From Takakia lepidozioides (taxonomy: Eukaryota > Plantae > Bryophyta), in NCBI GenBank assembly GCA_030704615.1, contig CM060731.1, forward strand, positions 33,728,001 to 33,792,000: a DNA stretch of 64,000 nt, given 5' to 3'. Positions within the stretch are counted from its first letter, which is position 1. Every line of letters begins with the position of its first letter. The notes beneath the pieces are model-generated. The model saw only the letters and a list, made by a program, of their open reading frames with translations, was not told where the DNA came from and ran no database searches. Shown one piece after another: positions 1 to 64,000 of the stretch. The position numbers and the translations under genes are program-made.

Positions 1-265
1 TGAACTCCCAGGTTGCTGCCAATATCAAGTCAATGCCATTCCTCCTTAAGGTCGTAAGGAACCAGATCAACCAATATGCATCATTCAAAACATGATTGGG
101 GTAACAATTTTGAATAATTTTTTTGACATGATATTGGGGGTTTTTATGTGGTTCGTCAGGAAACCAGGGCAAGTGACCCGGTAGTGGTAATGGAGCCAAA
201 CCTGCTGGCACGACGATTTGGATATCTGGAACATGAGGTGCCGGTGGAGGTTGTGGTTGCGCCAT
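1..265 (-). pseudogene. Retrotransposon gag N-terminus (Ty3/gypsy, Athila/Tat-like), frameshifted, runs off the left edge
   Basis: Minus strand from ATG 265 reads MAQPQPPPAPHVP...HLPWFPDEPHKNPQYHVKK/IQNCYPNHVLNDAYWLIWFLTTLR, which fits the LPxF...P..H..F...FxxTL gag pattern. Confidence 0.6.
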
Positions 266-1187
266 TGAATCTCTTGGACTCAACGGTGGATTAGATGCCG
301 GGCTACTGGGTCTGGCCGGGCTTACAAGTGGAGATGATACTGAAGATTCAGAACTTTCAGAGTTTTGTCTGTTCAAAATCTACATTCAAGTGACCTAGGG
401 GTTGATTAATCAAATTTTCTTCCGTCTCTTTGATGAGCCCTGGACACACGCGGTCAGGGTGACGACATAGTAGCTAGGTGGGGTCGAGGTGTGTAGCGGA
501 ATGGGTTGGGCTCAAGAACTGCCCACCCGACTGTGGTTAGTGCAGGGGGTTCCGCGGCAATGCTAGTGGCGGTTGATAATCTAAATCTAATTCTACCGGC
601 AAAGAAGAATCCAAGTTCTCTTTCACAGAGCAAGGTTGCGTTTCTACGTCCTACGATATATTTTTGTATTTCTAGTCTTGTCAATTGCCTTCCAAGTCTT
701 TGTTTATTAGCTACTTCCTATGGGCCTAAACCCCCGAACCGCTTATAGCCGGGACTCAATCCGTCGTCCCTTCACAAAGCACCTACCGGGTTTAGGGAGG
801 AAGAGAGACCCTCTCTTCCCAATGCCGGTCCAATTCCTGAGTGGTTGAGTTCAACCACCTCTCAGGAAGGGCCCAAACATCTTTTGAAATTTCCCAAATC
901 TAGGTGTCTAAAGGGGTCAATTTAAATACAAGTCTCTAGGACTAATTTCTCATATTTTCCATATAAGCAAAATACAACAAATAAATAAATAAATAGGAAA
1001 ATAATAATAAAAATACCACTGGACAGGGAATCTTCTCTATATTCTGGATCCAAAAATTACGCAGGGGGTGTAGGGAACTCCCCGGGAACTCACCTTATCT
1101 GTGGGAATCCCGGAGAACCGATCCCAAGCGGGGAATTGTCGCCTCTGCCTTAATGGATGAAAAACAGAGAGGCAGATGAAGATCGTT

Positions 1188-1203
1188 GTTCATCCGCCAG
1201 CCA
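1188..1203 (-). promoter_or_regulatory. Putative primer-binding site
   Basis: Minus strand ...CCATGCA-AGTTT-TGGCTGGCGGATGAAC: CA end, 5-nt spacer, then TGG, upstream of gag, as in Athila-type elements. Priming tRNA not identified. Confidence 0.4.
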
Positions 1204-1208
1204 AAACT

Positions 1209-4052
1209 TGCATGGTTTTTTGCCTTAATCTACCCTCCGTAGTGGGACCAACCTTTTCCACCTCCAGGCGCTTCTAGAATATAATTAAATAAGTGAGAAA
1301 ATACGCTTTTCTACCTTAGAATAAATCGTCCTCTATCTCTCACCACTTACTATTCAACGCCAACTAACAAACACCACCTAGCCATCCAAGAGGATGAGGG
1401 AGAACCTTTTTGACAGGTCTCTTGGATGATTTCCATTAAAATATTTGTTTATTGCACTTTAGTAGTTTTAAATTATATCTCCCTCTAGTTTATAATAGTT
1501 TAAGATTATCCTACAATAATTTAAGAGTCCAGAAAGAGTATAAAAGAAGAGCAATGCTTCATTGTTCTTCACCTAGTTCATTTGCTTGCTTTGCTCTTGC
1601 TTTGTTATAGTCTAGTTTGCTTGAGGGAGCCTAGGTCCTAGGGAGTGGAGCATGAAGCTCCCTAGTGTAGGAAAGTGTTGCTAGAACTAAGGCAAGGTGT
1701 CTAGTTCTTGGTTGGCTTTTAAGCCATTTGGTTTTATAAAAGAGGAAGTTTGTGATCACAAGGAGAGTAGATTGGAGAGACTTGGGACGAGTAGAGAGCT
1801 GTGGGTGGAAGAAGTTGACAAGCACCTAGGAGGGCCTCAAAAGTGCCACACCATCGAGCCATTAGAGCATCCCAAGCTCACATTGCTTCTAAGGTTGATA
1901 CACCACTCCCCTTGCTTTGTATTTGTTATAACCTTTTTGACATTCCATGTGGAGTGTTCAAGACAAGCCCATGTGTAGTTGTCTCTTATCTGTGAAAAAC
2001 TAACCATCTAAGGAAAAACGAGAGTTTGTTTATGTGTGGTTATTTCTTTATGCTTGGGAAGCATTGACCCTCTAAGGAAGAGGCGGGCTTGTTGATGAAA
2101 GTTGCTAACTAGTGGAGGGAGAAAATACTCCATTGAGTGGTGGAAATGTGGATGAAAGAGTATTTCATGTAGGCTAAAAGTGGGAAGACCTCTTAAGCCA
2201 TAGATCATAAGGATCCATTATGTATTGCATTTATGTTGAGGTGTGAGTTTTTAAAGTAAAGGAGGTCAGTGAAGGAGAGGACCAGCAAATGTAGTTAGTG
2301 GCTATACTAACTTACTAACCCCCCCTAAAAGGCAAGAGAAAGCTTAGGCTTTAAGGGGGTTTGTTTTTTTTGTTTTTTTCCAATTATTAGGCACCATTGA
2401 AGCCCGCTCTAGTGGGGTGGAATTGCCATAGCCTTTAGGCTCAAGAGATATACGAGCGCGGGGTCCTCACAGCCACGCGCCATGGCGCAGACAGCCGTGG
2501 ATCCCCCGTTGACTGGGGTTTGTACTTGAAGAGACGTACAACACGCGTGGCCAGCAGAAGCGTGCGGGCAGAGAGCCTCGTGCCAGGGACCGCTGGATGG
2601 CGAACCGTTGGACGGCCAGAAGATAACACTGCACGGACCACGCGGTAATACGCTGGCGCGGGCCGCGCCTGAACGCACCCCGCCATGTCTTTTGGGCGCC
2701 TTTACCCAGATGCATGAAAAGGGGGTCTTTTGCACCTACCTCTATTGAATATTGGCGTAGCCCCCTTAACGTTGATTTTTGTTGTATTGAGGGATTGAAT
2801 GATAGGAAAATTCGAAGAGTTGGGAAGGAGATAGCCTAGTGTAAGGCCTCTCTTCTAAGCCGAGGCTCCGAGGTTGAGGATCCCCGAGCTCGGAGCTACA
2901 CACCGGGACAACGGCGGGAAAATTTTGGATGCAAAATAATCTATCCTAGTTTCAAGGCTACACAAATAACCCCTAGGGCGAATTTGAGCCTTTTCCTCCA
3001 ATGAAATACATAGAAAATCATTTAAATCGATCGTCGCAAGTGCCGTAGGCTTTGTAATTCGATGCTGCTGCTAACCTTAACCATAAATCACAAAACTTGG
3101 TGATAAATTATGATTAGGTGCTCCGTAAATGCATGTAAATTCTCAGATCAATCGGAGTTAAAAAACCATTTCCAAACGTCGTTCTCCGTGGATCCGTCAT
3201 ATAGGAAGTTCGTTGCTTCCTTGGAAAAATATTCTTAAGGTGATGCCCCTAGAGTTCCTGACCTTGCCACTTGATTATAAAAAGCTTGGAAGTCACTTCC
3301 AACTACCATTTGCACCATCGGCTTGGCCACGCTTCGCTCCGAAGTCGTCCGTTCTGCCGTCGTTCCGATGCAGCGTCCTGTTGTTGTTGCGATATCTCAT
3401 CGCTATACAATTCCTAACTCTAAATTTCCAAGTGCCCTTACTGTATGAACCTACTGGATAAGATAAAAGGAAAACAGACAGATCATAACCCGTCCTCATA
3501 GTCGTTCTCATACAGTTCAAATCCAAGTTGCCGCTATTTGTACGAGTTAGTAGCATACTACGTTGTGTTTGCAGCTTCATACTGTCATTTTAACGTTAGA
3601 ATAATACTCGATGTCTGTCTCAGACCTTATCTTAGTTCTTAAGTGCTTCACCGGCGGTTCCAAGATAACTAACAACTTGTCATGTTTAGGAAGTACAATG
3701 CTGCCTGGCTAAAAATAAAAAACAATCCGAAAATAAAATTGTACCCATTTATGCATCTACACTCTTCTTCAGATGTTGTAACTTGGACTGTACTTCTTGG
3801 TATTTGAAAAAATCTTTCTCTAATTGTTGCACGAAATAATCTACATCTAAATTTATGATATATTCATTCGGAATCTGGGCTATGACTGTGATTAGAACTA
3901 GAAGCAGGACTCGACATTCATCGTCGCTACTTGGCTTATCTAGTTAGTGTTATCGATACTATCGACGCCTAATATGACCATGCATAACCATAACAACAAT
4001 GAAAGCATTCAAATTAATATATTGTAAATAAAAACGAGGCTGTGGGGGTACA
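1209..4052 (-). mobile_element. Putative long 5' LTR (~2.8 kb) of the gag-bearing element
   Basis: Minus strand begins TGTACCCCC at 4052 and ends TGCA at 1209 next to the PBS. Non-coding. Outer boundary unconfirmed because no second LTR is in the window. Confidence 0.4.
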
Positions 4053-4599
4053 TCAGCATGCAACTGCAGATGATACCGCGCGCCGCCTTTTGATGGGGGA
4101 GGTTGGTTACAATAATTACAATTTAATCTCTCTGCGGATCATGTAGTGTTTTTCTAAATACCGGCACTAGACACAATAGATAATCAACCTGCCATCTAAT
4201 GTGAGTTGCTATGGAAGATCTAAAGTGTAGGGCTCTTAAATAAATTCATGGGCACTCGCAGTTTGGCCACATTGGTCGGTCACGACACCAATAGAATCGT
4301 TGTTGACGTCCATCTTGTAGAATTTTATCCAACCAAGCTCGATCATTAATCCACATTCTTGTTTCGTGTATGGCAAGTCGATCGATGTAAGCTTCTACTA
4401 TAAACCTAATATTATTGTCTTTTTGCCAAAACCGTTTTCTAATGTACTTAACTCTTTCTGCAAAACACATCACCTCCACATTCCAAATACATGATTTTAT
4501 GCGCAATCGTACACCTCTCGATTTGTACATATCATCTGCAATTTATATTACTCAAACTTCTGTTGCGCATCTATTGCTACGCAATAGAAGTTGTGTACA

Positions 4600-5160
4600 A
4601 TTTTTTTTGAATGCGTAGATACTATAGTATATTAACAAGCCCTTAGTAGATGTATCTACTCGGTGTCATCTATACCTTCGACTGGTCCGGGTATGTCTAA
4701 GAACCGTCCGTCAAGTCACTCAAGCACAGAATTTGGAGAATCACTTGAATGTGGTATCTCCGCACTCCGACTTGGGGGATCTATGGCAGAGAAATTCTTG
4801 ATCTGGACTCCATGGGCTCAAAGCAAAGCTACAAGAAGCAGGAGACTCAGGATGGACATATAAGTCCCGGATTAATAGTGCTCGATGATGCCACTTCTAC
4901 TCAACAGCCCATATTGTTCCATACTACGCCTAGAATGGGAAGAAGTGTGCTGAAGGCCATTAACTGCAATGGCTCTACAAAGCAAATAAGACACCTGTCA
5001 TTTCAAATGATATTGGAAGGTGACTCATGAGCAAAGTACCCAATGAAAGATTGCTCAATCTAGTGTAGAATTGAAAAAACTCTACAATAGATGTCGTATA
5101 AGCCTCAGGTTTGGGAAGTCCTACTTTTACCTCGATGCAGGATCATTGATACTCTTCAAC
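4600..5160 (+). pseudogene. Highly decayed Mutator-like transposase remnant (region after the catalytic E)
   Basis: Weak peptide echoes (STGPG, RTPxLG...LDL..GS, VLKAINCN.ST..IRHL) of the 31020-31535 segment. The downstream SWIM part resumes at 13470. Confidence 0.35.
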
Positions 5161-5316
5161 GATCTTGAGGATTTTGCTCAGGCAACGATGTGTAATCTCT
5201 CTATGAGCTTCGGGCTCTCATTTTCCTAATCGACACAAGGAGATGGTGCGGTAATGTCAATGTATTCTCATTTCAAATGACACAAAGTTGATCGTGTTTT
5301 TTTTTAAATGTCTCGG

Positions 5317-5852
5317 GATGGTGTGGACGCCATCAGCTTTAAGGTATGCTTAAGTTGACTTGAGTTGTTTTATTTAAATTATTTACTTATTTGTTTTTGT
5401 GCTATAGATGATGTTCACACCACCAGCTTGAAGATAAACTTAAAAACTTTTAAATTTTAAGAAAAACATTTTTATTTTATTATTACTTCTATTTCTTTTT
5501 ACTACTACTATTACTACTACTTATTATTATTATTATTATTATTATTTTGTTCTCTGGATGGGATGAGACCATCAGCTTAAAAGTATGTTTAGATTTATTT
5601 TATTTCAAAAAATATTATATATATGAATGGCGCTGATGTCATCAGCTTGAAGATATGTTTGAATTTAATTGAATTTATTTTTAAAAAACAAAATGTTGTT
5701 ATTTTATTTTATTTTTTGCTCTAGATAGCGTTGACGCCATCAACTTTAAGATATGCTTAAATTTATTTGATTTGTTTTTAAGAAAAAACTATTTCCTCTT
5801 TGTTTCTTGTATGTCTTAGATGGTCTTGACGCCATCAGCTTAAGGGTATGTT

Positions 5853-5883
<31 letters not shown>

Positions 5884-5985
5884 GTTGATGCCCTCAGCTT
5901 GAAGGTATGCTTAAATTTATTTGAATTGTTTTTAGAAAAATGAAATTTTCATTTTATTTTATTTTTGATCCCAGATGGTGTTGAC
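5317..5985 (+). repeat. Array of ~40-bp palindrome-containing repeats with variable AT-rich spacers (continues at 13263-13390)
   Basis: Consensus GATGGCGT-TG-ACGCCATC-AGCTTGAAGATATGCTTAAATTT at about 5317, 5407, 5557, 5626, 5724, 5819, 5878, 5974 (split copy) and 13353. Confidence 0.85.
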
Positions 5986-7082
5986 CAATGTTGTCGGTTC
6001 TTTACAAAATTGATAACTTGCAGTTTCGGTTATATACTTAATTTGTTTTTTAATAAGGTAGAAACACCCAAATGTGTGCACTTAAGCAATATGACTCATA
6101 GGGCTCGGTGCAGCGAGGAGAAAATAATATGGTTGGATTAGCAATTCAACGAACAGGACCTCAGTAAATTCCAAAATTTTAGAGGCAAGTGGTCAATTGA
6201 TATGAATTATCAAAAGTGGTGGTACATAATTTCCTATGTCTGTGCACTAGACCCACCTAATGCTCACCCAAATTATATCTAATCTAAAACCTGCTCATGT
6301 ATCATATGCACAACTTGTGCATCTGAAAACATGCCATGTGTAAGCAATTAATAACTACCTTTAGACCTGCCAATGGCCTGGCCTGACATCTACAATGGTA
6401 TCGTAGGCATGCAAACTCAAAGCAGCAATGGCCTCAAAACTGATCACCTACAGTACGAAGTCTGTCCATGATGGTTCCCAAAAGTCATCCAACATGGATG
6501 AAATATTAAGCCCCCGTAATTGTATTCTTATCCTTGTTGGAACACAAAGCAATTCATTCCCCTCGCTAATACTCTTTTCTGTCAACCCTAACCTGTCCAT
6601 GTGGCGAACGCTATCAAACTCCCGCGCTCCTGTGAACTCCCGCCATCTCCAAAGGCTGTGAGTAAGCTTACCTTCATCTTCCTCGTTGACTTAAATTCAT
6701 GAGTGGTATTGGAGTCTATGGAAAAGGTGTACATTTGCACATTGCCATTTTTCTTTAAGATGCGACTGCCACTTCCGTGTTGTCACATTTTTTTCTTTGC
6801 GACTATCTGGCTTTTCTTCCGCAACTATTATTACTTAGTTGTCAATGTCATGGTCTGGGCCCTTGTTCTGTGGATTCGAGATGGATTTCCAGATGTTACA
6901 CCCGTGCTGGAAATACACCACATGGCTTGGTCTTATAATATGGTTTCGTCTCCTTATCAAGGCCGTTCAACAAGTCTATTTCGACAGGACCAGTGCTTTA
7001 GGGTACCGGCAATTTTTTCGTCTTGGCAATGTGTACTCATAACTACTTTCGACTTGTCCAGACATGTCTACGTATTGCCACC

Positions 7083-7780
7083 GTTGTCTGAAATGTGGCT
7101 TCTGAACAGGCAACTGCAACGCGAGTTCGTGCTTCTCAAGGTTGGCATGGTCCTTTTCCTGTCAATATGTTTTAACTTGAAATTCACAGCATTCTGTTAG
7201 ATGTTGAGATTTGTTGCACTTTGGGCACCTTGTTGGAAACTTGCTACAACATGCCAATCCCAGCGCTTAAATCAGGACTGTCGGCCTTATGATTGCTCTG
7301 GGTTATTTGAGACCAATTGACTAGCACCCTCTGAGAAGGCGAGGTCGGGGTAGCCATAGCTGTGTGTAAGTCTCTTCGAGTTTGAGTTGGAGTTTCATTC
7401 CTGGTGGCTTAGAACCCCAATACCATTTTTTGGGGAGGTATCTGTGGTGCAGACTCTGTCCTCTGGGCTATGCCTAGGCAACCTTCACAGAAAATGGTCA
7501 GTGCATATCTCGACATCATGTCTTGGTGATATAAAGTTCTCATTGGAAGTGCAGCTTTTATTTCCCTCAGGGTTCTAAACACGCAACCCAACTCTTAAGC
7601 GATATTGACAAACTTCTTGAACATCTAGAACTTGAGTCTATAATTTCAATTTTACATAATTTACAACTATGTTTTCTTGTGAGTGCAGCTTGAGGCACAA
7701 GACGTTTCTTTGACGCCTTTTTTGAGTTGGATCCATATCACCGGCATGGCTTCTTATCTTCCCGGCTCTACTTCGAAGAG
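7083..7780 (+). pseudogene. LCYB: Lycopene beta-cyclase fragment (two exons plus intron)
   Basis: 7083-7140 SEMWLLNRQLQREF-VLLK|gt and 7689-7780 ag|L..GTRRFFDAFFELDPYHRHGFLSSRLYFEE|gt match the plant LCYB C-terminus (LWPIERRRQREFFCFGMDILLKLDL.ATRRFFDAFFDL.P.YWHGFLSSRL), with small deletions. Confidence 0.85.
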
Positions 7781-8929
7781 GTAATTTGTGGTGCAAAGAG
7801 AGGCATTGAACTCGTGGTTATCTAAGGTAGTCATTGTAGCTTATACACTTCCACTTGGAATGAGGATTGAAGTATCTCTCTCCAACTGAAATTGACCTTC
7901 CACCCTAAGTCTAAAATCCATGGATGCTCCAATCAAAGGTACTGAAGTCTGAAACCATGTGTGATTGTGGTTGTGTGGGTGTGGAGGGCAGCTCCTTGGC
8001 TTTGTACATGCCAGCAACGCTCCACGGCTGGAGATCATGACTGTAGGAACAGTCTCACTTATCAAGATGCTTTCTAATCTATCGAAATAGAGGCCAGAAA
8101 AAAGAAAGCCTGATACGTAGTGTATTTTAGTAATTTCATGTTAATGTTTGCTGCAGAGGGCTTGTCAGTGAATTTGTTTGCAATAAATGTTGCATCGAAG
8201 CTACAAGCTGATAAAATTCAAACTGGCACATCTATGGTTACTTTAGTGAGGTTATGCAGGCAGAAATCCATCATTGTAGTCTATGGTTTGGATGCAAGGT
8301 TGGGGAAGGCATGGAGCTGACAGTGATTGATGTAAATCCCATCTGCAAAAGGTGGCTGGATGGGACAGCAATTGAGTTTCACCAATTAGAACTACTTGGT
8401 GAGGTCTAGTACATTATTTTTAAATTCTCTTACTGCAATTGTTGAGTCTTTTGCTGATTATGTCTTCGTGGGGTTATGAATGAATGGGTGGAATGGGCAG
8501 GTCTGATGAGTCTTCCATTGGGTATGATGCTGGCCCTTTGATCCCTAGCATTGCAATAGCAAGGTAAGGAGATATTTAGTTACCAGTGGTCCTGACTTCC
8601 TGTTCTCGGTGGCTTTGGTGTAATGTTAACAAAGAGGAACATTCCTTGATGTACGTGTTATTGATAGAGGGCTCATAGACCAGTGTTTTGGCTAGTCTAG
8701 TACCACTAAGTACTGCCGCATGACAGGAAATTCCTTAAACAATGGCAGACAATACTCATCACAAAAGCTGCAACATGTGTGGTCATGAGCAAGACTGGTT
8801 TCAATTTCAATTTTTGAAGTGCAGAACTCGTGACATTTTTGCATGGAAGCTGAGCTACTGGCAATAGGCTGTTAAAACCGAATGGCATTACTATGATGGC
8901 CCAGATCAGAAGTATGATGCAGTCCTATG

Positions 8930-10970
8930 TGAAGTCCTGTGTGTAGAGGTATTGTGGTCACTACAGGGGGGACTGGGCAGACGTTGAGGTGGCTTGTGTC
9001 CGCGCCCACTGCCTTGGCCCGACGTCGTTGCATCGCGATGCGTTGGTTATACCTAGAGATGGTCGGGGCACTGCCACAGTATGGAGCGAGGTAGCCGTTA
9101 GGGGAAATTGGGGATTCGTTTTGATTGTAGCATGCAGGCGATCACCTGCCGTTGCACACGTTTTGGCGCTCCACTGTGCATCAAACGCCTTCTTTTGGGC
9201 TCTCTCCTGTTGTCGTGCTCGTTTTTTATTTGCTGCCTCTTGTTGCTCAGCTGCTCGTTTTGCTTTGGCAGCTACTTGCTCTTCTTTCTTGCGTTCACGT
9301 GCTTGGATTGCTGCTTCTTTCGACTTGCCTTCTGTTCTAATGCAGCCAAATATGTGTCTGAGGTCATCATAATCGACTTGGAGTAGTCGATTATTGGTTC
9401 ATTTTTATTTCTCACCCTTCTGTGAGTGCCTGCAGGAACTTCAGGGAGAGTTAGGAAGCGGGATATGGTGGATGGACGTCCGCTTGAGACCTGGGTCGGC
9501 ACCACGGCGCAGTCTTTGTCCTGATCTACCTGCACATTGGAATCATGGCTTGATGAGAATTCAGGTCCACTCCCACCCGCCTGCACCTGTTCATCGTGAT
9601 GACTGCACTCCATCTCTACAAAATAGTCATGGTGGTCCTCATGGGTCTCAGGTACAATGTTGCCCAGAATCTCCTCCACATGCAATGCAGTAAATATGCG
9701 TTCGGACTCTTCTGTTGCGACAGACGACTCAGAAGCCACAATCGAAGACAACCATACAACAAGTGTCGATGAGTGACATGTGAATTGTGGCCGTCAAGGA
9801 TCAACAATTGTCGATTTGTCACGGTAATCTCATTGCCCATGGCCTTTGCCGATTCAATGAAATGAGAAATCCACTTACTGAACAATATGCTTGTCATCCA
9901 TGCCTTCTTTTGCATTGCCATTGTTGCTCCTGATTCGCATCTTGCAATGTAGTTCCTTCTGAATCGTTTTCCTTTGAATATATAAAAATTAGGAATGTGA
10001 CAACCTGCTGCATTCATGCAGGTTAAAACACTGAGCCATTCTCACTGATCTGGAGTAATCAAGTGTACAGCTCTTGTCCCTATTTTGGCAAGTACCACAG
10101 CACCACCATTCCTTCCAGATTGGCAGCCGGATTCATCACAGTTCCAAATTCTGGAGGCGTCATAGTTGTACTTCTTATAGATCAGATCTAGGTTAGTGTA
10201 GAAAGATTGAACATTGTCAGGGCAAAGTCCTCTAGCTCTCCCTGTCTCCAGTCCTTGAGCCACCCTCAAGTTCAGATCTGGATGCCTCCTCCGGAACCAC
10301 CTAACCCAATCATTCGCTCCTGAGTTATTTCAGCAACCTTCAACCGTAACTGAGTGAGTGTAAGAGGATGTCCGATCTCCAGCATTCTTTCTATGTATTT
10401 GACCAACTCTGATTCTTCAACAGCATCCAACGTGCCTTTGGAACCCCTGCGTCGTGTGGTAGTCACACCATACACATGATTTCTCAAGCTTGATGCAGGT
10501 ATACCAAAGGACTTGGCAACTGCTCGCATGTGCTCTCCACGATCGATTGTTGCCATGGCACCAGCAAGTGCCTTGTCCGACCAATTCCCATTTTCTCCTC
10601 CTTGGAGCTCTCTTGGGACGGCTACCCCAATTCCGAGCTGGTGGAGGTGCAGTGTTGTGATCAGAGTCAGGAAATCCACGTTCAGCCACTCTAGATTGGT
10701 CTTGGTCCCGCATGCTAGTATCTCTCATGGTATCCTCAGAACCTTGTCCAGCATTGAATTGTACACTGGCCCATGCCGGATCTTGGCCCCACTGAAAATT
10801 TGTAGGATCATCATCATCACTAACTTGACTGCCCTCACGTGAATGCATATCATTGTAAATGTTCTCTCTTGCCCTGAATCACTGGAATGATTCTCGATAT
10901 GTGCATCGTCCTCTACCTCAGTGTCAGGCAACAACCTGAATGCTTGAGAAGGCCTGAAATTTAGATCCAT
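8930..10970 (-). pseudogene. pogo-like transposase (HTH_psq, CENP-B HTH, DDE_1), disrupted
   Basis: WSDKALAGAM...VAKSFGIPASSLRNH, IWNCDESG, EWLSVLTCMNAAG, AWMT, LLILDGHNSH. The QPLD segment is deleted. Has stops, frameshifts and a K/R-rich coiled tail. Confidence 0.9.
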
Positions 10971-11498
10971 GACAATAAGCAGAAAGTGTGCAGTAGACCC
11001 CTTGTGGTTACTTGGTCAGGCCTGCTACACCACCACATATTACACATCACCCATCAAATGCAGATAGCATATACTTAGCCCATTCTGCCATTGGAGACAC
11101 CTCCAAAATCTGTTGTTGGAAGAAATGAACCCAACAAAGAGAGGATCTCAATTTGCCCCTGTAGAAACATAAGCAATGTGCAATCTTGATCAATGTAAGA
11201 GATTAAATAGAAGATTAACATTCATGACAACAACTACCTCTCATGAAGGGTAGTTCACAGCTCCCATGACAATTGAATAAATAAAAAATGTTAGTAAGCT
11301 AGGTTTCAACCTTCCATGCGCCATGTTATGTGCTATGATGTGTAGAATCTTCCCTCAGTTATGTCAACTTAGCCGCATCATTGTAGCGCTATCAAGTTGA
11401 ACTGGTAAACCAACATTTTTCAATTGATGGCCAGTACATGTATTCATGATCAATCCAACATGGATATTCCAGCACAGGCGTGTTTGGATGTTGAACGT

Positions 11499-11665
11499 TT
11501 CCCTGTTGCTTAAACTCTTGATCGTCGTCTGCTGCATTGGACCTGGATGTTGAAAGTGTCCCTGTTGCTTGAACTCTAAGCATTTCTGATCGTCGTCTAC
11601 TGCATTGGACCTAGATGTTGAAAGTGTCCCTATTGCTTGAACTCTAAGCATTTCTGATCGTCGTT
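11499..11665 (+). repeat. Tandem repeat, ~60-70-bp unit, about 2.5 copies
   Basis: TCCCTGTTGCTTGAACTCTAAGCATTTCTGATCGTCGTCT.CTGCATTGGACCT.GATGTTGAAAGTG repeated. Confidence 0.85.
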
Positions 11666-11999
11666 TCCAGTCTCTACTTAATTGGACCGTTGAACTTTTG
11701 CTGGTTCTTTGTATAAGACCTCTGGATGTAATCTGATTAAGTTAGCGCTGCTTCATTCTCTCTTCTAACGTGGGTCCAAGTTGCAAGCTATATCGGAGAC
11801 ATGTGTACATGTTACTTTCAACTTTTCAAGGTGTTTATTTATGTGAAATCATGCCTGCAGTTTCCAATGTCCCTAGCTTATGTGCTCGTTTACAACGTGA
11901 AACACACTATAGCAAACAACTCTCAAACGTAAAAATACTGTACATTGGACTTTTGTACTACACATGCATAGCTGAGGACATTTGTAGAAAAGTGAGAGT

Positions 12000-12310
12000 G
12001 GTCCCCCCTGTTATCACTTACTTGGTGAGTGCAGATGGTAGAGAGCGGTGGGCCCCTTCTTATATTTGGTGAGTGCAATGGTACACAGTGAGCAGTCGCG
12101 CCCCTCCTTACTTGTTGACTGCAGATATCTGATAACGTAACTTAGTAACGTAAGTTAGACAGTGAGCCGGGCCCTCTTTACACAAGGTGACTGTAGCTGG
12201 TAGCTAACTTAGAAAGTGAGCCCCCTCAAGCTCTTTACATTTGGTGACCGCAGATGGTTGAAAGTGAGTAGGCTCGACACCTTATTATACTTGTTGTGTG
12301 ATTTCAAATG
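12000..12310 (+). repeat. Degenerate ~45-55-bp subterminal tandem repeats of the pogo element
   Basis: Recurring CCCC..TT.TA(C/T)TTGGTGA(G/C)TGCAGATGGT...AGTGAG units. Confidence 0.6.
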
Positions 12311-13469
12311 GTTGCTGGAAGGAATTCGAATTGCGCAGCCTTGCTCATTAAATGAAGTAGCCGTCGTGGTATTTTGAAACAAAATCCGCCCCAAATCTGC
12401 CCTATGCCTGCTCTTTAGGTGATTAATTAAGTGCAAATCATGATTACAATAATATATTTGATTTGTTCAAAACCGTGCAGTTATAAATCCAATAAGTACA
12501 TGGATGTGTACACGTTCAGTTGTAAAACCACCCTATCTATAGGTAATTCTGGCCATTGGTAGACCTTAAATAAATCACTTCATTCTATCCATCCATTCAA
12601 GGACCTATGAAGTCACTTTTATACACAAAAATAGGGGTCCATTCAAGGTCACGCTCATATTTGGGTGTTTCTACCTTAACATGCGGTTCTGGTTATTTGA
12701 AATTTTATAAATTCTAATAACCTGTCGGTTATCGATAACAGAATTTTTTCAATGGTTATCAATAAGTCCAATTATTTCTTGAATGATAACTGGCGGTTAT
12801 ATATACCGGTTCTCGATTGCTGATAATTAGGATAAAGACCATTAGTCACATTTAATATTATATATATAAGGTGATAATTTAATTATTTTAACAGATCATG
12901 TGCAAGTGAAAACAGTTTAAGGGCCTGCTGTAGGGCCACGCCCTATGTGGCCCGCATTTAAGGCCTGCACCTGCCCCCCCTCCTCGCTTGATACCCCACG
13001 CCCCCAAATAAATATAAATAATATATGTACATACATATAACCGGCATTGTTATTTCCCTTAACTCCCTTATCTCTGTCCAGTTATTTATTATCTTATAAC
13101 CTGCGGTTATCAATGTAGCCCGGTTATCAGAAACCACGGAACCACAGGTTATCAATATCATATTTTTTTCGAAAATTTGCCAGTTCCGGTTATCAATATA
13201 TTGATAAACCGGGTTGATAACCTGGTTTTAATACCTGAAAACCTAATAACCGCCTAACACTGGTGTTGACACCATCAGCTTTAAGATATGCTTGAATTTA
13301 TTTGAATTTATTTTTAGAAATAAAGTTTTATTTATTTATTTTTGCGCTTTAATTGTTGACGCCATCAACTTCAAGATATACTTAAATTTACTTATTATTA
13401 AACCTAATTTAATTTAATTTAGTTTATTAACTTATTTTTTATTTCCCCCCCCCTCGGTTGGTTGGAAAA

Positions 13470-13846
13470 ATGGTGTGCGTCAACGTACACAATTTCGTTA
13501 ACGCACACCTTGGTGGAATCTGCATGCTTTGTGCTCGACTACCAGGTACAATGCAAGTTCCGCATCTGGGATATGGTGGAGTGTACACAATCATGATATC
13601 CATATCTGTTTTGGAGGAGAAGGCCTATGACATTATTCAAATTTCCCAAATTGCACATGTCCTGATTTTGTTAGCACGTTGTCGACTAGTCTGCGACAAA
13701 AAGGGAAGTTTGTTCAAAGTAAACATTTGTATTATATATTTTTGAACGGGATGGTTTGTGACCCCAAACGAGACTTTCATATTCACCAAGCCACTATGAG
13801 TTACAACAAGATGGATACTATACTTTTGCGGGATTATATCACCTAG
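13470..13846 (+). pseudogene. Mutator-like transposase C-terminal SWIM zinc finger, frameshifted
   Basis: VPHLGYGGVYTI...AYDI/NFPNCTCPDFVS...KFVQSKHLYYIF...IHQATMSY, homologous to the ORFs at 23431-23946 and 30512-30838. Confidence 0.85.
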
Positions 13847-14268
13847 AGTAGGAGCACTTCGGCATTGCAGGAAAAATATCTCGTTCGCGGTTCAGTGTTT
13901 CTTCTATGGATGTAAATGCACCACCACTCGCATTGTATGTCTGAAGATGATATTTCCTTGCTATGCTTTAATATGAAGACATTCTTCTCAAGAGATATGT
14001 GTTCAAGTACGTAAGGCCCATGGTGCAGTACATGGATTGAGTTACAACAGAAAAAATGAGGCTACACAACCAAGTTCAGTGTTGGAACGATCCAATTATT
14101 TGGGAATAAGATAGTCCAGTCTTTACTGGTGTAATGCACTCTCCTTCTATTCTTCCTGTGTCGGTTTCATTGAAAAGAATTCGCCAATATAGATTGAACA
14201 TTTTTCCACAGTTATTGGCCCCTTGGGTATAGGTGCCCTTTCTGCCGCCACATGCTATGTACACTCAT

Positions 14269-14337
14269 GCTGATGTGGCGTGAGCGTAGGCTCAGGCCAC
14301 GTCATGGCGCTTGAGCCTGGTTCACGCCACGTCAGCA
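14269..14337. repeat. GC-rich imperfect inverted repeat, probably a DNA-transposon subterminal region
   Basis: GCTGATGTGGCGTGAGCGTAGGCTCAGGC ... GCTTGAGCCTGGTTCACGCCACGTCAGC. Confidence 0.6.
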
Positions 14338-16119
14338 AAGTGTGAGCTTGGGCTCACACGCTCGCGGCCCACGCTCACGCACTTGGGCCAACGGCATAGG
14401 CTACCCCAGAGGTCGCACTTGGGCCTCGACATAGGAGACGCACTTGGATACATTACTACTCAATAAATTCATGGAAAAAAATAAATTGGTTTTTTCAATA
14501 TATGATTGTGTATACAGAAGTACTAATGTAAACTTTTAACTCTTTCATCAAATTCCAATCTCTGAATCGCATTACATTGTTGTTCATTTTGTTCATGTTT
14601 ATAATATTCTTTAAACATTAGTTCATCCATGTACCACAAATTCTTGGACAGATAGGGGATTGCACTTGGACTTAGATGACACTTGACACTTGGGCCAATG
14701 GCACAGGCTACTCTAGTATTGATTAAAAAAATGCATTAATATTAAAATTACTAAAAAAAGAGATGGGACCGCTAGCCATGGTTATAAAATACAAAAAATC
14801 AGGCGGGCCAATGGCTTCTTAGGAAAATGAATGAAAAATGGGGACTGCCAGCCTTGGCGGACCCCATTTATTTAAAAATAATTATAATAAATATGCGAGG
14901 CCAATGGCGCCTCAAAGAAATAAAAGAAACCATTTAAAACTGGGGATTTTCCAATGGTAGTCCCCTTCAAAACAAATAGCTTAAAATGTCGCGGACCAAT
15001 CGCGCCTCACATAAATAAAATAAAATAAATCAGAACTATGGACCGCCAACACTGACGGTTCCCACATATATGTTCATGTAACAATTAAAAAATGGAGAGT
15101 TTGAATAGAATGTTGCTAGGCTTTGGCCCTATTAGCTATTATTATTTTCTTTCTTTAAATGGATGTCATTTAGTAATTCTACATTTGATTAAAAGAAGTG
15201 ATGACACTATTGTTACTGTAGACGCATGAGGCACCATTAGGCCATGACACATGTAGCCCACGAGCATGAAAGAAAATAAAGAAGATGACATAGGGCCGAC
15301 CCCGCCTCTGTAGGTAATTTAATTAAATCCCTTAATGTCATTTTTGAACTAGACTTCTAATTATTTGCAGCTAAGATTTAGGTGCATATTTATATGTCTA
15401 TAAACATTACTTCACATTCTTCCAATTTTCAAAGTCGCCTTAATAGTTCTCATTTAAATTTGCTATTCTATCTCACGCTCAGGCAAAATCCCTTTAGTAC
15501 ACCCCAGTAAGTTGAATTTACCTATGAACTCTATTAAGTATAGCTTGGCGGAGTCTGACAGATACACCTCCGAGTGTATATCCTGACATATTTCGACAAA
15601 TACACCTCAGCGGAATCCGATGATGTCTTCTATGCCTGGATGAACATACCCCGGACTCGTATACCACGAATGAATATTTCCCTAACTCCCTCGACTATAC
15701 CCCAGATTCTGCTAGCTACATCCAGGACTCTCCCAACTATATCATAGGAGGCGCGTGCTAGACCGGGAGCCTACCAACATGAGCTTGTGAGCCCGTGTCT
15801 GGCTAGGCTCATGTGAGCCTACCGTCTCGGAAGCATGGGGGCCTATAACTGCGGGGGACACATATTACCGTGGGAACCTAAACTCTAAGTCCTAAACCCT
15901 AAACCCGATTTGGCTTTGCTTTGTCATCGACCTTCCCAACCTTAGCTTTATCACTGACATTTTTCTCCAGGCAGACCTAATCAAACCACATTTTAAAATT
16001 CATAGGTTTTTTTTTTACCACTTATTTGTATTGAAACGTTTTTTTCCCCACAACAACGTCCTCAATTGCCATCTTCTTGTCTCCATACATTGGTTCTCAA
16101 ATGGAACAAATTTCTCATA

Positions 16120-17260
16120 TAGGTACAGTCAGTGTCCCTTGGGAATTATGTCGTCAAATGCATTGTTGTATATGCAACGTGTTCTTTATGTCTTAATTTT
16201 TCACATAAATCAACAAACGCTACTAAAAGTAAATTATATGTTTGCTCATGCATACTCAGCTACTCAATTGTCAAATCACTGTACTTACGTCCCTTGGGAG
16301 TTATTCTCCTTCCTACCAACGTATTATGACAAATGCGGTGTATGACATGCAGTCCAAGGATTAGACTTGCAGGTCCTCATGATGGAATCCTGAAATCGCA
16401 TTGTGTTCCTCAGCCTATTTTAGAGGATTCATGGTTGACAGTGCTCAAGCCAATTTCAATGTTGTGTGCGTATGTATTTGACTTTGATCTGAAGGTGCCT
16501 ATACTCGATAGAGAGCACATATGTCTGTTCCACTAGATACAATCGCTCAAAAAACGTAAAAAGTCGGACATAAAGCCTGAGCATTAGGCGTATATTAGGT
16601 TGTATAAATAACAGAAGAATGCAACAAACTAGACTCCATATACTAGACATTGCGAGCGTGATGGTTGTTGTTGGGTCGGAGAACAGTATAAGAGCACTAC
16701 ATGAGTGGCTTGTGTTTTAGCATTTTTGCTACAAACATTGGGGGGCTTGCATGATAGCAATAAGTTCATCTTCTTCCCCGGTTGTCCTTGCAAGTTTCGA
16801 CTACAAATACCCAGTTAAAAATGAGTGCGTTGACGAACGCAATTCGGCACACTCCCTCACAACTATATAGGAAGAGTCATCTGCATAAAGCATGTTGCGT
16901 GGATTAGTGTTGTGATTTCCGACATAGCTTGGAAAATGCATGCGTCAATGCACGCTATTCTGTTTCATGTTGGAGACATGTTTGTCACAACTATAGAGTT
17001 CAAAAGTCATACAGAAAATAGTCAGTTTGTCTTTATAAATGGACCATTCTCTTGTTTCATCAAAGTTTTTCAACCACATTGCTTATTCTTTTTTCTTTGC
17101 AAACCATGCCATTTCAGGATATTGCATATATGCCTTCATGCAATCTTGCTAAGAGCATGCACAATGTATGGTTGCAACAATAATTAGGAAAATCTGGACG
17201 TGACTTGTATATAGAAACACCGGATATAATGCTCGTTAACATTGGTGGTCTGACGTCAAA
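16120..17260 (+). pseudogene. Decayed Mutator-like transposase DDE core
   Basis: YQRIMTNAVYDMQSKD, GFMVDSAQANFNVV, REHICLFH, SDIKPEH and MPSCNLAKSMHNVWLQQ-GKSGRDLY all match the copy at 30480-36019. Confidence 0.85.
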
Positions 17261-19294
17261 TACAAATATGATTGGCTATTGTTCACAGGGTGAAACCTGT
17301 TGTCATTATCTCTCCTCCGTCACTTAATGTGTCTTTGTGGTCGGGTTCAAATCCTGATGTAGAACTACATTCATTGATAACCATGAAAATGTAAGACTAC
17401 TAAATTAATACAAATAATATCATAGTTACATACAACAATGATGTTTTCAATGTTTTTGCAATTTAAGGACATTGATATTGGGAAGAATAAAGATCATGTG
17501 AAGCAGATGGCCCATAAGCTAGTTGACACTAAGAAGATCAGCAATCCTGAAATTTCCGAAAATCGAGGTACTCGCCACCAATTGTCTGATGTTTCAGAAG
17601 GTTTTCGTACTAGAGATGCACGAGATGATTTACATATATTGCGAGAGACTTTGTGGTCTAAAGACTTTGAGATCTCGGTGTGAATCTGGATCATATAGAT
17701 GATCTCCAGCACTGTCTTTGCCCGATGAGAAAGAAAGTTGATGGTTTTATTTGAGAGATTATTGACATTCATATAACGTCTCATGATAGACAACTCACAT
17801 TCAGAGAGAGAGAGAGAGAGCATCTCATGAGAAAGAGAGAGCAAGCGGTGAGGCGCGATAAAGACTATGACATATGTTGCATTGTTGTCAAACTGTTTTG
17901 TCCCTGTTGCTTGTATTCATTGAGTGGTGCAATCTAGTCATATTCCTCTAATGAGCCACAAGTATCTCGGCTATAGATATCTTGTCGGCCGAGATATTTG
18001 AGACTTGATATAATAGGTGCAATAGTTCAAGCCCATCAGACAGATGTTGAGGGGGGTTGTACAAGATTCACGGATAGGTTTGACACTAATTAGGGATTGA
18101 CTCTCATTAAAGATTATTTGTCGGTCTTCCACCTTGTGGCATATCACATAGGGTGGATGTTGCGAGTCGTATTAGAGATATAGTTGTCAGGTTGCGGGTT
18201 CCGATCACCACATTTCATAACTTCCATATCATATCACCATTACTAGTCGTGGGTTTGGTATTCAAGGTGATTGTATTAGACAGATCAACATCTGAGATTG
18301 CAAATACACAGTCGAGAGGTGAAGCTAGAGGGTCGACAGACTTAAGCTAGAGAGAGGGGGACGAGACTTGATAGTTCAGAGATGAGCGTGAGAGACATGG
18401 GTTAGCTTGAAAGAGCGACACGAGAGACTAAAGTTGATTATCAAGAAATATGAGTTCTTGACAGCTTGAGCTCCAGATAGCGATACGGGAGGTGGAGAGA
18501 GAGTGGTAGGTCTTGACTGAGAGACAAAGACATTTGGCGGATGATACAACTATGTTATGAGACCCTCGAGACCAGTCATAGTCATTTGCATGTTATGATC
18601 ATCATAGCCCGCATACGCCCTCTCAGTAGCCATGATCCATACTCGATCCATCGGAGATAAAGATGGACATCAACTTTATTCACAGTTCCATTCAAATCTC
18701 GCATGAGCAGTGGACAATTGTTACTTTCACAATGGATGGCACGATTGGTAGGCGAGTTCATTTAGCTCATGTTCTTCCTTGGGATGCATCCACCACTGCT
18801 TCAGTCACTCTTGTTTTTACATTTGGATCAGGTTGAATACACTTGAATACTGATAAATAATTAGTTCATGCTGAAAGACCTAGTATATAATGTGGACTCA
18901 ATATTAATAATTCGATCTCGGGAGACGCGATGTCGGAGCTCTGTGGTTTGCGGTGAGAGTGCGCCCCCAACGGTCTCCCTTCCGGGCCTCTCCATCGCAT
19001 ACATCGGCTACCTCCCTATCGTTTGGGGGAAAAACCAATAGCATAACCCAAACCTCAGGAGCTTCAGCTACGTGGGATACTAACTTTATTGATCACTTCT
19101 CAGTCTGGATCACAGAAATTCAAGTTTCCCATTTTGCAAACCCACCATCATCACCTCTTCATCCTGGATCTCTCTCTTAACTCTCCCACAAGTAAGCGGC
19201 GCATTTCAAAGCCCCTGCAGTCGCCGTCAACTTCATGACACTTAACTTCGCCCCTGCCACCTAGTCGGGGCCCCCAGTGGCCAAAACCAGCTAC

Positions 19295-21472
19295 TGTAGT
19301 GTGAAAAGAAGGGGGCATAAATCCCCTTCTAGTTAACTCCTAAATTGTTCCTTACCCAAATACACACTTACTGCCCTAAGACTCACACCACACTTAATCA
19401 CTCCTACTCTATTCATGATCAGAGATTGGGTACCCTCATCCACGCCGCAGCGGAAGAGAAGACATGGACAGGGGTTGAGAAGTTTCTCAAACTTATAACT
19501 TGGCTCATTTGTAAACAGGGTATTGCATATGCCAGGGTTCTATTTCCTAAATGTTTCAAGACATACATTATCACAAAATCAGGTTAGCCAGCACCCATGA
19601 AGGGCAATCCCTTCATAATACTGGCAGGCCAGTTCCATGAAATACACATCAAGTTTTATGGTCACTGGTTCAACTACAACGGGCTTTGGGTTTTTCACAC
19701 ACACATAGCCTCACTTTGATGATCCACCATTCCTCTTTCAAGATCTCTTTTCCCCATCCCTTTGCATCAAGGACATATGACACTTTCAACCCTCTCAATC
19801 CCTTCTTGCAGATACAAAATGGGCTACCAATAATCACCCTCAAGTGATCTTCTCTGTTGCAGCCCTCAGCCCCTGCATGCTTCTCAGTAATCATGCAATC
19901 AGCAGCCAACAGGTTTACTTCCACCTGATTCATTCTCTCTGAAAATGCTACTGCCTAACCTAATTATATGCATGTTGCCCTCATTGTAAGTCATGGGCAC
20001 TTCTTCTTTACTCAACCTCATTCACATCCTCCCAAAATAGGAAGCATCCTATGTTTAAGAACTGACTTCCCAACTTCTTGCAGCACTCCACATAACTTCC
20101 ACCGTGCCTCACTTTCTCTCTACCACCAGGACTGGTATGAATTCCAGAAGTCTCCATTCCATTTGCCAAAATCTTTTTCTATCTCCCTCATTTCCATTGA
20201 GAGTATCTCTACCAAAATTCCATAGCAACTATCCCTAAGTAAGAGAAGAGACCTGCATCTACGAACTTAGCTCTCTTATACTCCAGCTGAAGCGGTGGGA
20301 TTGCCTGCCCGAAATGGCACCTCACCATCTCTGTCAGCAGCTCCCCTACTCCTCTTGTCGTCTGAATGCCACGTTGTAAAACAAAGATCTATGCATGTCA
20401 GATCCTGTCATTGCTCTGCCACTCCACCTTTCAGATATTTCGTCGATTCAAGCGTTCAGTGAGTCATGACGGCTCTGTTTCAACCTATGGCAGTAACCTT
20501 GTCGCTTGCCAACTAACTACCCTATCCTACTATCTCTGCTAATCTACCCTACGATCTGATATGATAACAAGCAGACAGTCATCATCTGAAAGCTTCTTGC
20601 TCTATACATTTCACTCCTTTGCCTCCTTATTTACAGATAACCTGTACCACTGTCCACAAGCCAACGCCCTCATGCTGGCGATTGCATCAATCAACATGTG
20701 GTCAAGTCAGTAATCCCATCGCTGCCCGTCATCTGGCAGCAATTGCTTCTCCCACAAGTGCAGCTTTCAATAATCGCACATGAATGCAATGGCGGCAGTA
20801 TCAGTTTGCACTCCCTACCTCTGGCAGATGCTCGTCGTGATGGAGCTACTCCATTACTTTAACTAGCCTTTGATTGTGCCAGCAACCCCACCTTTCTATT
20901 CCCTGTCAGCAGGCCGTTTCCCTTGCAAGTTCATCCTCCCTGTCATCGTGGTCATGAGAGTAACGACGGCACTGCCGCCCCTCCACCGAGCTGCTTTCCC
21001 CGCAACTCCTACATCTTCAGAGGTCAAATCACAGGCAGCACCGCCTCAATGCCTTCATTACTTCTGTCAGTAGCACATGATATTACTTGCCCTTCATGAA
21101 TCGTCCTGCAACACTCCCTCTCTTCAAAACTATGAAACGATTACTGCATCGCCTCCCTTCACCTGGCTTGAGCAAAATTACCTAGTTGTTCCCTGCACGA
21201 TTATCCTCCAGCAAGCCCTAAGCTTCCTCGACCCGTGTTTCTATGGTAATCACCAGCGATGAAAGCCATTCATCCTATGGATGAAAAAGGCGCATTTCAT
21301 GACTTAGCCACATTTTGTCCTGGCAGCGTAATAGCATATTGTGCCCATGGAATTAACTGTAGGCATGGATACTTCCCTCCTTGTTATTAGCACCAGGGCT
21401 CTCCCTTTGTAGTAATGCCGAATCCTGATGCCAAACAATATTTCACTGTTACTCCCCTGCATTCACACTACA
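19295..21472 (-). mobile_element. 2178-bp TG...CA element (solo LTR or Ginger-like), copy 1
   Basis: Termini TGTAGTGTGA / TCACACTACA. 4-bp TSD CTAC (19291-19294 and 21473-21476). Ends homologous to 31987-34172. Confidence 0.85.
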
Positions 21473-21651
21473 CTACCCCAAACCCCCTCCACACTCTCAC
21501 TATCGTTTCTCACCCACTCTCTAAGTCGTCCCGTCTCAGCTCTTATCTCTCAAAACTCTATTCAGTGCTCCACTGCGAACAGTCTTGTTTTCGTGTCTTC
21601 TTCTTAACTCTCCTTCCTAAGTTTCTCTTCTCCCCGGTATGGGTCCTCTCA

Positions 21652-23050
21652 ATGCCTCGCAGCACTGTCGCAACTCCAACTCCTGGAAACGGAGCCATCC
21701 AGCCCCATCCAGAACCCCGCTGATCACCCGACCCCAGCCATCCTCAGGAACATGATTCTTCCTGACCCACCAGGCTCAGGCGATCCTTCCACATCAGCTT
21801 CAGGCCAGGAGGTCAGACTCCCCCATGCTCGTGTCACACCATCTACAGACCAGGAGGCCGGGAACCCCCATATACAAGATACAGCCCGCACGTTAGCAAG
21901 TACAAGCTCGTCAGGGGGAAATCGCTCCAACCATGGACAACACACCCCTGGACGAACATGCCTTTCTGTTGAAGGAAGATTTGGAAGAACATGAGGCGAT
22001 GGCATGCGAATGGGATCTTATCTCCATGAATGTACCTCAGATGCGCAAGAGAGTGGTATCTATGGAAGAAAGAGGCATCCTGGCCCACTTTCTAGGGAGA
22101 AAAGTTGGCCGAGCATATGTCCGAGACTGGGCGACTCGCCACTTTGGGGGAGCAGGGAGCTAAAGCAACACTTCTGCCACTACAAGGGTAGGGGGTTTTT
22201 CTCAATTGCATTTGAAAACCAGGCAGCTGCAGCACAAGCCCTCAATTTTAATCCTCACCTATATGGGTTCAACGTCAATATCTTCCCTTGGTCATCCAAC
22301 ATGGGCAACCGGAATGGAAAATTGTGGGGACCAAGAATTGTATCAGTACCATTCATTCCAGATCAATATCTACCCAACCTCCCTGATATAGCCAACCACT
22401 TTGGGTTTTATCTGGGCTGCATCTCAGTATTCGACCCCTTCATGTGTATGGACAATATCTCGAACGATCCGGCTTGGAGAGCCACCACCATTGCCTCAAG
22501 AGTGAATGACTTGGGTAGTGCAAAATTTGATTTAATGATGCCGATGAGGCTGTCTTTCCGCCCTATGTCAGGCTACCAATTGATGAGGAAGGTAACTACT
22601 TCACCATCAGGCTTATTGAGGATACATCATCACAAGCGTGCTTCAACTGTGGAAAGTTGGGCCACATCAAAGCACAATGCAAAGCACAGAATAGGAGAAG
22701 ATCCAGTGTCAAAAACCATCATACAACCCCCCAATCGGCCAACAGGTATGATGCAAACACACCACCAAGGCAGTCTGCAAGCTTTGTAAGGAGGGAACAG
22801 CCAAAGGGCCTCTCCCCAACCGATTTGCTGCAGATGCATGGGCTTGCCGAGGAGGAAGCAACACAGCCCAAAAGCACCAGCCCCTTACTCAGAGTAAACA
22901 AAAAGCTAAGACAACATGATGATCCTATGCAAGCGGAAGCATCACCAAAAAAGGCTTCTTGGAATTCCAAAGGGAAATGGATCCCAATGCAGAATGCACT
23001 ACCTTCTCCAACTCCACCCCTGGCGGACACAGGTATCCTCCCCAACCAGC
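21652..23050 (+). pseudogene. L1-clade LINE ORF1 (DUF4283/RRM-like plus CCHC knuckle), frameshifted, ORF2 absent
   Basis: EERGILAHFLGRK..VRDWATRHF, KGRGFFSIAFEN..AAAQAL, NIFPWS, and zinc knuckle CFNCGKLGHIKAQC at about 22640. Confidence 0.75.
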
Positions 23051-23430
23051 GTAGCTACGGCGTGAGCCCAGCCCCATGAGCCTGGGAGCTGAGCTCACGT
23101 TGTAGCTGCAAAGCGTGAGCGGCACAAATCTGCTGGAGAAGCAGGTCCTATAGGCGAGGATTGCAAGAAGAGGGCCTATTACCGTGGACAAAACAAAGGG
23201 GGCCACCATGTCTGCAATGCCTGCACAAAAAGAGGAATATGAAAATATGGCAGAATTGAGCTCAGAATGATTGACACACTTTATTTCAATTCATAGATAG
23301 ACGCTTTCAATGAATGGCATGTGCATTTGCCCTGGTTCCGTGAACGAAATGTATGTGTTTGTCCTAAATGCAAAGTCTTCACACGGTAACCTGGAAACCA
23401 GCGTGGGAAGCGGGCATGGCTCGTATGTGT

Positions 23431-24147
23431 TCAAAGAGAATTTGGCGGAGCCCTACGTGAGGTGTCCCGTTGCAGAAGGGTGATGACTTCTCGGTAGCCT
23501 AGTGTGGCTTGGTGAATGAATTGGTTTCTCTTACCGTCGCAACACATAATTACAAGGTATATGTAATATTGATGCTTGCAGGGGACCCACTTCCCTCTCA
23601 TGCCGAGAGCGCCCTCATGCATCGTTACAAAATCCGGACAAGTGCAAGTAGGGAAATTCCCCACGGTAACTTGATATTCTTTGCCATGAAGAACTGAGCC
23701 AATAGACAGCACTGTGTAAATCCGTCCATACCCCGGGGCAGGGACTTCGGTGATACGAGCCACCCGAGCCTGCAAAATTCTAGCCGATTCCATCTTGCAT
23801 TCGTGATCTGCACCCGAAGCGACACGGCGCACTGTTTTTTCCATCTCTTTTTGTTGGGTGGGAGTCGGCACCGGGTGGAGGCATTGCCGGAGCATGTGGC
23901 ACATCTGTGCCGACAGTGCATAAGGGCACCACTTGGGATCGTGCAAGACAAAACCCTCCCTCCTCCAGCATGCTTATCTCGGTTGTTGACAGCGACGTCC
24001 CAAGTTTCACAGGCCAAATTGCGGGGGGAGGGGGTTTCATTATCACCAAAGGACAAACTGTTCCCTTGACGCATCGTGCCATATCGTCTGGGCAGAACCA
24101 GAACTTGTGGTCCTTTGACTCCCCACTATGATAAGGTCGGAACAACC
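23431..24147 (-). pseudogene. Mutator-like transposase C-terminus with SWIM finger, cut by an LTR at 24148
   Basis: KFWFCPDDMARCVKG...WPVKLGT and NFPTCTCPDFV...KWVPCKHQYYIY (CxC...CxH). Confidence 0.88.
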
Positions 24148-25128
24148 TGTCGCGCGGCTTTTACTCACCCATCCCTTCGCTATCCGAGGCGGAAACTCCA
24201 AGATAGAAGAGTTGGAAATCTCTAAGTACTCAGCCCGCGCAGAACAATCAGTCATGACCTACAGCTAGTGTATCATGGGGGTGTTTCCTATTTGTTTCCT
24301 TTTCCGCATTCATCTTAGCTACCTTACCATTTATAATTAAGTATCAGTTTGCTTCATCAATTTATCGGTTTCCTTCACTCCTCCATTCAATCCACAGCTT
24401 CACTCAGATCTCTCTACACAGTGTGATTGTATCGTATAATTATCAGATTATGATTTATCAGGTATCAGGCCGAAGCCATTGTGTCTCTATTCTCCTCTAC
24501 AATATCCCTACCGCTTTGCATATAACAAGCATCTACTAATCCTCTTTCCTCCTTCATCGTGCTCTCCGACCTCCGCTCCCGTCTGACTCCGAAATCCTCC
24601 TCCCCGAATAATAATCCTCTTCTCATTCCCCGTTCTTCCCTTTATCTTCCTATCCGTAGTTCTAACCGTTTCCCTCACTAACCGTCGCTTGTGAACTAAC
24701 ATGTTCCCCACAGTCGTTCCCTGTCCTGCTCTCCGTTCCCTATGATCGTGACTGCTGTGTCAAGCTGTGACTGGCTGTGTGAAACTGTGACGGGCTGTGA
24801 CTGGCTGTGTGGGCTGTGTGGGCTGTGTCGACTGTGTTTGGCTGTGTCAGGCTGTGACTGGCTGTGTCGGCTGTGTCGGGCTGTGATTGGCTGTGTGGGC
24901 TGTGTCGGCTGTGTCGACTGTGACGACTGTGATGGGCTGTGTTGGCTGTGTCGGCTGTGACGACTGTGACGGGCTGTGTCGGCTGTGTCGACTGTGACGA
25001 CTGTGTAACCCCCCTCTACAGTGCGTTGCTGTCACCCCTAAGGCTCCTGTTGGTCTCAGTCTGTGCAAAAATTAAGGGTACCCTACAGATCCCATATAAG
25101 TGTCTAAGTCCCCTACAGTCCTCTAACA
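24148..25128 (-). mobile_element. 3' LTR (981 bp) of an Athila/Tat-like Ty3/gypsy element
   Basis: Minus strand TGTTAGAG...GCGCGACA, preceded by a PPT. Homologous to 49639-50480. Internal GGCTGTG tandem repeats at 24750-25005. Confidence 0.88.
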
Positions 25129-25146
25129 TTTACCCCTTCCTCCCTC
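25129..25146 (-). promoter_or_regulatory. Polypurine tract
   Basis: Minus strand GAGGGAGGAAGGGGTAAA directly before the LTR TG. Equivalent tract at 50481-50497. Confidence 0.85.
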
Positions 25147-25167
25147 AAAAAGCCGTGTCCTCACGGT

Positions 25168-28100
25168 TTACTGTTTCCGAGTAGCAACCCTTTGTGAGTG
25201 AGCACCTTGTTGACGTTGAGAGTTTCGTGGCGGGCTGTGTGTACGAGCCCGAGGTCTGTCTCTGGTTGACGGAGATGGTTGATCACTACCTGGATAAGTG
25301 AGGCCTTCTGGAGGCTGATATCGAGGTAATCTTTCCGGCATAGGAGATCCCCTTTGTTTCTTCTCTTCCATCTGAATTGCATAGTCTTCTTCCATGTCAA
25401 AAGAATTTTGTGAAGAAACAGTTGTATCAGAATCCTCATCGCCTCTCAGGTGTTTTAATTTTCGAACTTTTTGTGGAATCATCTGGGGCATACAATGCTG
25501 TCCTACCATGTCTGGAAGTTTGCATTTTACGACCTGGTGTAACCGTTGAACAGCAAAATTGGTGTAGACACTGAGCTCCTTGTCTGTCCAAATGAGTGGG
25601 GTACCAATTACTGGTGCAGCGTGCAAGTATTTCCATGCGATATGTCCCTTATAGAAAATGTCATCAAGTCCGAATTTCTGTGTTGACAAATTGTTGCAGG
25701 CTGCTTGAAACCATGAACGAATTTGAGAATCCTTTTGTATCATAACTTTTGGGTCATATAGGTACATATGAGGTGGCACCGAAGGTAATACCCAATGATC
25801 TCCACTGGAGTAACTTTGAAAGCGTGCTTGCATCTTTTGTTGCTCAATGTGGTAACGTATCAGAAAACAAGCAGCGTAGTATAGCCCGCACCCCATGACA
25901 ATACTTGCTATCTCCTTGGTCTTGGTATAAATGAGTCCATGTACAACCTGGAAAGCAACCAATTCCCTCAACATGGTACCTGCCTCGTGCCAGTATTGTG
26001 CAAAGTGATGATCTTCAATATGTCGATTGTTTGGAAGAACTTTAGTCCTGGTTGCCACTGGCAGCCAAATACGCATGATTTGGTAGTAATGTGCGAATGA
26101 CTGCGGAGGACTAAATTCTTTCCAAGCCAAATCCAACATGATGGGAATTTGGTTGAAGGGCATAATCATAGCCCTACTGTACTCCCTGGCAGCTGGAGTT
26201 TTAGGTGGGTTAAAAGCTGCATTGCCCCATACCTCCGGCTGTGGTGGCTGTGGTGTGGTTGTAGTAACCACAGGTTCAGCTACTGGTACAGTGACCTGTT
26301 GTGGTGGTGGTGGTACTGGTTCCTGTACCATTGGCATCTCCTGCACCTCCTGTGAAGACTGAAAAGCCAGAGTTCTGGCTTGCAAATAAGAAGCCATTAG
26401 CTGTTCCTGAGGGATATAGACTCTTTGGTCGATGTTTGAAGTGAGGTCTTCCACTTGAGTCTGGAGTCCGTCTACATCCTCTTGTAACTCTGCTATCCTA
26501 CTATAGACATTGTCTATAGTAGTTGTGGCAATGTTCTGCACCTGCAGTCTAAGCTCATTCATCTCGCTTTGGGTGAGCTTCCGTGGGGCTTTGCCCTCTA
26601 CTGGCCCTTGTGCTAACCAGACCTGCATAAGGCTGTTATCCACCAAGCTGCTTGTGGTTCCCCTGAGAGTTTGCTCCTCTCTTAGCTTATACAATTCCAA
26701 CTGCTGTTGTAAAGCCTCCATGCGCTTCGCCTGTGGCTCAACCAATTGCGCATAGGCAGCAAGTAGATTATTGGCTTCCTTCGAAGCCTTGTTACTGACC
26801 GCGATTTCATTTCTATTGGCCACGATGGTTTGTTGCAACTCCACGATGTATTTCTCTTGCTCAGCTTCCATCTGCCTGTATTGCTTGAAAGTATCTTCAT
26901 TGCGACAGATTGTATTCTTCATATCGACAATGAGCTTCATGTGCTCCACATTCTCTTCTTCTGCCTTCGTACATTTTTCCGCTTGACTGTTTATTTCTTT
27001 TGTTGATTGGTCAAGCATAGTTGTAAATGTAGCGCATTGTATCGTCATCCTGTTATGCACTGTCTGCAACTCCGTATGTAGTACATTCAGTTCTTGCAAC
27101 TTGCTTTCATGCTGCACCTGCATTTGATATAGCTGTTGCTTATGTGCTTCGTGCAACTGGTCTTGCGCGAGGCCTGCCTCAATCAATTGTTGCTTGGCCA
27201 ATTGCAAAGCCATTTCTGTATTGGCCAAGTCCTGCTTCATCTTGAGATTTACCTCTGCATCGACCTTGTTTGCACACTCAGTGGCAAGTCGAGCCTCAAA
27301 CTCCTTCCTGAGTTCCTCTTTCAAGGCTGTCAATTGGGTAATTGGAACATGGGTTTTGACATAAGTCCCCAACAAATTAAGTGTCCTGCCTATGGAACTC
27401 ATCAGCATTGCCTGTTGAGGGTCATCATGGTGAGGTTGCTGCTGTTCCTCCTGATCTTCAACAGTATGATGTCTCACTAACCATTCAGACCATTGTCCCA
27501 CCGGATTTTCTTCCTGAACTACTTCATTTATGACCGGTGCTACAGTGTCATGGCCTTCCGCCTGTGGTACCTCCGACACAGGTGTGTGCATTATATGTAC
27601 CTCAGGATTTCTCTTGGGCAACTGTTGCACCTCTGGGATTTCTGTCTCCTTGACCAGACCAGAATATTCATAGAGAAGGTCCCATTTCTCTATTTCTGCC
27701 ACTATTTGTTCTGTAGTTGGAATATCTATCCCTTCACTTTCCAAATCAATTATTTCGGGTTGAGCTGCATGGATAACTTGTGACCTTGTGACAAGTCGTT
27801 CAAGTGGCTGTGTTGGTTGTGATGCAGAAGTAACTTCTTCCTCCCTCTCTGAAGGTCCTGCTTCCAGTAATAACATTCTTTTGTGCTGCTGTGCCCCTTC
27901 CTGGTCATGAGCTTGGGAAACATTATCATGCGGAATCCGTGAAGCCAGTGGATCTGCCACTACAGTCTTTCCCCTTCTCTGCCTCTTAGTCTCGGGTTGT
28001 GCTGCTAGTCCACCTTCACTGTGTGAAGAGCCTTGGTCTTCCATTGCAGTTGTTTCTGGCTCAAACACTCCCATTTCCTTCCTTTCTTGTGCATTAAGTA

Positions 28101-28715
28101 TGCGAGAATCAAGGATTATTTGAGCAATGATTGGGCCAGACACTATGATAGGAGATTTTGCGGTAGTACCTTGTAATCTTTTCATCTCCTCTACCAGTGC
28201 GTTGTACATTATGTCCGCCCATTGTACCTCTTGTCCCTTCAAGCCTTTGAGGATTTCCTCTGTGAAGGATCTGCTCAAATATTGTTGGTTCTGTTTCAGG
28301 GCAATCAGAACGTTCAATACTTGGCCTATGTCTTTTAACCCTGGGTACACAGCTTTGGTACAAGCATAACCCTGAGTTTTAAAGAAACTCCCTTCTTGGA
28401 ATAAATCCCCTATTTGCAGTCTTTCCCTGTGTTCCTCCACATACACATGACCTGCTGGCAATCGAAACAATTGCTGGAGGTATAGGGGATCATTAATTCA
28501 ACTCCCTTCACCGTTGTTGTTCCTGTCTTTGGCTCAAAGTTCTGCAAAAATTGTAACATGTACTGTCTATGGTGTAGTGTCCAATCCATGCTTTGCAATC
28601 CTTCCAATCTCAGCTCCTTCAGTATCTTTATCGCCTGTGGGGTAGCCATCGTTTGTTTCTGCAGAATTGTGGTGCTCTTCACCCTGATTTCCTCCATTCC
28701 TCTTACTCTCTTCAT
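25168..28715 (-). CDS. Retrotransposon extra (env-position) ORF, ~1180 aa, with one frameshift near 28490
   Basis: 1100-aa open frame plus an upstream part. N-terminal plant-transposon-type domain (QFLQNF...TVKGVEL...FRLP...GQEVQWADIMYNAL), long coiled coil and conserved C-terminal domain. Lies between integrase and PPT, same strand as pol. Confidence 0.85.
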
Positions 28716-29404
28716 CTTAGACTCACAGAACTGCTTTGGCTGTAACAACTGCAGGAATGCCTGTAGTGCACAAAGCATAAACGTATGGTTGCCGCAGAAA
28801 GCTATGGGTAATCTCTTGTAAGCCTGCGGGGCTTGCAAGCATTGCTCAAGAGAAAAGCTCTGCTCTGTCGTTTCGTGTCTATGCCACTGCGTAAGTAATA
28901 TTGCGAGCGTATAGTCTGTTAGTTCCTCCATAGTTTCCAAGTTATAGCATTTATGGCCTGTCCTGTCGAGACGCCCGTTACTCAGAACGACGCCGCCTCT
29001 TGCGCTCAATTTCCCTCCATTTTCTTGATCATTTTTCTGGTTTTCTATTGGCTGTATCTGCTGTGACTGGATTTTAACTTTTATCTTCTTTAGTAGACTT
29101 TCCCTGTTGGATAGTCCACTAGGATCACACATGCGACATGAATTCGGCTTTTGTGTACTTGCCGTTCGTTCCGTTTCCCTTTTTCCGTATTCATTAATGG
29201 GCCCGCCTTTCATCCCTTTTGACGGCCGTTCTTGTCCTCTTTCTTTTTGACACCTGTCCTTGCACTTCATTCTCTGCTGTGTGTCGCACCCTGACCTCCA
29301 CGTGTCTATTTTTAAATTAATTTCCGTTTCTTCTTCCTTCAGCCATTTTCCTGAAGTTTTTATGTGTCCACTTGTCACTGATTCTATGGATCGTGTAACT
29401 TTAG

Positions 29405-29688
29405 TAGGCTGTGTTGAGCTGTGACAGGCTGTGTCATACTGTGTTATGCTGTGATAGGCTGTGTTGCACTGTGGTAAGCTGTGATAGGCTGTGACACGCT
29501 GCGGTAGGTTGTGATAGGCTGTGTTGTGCCTTGCTGGGTTGTGGTTGGCTGTGTCACGTCGTGACGGGCTGTGGTAGGCTGTGGTAGGCTGTGTCACGCC
29601 GTGCTGGGCTGTGATTGGCTGTGTCACGCCGTGATGGGCTGTGATAGGCTGTGTCACGCCGTGATGGGCTGTGATAGGCTGTGTCACG
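29405..29688 (+). repeat. 27-bp tandem repeat between integrase and the extra ORF
   Basis: (GGCTGTGATAGGCTGTGTCACGCCGTGATG)-like units built on the same GGCTGTG core as the LTR repeats. Confidence 0.85.
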
Positions 29689-29799
29689 TTTGTTTTGCCC
29701 ACCCCGGCCGTATATACTGGGCCTAGCGACAAGTGTTCCATACTCCGTTCGTAACACTGGTGCAGCCCGTGACTGCTCTTGCGGTTCAACATGCAAATC

Positions 29800-30445
29800 A
29801 TGCTGCAGTGGTTTGTCATGGATACCACTGTACCCCTTCAACTTATTTGCATTGACTCTTCCCAGCATTTCTTTGTTAATGGTTTGTAACATGGCTGTGT
29901 TGTTATCATACATCTTTTGTATGACATAAGGTCCTTTCCATGGTGATTTAAGCTTAGAAGCTTGAATCTTTCCTTTCTTTTGCAACCATAGAACCAAATC
30001 CCCCGTCTTAAAAGTCTTTAACTTGCCTTCATCAAACTGTTCCTTTCTCTTCATCTGAATTCTGGTCATATTATCAGCTGCATCAGCACGTACTTCTTCC
30101 ACATGGTATAATTCATGTTTCCTGACCTTGATGGAGTCTTGCAATTCCATTCTTTTTCCCCACTCCGTTCTCATGGTAGGTAACAGGAATTCCACTGGAA
30201 GTAAGGCTTCCATACCATAAACTAATTGGAATGGTGTATACTTTGTGGTGACTTTATACGAAGTCCTGTATGACCATAAAGCTGTCAGCAGCTTTGTATC
30301 CCAATCCGTTCTGTTTGCATTGACTATCTTAGCCAAGATAGTACATAGTATTTTGTTGGTAGCCTCTGCCTGTCCATTACCCTGTGGGTAATATGTTGTA
30401 CTCTTTCTATGCACAATCATAAACTCTTTAGTCAATAACTCAATG
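29800..30445 (-). pseudogene. Ty3/gypsy integrase C-terminal half, 5' truncated
   Basis: HRKSTTYYPQGNGQAEATNK...WDTKLLTALWSYRTSYK..TKYTPFQLVYG...KLKSPWKGPYVI (GPY/F motif). Confidence 0.92.
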
Positions 30446-30479
30446 TGTACGAGAACATACTTACACGATTTGGACGTCC

Positions 30480-33400
30480 CTTAGAATTTATCAGTGATCA
30501 AGGAAGTCACTTCATGAATGAGACATATTCACAAAATCAGGACATGTGCAATTGGGGAAATTGGAAACCGTGATGTCGTAGGCCCTGTCATGAACATCAG
30601 ATGTCAAAGCGATCATTGTGTACACCCGACCATATCCTAGATCGGGCACTTCCGTGGTACTTCCAACACGAGCTTGGAGCATTCTTGCGGACTCCACTTT
30701 GTCAAAGTGTTCAGCGGTTAGGGAAACGCCGAACGAGCTTTCCATCTCGTTTGGTTGGCCACAAGTGAGGATTTGCCGGAGGGACCCGAGAGGACGCAAA
30801 AGTAGTAGCACATGCATGCAATTGGGGTTGTCTCGCAAGGGAAAAGTCTGCCTCCTCTAGCATTGCAATCTCCTGACTTGTGAGATGTGTTCCCACCTTG
30901 ACGGGCCAAACAGTTGGAGGAGTTGGCTTCATCACTACGGAAGGACGTACAGTTCCATGCACACATCTGCCACAATCATCTGCGCAGAACCAAAACTTGT
31001 GGTTCTTGGCGTCTGGTTGTCAGTATGGACGCATCAAACCCATGACAGTTGGAGCAGGAGTCCGGGCACCACCTCTGGATATAGATGAAATGCACTTCTC
31101 AACATTAGTTGCCCTGATCGCTGTACATTTCACATAAGACCCTGCACTTGTGCATTCTATGTGCCAAACGTGGTCGGGGCATGCGGACTCAAGCACATCA
31201 AGGGGGTTGTTTCTCTCCTGCATCATTTCAGTGGCACTGTTTGATGCTGGAGCTTGCCGTCGTGTTGGAGGTTCCTCCAGAATGGAAGTTCCGGACATGG
31301 ATATGTCATGCAGGGGAACACGAGGCTTCGAGAAGTTATTACAATCTGCCCTCTGCGAATCGGAATCCGAACCAGGTGGAGTGTTCAATTTCCTCTTACA
31401 CGAGCCGAATCTCTCATCCCCTTCAAGATGTGGAACTCTACAAACAAGTGGCGTTCCCTGGGCATACATGCTCACCGCCCGTGCTGTCTTGCTTAGATCC
31501 CCATATCTGTTTGCAGCACGCAACATCAACTCCAATAACCCTTGCCACCAACCCTACCTCGCAAGAAATCACGGTATCGGGTTTGTTGTTGCAAGGCACG
31601 TATCAGATCATCTGTTGTTGCCACATACAAATCCCGACCTCGTTTCCCATACTGTTGCAACCATGCGTTGTGTATAGTCTCTGCCAAATTGCAAGATGGC
31701 ATGTCCGCCATTTCCTCAATGGACATGTTCTGCAAAGTGGAGAACCACACTTCAGAACAGTGCATAGGAAACAACATAAAGAAAGCAAGGAGTCAAAAAT
31801 ATGGAAAGTAAATGTATGAATAAAGCAAGAAATAGAAACCTTGTACCATTGTCATGGCTGCTCCCCACTGTCTGTACCGGAAGTGCCAAAACGCCAGCCA
31901 ATCTTCCAATGCTCTCATACTCTCAAGCGATGCAGCTCCAGAAGAGAACCACTAGGCACGAATTGTCTGGAACAAAGTGTCCGCCTTGTAGTGTGAATGC
32001 AGGGGAGTGAACATTACATATGTTTACCATTACGACCTACATCACTATGACGGGAGTGCCCGTCATCCCAACTGCAGAAAGGATGTATCCCTTCATGTAG
32101 GTAATTTCATGAGCGCACTGAGCTTATGCTTTGCCAGGAGAAAATGGCTAAGTCATGACGGTACACATTTTCATCCATGCGATGAACGTTTTCATCACTG
32201 GTTCTTGACCTAAAAGATCGCGGGTTGAGAAAAACGAAGAGGAAGATGACGGATGGCTCGTAACGGCTGTTGCAAGCAGTGGTGTCGGCAGGGCAGCCTG
32301 TGTTAGGAGGTTGTACCTGCGCGGTGGGATCTTGCTTGGCTTAGGAAGCGGCATTAAGACGCCTCTGCTTGGTATTCTGTGTAGAAAGAAGCGGTGCCGC
32401 CTCTCTCGTAGTGATGATCAATTCCAAGAGATAGAAGCATGTAAGGAAAGCGGCGCACCACCACTGCCGCCAGTGCATTGAAGATGATAGTTATGGGCAG
32501 ATGAGCAAGCAAGGAAAAGGCCAGCTGCTGAAAGCACAGGGAAGAGAGTCTGGGCACAATCAATGGGGGGAGGTAAAGCATGTGGAGTGCTGGCTGTATG
32601 GTATCTCAGGTTCTCTGTCATTAAGCTTCTACCTGCTTTGTGTCTCCTTGTTATATGACCAGGCCAATTCGAGAGGAAGAATTGCATAGCGTAATCTGGT
32701 TGTCAGGCCACAGGATGGTCCAAGTGAAGAAGGGGAGCCATCATGGCGTCATAAGGTCTGGAATCAAGACAAAGAGAAAGGGTTGAAGTGGTTGCTGACG
32801 GGCGATGGCAAGGTGCCACCTTGACAGGCAGACCCGCCGCTTCACTAGTGGATAAAAACAGATAAGTCGATGAACAGTGGCTTCTTTTTGGTGGACTTAG
32901 AAATTGCTTTGGTAGATTTAGGACTGCCATCTTGGCAGAAGAGAAAAGGTGGAGACGTGTGACAAGAAAAAGTTTTTGAAATGGGAATGGAGACTCTGGA
33001 CTTCAGACCAGAACGTGGAAAGGATGGATGCACCTGATGTTGTGATGACAGTGAGAGAAATAAGTGAAGAGAGAGAGAAAGAGAGAGCCTGTTCGTCACT
33101 GAATTCAGAATGGTCACTGTTGTCTTCATTCTTGCATTCTGATTCAATGTCATAAACCTGGACACCATGCTGCCGTGTGTAGTGATAACCTGGAACCAAT
33201 GTAGATCTGGCTTGTTTGTTTGGAGAGATCAATGATGGTTAGCTGGAGCTGCAAAAAAACATGGAAAGGATAAGGTGATTTCAGTATGGGATCAGGATCT
33301 GAACAACTGCGTTCCACAGTTGAAGGGAAAAGAGGGATGTTGGGGTATTTGGGTTGAAGTTTGACAAAAGAGATGAGAGCTGTTTGAGCGATGGGTCATT

Positions 33401-36019
33401 GGAAAAGGGGACAAGAGAGAGAGAAAGAGAGAGAGACTGATGGATGGGATGGTTGTGTCTTGAGAGACCGAGGATGACTTCAAGGCTGGCCGCACTGGAT
33501 GCCTAGCAGAGTGTGCATTCACATTACATGACAGATCTGCTGCTGTGAAATAGTGGGGAACCTGGGGACATAGACAGAGATAGTGAAACAGACAAAAAGG
33601 GAAAAGAAAGAGAGAGAGTGAAAAATGGGATTTGGGTAAGGAGAGAGCTGCAATTCAAAAGGGCTGTTGGGGGGTTGGCCAATTTGGGGAGATGAGATGA
33701 AGAAAACCTGAAACCTGAAAGAAACCAGTGCCCCTGCAGACCATGAAGATCTGAGCTGCCTCCTCCTAAATCTGTGTCACCACTACAAAAAGGGGATTTC
33801 CGACCTGTCACTGCTCGAGTGGGCTTCACATAAAGGATCGTGTTTACCGCTGCCATTGGGCTGATTTGCATCACTGAATACATCGCACCAGCATAGCTGG
33901 TGCTGTACCTGCTGATAGGGGATGTTGTGTAAAAGGTAGAACCAAGAGTGAACAACAAATTGACTCCCCATCCATGTCTTCCCTTCCGCTGCGGCGTGGA
34001 TGAGGATTGCTTGAACTCTGATCACGAAGGAGCTGAGGGAAACCCACAGCCAAGTGACGATAGTTGGACAGATTAGAAAGAACGCTTCTTTCCTTTTGCT
34101 CCGCAATCAATGGAGGGGAGCACAATTAGAATTATACAGAAGGGGATTCACGCCCCTTCTTCTCACACTACAGCCTCCTTCATTGTTCTAGCATCTTTGT
34201 ACTATTTGCACAATTTACGGTGCTGAGTCTGCATCTCTGGTTTGATGTCCAACTTTGTATGTTTCTCCAAAGATTGTGTCCAATGGAATGGACATGTACG
34301 CTCTCTTCCTGACATTGTCACTTTTGGGTCGCCCGATCCGAAGACAATTCGAACAACATTGAAATTTGCTTGAGCACTATCCGCCATGAAACCTGCGCAC
34401 CCCATGGCAGCCCATAACATGGGAATTCCACATGAGCTTCTGGGATTCCGTATCCTCGGATTGCATGTCACAAACTACAATTGTTGGTACACTGGATCGT
34501 AGACATGACAAGTCATTGTTGTCCAATCTTTCACTCGTTTCACATGATCAAACATAAGAAAACAATTCTGCAAGTCCCCAGTCTTCTGCATCCGTTTCAC
34601 GAGGCTAACCCCACTGCCATCCCCAACAATCGACATTTTGAAAAGAAATACTTTGATGGCACCTTGACCTGGGAAAACATTGTCCTGGATGTAGTCGTAT
34701 TTGCTTAGTCGTTTCAATTCCAAAATATTGTCTATGTAGCCTCTAATACCAGAGCCCATTCTCAATGCATTGATCTGATGCCAAATGTTAGAAGAACTCA
34801 AAGTGGAGAAATGATCCATGACCAGGTCCAATGCTGCACCGTCAAGTTTAGTCCCCATAGAATCCCCTTCACTCAAAATATGGCTTTCCAAGAAGGACTT
34901 GATTGCGCCAAGAGCAATTGCAGATGTTGTTGCGGATGGGTTTATCTCGTACTCCTGTTTAATCAACCTCGATATTGTCTCAACACTCTCCCTGTAATCC
35001 CCCTTCGAGACAGGATGGTTATGGAAACCGAAATGCACACAAGCTCTTGTCATTGTTTTCAAACGGTGGACAACATAGTACATTCTTGCTTCGCACAGCA
35101 CCCTACAGGATGGCACAAGTTTGCAGAATTTACAAACGAAAGTGTTTGCCGGTGGAGGGGCAGTCCCAGGCTTAAATGGATTTTCCGCCACACCCTCCCA
35201 CTCGCTTTGATTATGAACCCCAGACTGAAGAAAATGTCTGCAATTCAAATTATCACACCTAAGGTGTCCATTGCAAACTGTTCTCCTGAAAACAAGCTCG
35301 TCATCATTTTGAATATTGGATGTTTTTGTTCTGCACCACGGGTGCCCGTCGTGTTTCTTGTCCATTCCATGCATCATGATTGTTACACCTCCAACTTGCG
35401 GAGGAGGAGGCAGCTCGAATAGGATATCGCCATCAAAAGTCTCTGGCAAGAACTTCACAGGCACCTGCTTCAAAGATTCCCAATCAATTCTTCGCAACTC
35501 ACTTTTGAAACCTGCCATTCCTCCCATCGCCCGTAGTTTTGGAATGACACTACAAATCTCTTCTTCATCTGCTTCTCCAACTACAGTAGGAAGGACTGGA
35601 TTTGGAATTTCACCTATGTCATCATCGGACGAATCCGAAAGCTCGACGATTGGAGTGGAGGACGTCTGTTCTTTTTTCACCACCACCTCCTTCTTGTCTT
35701 CAACGATTGAAGCAGCAGTCCCCGGCGTCACATATGATCCAAGGGACTTTTGTCGAGGCTCTGCAAGTACTCTGTATCGACCAGGCCGCACTCTCCACTG
35801 GCTGACATGAGCCGTCTCATCACGGTTTTGGAAAGAGTATTTCAACAACTTCCCTTCTAAATCGTACACCTCTTTCTCCAAAAAGATGGAGCCATTCTTA
35901 AGCTCAAACCGGGTAGCCAAGACATGTTCCAGAACAATTGCGAATCCATTGTCAAGGGCTTCATTGGAGAACGGCACTGGTTTGTCGTCAGAGAAGAACT
36001 CTGCTTCAGAGGAAACCAT
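30480..36019 (-). pseudogene. Near full-length Mutator-like transposase (GCM/WRKY-like Zn domain, DDE, SWIM), interrupted at 31987-34172
   Basis: CNGHLRCDNLNC...CKFC...HNHP; catalytic MFDHVKR, FMADSAQAN and NLAETIH; CxxH motif TCPFHW; GT-AG intron at about 31846-31730; FWFCADD; CTCPDF. The reading frame resumes across the insertion (MKEA|DTLFQ). Confidence 0.9.
31987..34172 (+). mobile_element. 2186-bp TG...CA element (solo LTR or Ginger-like), copy 2
   Basis: Termini TGTAGTGTGA / TCACACTACA. 4-bp TSD GCCT (31983-31986 and 34173-34176). Removing it restores the host transposase frame. Confidence 0.9.
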
Positions 36020-37068
36020 CTTCCCTCCTCTCGTACGAAGATGCCTTGCTATCGCAGATCTTCAGTGAAATCTGTTGACCGAGGTCTCCAGAACACTGTT
36101 GAAGAATGAGCAGAGAATATCGCTGAGAAAGCCCACACGATGATTGTGCACATTCTGTTATTCCTTCCAGACATGCAGCCGTCCATTTTAATTACTTTTT
36201 TTGTGGGCCCTGTAGACAGAGTATCCCTATGAGCAATTTCGTTAGCTGTTAAACCTTTATTCAGAACCTCATCAATAAACATAATAACCAGCCGACTTCT
36301 CGGAAGTGTGCCAAAGGATCTGAGGGTGGGATATGAGATGAAGTGAATGCATCTTTATACTACCACCAACGATCACGCGCACCTAGAAAGTCCAAACTGT
36401 GAAACGAACGTGGGGTTGGCTTACAAGGATGAATGTGTATGTGAAGTTAAATAAACACAGTGTGAAACTAACTAGAATAAAACTAGTTATTTGTATTTAA
36501 CACTTGGATTTAGTTCAAGTGTTAAGTCAGGTGTCAAATTTGAGCTTGACACCTGAACCATCTTATCTTCACGAGAGCGTCAGTCGCGCAGCTCATCTCT
36601 CTCGAGTTGAGCCTGCGCGACCGAGCTCCTTCACGCTTTAGAATTTGAGTGTGCTTATGTAGGGAGTATAGGTTGTTGTGGGGTGGAGTCCCCATAGCTT
36701 GGGGTGCCCCTGGCTCGACTATTATCTTAAAGAGTGATGCTGATGGATTTCATGTTTCTTGTGTTAAGAGTGGGTTTTCAGTTTTCTATCACTCGAGAGA
36801 GATGAGGTGTCTAGTTTGCTAGTGCTAAGCTAGATATGATGTTTTCTGTTTTTAAGCACTATTATAATATAGCTTGGTCACAGGGAGCCTGCAGTTAGAC
36901 TAGCTATGTGTGCCTAGTGGAGCAGAACAGGAAGGCGGAAACCATTTGAAGTGTTGCTGCAACGTTCAAAGCCAACAATAATCAGCCTGGGAGACAAGGA
37001 GGCCTGCCGTGCTCAGTTTATGAGGGCACTCATGCTGCAGCGCGAGAAGGACCATTGGTCGGAATTCC

Positions 37069-37384
37069 CCGTTTTGGCTAGCTGGGCTTGATTTATATTG
37101 GCGACTCGGAGGCGCTCCAAAATTTCGTTGGCAGTGGGTGCTGAGCCGTTCAGGCTATTCGTGTGTGGCTTGAATCTCACCAGCCTGCCTAGCACCTGTG
37201 TCGGGGGCTTGTTACAGCACTGCGTGTATATGCTGGGATTTTTGCAGGTGATGAGTGCCATGCCTGAGTGTTTGGTTTTCTCCATTGGGGCGATTTTACC
37301 GAAGTAGACTTGAATGATGTTATCTTTGCCGAAGGCATCCCTGAGAGCAGCTTCTGTAACCTCCTGGGAATGTAGCGGGTCCAA
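37069..37384 (-). pseudogene. RRM-like fragment, possibly LINE ORF1
   Basis: LHSQEVTEAALRDAFGKDNIIQVYFG...HSGMALITC...VLGRLVRFKPH has an RRM-like pattern. Confidence 0.4.
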
Positions 37385-37402
37385 GCTTTTTACAACAAGC
37401 AG

Positions 37403-37626
37403 GTGGGCTGGACCTGCTGTTTGGGTCTAAGAAGAAACACGAGGTTGATGTGAGCTCCACCAATGGCCACGCCAAGTTGACAGTTGGAATGCTGCTGGTT
37501 TGGATTCGTGACAATCTGCTCAAGGAGAGGCCAGGTGTGCTAGTATTGATCAACGACTGTGACTGGGAACTTTGTGGGTCTCTTGAGGCCATCTTGAAAG
37601 ACAAGGACAGTGTGACATTCATTTCC
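37403..37626 (+). pseudogene. URM1: Ubiquitin-related modifier 1 fragment
   Basis: cag|GGLDLLF...LTVGMLLVWIRDNLLKERPGVLVLINDCDWELCGSL...KDSVTFIS. Lacks the start, the E(M/L)F..GD.VRP segment and the C-terminal TLHGG. Confidence 0.9.
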
Positions 37627-37845
37627 AGGTGACGGACGTGAGAGAGGAGCGGCCGGGCAGGGACCTCGGGGTCATCAAATGGAATGAAATGTCGAGCAAG
37701 TGCTCTCATCCCAAGCGGTGCCCGTGACTACTGCACTATGAACTCTCTTCGTCCTCTAGCAAAAACAGGAGTGACATGGGAGGTGCTACCCCTGACGCCA
37801 GTTGGATGTTCAGCAAACGACTGTGCCTGATTCAATGCTTCCACC

Positions 37846-38149
37846 CTCGTCAATTGCCTGCTGAAAGCACCCAGCAGCTTTCTTGAAAAAATTGTTGGCC
37901 TTGTCAATCTTGTTCACCAAAAATCACTGGGACGTGTAGGCATTACCAATGCACCAGAGTGTATCATGCAACGTGAAGAGCTTCCTCCAGCTTTGACACC
38001 ACATCTACAACCCCCAATATCGTCCAAGACCTCCAGAGATAGAAGGAGCGCATTCCATCAGTGGGGGAGCGAATATAGTCAACAGTTTCCTTCTCACGGG
38101 TCTGCTCAAAGAACATAAGCCACTCAAGCTCCTCCCCTTGCATTTCCAT
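37846..38149 (-). pseudogene. TOM20: Plant TOM20 fragments (two exons)
   Basis: MEMQGEELEWLMFFEQTREK..VDYIRSPTD and ag|VVSKLEEALHV/HDTLWCIGNAYTSQ*FL...ANNFFKKAAGCFQQAIDE. Confidence 0.88.
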
Positions 38150-38475
38150 GTCAAACCTGTGTCGGCACACGAGCACGCACAACTCACGCCAGAGTAGTGC
38201 TGGATCAGAAGGTGGCTACAGAGATGCGAATTAGACCAATTTGATGGAACTTCAAGCTGGTCTTGGCCTTGGATTTCATCCAAAGACGGCCACATTACAG
38301 CATGCCACTATCAGTCCATAAGAAGAAGAAGAGCTGAAGGACATGTGGAAATGCCTTGAGACTATGTCGGAGATCATCAATCTTGGATGCGCTTAAGCCC
38401 AGGCGCTCGAGCTCTGCCGTTGTCCCCAATTCGGTGATGAAGGGCAATTCGTATCGCACGCGTGCTGCTCCAGGG

Positions 38476-40133
38476 TGTGATACCCCATCTATAACTGAGG
38501 TCGAGTCTTGGAGTTGGAGAGCTCTTGGTGCCTGGAGAAGCCTGGAGGGGAATGGCCTCGGGAACCCGTAGATAACCTGGGAACAGTTTTTAATGGCGAG
38601 AACGTTTTGATGTTAAATTTAAAAAAAAAAAAAAACCTTTTTGATCTAATTTAAATGATTTAGAGCCTAATTGGTCATATCTTTGTCAAATGGACTCTGC
38701 TTGACTCAGTTTTTGAGGGGATAACTGCAGAAAGGGGAAATCTACCTATCTCGACCTGGTTTTAGTTTTTTGGACTCTGCTAAAAATCTATGGAATTTTT
38801 AGAGTGTGAGTGTGCCATGAAAGATCCACAATTCTGTTTCTAGAACTTGTTCTGGTCTATATGAGAGACAAATCTGTGGATGTCCTCCTTGTATGGCTGG
38901 AGGAAATGAGGACGTAATTGAAGGGCAGGTCTCTTCTCTTAGCCTGTGCACCCAAGGGGACAAGATTTATGTTTCTCAAGGAACTCAGACTGATTTGAGT
39001 GGAGAACAGTTGGACGAGTTGATTGCATACTGGGAGTCAGGCATTAGCAGTAGACAACAAACTGTTGTAGTTGGCGTTGAGGGACTCAATATCGCTTTGG
39101 ACAGTCAGAACTCTGTTGGAGCCAGCAGTTCTGCAGCTGTAAGTGAAATACCAAAGTGGGTGAAAGCTAGGCTTGGGACACAGCCAAAGACAGCCCCGGG
39201 GACCAAGGTGTTCAGCCACAAGGCCGTGGTGTACTGGAGCGGAGGAGCAGGAGCTACACAAGTTTGTGCAATCAAACATGGTTGCAGCCGGAGACGCTCT
39301 ACACAAGGCAACCATGAGCGGGGGTTCATTAGCAATGACAAGTTTGTTCTGCGTGAAGGAGATGCAGTCATTCGCAATGAGGACACCCGCAACCGTCTCA
39401 AAGCTTTCGAGTTGAGAGACTATCAGACCCTACCTTTGTTTTCTTTAGTGTTCAGTGAGCGGGAGATAAGGGAGTATTGCTTTGTCTCTACCTGGCAGAA
39501 AGAGGAGGAGGGTTGGTTAGAGCGAGCTACTGTAGTTGGGACAAGGTTAGTGGCAGGTTTCTGGACATAGATATATCTCCTACACCTTACCATCCTGCAG
39601 AGCGAGGCACTTTGAGAGAAGTCTGGTAGTTGATAGCATAGATCAGGATTAGATCTTGCTTGATCGGGCTTCTATTCTTCCCCTCCCTCTCTTTACTATT
39701 TTCATTACTTTGTACTTGTAGTTGCCAAAGCCTCTCTTGGTGGAGGCCAGTCAGTCCGGGGTTTTGGGCTGGGATATTCTGCAGAAGCGGCATTGCAGAT
39801 GGATTTTGGTGTGGGGGTGTTGATGTTTTGATTTCTTGTGTTTGGATCCCCACCAAACCTGCATGTTTGACTGTGCGCCATGTTGGTTTTGTGTGGGCGC
39901 TTGCTTTCATAGGGATTAGGCCGGATTTGATCACCGGTCAATCCTAGAGTATGCTGTCGGTGGTGAGGCTGGAGTGATGACCAGCAAGACCACCAGTGTT
40001 TCTTCTATGGTGAGACTGGGTTGATGACCAGCCAACCATAGGAGTTCTTGCGGTGGATGCAGGTGCAGGTGCCCTGAGCCATTGGGATATGACCCTTAAA
40101 CTGCAACAGGTGCCCACCCGTGTCACTATTAGA
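38476..40133 (+). repeat. Putative 5' LTR (~1.66 kb)
   Basis: Starts TGTGATACCCC and ends TATTAGA (degenerate TATCACA) 2 nt before the PBS. Confidence 0.6.
38893..39570 (+). CDS. 225-aa ORF of unknown function inside the putative LTR
   Basis: ATG-initiated, uninterrupted, protein-like composition. No family recognised. Confidence 0.5.
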   Translation: MAGGNEDVIEGQVSSLSLCTQGDKIYVSQGTQTDLSGEQLDELIAYWESGISSRQQTVVVGVEGLNIALDSQNSVGASSSAAVSEIPKWVKARLGTQPKTAPGTKVFSHKAVVYWSGGAGATQVCAIKHGCSRRRSTQGNHERGFISNDKFVLREGDAVIRNEDTRNRLKAFELRDYQTLPLFSLVFSEREIREYCFVSTWQKEEEGWLERATVVGTRLVAGFWT

Positions 40134-40135
40134 AT

Positions 40136-40148
40136 TAGTATTAGAGCC
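40136..40148 (+). promoter_or_regulatory. tRNA-iMet primer-binding site (degenerate)
   Basis: TAGTATTAGAGCC is TGGTATCAGAGCC with two transitions, directly upstream of gag. Confidence 0.75.
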
Positions 40149-40160
40149 TTATAGTGTCAC

Positions 40161-41834
40161 GTGGAGGAGGTGCACATTGTGAGTGTCATCACGGAGTTAC
40201 CCAAGGGTTTTGAGGGGAGTACGGCTACAGGCAGTAACAGTGAGAGTGGGTTCACAAGACGAGGTATTCGGTTCAGACCACCTTCACCACCACCCTCAAC
40301 TACTGTAGAGTCTGACACAGACCCGGAGGCTTCATCCACAAGTGTGCAGTTTTCTTCGCCATTGTTGTGGGACGACATGGAGGAGATGTATGGAGCTATC
40401 AAGGGGCCTCGTAGGTACTCTGGAGCTGTGGGAACAATCGAGATGGATGACTTTATCCAGGAGTTCGACAGCTGGTGTGATTTGCAGCAGATGCGCAATC
40501 CACAGCTGTTCACCCCATTCATGGCGTGGAAGGGATTGTTCCAACATTTGGAAGGCCCGCCTATGGACGATTACCACGAGTTCAGGCAAGGACATGAAGC
40601 AAAAATTGAAGAGTGGAGGATGTATTGGTCACCTGACTACGTCTCCATTACTCGAGGAACAACGCGACCAGTAGCGGCATCAGCACCCATACCTCCCACG
40701 GCTAGCACTAGTAGTGGAACAAGTAGTGCCAGTACTTCTGTAGAAGGTGCTACTACCCATCCTCCCACGACTACAACACATGTGCCTAGATTCAGCCCGG
40801 TGGTGGAGTTCTTCTAGGAGTTGCGGAGGAACTACCAACGTGTACGGACTGAGAAGCTGCGAAGTTTGCAAGACTTCCAGCGCAAACCCAGTGAGAGCCT
40901 GCGAGAGGCGTACACTCGTATGAGGCGCTTGATAAGTGTGACCCAAGGGGTTACTGAAGCTCAGGCAATCCAGTTTTGGTATGGAATTCTGGACAAGGAG
41001 CTCAAGAGAAGGGTGCGAGATGCAACCCTGTTATAAGCAGCCCAACCCACATTAGCAGATGTGTTTCTGCTGGCTGAGCGGATTGAGCTCAACATGGTGG
41101 AGGAGCGAGTTGTTACCATTGGATTTGGCAAGGACATGCCTGCACGGGGCACAGCTGTCAGCCCACAGGCACAAGGGACTGCCCAACATCGTGGTGAGGG
41201 GGGCAAGGTTGCCTAGCCCAAGTTCCATGGAGCTTACAAGGGACCTCAAGTGCAGAGGCCCGTGGCATCTTTTGCAGGCCAACAGCAACCAGGGGTGATA
41301 TGTTGGACATGTGGACGACCCCATGTCAAGAGAGATTGCCCAGAGAGTGGCAGAAGGCCGGCACAAGCACAGCCTGCACAGTTGCAGTGTGGGCATTGTG
41401 GCAAGTATGGGCATGGAGATGCCCAGTGTTATGACTTGCATCCTGAGTTGCGCCCAGGCCAGTTCTAAGGGAACAATGGTGGCCGGGGGCGAGGTGGACC
41501 AGCCCAGAGAGGACGAGGTGGTTGGGCACGAGGTGCAGGCCAAGGGCAAGCTCAACATGGCCAAAGACGCGGAGGTCAGGGTGTTGACCAAGGCATGGCC
41601 AACCGGCTTCAGCAGCTAGAGCAGAGGCTCGCTGCCATGGCTACAGCTCAGGTGGTACCGGCTCCCAGGCGGGATGGTCCACCTCCTGCTCCTGAGGGAG
41701 AAGATATGGGAGGCATGGGATTCATGTGCGGAGCAGCACTACCACTAGTGCAGGTGGAGTCTGCTGCAGCCGTGACTCGAGGTGCAGCACAAGTTCCTGA
41801 GCCACGAGGTGTAGAGGTGGAATTGGATCCATAG
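40161..41834 (+). pseudogene. gag with two zinc knuckles; single frame with in-frame stops
   Basis: RYSG...DDFIQEFDSW; FQRKPSESLREAYTRMRRL; CWTCGRPHVKRDC and CGHCGKYGHGDAQC; RGG-rich tail. Confidence 0.88.
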
Positions 41835-42289
41835 CGTGGGGAGGCAAAGCCGTCAGGCGAGGCTTCCTCAGTCATTCACATTGGCGGAGACAGTGTCGAC
41901 GCCATCCATGGCACCTAATTCTCGCCCGACTATTACCGAGACGGAGGTTACTATGCCATTGGGGAGAGCTACACGTGCAGCACTGACACCTGCTACCAAG
42001 GCTAGTACAGCCGGTGTGTTATTGGGGGCAGCCACCTCTGTGTGTCAAGCCCCACTGTTCTCGGCAACCATGATTACGACGCCGGGGGTAAGACCAGCTG
42101 CAGTGTTCAGACTAGCAGCAACACTCTGCGAGAGTGGGGAGGTCACTTCATCTTCTGCGGAGTTACTGGAAGGTGTAGTGGTAGAGGGATCCTCGGATTT
42201 GAGGGTCAAGACTGCCATGGCTGCGCCATGGCAAGCTGCAGCTGCCAGGTTGACGGAGCAGCCAGCTAGGCCAGCCTTTGAGCACGCCA

Positions 42290-42710
42290 TGGTGACACCT
42301 GGAGTTGTCTTGTTAGACAACCAGGGAGGCATTTTCACTTTGAATGGACCGGCAGGCAAGAAGTACCGGCCACTGCGGGTCTTATTGGACTCAGGAGCTC
42401 AGCCACTGATGTTGGGCAGAGCTGCTATTGCAGGTCTGGGCCTCATGGAGGTGGATATGGAGCCTTGTCCTTTCCAGATTCAGACATCTCTGGGAGGATC
42501 AAAGCAGGCTCGGGGCATGACATGGCGTGAGTTGGCCATTGGACTACAACCAGATCATCCTGTAGATGGCTCAGTGATGCGAGCCAAGGCCATTGTGACA
42601 AACGCGGTCTCTTACAATGTCATTGTTGGTGGGGCAGTGTTATATCCCATGGGCTTCACCCTGGACTTTTGGGAGGAGTCAGCATCCTACAGGCCTGGAT
42701 GGCAGTCAGG
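42290..42710 (+). pseudogene. Retropepsin aspartic protease domain
   Basis: RVLLDSGAQPLML active site and YNVIVGGAVL substrate-binding motif. Confidence 0.85.
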
Positions 42711-43101
42711 GGATGGTCGTTGTGCACAGCTCCCTGTGACATTCATTGGGGGTATTGCGGCTGCCCAGCGGGGCAAGATGCCAATACTAGTCGCTTTTAC
42801 AGCTGCAGTTAGTTGGCCTGGAGAGTTGCTGGAAGGCAATGCCCATGCAGAGGATGTGCCACCTCCAGGAGAGCAGGATGACATGCATGGTATGGCGGAA
42901 TTGCCTGCCATGGTTGCTCACACTCCATTATGGGGTACGAGCAAGGATTCGCAGCAGGCTGTTGATGGACGGGTACAACAAGCCTGGGTAGAGGCCTTCG
43001 TACCATCAGGAGAAGAGGAGAGTGCGGTGATTGCACCAGGACCACCTCAGTTGTTGCCATTGGACACCACACCTCTTGTGTGGCAGTGCCCGGATGAAGG
43101 C

Positions 43102-44040
43102 ACATGCCTTCTGGACTTGTTTGGCGGGATCAGCACTGGATTGGCTGCAGTACTGCAGGCAGGTATACGAGTTTGACGTTACCTGTATGTGGAGAGGGAT
43201 GAGACTGCACGACTTGTCTCACTGTGCCATGTTGCTCAGTTTGTACTGCAGTACCCTGATTTGTTGTCAGTGTCTGCAGTTCGTGGATACCAACAAGCCT
43301 TGCCAGCAGACATTTCGTTGCTGGGGGCGCAGGATTTGGAGCGGGTTGGCTCCATTGATCTGGTAGTGGCAGGTTGGCCCTGCCAAGGGCATTCATCAGC
43401 CAAGCATGGCAATGGATTGCGAGACTCGAGGACGGGTCTGTTTTGGGAGATGGTGCGGATTTTGCGCCACTTGCAGCTTCATCAAGCTGTATCTCCTACA
43501 TACATCTTGGAGAATGTGCCATTGATGGGTGATTCTCGGGCCAGGGTGATGGCCAGTGTGCATCAAGTCCGGTCGTGGCTTGGGTCAGCAGTGTTGCTGG
43601 ATGCAGCTGCAGTGGGGTCATGGGCTCATCGTCCACGGCTATGGCGGTCTAACTTGATGCCACCCGCACTGCTCAAGCATGCATTTGATGGGGTGCAGTG
43701 GCCAGCACACCTCACAATGGATAGCATTTTGGACACAGGGAGGCAGTCTCAACGTGTGAGACACGATGACCGTTCGCCTTTGGCAGTGGTCAACAGGGTG
43801 GGTCAACCACAAGTAGCATTACCTACACTGCTCAGCTTCCCAGGATCCCATGCTTTTCGGGATGGTGGACCTGGCCTCTTGTGGGATAGCCAGTTGCAAC
43901 AATTAGTGGAGCCCAATGCTGACGAGCGCGAGCGGGCGATGGGTTTTACCACAGGTACCACGGCGGTGCCATCTCTTTCTGAGGCATCACGTCGTCAGGT
44001 GTTGGGGCAAGCAATGGATCTCAATTGCTTGACCTGGATT
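43102..44040 (+). pseudogene. C5 cytosine DNA methyltransferase domain within pol (one internal TGA)
   Basis: Motif I LDLFGGIS, II YVERD, III ADIS, IV DLVVAGWPCQG, VI YILENVP, VIII AHRPRLW, IX ERERAMGF, X RQVLGQAM. Same frame as the protease ORF (41836) and the RT N-terminus (44407). Confidence 0.95.
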
Positions 44041-44406
44041 ATCAGCTTGGCTATGGCTGAGCAGCGCAGAGTACGGAGTACACTTCCCTTCATGGTCTCC
44101 CTGCCTACCAAGACGGTACAGGCAGCAGGTGGGGGCGAGCAGGTGAGGACCACGAGGTGCAGGCCGCATCCATGGCACACGTGGGAGGTGCTCGAGGTTC
44201 AGAAGGAGTTGGCAGCCAAGGCGGCGGTGATGGAAAGGGTTGGGGATTTTTCTCGGATTGAGGAGATCCTCAAGGATAGGATAATGGGGCAGGATGAGAC
44301 ATTGTCACTGACAGAGGAGGCAGTGGTCACTGCTCAAGAGGTTGCAACATAGCAACCACGGGACGCGTCTTCTACCTCTAAGCCTGCTGGACTCAAGGTT
44401 GCAGTC

Positions 44407-46235
44407 ATGGAGGACAACTGGGAGCCTGATGTTGGACCTATAGTCACCGGAGGAGAGAGACGACGTATACGGCAGTTCTTGAGGGCTTACAAGAACTGCT
44501 TTGCCTTCAGTTTGAAGGACTTAGGAGCACTGAAGGGTCAAGAGATTCGCATTGAATTGGCTACTGACACGCCAATCTTTCGGAGACCCTATAGATACAG
44601 TGACATGGAGAGGTCCTTGATTTTCAGATGAGAACTTAGGACCTTTGGGAGGCTGGTTTGGTGGAGCTATCTGGGGGAGAGTATGCTTCAGCCACAGTGA
44701 TGCCAGCCAAGAAGGATGTCTTTGGCAATTGGATGGAGAGACGTATGTGCGGTGATTACCGGCCTGTAAATCGTCAGACCAAGTCCGATAGGTATGCCAT
44801 GCCAACACCAGAGGAGATCTTTGATGTCATTGGGCATGCCAAGGTCTTTAGCACGTTGGATTTACGATCCGGATATCACCAGTTGCCGATCAAGGAGGCG
44901 GATAAGCAAAAGACAGCATTCTGGGGGATCAATGAGCACGGGAAGGATTGCCTATACCAGTGGCGGTTCTTACCATTTGGACTTAAAAATGCTCCCGCTG
45001 AGTTTCAAAGAGTCATGGACAGGATTCTAGTAGGGGTGGAGTTTGCTCGGTGCTACATAGATGACATCATCATCTTTAGTGCTACGGTGGAGGAGCATGA
45101 GAGACACCTTCAGGGGGTATTTGAGCGCTTGAGGGCGCACGGATTGAAGTTACATCCGGGAAAATGCAAGTTTTTCCACAACCAGATTGAGTATCTGGGT
45201 CACATGATATATCCTGGCGGATTGGGGGTACAACAGACTAAGGTAGAGTCCATTGCACAGGTTCCACACCCCACGGATGTGAGCCGAGTTCGAGCTTTCA
45301 TGGGGTTAGCAAACTATTATAGACGGTTTGTTAAGGGATTTAGTGTCATTGCAAAGGCTCTAACCAAGCTGACCAAGGTGGACCAGGAGTGGCAGTGGGA
45401 AGATGAGCAAGAACAAGTTTTTCAAGAGCTCAAGGCGAGGTTGACCTCGGCGCCCATCTTGAGACGACCTATCAGGGGGCGTCCTTTTCAGCTGCATACA
45501 GATTGGAGCATGCTGGGGCTTGGAGCAGTGCTCACACAGGTGGTTGATGAGGGAAGAGAGTTCGTAGTGGCTTATGCTAGCCGCTCGAACAACGTTGCAG
45601 AGTCTAAGTATAGCTCAAATGAGGGAGAATGCTTAGCTGCAGTGTGGGCCGTGGCACACTTCAGGTGCTATCTATACGGCAATCTCTTCACCCTTGTCAC
45701 GGATCACCAACCACTCAAGTGGTTGATGGAGTCAGACAAGCTTACGGGGAAGCTTGCATAACCGTGCCCGTTGTGTTGGGTGAGGCACAATCCTCACTCA
45801 ACCATCCTCCCACACTCGGAGCAGGTGTGTCCCTTCCCACTTGAACCTCTTGGCTCGTTGTAGGATCCGATCCCTCTCCTTGGCAGTCACAGTGGCTGCA
45901 GTGTCTCCAGTGCGGAGGTAGTCCAACACAACTGAATCCTCATGTATATCTTTGGCGTCACCTTGCTCATTGCTGGCCTCAGGGTCCTTAGACACTTGAT
46001 CTACAGTCATCCCTGTTGCAGGTCCAACCTGTCCTTCCGCTGCCAAGATACACAGAAATGCAGATGCATGCCATCCGGGCACCATCTCCTTGTCCGTCTC
46101 ACCATGCCACCGAGCTCCAGTGTCATCCTGTTGGCTCGTGCATGGATTGCGACTCAACCCATCTGCATTGCAATTGACCAAACCCGGTCGATGCACCACC
46201 TGAAAGTCATACTCTTGAAGGATGAGTGCCCACCG
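44407..46235 (+). pseudogene. Reverse transcriptase and RNase H; last 477 bp inverted
   Basis: RMCGDYRPVN, FSTLDLRSGYHQ, LPFGLKNAPAEFQR, YIDD, LHTDWS, TDHQPLKWL. Confidence 0.96.
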
Positions 46236-47315
46236 TGCGGCATGCCAATGAGGAGTTGGGGCATTTTGGGGTGCGACGCACTCATAGTCTACTGCAAGGG
46301 CAGTATTGGTGGCGTGGTATGCACACAAAGGTGCAACAATTTGTGGCTAAGTGCATGGTGTGTGATAGGGTGCGTGCTTCATTCAACGCCCCTACTCCAC
46401 AATTGCACCCTCTTCCGATCATGGGATTGGGCTACAGGTGGAGTCTTGACTTCGCAGGGCCGTTGCCACTGACCATGCGCCACAACAAGTACGTGTTGGT
46501 GATGGTGGAGCACTTCTCCAAGTGGATTGAATTGGTTCCATTGCCTGATAAGGCTAGTGAGGGAGCTGCGTATGCATTCTTGGATTGTGTGCTTAGCCGA
46601 TTCGGTGCTCCAGCTGAGGTACTCACGGACCAAGGGAGAGAGTTCTTGGGGGAGTTTCAGGCTTTGTGTGACAAGGCCTTGATAGACCACCGCACCACTT
46701 TTTGGGATTATCCTGAGGCCGATGGCTTGGCAGAGAGAGTTGTTCAGACAGTAAAGAGGGGTTTGCGCAAGAATGGCTTGCAGAAGGGACACCTAGGAGA
46801 TTGGGACCTTTCAGTTATCCTGGTTAGCCATGGGCTACAGGTTCAGCAAGCAAGCATCATTTGCCTCCTTCTCACCATACTTTCTTCTCTTTGGCCGAGA
46901 GCCGGATTTGCCTACATCCACTCGCAGAGAAGCTGCTACAGTTCTTAACCTTGACGATCCGGACGTGTGGGCACGTGCATGTGAGCAGGTGCAGAGTTGT
47001 TCAAGAAAGTCATGCCCATGGCTTTCGAGAACCTTGCCATTGCACAACATCGTGATACGTTGAGGTATGCTACCATACGTGGTGGGGGCTATCGTCCCGG
47101 GGTTCGGAGATTCAACCCTGGTGACTATGTCTATCTGCAGCAGACTGCTCCTACAACATTGGATGTGACTGCAGGACGTGTTATTTTGAGGGTTCGAGAG
47201 GTTTTGCCCTCAGGCGTCTTGGTCTTGGAGGGTCGGGATGGCATAACTTGGAAGGACCATGTGCGTAATTGTGCGCCATGTCACCTTCCGAATGTCGATG
47301 GCAGGATTGACCCAA
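46236..47315 (+). pseudogene. Integrase (HHCC plus DDE), frameshifted and truncated
   Basis: LGHFG...CMVCDR, WSLDFAGP, LTDQGREF, GLAERVVQT, FSPYFLLFGR. Ends at PCHLPNVDGRIDP. Confidence 0.93.
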
Positions 47316-47850
47316 ACCATTGTGGCAGACTACTTTATTGTGCATATATGTGTGGTGTGGTTTGGACAACGATGTAGTTGTGTAGCGATATGTATGCGCA
47401 CGACATGTATGATATCCAAAAGTTTGTCATCAAACACTCGTTCATTTACATTTATTTGTCTAAAATTGTGCGCTAGATGGCCCCATATTTTCTATTCCAC
47501 GGTGCCAAGGTTTTGATGGCATAGGCATTGTCTGAGGCTGAGCAGTCAGACCAGTTAATTGTTTATATGCAATGTGGCATTCATCTATAATATATGTCGC
47601 TGTTATTTTCAATTATTGAAACCGTTCAAATAAACGACACACGTCAGACATCGATAACTACATTGCAGACGAACAGCTGTCCACTAATGGCTGGCAGGTG
47701 CACTAATAAGGGAACGACATTTGTGTAACGGTCACGCGAGAGGGAGTCCGATGCTTCTAGAGACAATCCCCAACGCACGCAACTCTGCAAGAAATCAAGA
47801 GTCACTTTGTCTTTCTAGTTTCCGCACTTAGAGGGAGAGAGGTAGTCAAG

Positions 47851-48243
47851 ATGGAGAGGGTTCTTTCTACGATACGAAAGAGAAGGAAGTCACTTTATTT
47901 TACTTCCCTTAGAGAGAGACTCAGAGCAATGGAGCAAATGACAAGGCGTCGTTTGATGGAGAACACAGGGCCAAGATAGCAGGTGAACACGGAGATTGCA
48001 ACACAAGAGCAGACCGAGAATGAGGCTGTAGTTGTCACACAGTCAGAGATAACAGTGAGCGTTGGAAACCAGACTGTGGAAGCAGAGCTAATTCGCAGGG
48101 AAACTAAAGGAGGTGGAAGTCCATGGAACGCTGAACCGGGAGAAGGTCAACAAACCCTAGAGCAAACAGAAATTCCAACAGATGTGAGAGGGAAGAGGAA
48201 AGCTGCAGAAGAGGATCCAAATTCAAAACCTAAGAAGGCGCCA
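47851..48243 (+). pseudogene. First-exon-like, acidic/basic low-complexity coding remnant, probably a DNA-transposon accessory gene
   Basis: ATG at 47851, one internal stop, NLS-like RGKRKA...KPKKAP, then donor GTAAGT. Confidence 0.3.
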
Positions 48244-48311
48244 GTAAGTGTTCTCTACCTTCCATTTCCTGTTTACAGATCTACGAAGAGAGTGAGTGCA
48301 ATGTCCTAGAA

Positions 48312-49090
48312 AGTGATGGTCGGTACCGACCATCACTATGAAGCCATGTTGATTTGCTTTGTACTCCTCTGTTTATGGTTTTCCACACCAACAGTTTGTG
48401 ACTGGCGGTACCGCCATTCACTGTTCTTCATATCATAGAGTTAGTCTGATTGCCTTTCAAGCACTCATTCTCTTTCATTCTGTAGCAAGAACCTGTGATT
48501 GTCGGCAACGTCATTCTCTTTCTTTTCAAAACTTTCATTCTGATACAACAGAAAGTGAGTGTCGGTGCCGAAAGTAACTATGATCCAGTATTGATTTACA
48601 TCAAACGCAATGCATTCCATTCTAGTGTAGTGCGAGTGTCATTAACGCCATTCGATTCTCCTCATGAGCTTGCGGTACCGCCAATCACTTTTTTTGAGAC
48701 CATACTGTAGATTCATGTAGAGAATCGATTGCAAAGTACATTCGAGACAGATAAGAAACAGTGATTGTTTGTGACGATCATCACAATGAAGTCTCTTTGA
48801 CTTATCTGCACTCACTTTCTGCCCTAAACTAGAGTGAGTGTCGGTGCCGCCAATCACTAAGACATATATTTCATTGCACCAAACCGATCCAATAGGTCCT
48901 TCAAATGCAATGTTTTTTTATTGTCGTTAACGCCGTTCGCTAATGCTCAAAACCTTTCTGTACCTGTTTGCCGACCATGACTATGTAGTCATATTGTTTT
49001 GGTTTGCATTCGTCTGGATCAGCTTTGCTTGCGTAGATCGTTCTGAATTTCGGTGAGACGAGACAAACTGATGGTGGGTACCGACGTTCA
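48312..49090. repeat. Dispersed array of ~24-bp palindromes
   Basis: Perfect 26-bp palindrome AGTGATGGTCGGTACCGACCATCACT at 48312-48337, with variants near 48398, 48495, 48555, 48665, 48834 and 49069. Confidence 0.75.
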
Positions 49091-49152
49091 ATATTTGCAC
49101 AAAACTCACTGTCTGATTGGCATGGCATCGTGCAGAAAACTGTGAAGTCCAA

Positions 49153-49638
49153 CACTACTACAGATTAACGTTTTTATGTCTACGGGTGATATAAACCTTG
49201 GTAATCATGACTATATGTGTGACTACGAAGTGATGAAACCCATTGTTGGGCGAATTTTAATATATTTTTATCTAATGTAGTCATACGTTTTACTACATGA
49301 CTAGGAGACGCGGTCAAACAGTGTGAACATAGGCTTGGTTTATATAACTCGTAGTCATACGCAATACTACACGTCAGACACATGCCACGTAAGCTTATGA
49401 CTACATGACTACTGGAGGTTTCACATCTCTGTTTCTATGATTACATCACTACACGTGGCATCTTAAGGCATATACATGAATGGGTTCATCTATTGGATGA
49501 CCTCACCCATCTATCTTTAACGAAGCACTTGTCATATGTGACCATGTGTCCATTTGATATTGGCAAAATATTGGACCTGGAGCTCGAAGCAGTTTGCAGT
49601 TTCAGTATGTAGTGGCGTGGGCAAATATCACGAAGTAG
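49153..49638 (+). mobile_element. CACTA (En/Spm) terminus, interrupted by an LTR
   Basis: CACTACTACAGA followed by direct and inverted ATGACTAC/GTAGTCAT subterminal repeats. Confidence 0.75.
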
Positions 49639-50480
49639 TGTCGAGTGGCTTTTACTCACCCATCCCTTCGCTATCCGAGATGGAAACTCCAAGATAGAAG
49701 AGTTGGATATCTCTAAGCACTCAGCCCGCTCAGAACAATCAGTCATGACCTGCAGCTAGTGAATCATGGTTGTGCTTCCTATTTGTATTCCTTCTTGCCT
49801 TCATGTTATCAATTTACCTTACCGTGTATACTGAAGCATCAGATTGCTTCAGTATCTACTTAAGTTCCAATTAATCATGCATTCATTCCACAGCTTCTCT
49901 CGTGTCTCTCTACACAGTAGGTTTGCATCGATTCAGTATCGGATTAGGATTAATCATGTATCATGCCTATGCCATGGTGTCTCTAATCTACCCTATTGTA
50001 TAATTCTACAGCTTGCATGAATTAAGCCTCAATCAAGTCATCATCTCCCCTTCACTATTTCCGATCTCCGTTACGTCTCCTCCTCAAGAAGTGATCCTCC
50101 AGAAGCCCCCTTCCTATTGCCGCCCTGCCTAATCTACCCGCAAGCTGTTCTAACCACCTAACTAACTAACCGTCACCCCTGAAGTAACACGTTCCCTCTG
50201 CAGATGTCGTTCCCACACAGTCGTTCCTTGTCAATGATAACTGTTCCTTATGTACTGTGATAGGCTGTGTCAAGCTGTGCCGAGCTGTGACTGGCTGTGC
50301 GAAGCTGTGTCGGGCTGTGACTGGATGTGTGAAGCTGTGTCGGGCTGTGACTGGCTGTCTAACCCCCCTAAAGCCTGCGCCTGCCACCCCTAAGGCTCCT
50401 GTTGGTCTCCGTCTACGCAAAAATTAAGGGTACCCCACAGAACCCGTAAAAGTGTCTAAGTCCCAAGCAGCCCTCTAACA
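49639..50480 (-). mobile_element. 3' LTR (842 bp) of a second Athila/Tat-like copy
   Basis: Minus strand TGTTAGAG...CTCGACA, PPT at 50481-50497, colinear with 24148-25128 but with fewer internal repeats. Confidence 0.88.
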
Positions 50481-50518
50481 TTACCCCTCCCCCTCTCAAA
50501 AAGCCGTGTCCTCACGGT

Positions 50519-52577
50519 TTACTGTTTGGGATCAGCAAACCTTTGTGAGCGAGCACCCTTCTGTCGGTGAGAGTCTCGTGAAGGACTGCGTGTGCATGCC
50601 CGAGTCTTGTCACTGGCTGATGGAGATGATTGAGCACTACGTGGAAATGTTTGACCCTCCTTTGGCTGATAAGGAGGTAACCTCTCAGGCATAGGAGATC
50701 CCCGTCGTTTTTTATCCGCCATTGCTAATTCATACTCATCCGCCATGTCAAAATCGCCCTCCACTGAATCAGTAGTATCAGAATCATCATTACCCCTGCG
50801 GCCTTTCGGTGGTCTGATCTTCTTGGGCGTCTCAGGAATCCTACGTGGCATACAGTGTTGGCCCACCATGTCTGGAAGTTTAAACTTTACGACTTGTTGT
50901 AAGCGCATGCAAGCAAAATGAGTGTACTCCCTGAATTCTTTGTCCGTATAGGTGAGAGGTGTGCCAATGACCTTAGAACAGTGTAAGTATTTCCAGGCTT
51001 CCTGTCCCTTATAAAAAATATCGTCAGGGCCCAATTTTTCTTTGGCCAAGTTGTTCCAAGCCAAATTAAACCATGAACGAAGTTGGGAATCCTTCTGCAA
51101 CATGACTTTTGCATCATATAGGTACATATGAGGTGGAACTGAAGGTAAGACCCAATGATCCCCACTGGAATAACTCAGAAATTGTGATTGCATCTTCTGC
51201 TGCTCAATGTGATAACGTGCCATAAAACAAGCAGCATAGTATAATCCACAGCCCGTGACAATACTAGATACCTCCTTGGTCTTGGTATAGATGTACCCAT
51301 GTACAACCTGGAAGGCAATTAATTCCTTCAGCATGGTACCTGCCTCAGATCAGTACCTTGCAAAGTGATGATCCTCAATGGGTCGATTGTTCAGAAGAAC
51401 CTTAGTCCGAGTTGCCACTGGCAACCAAATGCGCATGATCTGGTAGTAGTGTGCCAACGACTGCGGAGGACTAAATTCCTTCCAAGCCAAATCCAACACA
51501 ATGGGAATTTGATTGAAGGGCATAATCATAGCCCGACTGTACTCCCGTGCAGTAGGTAAGTGGGTTAAAAGCAACATCCCCCCATACCTCAGGTTGTGGT
51601 TTGTCTGTAGTAGTAATAGGGTCAGCTACCTGCACAGGCACCTACTGTGGTATTGGTACCACTGGCCCTTCTACCACTGGCATCTCCTGCACCCCCTGTG
51701 AAGAAGATTGAAAAATTAGAGTCCTGGCCTGTAAATAAGTAGCCATCAGCTGCTCCTCAGGAACCAAGACTCTCTTGTCAATATTTGAACTCAGGTCATC
51801 CACTTGAGTCTGCAGGCCTTCCACATCCTCCTGTAGCTCCGCTATCCTACTATAGACATTGTCTATAGTAATTGTGGCAATGTTCTGCACCTGCAATCTG
51901 AGCTCATTCATCTCGCCCTGGGTGAGCTTCATTGGTGCTTTGCCTTCTACCGGCCCTTGTGTTAACCAGACCTGCATAAGGTGGTTATCCACCAAGTCCT
52001 GTGTGGCACCCCTGAAAGTCTGCTCCTCCGTGAGTGTGTACACATCTAACTGCTGTTGTAAAGCCTCCATGCGCTTCGCATGAGGTTCAACTAGGCCCGC
52101 ATAGGTAGCAGCCAGATTATTGGCTTCCTTGTAAGCCTTGTTAGCCACAGAGAATTTATTTCTATTGACCATGACTATTTGTTGCAACTCCAGGATATAC
52201 CTCTCATGGTCAGCCTCAACCTGTCTGTATTGTTTGAAAGTATTCTCATTGCGACAGATTGTATCCTTCATATCAACAATGAGTTTCCTTTGCTCTATTA
52301 TCTCAGCTTCTGCCCTCATACATCTCTCCCCTTGTCTGTTAACTTCTAATGCAGTTTGCTCTAGAACAATTGTGAGTGTAGCACATTGTATGGTCATCTT
52401 CTGATGTACTGCCTCCAACTCTGTATGTAGTACATTCACCTCTTGCAACTTGCCCTCATGCTTCACCTGCAATTGGTATAACTGTTGCTTATGTGCTTCA
52501 TGCAACTGGTCCTGCTCGAGACCTGCTTCAATCAAATGTCCCTTAGCCAACTGCAATGCAGCCTTTGTGTCCTCCAA
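50519..52577 (-). pseudogene. Second copy of the extra ORF (C-terminal ~700 aa), disrupted, cut by the gap
   Basis: Colinear with 25168-27230 (WLTQGPVEGKAP, AREYSRAMIMPFNQIP, GDHWVLPSVPPHMYLYD). Confidence 0.9.
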
Positions 52578-53077
52578 NNNNNNNNNNNNNNNNNNNNNNN
52601 NNNNNNNNNNNNNNNNNNNNNNNNNNNNNNNNNNNNNNNNNNNNNNNNNNNNNNNNNNNNNNNNNNNNNNNNNNNNNNNNNNNNNNNNNNNNNNNNNNNN
52701 NNNNNNNNNNNNNNNNNNNNNNNNNNNNNNNNNNNNNNNNNNNNNNNNNNNNNNNNNNNNNNNNNNNNNNNNNNNNNNNNNNNNNNNNNNNNNNNNNNNN
52801 NNNNNNNNNNNNNNNNNNNNNNNNNNNNNNNNNNNNNNNNNNNNNNNNNNNNNNNNNNNNNNNNNNNNNNNNNNNNNNNNNNNNNNNNNNNNNNNNNNNN
52901 NNNNNNNNNNNNNNNNNNNNNNNNNNNNNNNNNNNNNNNNNNNNNNNNNNNNNNNNNNNNNNNNNNNNNNNNNNNNNNNNNNNNNNNNNNNNNNNNNNNN
53001 NNNNNNNNNNNNNNNNNNNNNNNNNNNNNNNNNNNNNNNNNNNNNNNNNNNNNNNNNNNNNNNNNNNNNNNNNNNNN
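52578..53077. other. Assembly gap (500 N)
   Basis: Run of N. Confidence 1.
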
Positions 53078-53335
53078 CAAGGGGCACGGGTGAAGTGTAT
53101 CAAATCTGCAGCCAGGGAGTGTGTAAACAACCAACTCACCTAATTATAAGTGCCTGTCGATCAAATTCATTGGCAAGAAAACTATCATGCACAGTTCGAG
53201 TGGTCTTTGATTCAGAGAGGTCGGCTCACCACCTGCAATCGGTGGGTGTTCAAAGAGGCCGGCTCACCACTTGCAACATACTTGTGCCACCACCTGCCAC
53301 ATATCAGAGTTATCACAACGTGTGTCACAACTTAG

Positions 53336-55332
53336 CATTGATGAGCCTAGGCCGACACTTGTGGATCTTCTTACATTACCAAGCCTCCCGCCACCTCGTA
53401 TTATAGAAGTTCGAGGGCAGACTATTGCATCGCAAGCGTGCATCACTGGCCCGGAGCATGAGGAGTATTTGAGAGAGCAACGGTTGTAGAAGGAAGCAAA
53501 GGTCTTAGCTGGCCAACAACCCAAACTTGATATAGAGGAAAGGAAGAAAAAAAGGCTTGAGAAATTGGAAGTTGGCCGCCTCCAGAGGGCCAAAGACAAA
53601 GAACAAAAGCAAGCTGAATGTCATAAAAGGCAAGAAGAACTGCAGGCAACAGAAAGAGATTGCCAAAGCAATTCGTGAGAGGATAAGGGCGGAGAAAGAA
53701 GCAGCACGGAAGAGCATCGTCTGGGCGGACTCGACGCAAAGGTAAGGAGGTAAGTGCTCCTCAAGACAATGACTGTGACGAAGACTCCATCAACAGAAGA
53801 TATAGGCAAGCAGTGAAAGAATCGTGGAACAAGATTTACCTCCACCTTTGCTGCCTCCAGGTACCTAAGGAGTTTATGTTACAATGGTGTTATTGAACAC
53901 CACATACCTCAGAAATGTGTTGGTCCAAGAGAGACTCTGGTGGATTTTCAATGTTGTCATTAAAAGGGCTCTCATGGGTTGATTCTTTGTCAGACCCCGA
54001 GTCTTCATGATGCCCTGAACTTGAGGTTGAACCCCTGTCAAGGTCATTTGAGTCAAATATTGTACTTGGGGCCCATATGAGAGTCAAGAGCATGTGGATC
54101 TAATGGAAATATCCCTGTTTTGCGGAACCCTGCTTTAATGTTCCATAGTGCAAGCTGCCTCTAGGGCCTGAGATGCCAAAGTTGCCAATGCCACCTTATT
54201 GCCATTGCCATTCAACCACTTTGGGTTCGCTGCAATCATCTCTTCCCGCAGCTGGCCGAACCTTAGCTTGAATGCTCGGAAGACTGCCACATCCAATAGT
54301 TGAAGCCTATGTGAAGTGTGAGGGGTGTAGTAGGGCCACTTGTAAACCTTATCTCGCGCAATTTTCACAGCCTCCTCTGTGAGATGGCTTCCATGGCCAT
54401 CCAACAGGAGAAAAATTTGTGGGTTGTCAGGACTTACTCCTCTAGGCACGGACTGCTGAAAGTGCTTTAACCACTCAATGAAACAGGTCATTATTCATCC
54501 ACCCACTTGGCTACACACTCATTCTTGCCCCTGCTTGCTTCGCAGTTGATGATATAGTTATCACGAATTGAATTTCCAGAAGAAGAAAAAAATGTATTGA
54601 GATGGTATCCGTTGTCCACTTGCGTTGATGCAAACTACAACTGTCAGCCATTCTCGATTACCAGAACTCCTAGTCAAAACTGCCTTGCTTCCTTTCCTTG
54701 CAATGATTTTGGCTCTACCAATCTTTATGTTTGCTGAAAGTCCTGTTTCGTCGACATTCCACACATGAGATGGTAAGAACTTGGACCTGGCATATGTTTC
54801 ACCAATGAACTTGTAGAAGGTACTACATCACTTTGGACTCACATTCTTTGCTCTCTTAACATCGAGTCATTGTGGAGTCCGCAAAACAAGGTGTGGGTGC
54901 CTCAATTGGAAAAACCTCCACCACTTATTCCCGGGCATCCAGCTTTGAAAGGTGTGGAACGACCTTCACAAATTTGCTTGACTTTGCTTTTTAACATCTG
55001 CAAAGATACACAATGGGCTACAACTTGCATATCCTCACACCATTTCACCAGTGCACTTTCATCTGGTCTCAAAGCAGTGGGTGGGCCAAGTTTCCTGGAT
55101 GTCACCTTCTTTGTTTTCCAGCTGTGGATGGTAGATTCAGGAATGTTGTACAATCTTGCAGCTGCGCGCGAAGGCCCATTTGCCCTGACTGAATGCTTTC
55201 GAGAGCTTCTTTCATTGATTCTTCTGTCCACTTGCCACGCTCCTTACATTTTCGTTCGAATCTCGGGGCAGGTGTCATGACACGATGAACTCTCTTCCCC
55301 CACAGAGAAGACCCCTTGCACGCTTTCACCAT
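53336..55332 (-). pseudogene. Second pogo-like transposase, decayed; C-terminal part (53336-53860) on the opposite strand
   Basis: KWTEESMKEAL, AARLYNIPESTI, WNVDETG, REWLTVVVCINASG, LLLDGHGSH, HTSHRLQLLD. Confidence 0.88.
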
Positions 55333-55443
55333 TTTGTGCTACCTTATTCACCCTATTCTCCCTTAGCACATGTACACCTAGAAACAGAGTGGATACATCT
55401 CCCTTGTCACACGTCAAACAATTGGCAAGCAGATCCACCCTGT

Positions 55444-55669
55444 ATTTTGCTTCAGCTTCAGAAGGACCTGCCGCATGCGGCCTAAATCATAGGTTTTCCA
55501 AGCTTGGGACCCTTGTTGGCCTCCACACCAATTTTTCTGTCCTTAGATCTTTGCCGCGACCCTTCACCTATAGCAATCCTGACAGTTCATTGGGAAGCAG
55601 TTGTGCCATTGCCTTCCAGTATGCCTTGTCTGTACTTTTGTGGAAGTTCTCTTGATTTGCTGGAAAAAC
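55444..55669 (-). pseudogene. CLC: Clathrin light chain exon fragment
   Basis: cag|VF.ANQENFHKSTDKAYWKAMAQLLPNE...GPKLGKP/GRMRQVLLKLKQN matches plant CLC (ANQEKFHKEADK.YWKAIAELIP.E...GPKPGKPTDLSRMRQ.L.KLK). Confidence 0.85.
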
Positions 55670-58299
55670 CTGCCCAATAGACAACATGGCCCTTATGTTC
55701 AGTGCACGTATGTGCATTGTACTTAGATATGTAAATCTCTACGTAAAATATAGACCCACATATGTAATAGTTTGTACATGTGTGTCAGTGAATTTGACCA
55801 CATTCCTGCACTCAACGATCTTGCTTCCGTCCCATAATACATGTTGATCCTTCAATGACAGAGACCGGATATAGACATTCATCCTTCAGATTTGATTATT
55901 TGGGAATATCAGTGGATTACTGCCACACAATTTCAAAGAATCTGTCAAACTCTTACATTATTCAATCAGAAAAGTGATCCGCATTGAGAAAAAACAGTAT
56001 ACCCTTGAAAAGGAGCTAACCACAATGAGTACTTACTTCGGGTCTAATAGGAAGTTCAAACAGATGTGGGAATCCTGAACTGCTTCACCACCTGTACTCA
56101 GATTTGATACGGCCCCCATCAAAACCACTTATGAGATAAAAAATCCGGCCCTCTTACACCAACGAGCTAACTTGCAGAATTCAACATGAAAATTTAGGGA
56201 CAACTCTGATAATAGGAAAAATAGGCTGAAATGTGTTGAAGAAGGTGCCTTCATTAGCAGTGCCTTGTTCTATCAATTGTGATGCTGCCGCTGCTGTTTT
56301 CAGTTGACCATTCGTGGCTACATCCTCATTGTCGCTCCATTGTTGTAGATGTAAGGTTCACGATTTTGAGTATGAGACAGATTCCATAACCGCATTGACC
56401 TATTTCATGGATATTTTGTGGAAAATGTGATGACAATTATTTTTATGAAGATCTGATGGAGACCTTGTCTGTAATTGCTCTGCCAGATCGATGGAGTTCA
56501 CGCCATGGCAATGCCCGATCTCGTGACAATCAGCTGTGGGGAGCAGAGGCGGGAAGCAAGAAGCATGAAGCGCGTGGATGAATGCATGGAAGTGACAGGT
56601 AGAAAGTGGATGGAATGTTCTGGATGATAACGTATAACATTCATCCAAACTGCGCAATCAGGTGCACAATATTGGGAACATTGTTGCGAACCGCGCATTA
56701 TTAGGACCATTTACCATACCAATGCGTTTATGATCAGGTAGGGCTATACAAACCACCGTGGTCTGCATATTCTTGTCCAAACTCCTCCCTGTGAGCATCT
56801 CATTTCTGACAGCAGGAAGTTACCCTTAGGATGCAGAGTTCGTCAAAAGCTCGTTTGATCATACGAAAGAGTATGCCCCCCATTACGCTGCCACGTACAT
56901 CATCATAATATGATGTGTTACTGGCTTACTTGGGGCAAAAAGTAAGTCAGTATGTTGCCCTATAATCATAACATGATATGTTACAGATTAAACAAGGGCG
57001 ACTTGCATAAATCATCATTGTTTCACACCACTAGTGCTGGCATGATGCCACAGAGGGCTTCACCTGCCATGCCAGTGGTCCAAGGGTCGAAACCCAATGG
57101 TGTAAGTGGTATTCGGTTACACCTCAAGGAACACAAAATATAGTGAACAATTGTAGAGGATCATATCAGATATTTATCTGGCTTTAGATTAAATAAAATT
57201 TAACTGGTCCAAGGATCAAACTTCCAAGAGACCAAAATTAGGGGCAATGAGAAAAATAATTGGATAAAGAGTACCCCTTGTTATCCTGATTAAACTTTAT
57301 TTTTTCAAAACATTTTTGTAATCATGAATCCCTGTTCCCTGCAGACGGTTCAACAAGGAAGCTAAGAAGGAGACGAAGTGGGCCGGAGCGGATCCGGGTC
57401 TGAACGTCTGAACGCTCATTTTGATTGGGAACAGAGAACATGTTCCCATCCTAAACCATTTTGTCTGTCAATTAGGTCTATGTCAAACCCGTACAAGAGA
57501 TGTTGGGAGAAGACAAGTCTGCAAGGGAAAGAGGAGAGAAGAGGGGAGGAGGGACGGCAGCAGGGCCAGAGAGTGAGACCTACCGCAGGCCAATGTGAAG
57601 AGAAATTGTGAAAGGGAAGCTTGCGGAGCTCGCCCATGCGCACTGGGAGGAGAGAAGGATATTCCTGTGAATATTCTTGCCTTCTCTGAAAGTGCCAAGA
57701 TCTTCATCCACTTTCTTTCCGCAACGTACGTCTCTCTGTTTTGTAAAATATCTTCCCGCTCAATTTCTGACTCGCATTGTGTCCTGCCCACAATCTCTAC
57801 TGTGGCTCTGTTTTTCTGTCTCTGTATGTGGGCTTCTTTCGTTCTTTCTTCCACAACTAGATATGAATCATAGAATGCATCAAAGGATGCTTGCTGTTCT
57901 TACCACCATCCCTGCGGATTAATGCACACTGTTTCCTTTCTCCATGCTGAGTTGACCTGATGTGTAGAGGTAGGCAAAAGACACTTCTGAAATGGAATTT
58001 GCATTGTTGTTGTCTTGGTTTTGTGTAGAGTATGATTGTGGCATACGTTGACATACATATCTTTTTAGGTACTTTGATAGTTAGTGTCCTCCCTATGATT
58101 GTCAGCCACTGAGGAGATGAAACTCTCCCAAGAATCCACACCTCTTTTGACTTCATTTCTTGCACTGCCAGTCTTGGAGCGAATAGACCAAGTGAGGGAG
58201 AACCTCTTGCAAGGCCTGGACATATGCAGCCTTGACCTCTTCATTTTGGAAATTTTTGTATGTGCCACTTCCAAATCAAACATTTCACAGATCTTTTGG

Positions 58300-58850
58300 T
58301 GTTGGGGAAACACCTTTTGATCTTAGTCCAAACCAAGACGTGGTCAGAGGTACTAATATCAGTTCTGTCAATCAACACACTGGCACTGTGGGGAAACAAA
58401 CTCTTGTCCACTATGATACCTGTTCTGTTCGTAATATCAAATCATGCCGTAATGGTTTATCATGGGTACCACGGTATCCCTTAAGCTTGGTAATCCACAA
58501 TGGATGGTTCCTCAGTTTGGGCTTTCAGCTCAAAATGGGTATTGAAATGATGAAGCTCCAAAAATATATTACAGTTTGGTAGGTCCATAAAATTGAGGAT
58601 AGATGGGTAGATTCCCTTGTGATGTGTATGGAACTCAGCTTGTCAGCTTAAATGGGCATAAAGAACAGCTTGGTGGTTTTACAGGTCCAGTGCATTAGGT
58701 CTCCTTTTGACCTATTATTCAAGGTTGAAAGTTAAAGTTCTTTGGGACAGTTTATCTGACCGTCTTCCATTAGAAATTCAGTTCATCCTCACCAAAAGGC
58801 CCAATGGTGGGGCATTGAAGTCACCCAATAAGACCACCTCACCTTTGACA
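58300..58850 (-). pseudogene. LINE apurinic-like endonuclease fragment
   Basis: GEVVLLGDFNA...GPFGEDELN.NG and IIVDKSL...DISTSDHVLVW. Confidence 0.7.
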
Positions 58851-58951
58851 AGGAAATTAGCACAGTTCAGCTGGCAATTTGATTGAGAGTAGGGGTCTAT
58901 GTTCAATCACCACTTCTACTTTCCATATTGACATGTGTAAGCAACTGCAGG

Positions 58952-59739
58952 ATGATGGCGGCCATGCGGGAGATTTCAGTGCGCTTTCATGCTTTGGGTT
59001 TGCGAAGATTGGTGCCATCTAGGTTGTTCAGCTCCGAGGATGTACCATTCGAGTCTCTGTACAAGAAGGTTGAGGAACTCACTGCTGAGGTCTCAGAGCT
59101 GAAGAGTAAGGCGGATTTGAGGGCTGCTGAGGTCTCTCGGAGAGGGCTGCTGAGAGAGCTGCGGATTTGAGGGCTGCTGAGGTCTCAGAGCTGAAGATTG
59201 AATTGAAGAGGACGGTGTTGGTGGATAGGATGTTGCCGGTTTATTCTACGATCTTGACGCGTTCCGCCTTGGGTGAGTGCGCCGCAACAATTGAAATTTA
59301 TTGAAGTTTTTGTTATGTCTAATTTTGAACTCCACTTGTATTAATATTTACGAATTGTGTTTCCAAATGCCCAGAGCATTGGGCGGAGAAATCGGTGGCA
59401 AGTGGGCGAATATCACACCACGGATCCGCTACAGCCAATATCCGTGAGCTCACTGTGGGCGATCAGGAGTTCATGAGGACCCTTAGAATTGCGCTTAAAG
59501 TAAGACGCGTTCATAAGGACCAGCGGCGTCAAATATTCAGAGAGCTTCATGATGTGTACAAACTACTCTCGTACAACATCCACTACCATTATGATGAGTC
59601 CATAGTAGTAGATGTACGCCTGGGGTCACCTTTCACCTTTCACCAAGCCTTCGTGGTCTGCGCGATTTTTGACCGCGCAAAGATCAGATACCAGTTCTAC
59701 TCCGAGAAGGGAGAGCCAACTGCGTCTCCCACTGAGTGA
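58952..59739 (+). pseudogene. Spliced gene for a ~211-aa protein (transit-peptide-like N-terminus, coiled coil, HEPN-like domain), frameshifted by a 50-bp duplication
   Basis: Exons 58952-59272 and 59375-59739 (GTGAGT...CCAG, phase 1). Removing 59111-59160 gives one open frame. Confidence 0.6.
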
Positions 59740-62615
59740 GTCAACATTTTATTTGCTTCTATACATATTTGCACAATATTGATATGTGATTGTGATTGTT
59801 TTGCAGAAGATGATGGTCGTGGTGCGGACTTATGGTCGAAATTTCCAGTGGATAAGGAGAACAAGAGCAAGAGGAGATGTTGAAGAATATTTCTAACACT
59901 TATTGTTGTTTCTAAGTTATGTGTTTTGGTATTTTATATGTATTTGCAGGCACAGATGGAGTACTTGAAGGGCGCAGGACCTGTCTCATTTTGTGGTTAT
60001 GTCAGAAATTTTGTACAGAACTGCTTTGTTTCAGCCAAGATAGTCTGAGAATATAGTGTAGATTCATGTCTGAATTCTTGAAACTAAATATTTTTGACAT
60101 GACTGGTTTGATGCAACGCAAATTTATTTGAGTATGTATTGTGAAATCATGTTTGAATATATTTGAGTAGTCCACTTTGTCCCCTGAAATGGGGGACTTT
60201 TGGTGAAGAGTGGAGTGGTCTGGAATGTGTAAAGCATAATTTTTGAATGACGGTTTTAGTAACGCACTTGATCCCACAGTTGCAGAGTGGAAAGTAGACA
60301 AATGCCAGACTAGTAGATGTGAAATAGGTAAATAGAGTGGAGAGGTTGGGGGGAGTGTATGAACAAGTGAGGGCACTGAAACAGGAGCTGAGGGAACTGA
60401 CCCCAGTAGGGGGGGGAAGGGGTGTAATTCCCATAGCAGGTACTTTGCACATATGTGTGAGACCAGCAAGCCCCTGCCATCACATCAAGCCGTTGGCTCC
60501 TTTTGTCCCGGTACTTGCTGCACAATGGAATATGGATTGCATGTACATTGTACGGCCCCAGCAAAAAGCCAGCAGGCTTTGGCAAGCACTGCTCTGGTCC
60601 ACGTATGCTGCCTGGTAGTGGAGTGATTTGTCCATTGGGGTGCACAGCAGGGGAGAAATGTATATAACAGAGATTGATGTTGGAGATACATGGCTGCATC
60701 CGGCCTATGCCCTGGCATCTGGTCCACACTGTAATTGGGGCAGGTTGGTCAAGCCCATGAGGAGACAGAGAACTGGAAGTGGAGATGCAAGTTGCTCAGC
60801 AAGGGGGCTGGGGTTGGAAGCATGTCGAACTACTAGACATGCTGCACAGGACCAGCAAAAATCCAGCAAGCCTCCTCAAGCACTCCTGTGGTCCATCTGT
60901 GCTCCCACCCAAACTACACCCTAAACTGCCCGCCTACACCAAAGCCTAAACTGCCCCTAATTCATGTTAGAGCTGAATGAGAGGTCTTCGAGAAAAAATC
61001 AGCTGGAACAGTAATCCAACGCTGCTCACTGTCCTTGTGCCCAGCCACGTGCCATGGGTCCATTTACGTAGCACCAGCAGGGGGAGGGGAGGGGAGGGGA
61101 GAAGCAATGCGAGATGGAGAGACGCCACAACTTAGTTGCAAATAGCCTGCACCCCCTGTCATGTACATTGCTGGTCCAGAATTGATGCTTGAGTGAGTGC
61201 GAGTCATTTGGGGTGCTCATTCGTAGTAGGCAGAGAGAGTGCTACTGTAAGGTAGGGGTTGATGCATGCTGCTGTCTTACGCGGGTCTTCTTGTACTGCA
61301 AGGCAGTGAAGTTGATGTGAGTCTGTGGCTCGTGAGTACATTTTGTAGGTGTCGCAATCAACGACCAAGCTCTTGTATGCCCTGCTCTGCTCCTCTTGTG
61401 CTGAATGTTGGTGAAGTGAAGCTGTGGTTCCGATATGGTGAAAGTGAGCATTATTAGGACCATTTACCGTAGTGCGCTTCCATGATGCCTTGTCAAAGTC
61501 TTTTTGCCCTTGCAAGTGGCCCCTGGACGTGCTGTGTTACATTCCCGACAGACCAAGCCTTAGTCACAATCTGGGAGGGCGTGAAGATCATCCCTGAACT
61601 ACAAGTGACTTGGCACTGACAGGATACAAGGGCTCGATCATGATCTGACAGCAATGATCTCTGTACTACAAGCAATTCCGCAGGAATACTTTACAGGAAC
61701 AATCCTGGAGGTTAAGCAGATTTCTTTCACAAAAATTGGGAATCCCTTACTTGATCTCTTCAGGGGGTGTCTCAATATTCTTTGTGGAAGAGATTGGGGA
61801 CCTTGCCTATGTGTTACAAGAGGCTGGTATCTCGATTGTGCAACCTGTATGGCGAAGGATGAATGCTGACAATCTTTGATTACTTCTCGAGTGCCCTGCA
61901 AGATGCTAAAGTGTTGTCAGGGATTTTACGCTTTGATGATGAGCAGCAGTGGAGATCCTTTTGGCATCCTTACCCGAAGGAGTGATTACCTGATTGCTTT
62001 AGGGAAGGCTTCCATGTCATGGCGGCTTCTAGAGTGGATGTGTAAAATACCACTTAATGGAAGTGAAGGCAGACAAGGTATTTATGCAGATCACGACGAA
62101 AGGGATGGTGGTTATTGTCATCTTGACAGTCGGTAAAGATACGGCTTTCTGTTTGAACCAGACACAGCCCCGTGATTTTTTCCTGGATTTCTTGATCTCC
62201 TGCAGGGGCCAAGTGGTCTTTTCATCCCTGGAATTTGTTGGTTATGTCCCAGTAGAATAACTGGAAGCAGGCTTTCTGGCCTTGCTGATGGACTAACCTT
62301 ACACTTCTATGATTATATATCAGGGACTCTTGTACCATTCTGGTACAGTGAGAATCTTATCAAAATGACTCCAGGAAAGATTATCTGGGACAGGGGATGT
62401 TTCAGCGTCTTTTGTGAAACTGGATTGAAACCCTGGATCTGTTACGAGGAGCGACGGATTATGTAGATAATACAGGCCGAGATGCTCGGGCAGATGTCGA
62501 GATACTCTCTGCGGGGTGCTATCATACTGCGTTGAATTTGCAGAAAGGCAATGCCACGATCCAGCAAATGGATCATGACCTGATAGCAGCAGATCCCGTG
62601 ATGATGAATATGCAG

Positions 62616-63743
62616 AAAAGGCGGCATCCCTGTGTGCCGCAGGGGGAGCCCGGTGCTCTCTTCGCCGAGTCCTCATCCAGGTATGCGCATGGTTTCCACT
62701 TTTTCAGATTACCACCATGTCCACAACCTGGTTGGCTTGCAGCATGTATCTGAAGGGTACGGTGATTATGCTACATTTGTTCCCTGTATCGTAGCCTGCT
62801 CCTTGGGTTTTGATGATGTTGTATCCGATCTCGATAGCTACATGCAGACAGATTAATGGTTGATTGTTCCCTGTGGCTGAAATCTTTCCTTAAGGGTGTG
62901 GGCCTTGTGAGAAGTTTATTCCCTGTGATATGGTTTGTGGTGCATGTGCCAATGGCAATGTAGTTACATTGTTAATGAAGTATTGACTCGAGACATTAAC
63001 ATCACCCTAGAGAGCATCGTGTCCACTCTGGCAATGTGCTCTCTAGTTAAACATGCAGGAAGCCTTCCATGGGGGCCCAGACACACATACAGGCTGTTTC
63101 ACTTTGATTTTTGCCTTGCAGATTATATCAAGGAGTGCTTTGAATCCTTGGACCCTTCAAGTACTGAAGGGATTTGACTCTATGAAGGGCTTTGTGGTGT
63201 GATGTTTGAGGAGCAGAGTGTAGACATGTTCGGGCAGCGCGTGGGCTTTGTTAAGTTCAAAGCTGAGGTCGTGGATGATGAGACAGGTGCTAAGGTAATC
63301 TCTTGGATTATGGTGATGTAGAATATACGAGTATACAGAATTCCTGTGGACTGTTCCCTGTGAACATTGACTTGGAGGAACCCTCACGCACATGGTCCCT
63401 CCCTCATGGAATTTGTGTTGGGTTTAAAGGAGCAGTAAGGTTGAAGTTACTCTCCAATAGAGCTAATGACATATGCTTAAAAGGATAAGTTGAGTTTCAA
63501 GATTACATCACATTAGGAAGCATATTGTTGACTACAGCCCTGCTAGTGTAGCCCTAGAGTTACAACAAGTCTGGTTAATATCACGCGTAGTATTAAATTT
63601 TCCAGAACTTTTGATTCTAGCACCTCTCATATTTTGTGGTGGGGAACCAGTTGCCAGGCATAGTATTTGCAAGGGGTGGAGCTGTTGGCATTTTGATGCT
63701 CTTGGAGTGTGAGGGCGAGAAGTATGCAGTTCTCACTGAACAG
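62616..63743 (+). CDS. NUDT14: Nudix hydrolase 14-like (ADP-sugar pyrophosphatase) exons; partial, possibly a pseudogene
   Basis: Exons 62616-62680 (..CSLRRVLIQ|gt, shortened), 63217-63294 (SVDMFGQRVGFVKFKAEVVDDETGAK) and 63651-63743 (LPGIVFARGGAVGILMLLECEGEKYAVLTEQ), with canonical AG/GT in phase. Confidence 0.88.
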
Positions 63744-64000
63744 GTCTGCTCAGCTCAATTTACATTTAGGGTTAGGGTAAACTACAATGTTGCATATGGG
63801 GTGGCTTATCAGAGCTGTGGTAGATCCGTAACAAGATTTTCGTCCATCTGATAAGGTTCTATGGCAGAATGGGAGCTGTAATTTGGGATCCTTGCGGCGA
63901 TCTTTTAATTAAGGCCACCAGGAGGGGTTTTGTGTCATTTAATCTTGATGATGTCGACAAATGCAAAAAGTTGTACTTGAATGATAATGTTTTCAACTCC

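Follow-up and report, generated by a model that had tools for sequence, protein, structure and literature searches.

The window analysed here is a stretch of 64,000 nucleotides of Takakia lepidozioides (assembly GCA_030704615.1, contig CM060731.1, positions 33,728,001 to 33,792,000). From the Gag start at 40377 to the 3' terminus at 47405 it holds a dead, decayed copy of a high-copy Ty3/gypsy retrotransposon of the Gypsy-DNMT3 kind, with a C5 cytosine methyltransferase (DNMT) between protease (PR) and reverse transcriptase (RT). The features, in window coordinates, are the following.

40377..41834, + strand: Gag region of the first frame (ORF1), start ATG at 40377, CCHC knuckles, frameshift near 41845
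40815, 41034, 41214, 41466 and 41832, + strand: decay stops in Gag of the window copy
42277..42747, + strand: aspartic protease (LLDSGAQ) of ORF1; Asp_protease_2 E 0.0024, below cut-off; 55% against the PR of Marchantia protein P0003
43090..44067, + strand: DNMT3-like C5 cytosine methyltransferase, catalytic motifs all present, single decay stop at 43174
44068..44349, + strand: C-terminal linker of ORF1, weakly conserved in comparison with relatives
44350..44358, + strand: conserved ORF1 stop with CAR-YYA context (TAG CAA CCA), predicted site of programmed readthrough
44353..45758, + strand: ORF2 part with RT and RNase H, following the stop in the same frame; a single frameshift lies near 44625
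45781..46238, - strand: internal inversion of the RNase H end and the spacer before the integrase, 68% against relative L007 in reverse
46226..47315, + strand: integrase with H2C2 zinc finger, DDE core and C-terminal part; rve E 9.2e-14; two frameshifts
47338..47405, + strand: what is left of the B terminal repeat, up to CACGACA, the 3' terminus of the family

The domain set and the order PR-RT-RH-INT are those of Gypsy elements. RT and RNase H match Pfam RVT_1 (E 4.8e-32) and RT_RNaseH_2 (E 4.3e-31); the Gag scores are below cut-off (Retrotrans_gag E 0.0035, zf-CCHC E 0.076), and the Gag region gives 63% against that of P0003. The initial annotation had confined the element to 41836..45761, and the copy is also more broken than described there, with five Gag stops, frameshifts, an internal inversion of about 460 nt (overlapped by a minus-strand ORF at 45798-46346) and the PHD region gone. 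The polypurine tract and inner repeats are likewise missing, and neither an LTR pair nor a 5' A repeat was found within the window. The B remnant gives 76% over 67 nt against the B2 repeat of relative L040 (E 1.3e-6) and 74% against that of L030. No Rfam match was found in 36000-50000. For an upstream ORF (38821-39567), neither Pfam nor PDB nor the relatives gave a match, and its predicted fold is poor. A 30-nt leader motif (39920-39949) is common to the window and relative L111 only.

The methyltransferase, correctly recognized in the initial annotation as lying between PR and RT, matches PF00145 (E 2e-11, 44.4 bits, cut-off 22). Its motifs stand in canonical order: I (FGG, 43120), II (E, 43192), IV (PC, 43378-43383), VI (EN, 43510), VIII (R-x-R, 43630/43636), IX (E, 43930) and X (G, 44005). 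The best matches among solved structures are DNMT3A (E 2.9e-9), DNMT3B (2.5e-6), 4onj (1.9e-4) and M.HhaI (4e-3), where 4onj is a 357-aa entry named 'DNA methyltransferase', presumably tobacco DRM2. The top Foldseek match of an AlphaFold model of the domain (mean pLDDT 95.3) is again DNMT3A (E 1.4e-19, TM 0.73/0.83). The DNMT3 likeness that had been proposed thus holds by both sequence and fold, in the sense of best matches and fold, the trees having been built without host DNMT3. The domain has neither the permuted motifs of DRM nor BAH or chromo domains, also as first described, and a host DNMT3, DRM, CMT or MET1 gene is ruled out by the lack of introns, the canonical motif order and the retroelement frame. 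Judged from its sequence and modelled fold, the domain is complete, DNMT3-like, unpermuted and intronless, with its predicted catalytic residues intact.

Across the aligned domains the catalytic C is kept in 70 of 71 and the E of ENV in 71 of 71. A dN/dS check, which had been called for, gave 0.05-0.12 for the open relatives L027/L034 and L027/L111 (L034/L111 being saturated) and 0.16-0.93 among decayed copies of one subfamily; between the window and Sphagnum-like loci, pN is 0.17-0.23 and pS 0.71-0.78 (near saturation). These substitution ratios indicate purifying selection on the DNMT. The stop TGA 43174, earlier taken for a CGA>TGA-type change, is decay of the window copy, since in run X1 another base is read there at 244,162 of 281,607 depth.

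The protease motif LLDSGAQ, the domain and the RT N-terminus share one frame, as stated at first, but a second stop of the DNMT frame, TAG 44350-44352, had been overlooked; it splits DNMT from RT, the frame being the same on both sides. Among 572 contigs of run X1, no base at positions 44348-44358 differs in at least 2%; seven positions neighbouring the stop vary at 2-80%, and runs X5, X7 and X9 agree. TAG 44350 is a conserved family feature and not decay.

The stop is followed by CAR-YY-N in 29 of the 35 close relatives that hold DNMT and the RT start (in the RT frame in 28), a count in which many loci come from few related assemblies and the independent units are some four to five subfamilies. 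The hexamers are CAACCC (23), CAACCT (1), CAATCA (3) and CAGTTA (2). All six bases of CAR-YYA are thus present in the window and 5 relatives, and five bases in 24, the largest group (24/29) being CAACCC/T, one base off the consensus. The six relatives lacking the motif (L021, L024, L032, L057, L072, L079) have deleted or decayed linkers. None of 26 sister-clade loci has the stop with CAR-YY-N, and the linker is fully open in 14 of these; the stop maps to one clade and one change (bootstrap 100, SH-aLRT 99). The second codon after the stop alternates between Pro, Ser and Leu with YY kept, while the flanking peptides diverge, which indicates that the constraint acts on RNA. The six decay stops that precede TAG 44350 in the window copy all lack a CAR-YYA-type context. 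Five Marchantia Gag-PR-DNMT gene models (1278-1281 aa) all end 97 aa past motif X; the Marchantia and Calypogeia relatives are known from protein models alone, and the stop context comes from other loci. RNA folding 3' of the stop gave z from +1.0 to -3.3, with one of five junctions better than shuffles, and no conserved structure was found 3' of the stop at these junctions.

Stop-codon readthrough is used between pol and env in SIRE1. In TMV, CAR-YYA by itself directs readthrough (PMC2194720), which reached 32% in a plant reporter and was abolished when the +1 C was changed (PMC2754532). Type I (tobamovirus) readthrough at UAG-CAR-YYA (PMC2194720, PMC2754532) and the present site share the hexamer, a single in-frame stop and the lack of a conserved downstream fold; they differ in that the window stop belongs to a gypsy element, where it separates Gag-PR-DNMT from RT, and that its readthrough is predicted from sequence. 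ORF2, encoding RT-RNase H-integrase-PHD, is likely made by readthrough of the conserved stop. None of the datasets listed as containing the element is recorded as RNA, which has no bearing on expression. Since the sister clade does well with one uninterrupted frame, the lifestyle does not depend on the stop. A conserved readthrough-type stop ending Gag-PR-DNMT is new, with an earlier mention possible in the recoding literature (Gao et al., 2003, RNA 9:1422).

Annotated relatives at about 70% identity occur in Marchantia, Calypogeia and Sphagnum, 18,852 contigs from a single run align to the DNMT-RT stretch, and the order PR-DNMT-RT is repeated in dozens of loci and in named proteins. The arrangement is a family trait rather than a one-off or a host gene, and the named liverwort and moss proteins bear out the earlier supposition that the lineage persists in embryophytes. 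All PR-DNMT-RT rows, including Klebsormidium, fall into one DNMT clade (SH-aLRT 99, quick tree without bootstrap), the window DNMT groups with Klebsormidium and Closterium elements, and RT and DNMT trees agree. The suspected relation to the Klebsormidium element lineage is supported by the shared DNMT clade and by the terminal repeats. The tree position of the window element beside liverwort and moss elements points to a land-plant host. On this sequence evidence, the KnitGypsy-Dnmt3 kind reaches land plants (liverworts and mosses). A single open DNMT-RT frame is found in sister clades (the L049 group, P0332, P0334, P0349, P0362). Chlorophytes have a sister type with DNMT placed between RNase H and integrase, which shows an old capture and a change in the position of the domain within the polyprotein. 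Viral contigs gave only distant, short methyltransferase matches (30 loci), and among prokaryote genomes there were four distant matches in Streptomyces and one at 48% that comprises a whole element (L111), the latter most likely a eukaryotic contaminant of a bin.

Of the termini, the window retains no more than the B remnant; relatives preserve them better. Split direct repeats of the form A-ORFs-B-A-B are complete in L040, L045, L049 and L055 and partial in L001, L030 and L062, and complete relatives have an internal CA-NN-TG junction. As in canonical LTR elements, relatives have TG...CA termini and a target duplication (4-5 bp in LTR elements); 4-bp duplications were seen in L030, L040, L049, L055 and L062 among 13 loci examined, the others being without one end and L045 unscored. 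They lack the two full LTRs and tRNA primer-binding site of such elements: the 5' end has the A repeat only, the polypurine tract precedes B1, and inspection of seven loci by eye found no TGG-type tRNA primer site behind the 5' end in any of them. A DIRS/Ngaro tyrosine-recombinase element was rejected, as the window and L027 have an rve integrase and no recombinase family match. Chances are about equal that a circular intermediate would be integrated by the DDE integrase at its internal CA-NN-TG junction.

KnitGypsy-Dnmt3 of Klebsormidium nitens (de Mendoza et al., 2018; PMC5890265) resembles the window family in its Gypsy domains, intronless unpermuted DNMT3-like domain, DIRS-like split direct repeats and purifying selection. 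The K. nitens protein GAQ93235 (P0194), assumed here to be a named KnitGypsy-Dnmt3 copy of PMC5890265, carries Gag followed by a protease-like stretch and DNMT; it shows 36% identity and belongs to the same DNMT clade (SH-aLRT 99). KnitGypsy-Dnmt3 is described with DNMT in one ORF with RT and RNase H (PMC5890265), whereas in the window clade DNMT ends the Gag-PR frame at a stop. As protein models, P0194 and three relatives end 12-13 aa past DNMT, so the break may exist in Klebsormidium too. The window family differs further in its range to liverworts and mosses and in its target duplications, CA-NN-TG junction and missing primer site, for which no KnitGypsy-Dnmt3 description was found in the available part of PMC5890265. 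SymbioDIRS-Dnmt3 is likewise a retroelement-borne DNMT3 and, in the account of PMC5890265, the only one shown to methylate CG de novo and the origin of the cDNA-methylation idea; it has the DIRS order and occurs in dinoflagellates, whereas the window family has a DDE integrase and 4-bp target duplications. EpiLTRs of Cymbomonas and Euglena are also LTR retroelements with a cytosine methyltransferase, but a DNMT4-related one with DAM and a chromodomain, and are separated by their authors from streptophyte Gypsy-DNMT3 (bioRxiv 10.64898/2026.05.21.726589).

The best explanation, and a probable one, is a dead Gypsy-DNMT3 copy with a leaky stop behind its Gag-PR-DNMT frame. ORF1 (Gag, protease and DNMT3-like methyltransferase) would end at TAG-CAACCA, and occasional ribosome readthrough of this TAG would give RT-RNase H-integrase-PHD; the methyltransferase would be made at Gag levels and likely packaged, and new cDNA would likely be methylated before integration. 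Because the conserved stop follows DNMT, the predicted amount of DNMT is about that of Gag, far above RT and integrase. The balance tips slightly towards a protease that frees DNMT inside the particle and towards cDNA methylation as its job. The analogy with DNMT3A and SymbioDIRS-Dnmt3 suggests CG as a possible target context, which is an even call. More tentatively, there may be an ancient green-lineage group (with open ORF1 in Marchantia) that combines a leaky stop, DNMT3 at capsid stoichiometry, pre-integration cDNA methylation and DDE insertion via a CA-NN-TG circular, tRNA-independent intermediate.

With readthrough kept, the protease-freed DNMT might instead enter the nucleus and methylate existing copies or host chromatin in trans, as self-limitation or competitor silencing. 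A Gag-level output far exceeds the need of one 9-kb cDNA, the conserved stop, in uncoupling DNMT from RT, removes the published reason to assume cis action ('same ORF as RT'), and a host benefit via slowed transposition was raised in the 2018 discussion (PMC5890265). Such action in trans is nevertheless unlikely: DNMT is fused to Gag, and ORF1 has no chromatin-reader domain, the PHD finger sitting on the integrase. Gag of LTR elements assembles around element RNA.

It is rather improbable that ORF2 arises without readthrough, either from a nearby ATG through reinitiation or, as in Ogre, after the stop has been spliced out. Reinitiation is possible in the window, L034 and Sphagnum-like subfamilies, as nearly all CAACCC/T (Sphagnum-like) loci have an in-frame ATG right after the hexamer and an early in-frame Met is present in the window (residue 19) and in L034 (residue 14); ORF2 of L027 and L111 has its first Met at residue 117, within RT, so no usable Met is left and a whole RT by this route is impossible. 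Ogre and other two-ORF plant gypsy elements share the break between Gag-PR and RT-RH-INT, and Ogre removes a spacer of about 274 bp as an intron (PMC6317226). The window family has a single in-frame stop with the frame kept rather than a stop-rich intron, and adds DNMT to ORF1, the word 'methyltransferase' being absent from the PMC6317226 survey. Three gene models do join DNMT and RT (P0005, P0007, P0045), but at three different places, and no joint over the stop was found in four runs, a weak point with one run guessed to be RNA. The kept CAR-YY hexamer speaks against both routes.

There is a slim chance that the domain binds or methylates element RNA or an RNA:DNA hybrid rather than double-stranded DNA. 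The Klebsormidium DNMT gave no methylation of yeast DNA, a result called inconclusive by its authors, but human DNMT3B likewise failed in the same assay; RNA methylation was raised there for a LINE enzyme (PMC5890265). Gag-level amounts would suit an RNA-coating protein, but sequence and fold are nearest to the DNA-acting enzymes DNMT3A/B. That a host DNMT3 fragment was inserted just once into a dead retrotransposon, or that the assembly is chimeric, with TAG 44350 as plain decay, is refuted despite the heavy decay of the window copy and the several other stops that are also TAG, by the 18,852 contigs, the recurrence of the order in dozens of loci, the concordant trees and the invariant stop.

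The purpose of retrotransposon cytosine methyltransferases has been a question since 2018, in part because the hosts Symbiodinium and Klebsormidium are difficult to work with. Marchantia polymorpha is a genetic model with methylation mutants and has annotated full-length Gag-PR-DNMT models (Mp4g09160, Mp5g06330, Mp5g06860, MpVg00370, MpVg00540), so the question is testable in a land plant. Gypsy-DNMT3 copies can be mistaken for host DNMT genes in gene counts, and LTR finders would overlook their unusual ends. If leaky stop, cDNA methylation and DDE insertion hold true, land plants would have a transposon-encoded route of de novo methylation, and the replication cycle would be a DIRS/LTR hybrid.

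CpG observed/expected is 0.48 in the element, 0.46 in the other gypsy of the window and 0.55 in the flanks; depletion being alike in all three, it does not tell self-methylation from methylation by the host. The transition-type differences between the window copy and the host majority lie in CG or CHG context in 21 of 26 cases, which fits ordinary host methylation.

The forward strand of the window carries a Ty3/gypsy element, recognized by three-frame translation and Pfam, with the following parts:

from ATG 40377, + strand: Gag
about 42277-42747, + strand: protease (PR), motif LLDSGAQ
43090-44067, + strand: C5 DNA methyltransferase (DNMT), PF00145 E 2e-11
up to 45758, + strand: reverse transcriptase (RT) and RNase H (RH)
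46226-47315, + strand: integrase (INT)
47338-47405: remnant (68 nt kept) of terminal repeat unit B

The methyltransferase reported between protease and RT in the initial annotation is thus real: the profile match is positive, and the full catalytic motif set is present in canonical order. The proposed resemblance to DNMT3 is borne out by sequence search (top match DNMT3A, E 2.9e-9) and by fold search with a model of pLDDT 95.3 (top match DNMT3A, Foldseek E 1.4e-19, TM 0.73/0.83). The copy itself is dead, because it has stops, frameshifts and an inversion and has lost its PHD region. Gag has five stops and a frameshift near 41845, the DNMT has TGA 43174 (replaced in 87% of the depth in a host run), a frameshift lies near 44625 and an inversion at 45781-46238, and the integrase has two frameshifts, with the PHD region gone. 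A 30-nt leader motif (39920-39949) is 29/30 identical to L111:8501-8530 and is absent from all other loci compared. L111 (CADCWO010000201.1) is a complete Gypsy-DNMT3 element with open frames, on an apparently collapsed tandem or circular contig; it is filed in a cyanobacterial genome bin and is most likely eukaryotic contamination.

The DNMT query retrieved 66 longer proteins; those of Calypogeia fissa and Marchantia polymorpha rank first at 59-71% identity, and Sphagnum gene models are 48-55% identical. Five Marchantia gene models (1278-1281 aa) combine Gag, the protease motif and DNMT. A full HMMER search gave 183 clusters at E <=1e-30, and a metagenome scan confirmed at least 309 relatives, 80 loci being among the matches listed; tblastn mapping of these loci found the order Gag-PR-DNMT-RT-RH-INT in all sufficiently long contigs. 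In one run of the host species 18,852 contigs, a figure distinct from copy number, match 42900-44800 at >=80%, which shows that the family is large in this host. In Klebsormidium nitens GAQ93235, as in two Closterium proteins, the DNMT also precedes RT. In a quick DNMT tree (71 rows, SH-aLRT support only) all PR-DNMT-RT rows, the window, Klebsormidium and Closterium included, fall in one clade (99), and the window joins Calypogeia, Marchantia and Sphagnum-like loci (<=86% like named Sphagnum proteins) in a 12-row clade (100). The window RT is 81% identical to that of Marchantia, and a careful RT tree of 22 rows places it as sister to liverwort and Sphagnum-like elements (bootstrap 100, SH-aLRT 99); both trees were built without host DNMT3 sequences. 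The domain is accordingly a family trait and not a lone insertion, and the suggested persistence of the lineage into embryophytes stands. Pairs of open relatives have DNMT dN/dS of 0.05-0.12, and decayed copies have losses of CG and CHG type. Taken with the liverwort and moss affinities and a plant metagenome among the public runs, such losses make a non-seed land plant the likely host; the land-plant range of the family holds independently of that.

Protease, DNMT and the RT start share one frame, as first described, but that frame contains a second stop besides the single one noted, TAG 44350-44352. Full-length relatives in the stop-bearing clade end 70-165 aa past motif X, suggesting that TAG 44350 is a natural ORF end. 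Among 81 loci (80 metagenomic loci among the matches listed, and L111), 61 cover the end of the DNMT as well as the start of RT. In 29 of the 35 closer loci listed, a stop with CAR-YY-N behind it lies 30-100 nt upstream of the conserved RT start (in the RT frame in 28 of the 29), and six lack it; it is found in none of the 26 more distant loci listed, 14 of which have a fully open linker. These stop-bearing loci are non-independent and represent about four to five subfamilies, and the RT tree traces the stop to one change on one branch (100/99). Most of L041-L080 form a second clade (DNMT identity 33-40%) with no stop before RT, which shares contig series with the stop-bearing Sphagnum-like clade; one member, L049, adjoins a PPR gene ending in DYW.

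The stop context points to readthrough as the probable source of RT-RH-INT-PHD. TMV relies on CAR-YYA as its only readthrough signal (PMC2194720), and with it a plant reporter gave 32% readthrough, abolished by a +1 C change (PMC2754532). The window has CAACCA after the stop, and the loci listed have CAGTTA (2), CAATCA (3), CAACCC (23) and CAACCT (1); the CAR-YY pattern is constant although the encoded residues change and the peptides on either side diverge. Among 572 host contigs covering 44310-44420, no difference reaches 2% at 44348-44358, whereas seven neighbouring positions vary at 2-80%. None of six decay stops upstream of TAG 44350 in the window copy has a readthrough-type context. An open ORF2 of 1047 codons (RT-RH-INT-PHD) immediately follows the stop in L027, L034 and L111; its first Met lies within RT in L027 and L111, and ORF1 of L027 is open over 1369 codons. 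Against readthrough, most relatives match five of the six context bases and have ATG directly after.

ORF1 would then yield a Gag-PR-DNMT precursor, to which occasional readthrough would append RT-RH-INT-PHD; the protease could release DNMT inside the particle, where it may methylate newly made cDNA, and this might hide the cDNA from host surveillance or set its chromatin state in advance. Whether the clade is stop-bearing or open, any throttle lies downstream of the DNMT, so that the amount of DNMT would match that of Gag. DNMT3-type enzymes are slow; a high amount would suit such an enzyme and would equally permit action in trans, and the sequence holds no footprint deciding between cDNA methylation and trans action.

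The element ends are unusual. Self-comparison of long loci gives repeats arranged A1-ORFs-B1-A2-B2, the DIRS-like split-repeat arrangement also given for KnitGypsy-Dnmt3 in the available part of the 2018 paper (PMC5890265). Split-repeat loci with these end features are:

L040:3782-12991
L049:3547-12861
L055:3184-12853
L030:1679-10805
L062:3759-12712

Elements start with TGTCAYG and end with CAYGACA. Of 13 loci examined, the five in which both ends were scored all show target duplications of 4 bp (L045 was unscored, the remainder lacked one end). A G-rich tract lies directly 5' of B1, and 13 loci show CAYGACA-NN-TRTCAY at the B1/A2 junction, on the 3' side only and never upstream. No tRNA primer site was evident behind A1 in seven of seven loci inspected. 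The arrangement suggests a circular intermediate that would be opened by the DDE integrase at the B1/A2 junction.

A large sister type carries this DNMT after RNase H and before integrase (RT-RH-DNMT-INT-PHD), in full order in 30 and in partial order in about 39 more of the 150 representatives listed. Its named members, with DNMT following RNase H or immediately preceding integrase, are chlorophyte proteins of Scenedesmus (P0053, P0059, P0168), Cymbomonas (P0348), Pseudoscourfieldia (P0353) and Monoraphidium (P0355). Some have an additional C-terminal stretch with a DPWAGTG...SPWF pattern, which in P0053 we take to resemble an amino-methyltransferase.

DNMT capture by a gypsy element is already published: in K. 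nitens Gypsy-Dnmt3 the DNMT shares an open frame with RT, whereas here a stop divides that frame, and it showed no activity in yeast (de Mendoza et al., 2018, PMC5890265, available part). Chlorophytes are not among the hosts given in that part, and three of its supplements do not mention Marchantia. PMC12344493 and bioRxiv 10.64898/2026.05.21.726589 place such elements in 'streptophytes', with no land plant named in the parts available; one PMC12344493 supplement gave no matches. The available parts of PMC6453930, 10.1101/363937, PMC10952607, PMC11982613, PMC11244446 and PMC6317226 do not mention Gypsy-Dnmt3 in bryophytes. A literature search covering few subscription journals found nothing on Gypsy-DNMT3 in land plants, on its readthrough stop or on split direct repeats in gypsy elements. 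A question of long standing, why retrotransposons carry cytosine methyltransferases, can now be put to the test, given the land-plant range, the reading frames still open in Marchantia, a model liverwort, the conserved readthrough-type stop that couples DNMT to Gag, and the unusual ends.

Elsewhere in the window, a 249-codon open frame (38821-39567, +) about 800 nt 5' of Gag is weakly linked by the Atlas to 2OG-Fe(II) oxygenases (0.84-0.86) and has no Pfam, PDB or relative match and a poor single-sequence fold. A cluster of intronless host-gene fragments at 37360-38612 looks like transposon capture; it includes a URM1 fragment (PF09138, E 3e-20) with an internal deletion, a short piece at 37813-37923 (-), presumably plant TOM20-like, and a piece at 38298-38612 (-). 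The sole candidate host gene seen (63178-63848, +) consists of two short frames with about 300 nt between them; they have no Pfam match at E 0.01, and we take them to be exons of a plant gene similar to Nudix hydrolase 14. A second gypsy-like element combines 10-nt tandem repeats and an integrase-like frame with an ORF of 1109 aa that is coiled-coil-like and matches no Pfam family. It and other decayed transposons lie at:

24148-30480 and 49639-53099: second gypsy-like element, two related copies (74-88% identical)
34475-36061 (-), 23431-23973 (-), 9272-10724 (-), about 54000-55500 (-) and 21995-23079 (+): other decayed transposons

The latter include a GCM/MULE-like frame (Atlas leads <0.9), a presumably SWIM-like piece, fragments of DDE_1 transposase (PF03184, E 1.5e-10) and an ORF1 that resembles that of a LINE and contains a CCHC knuckle.
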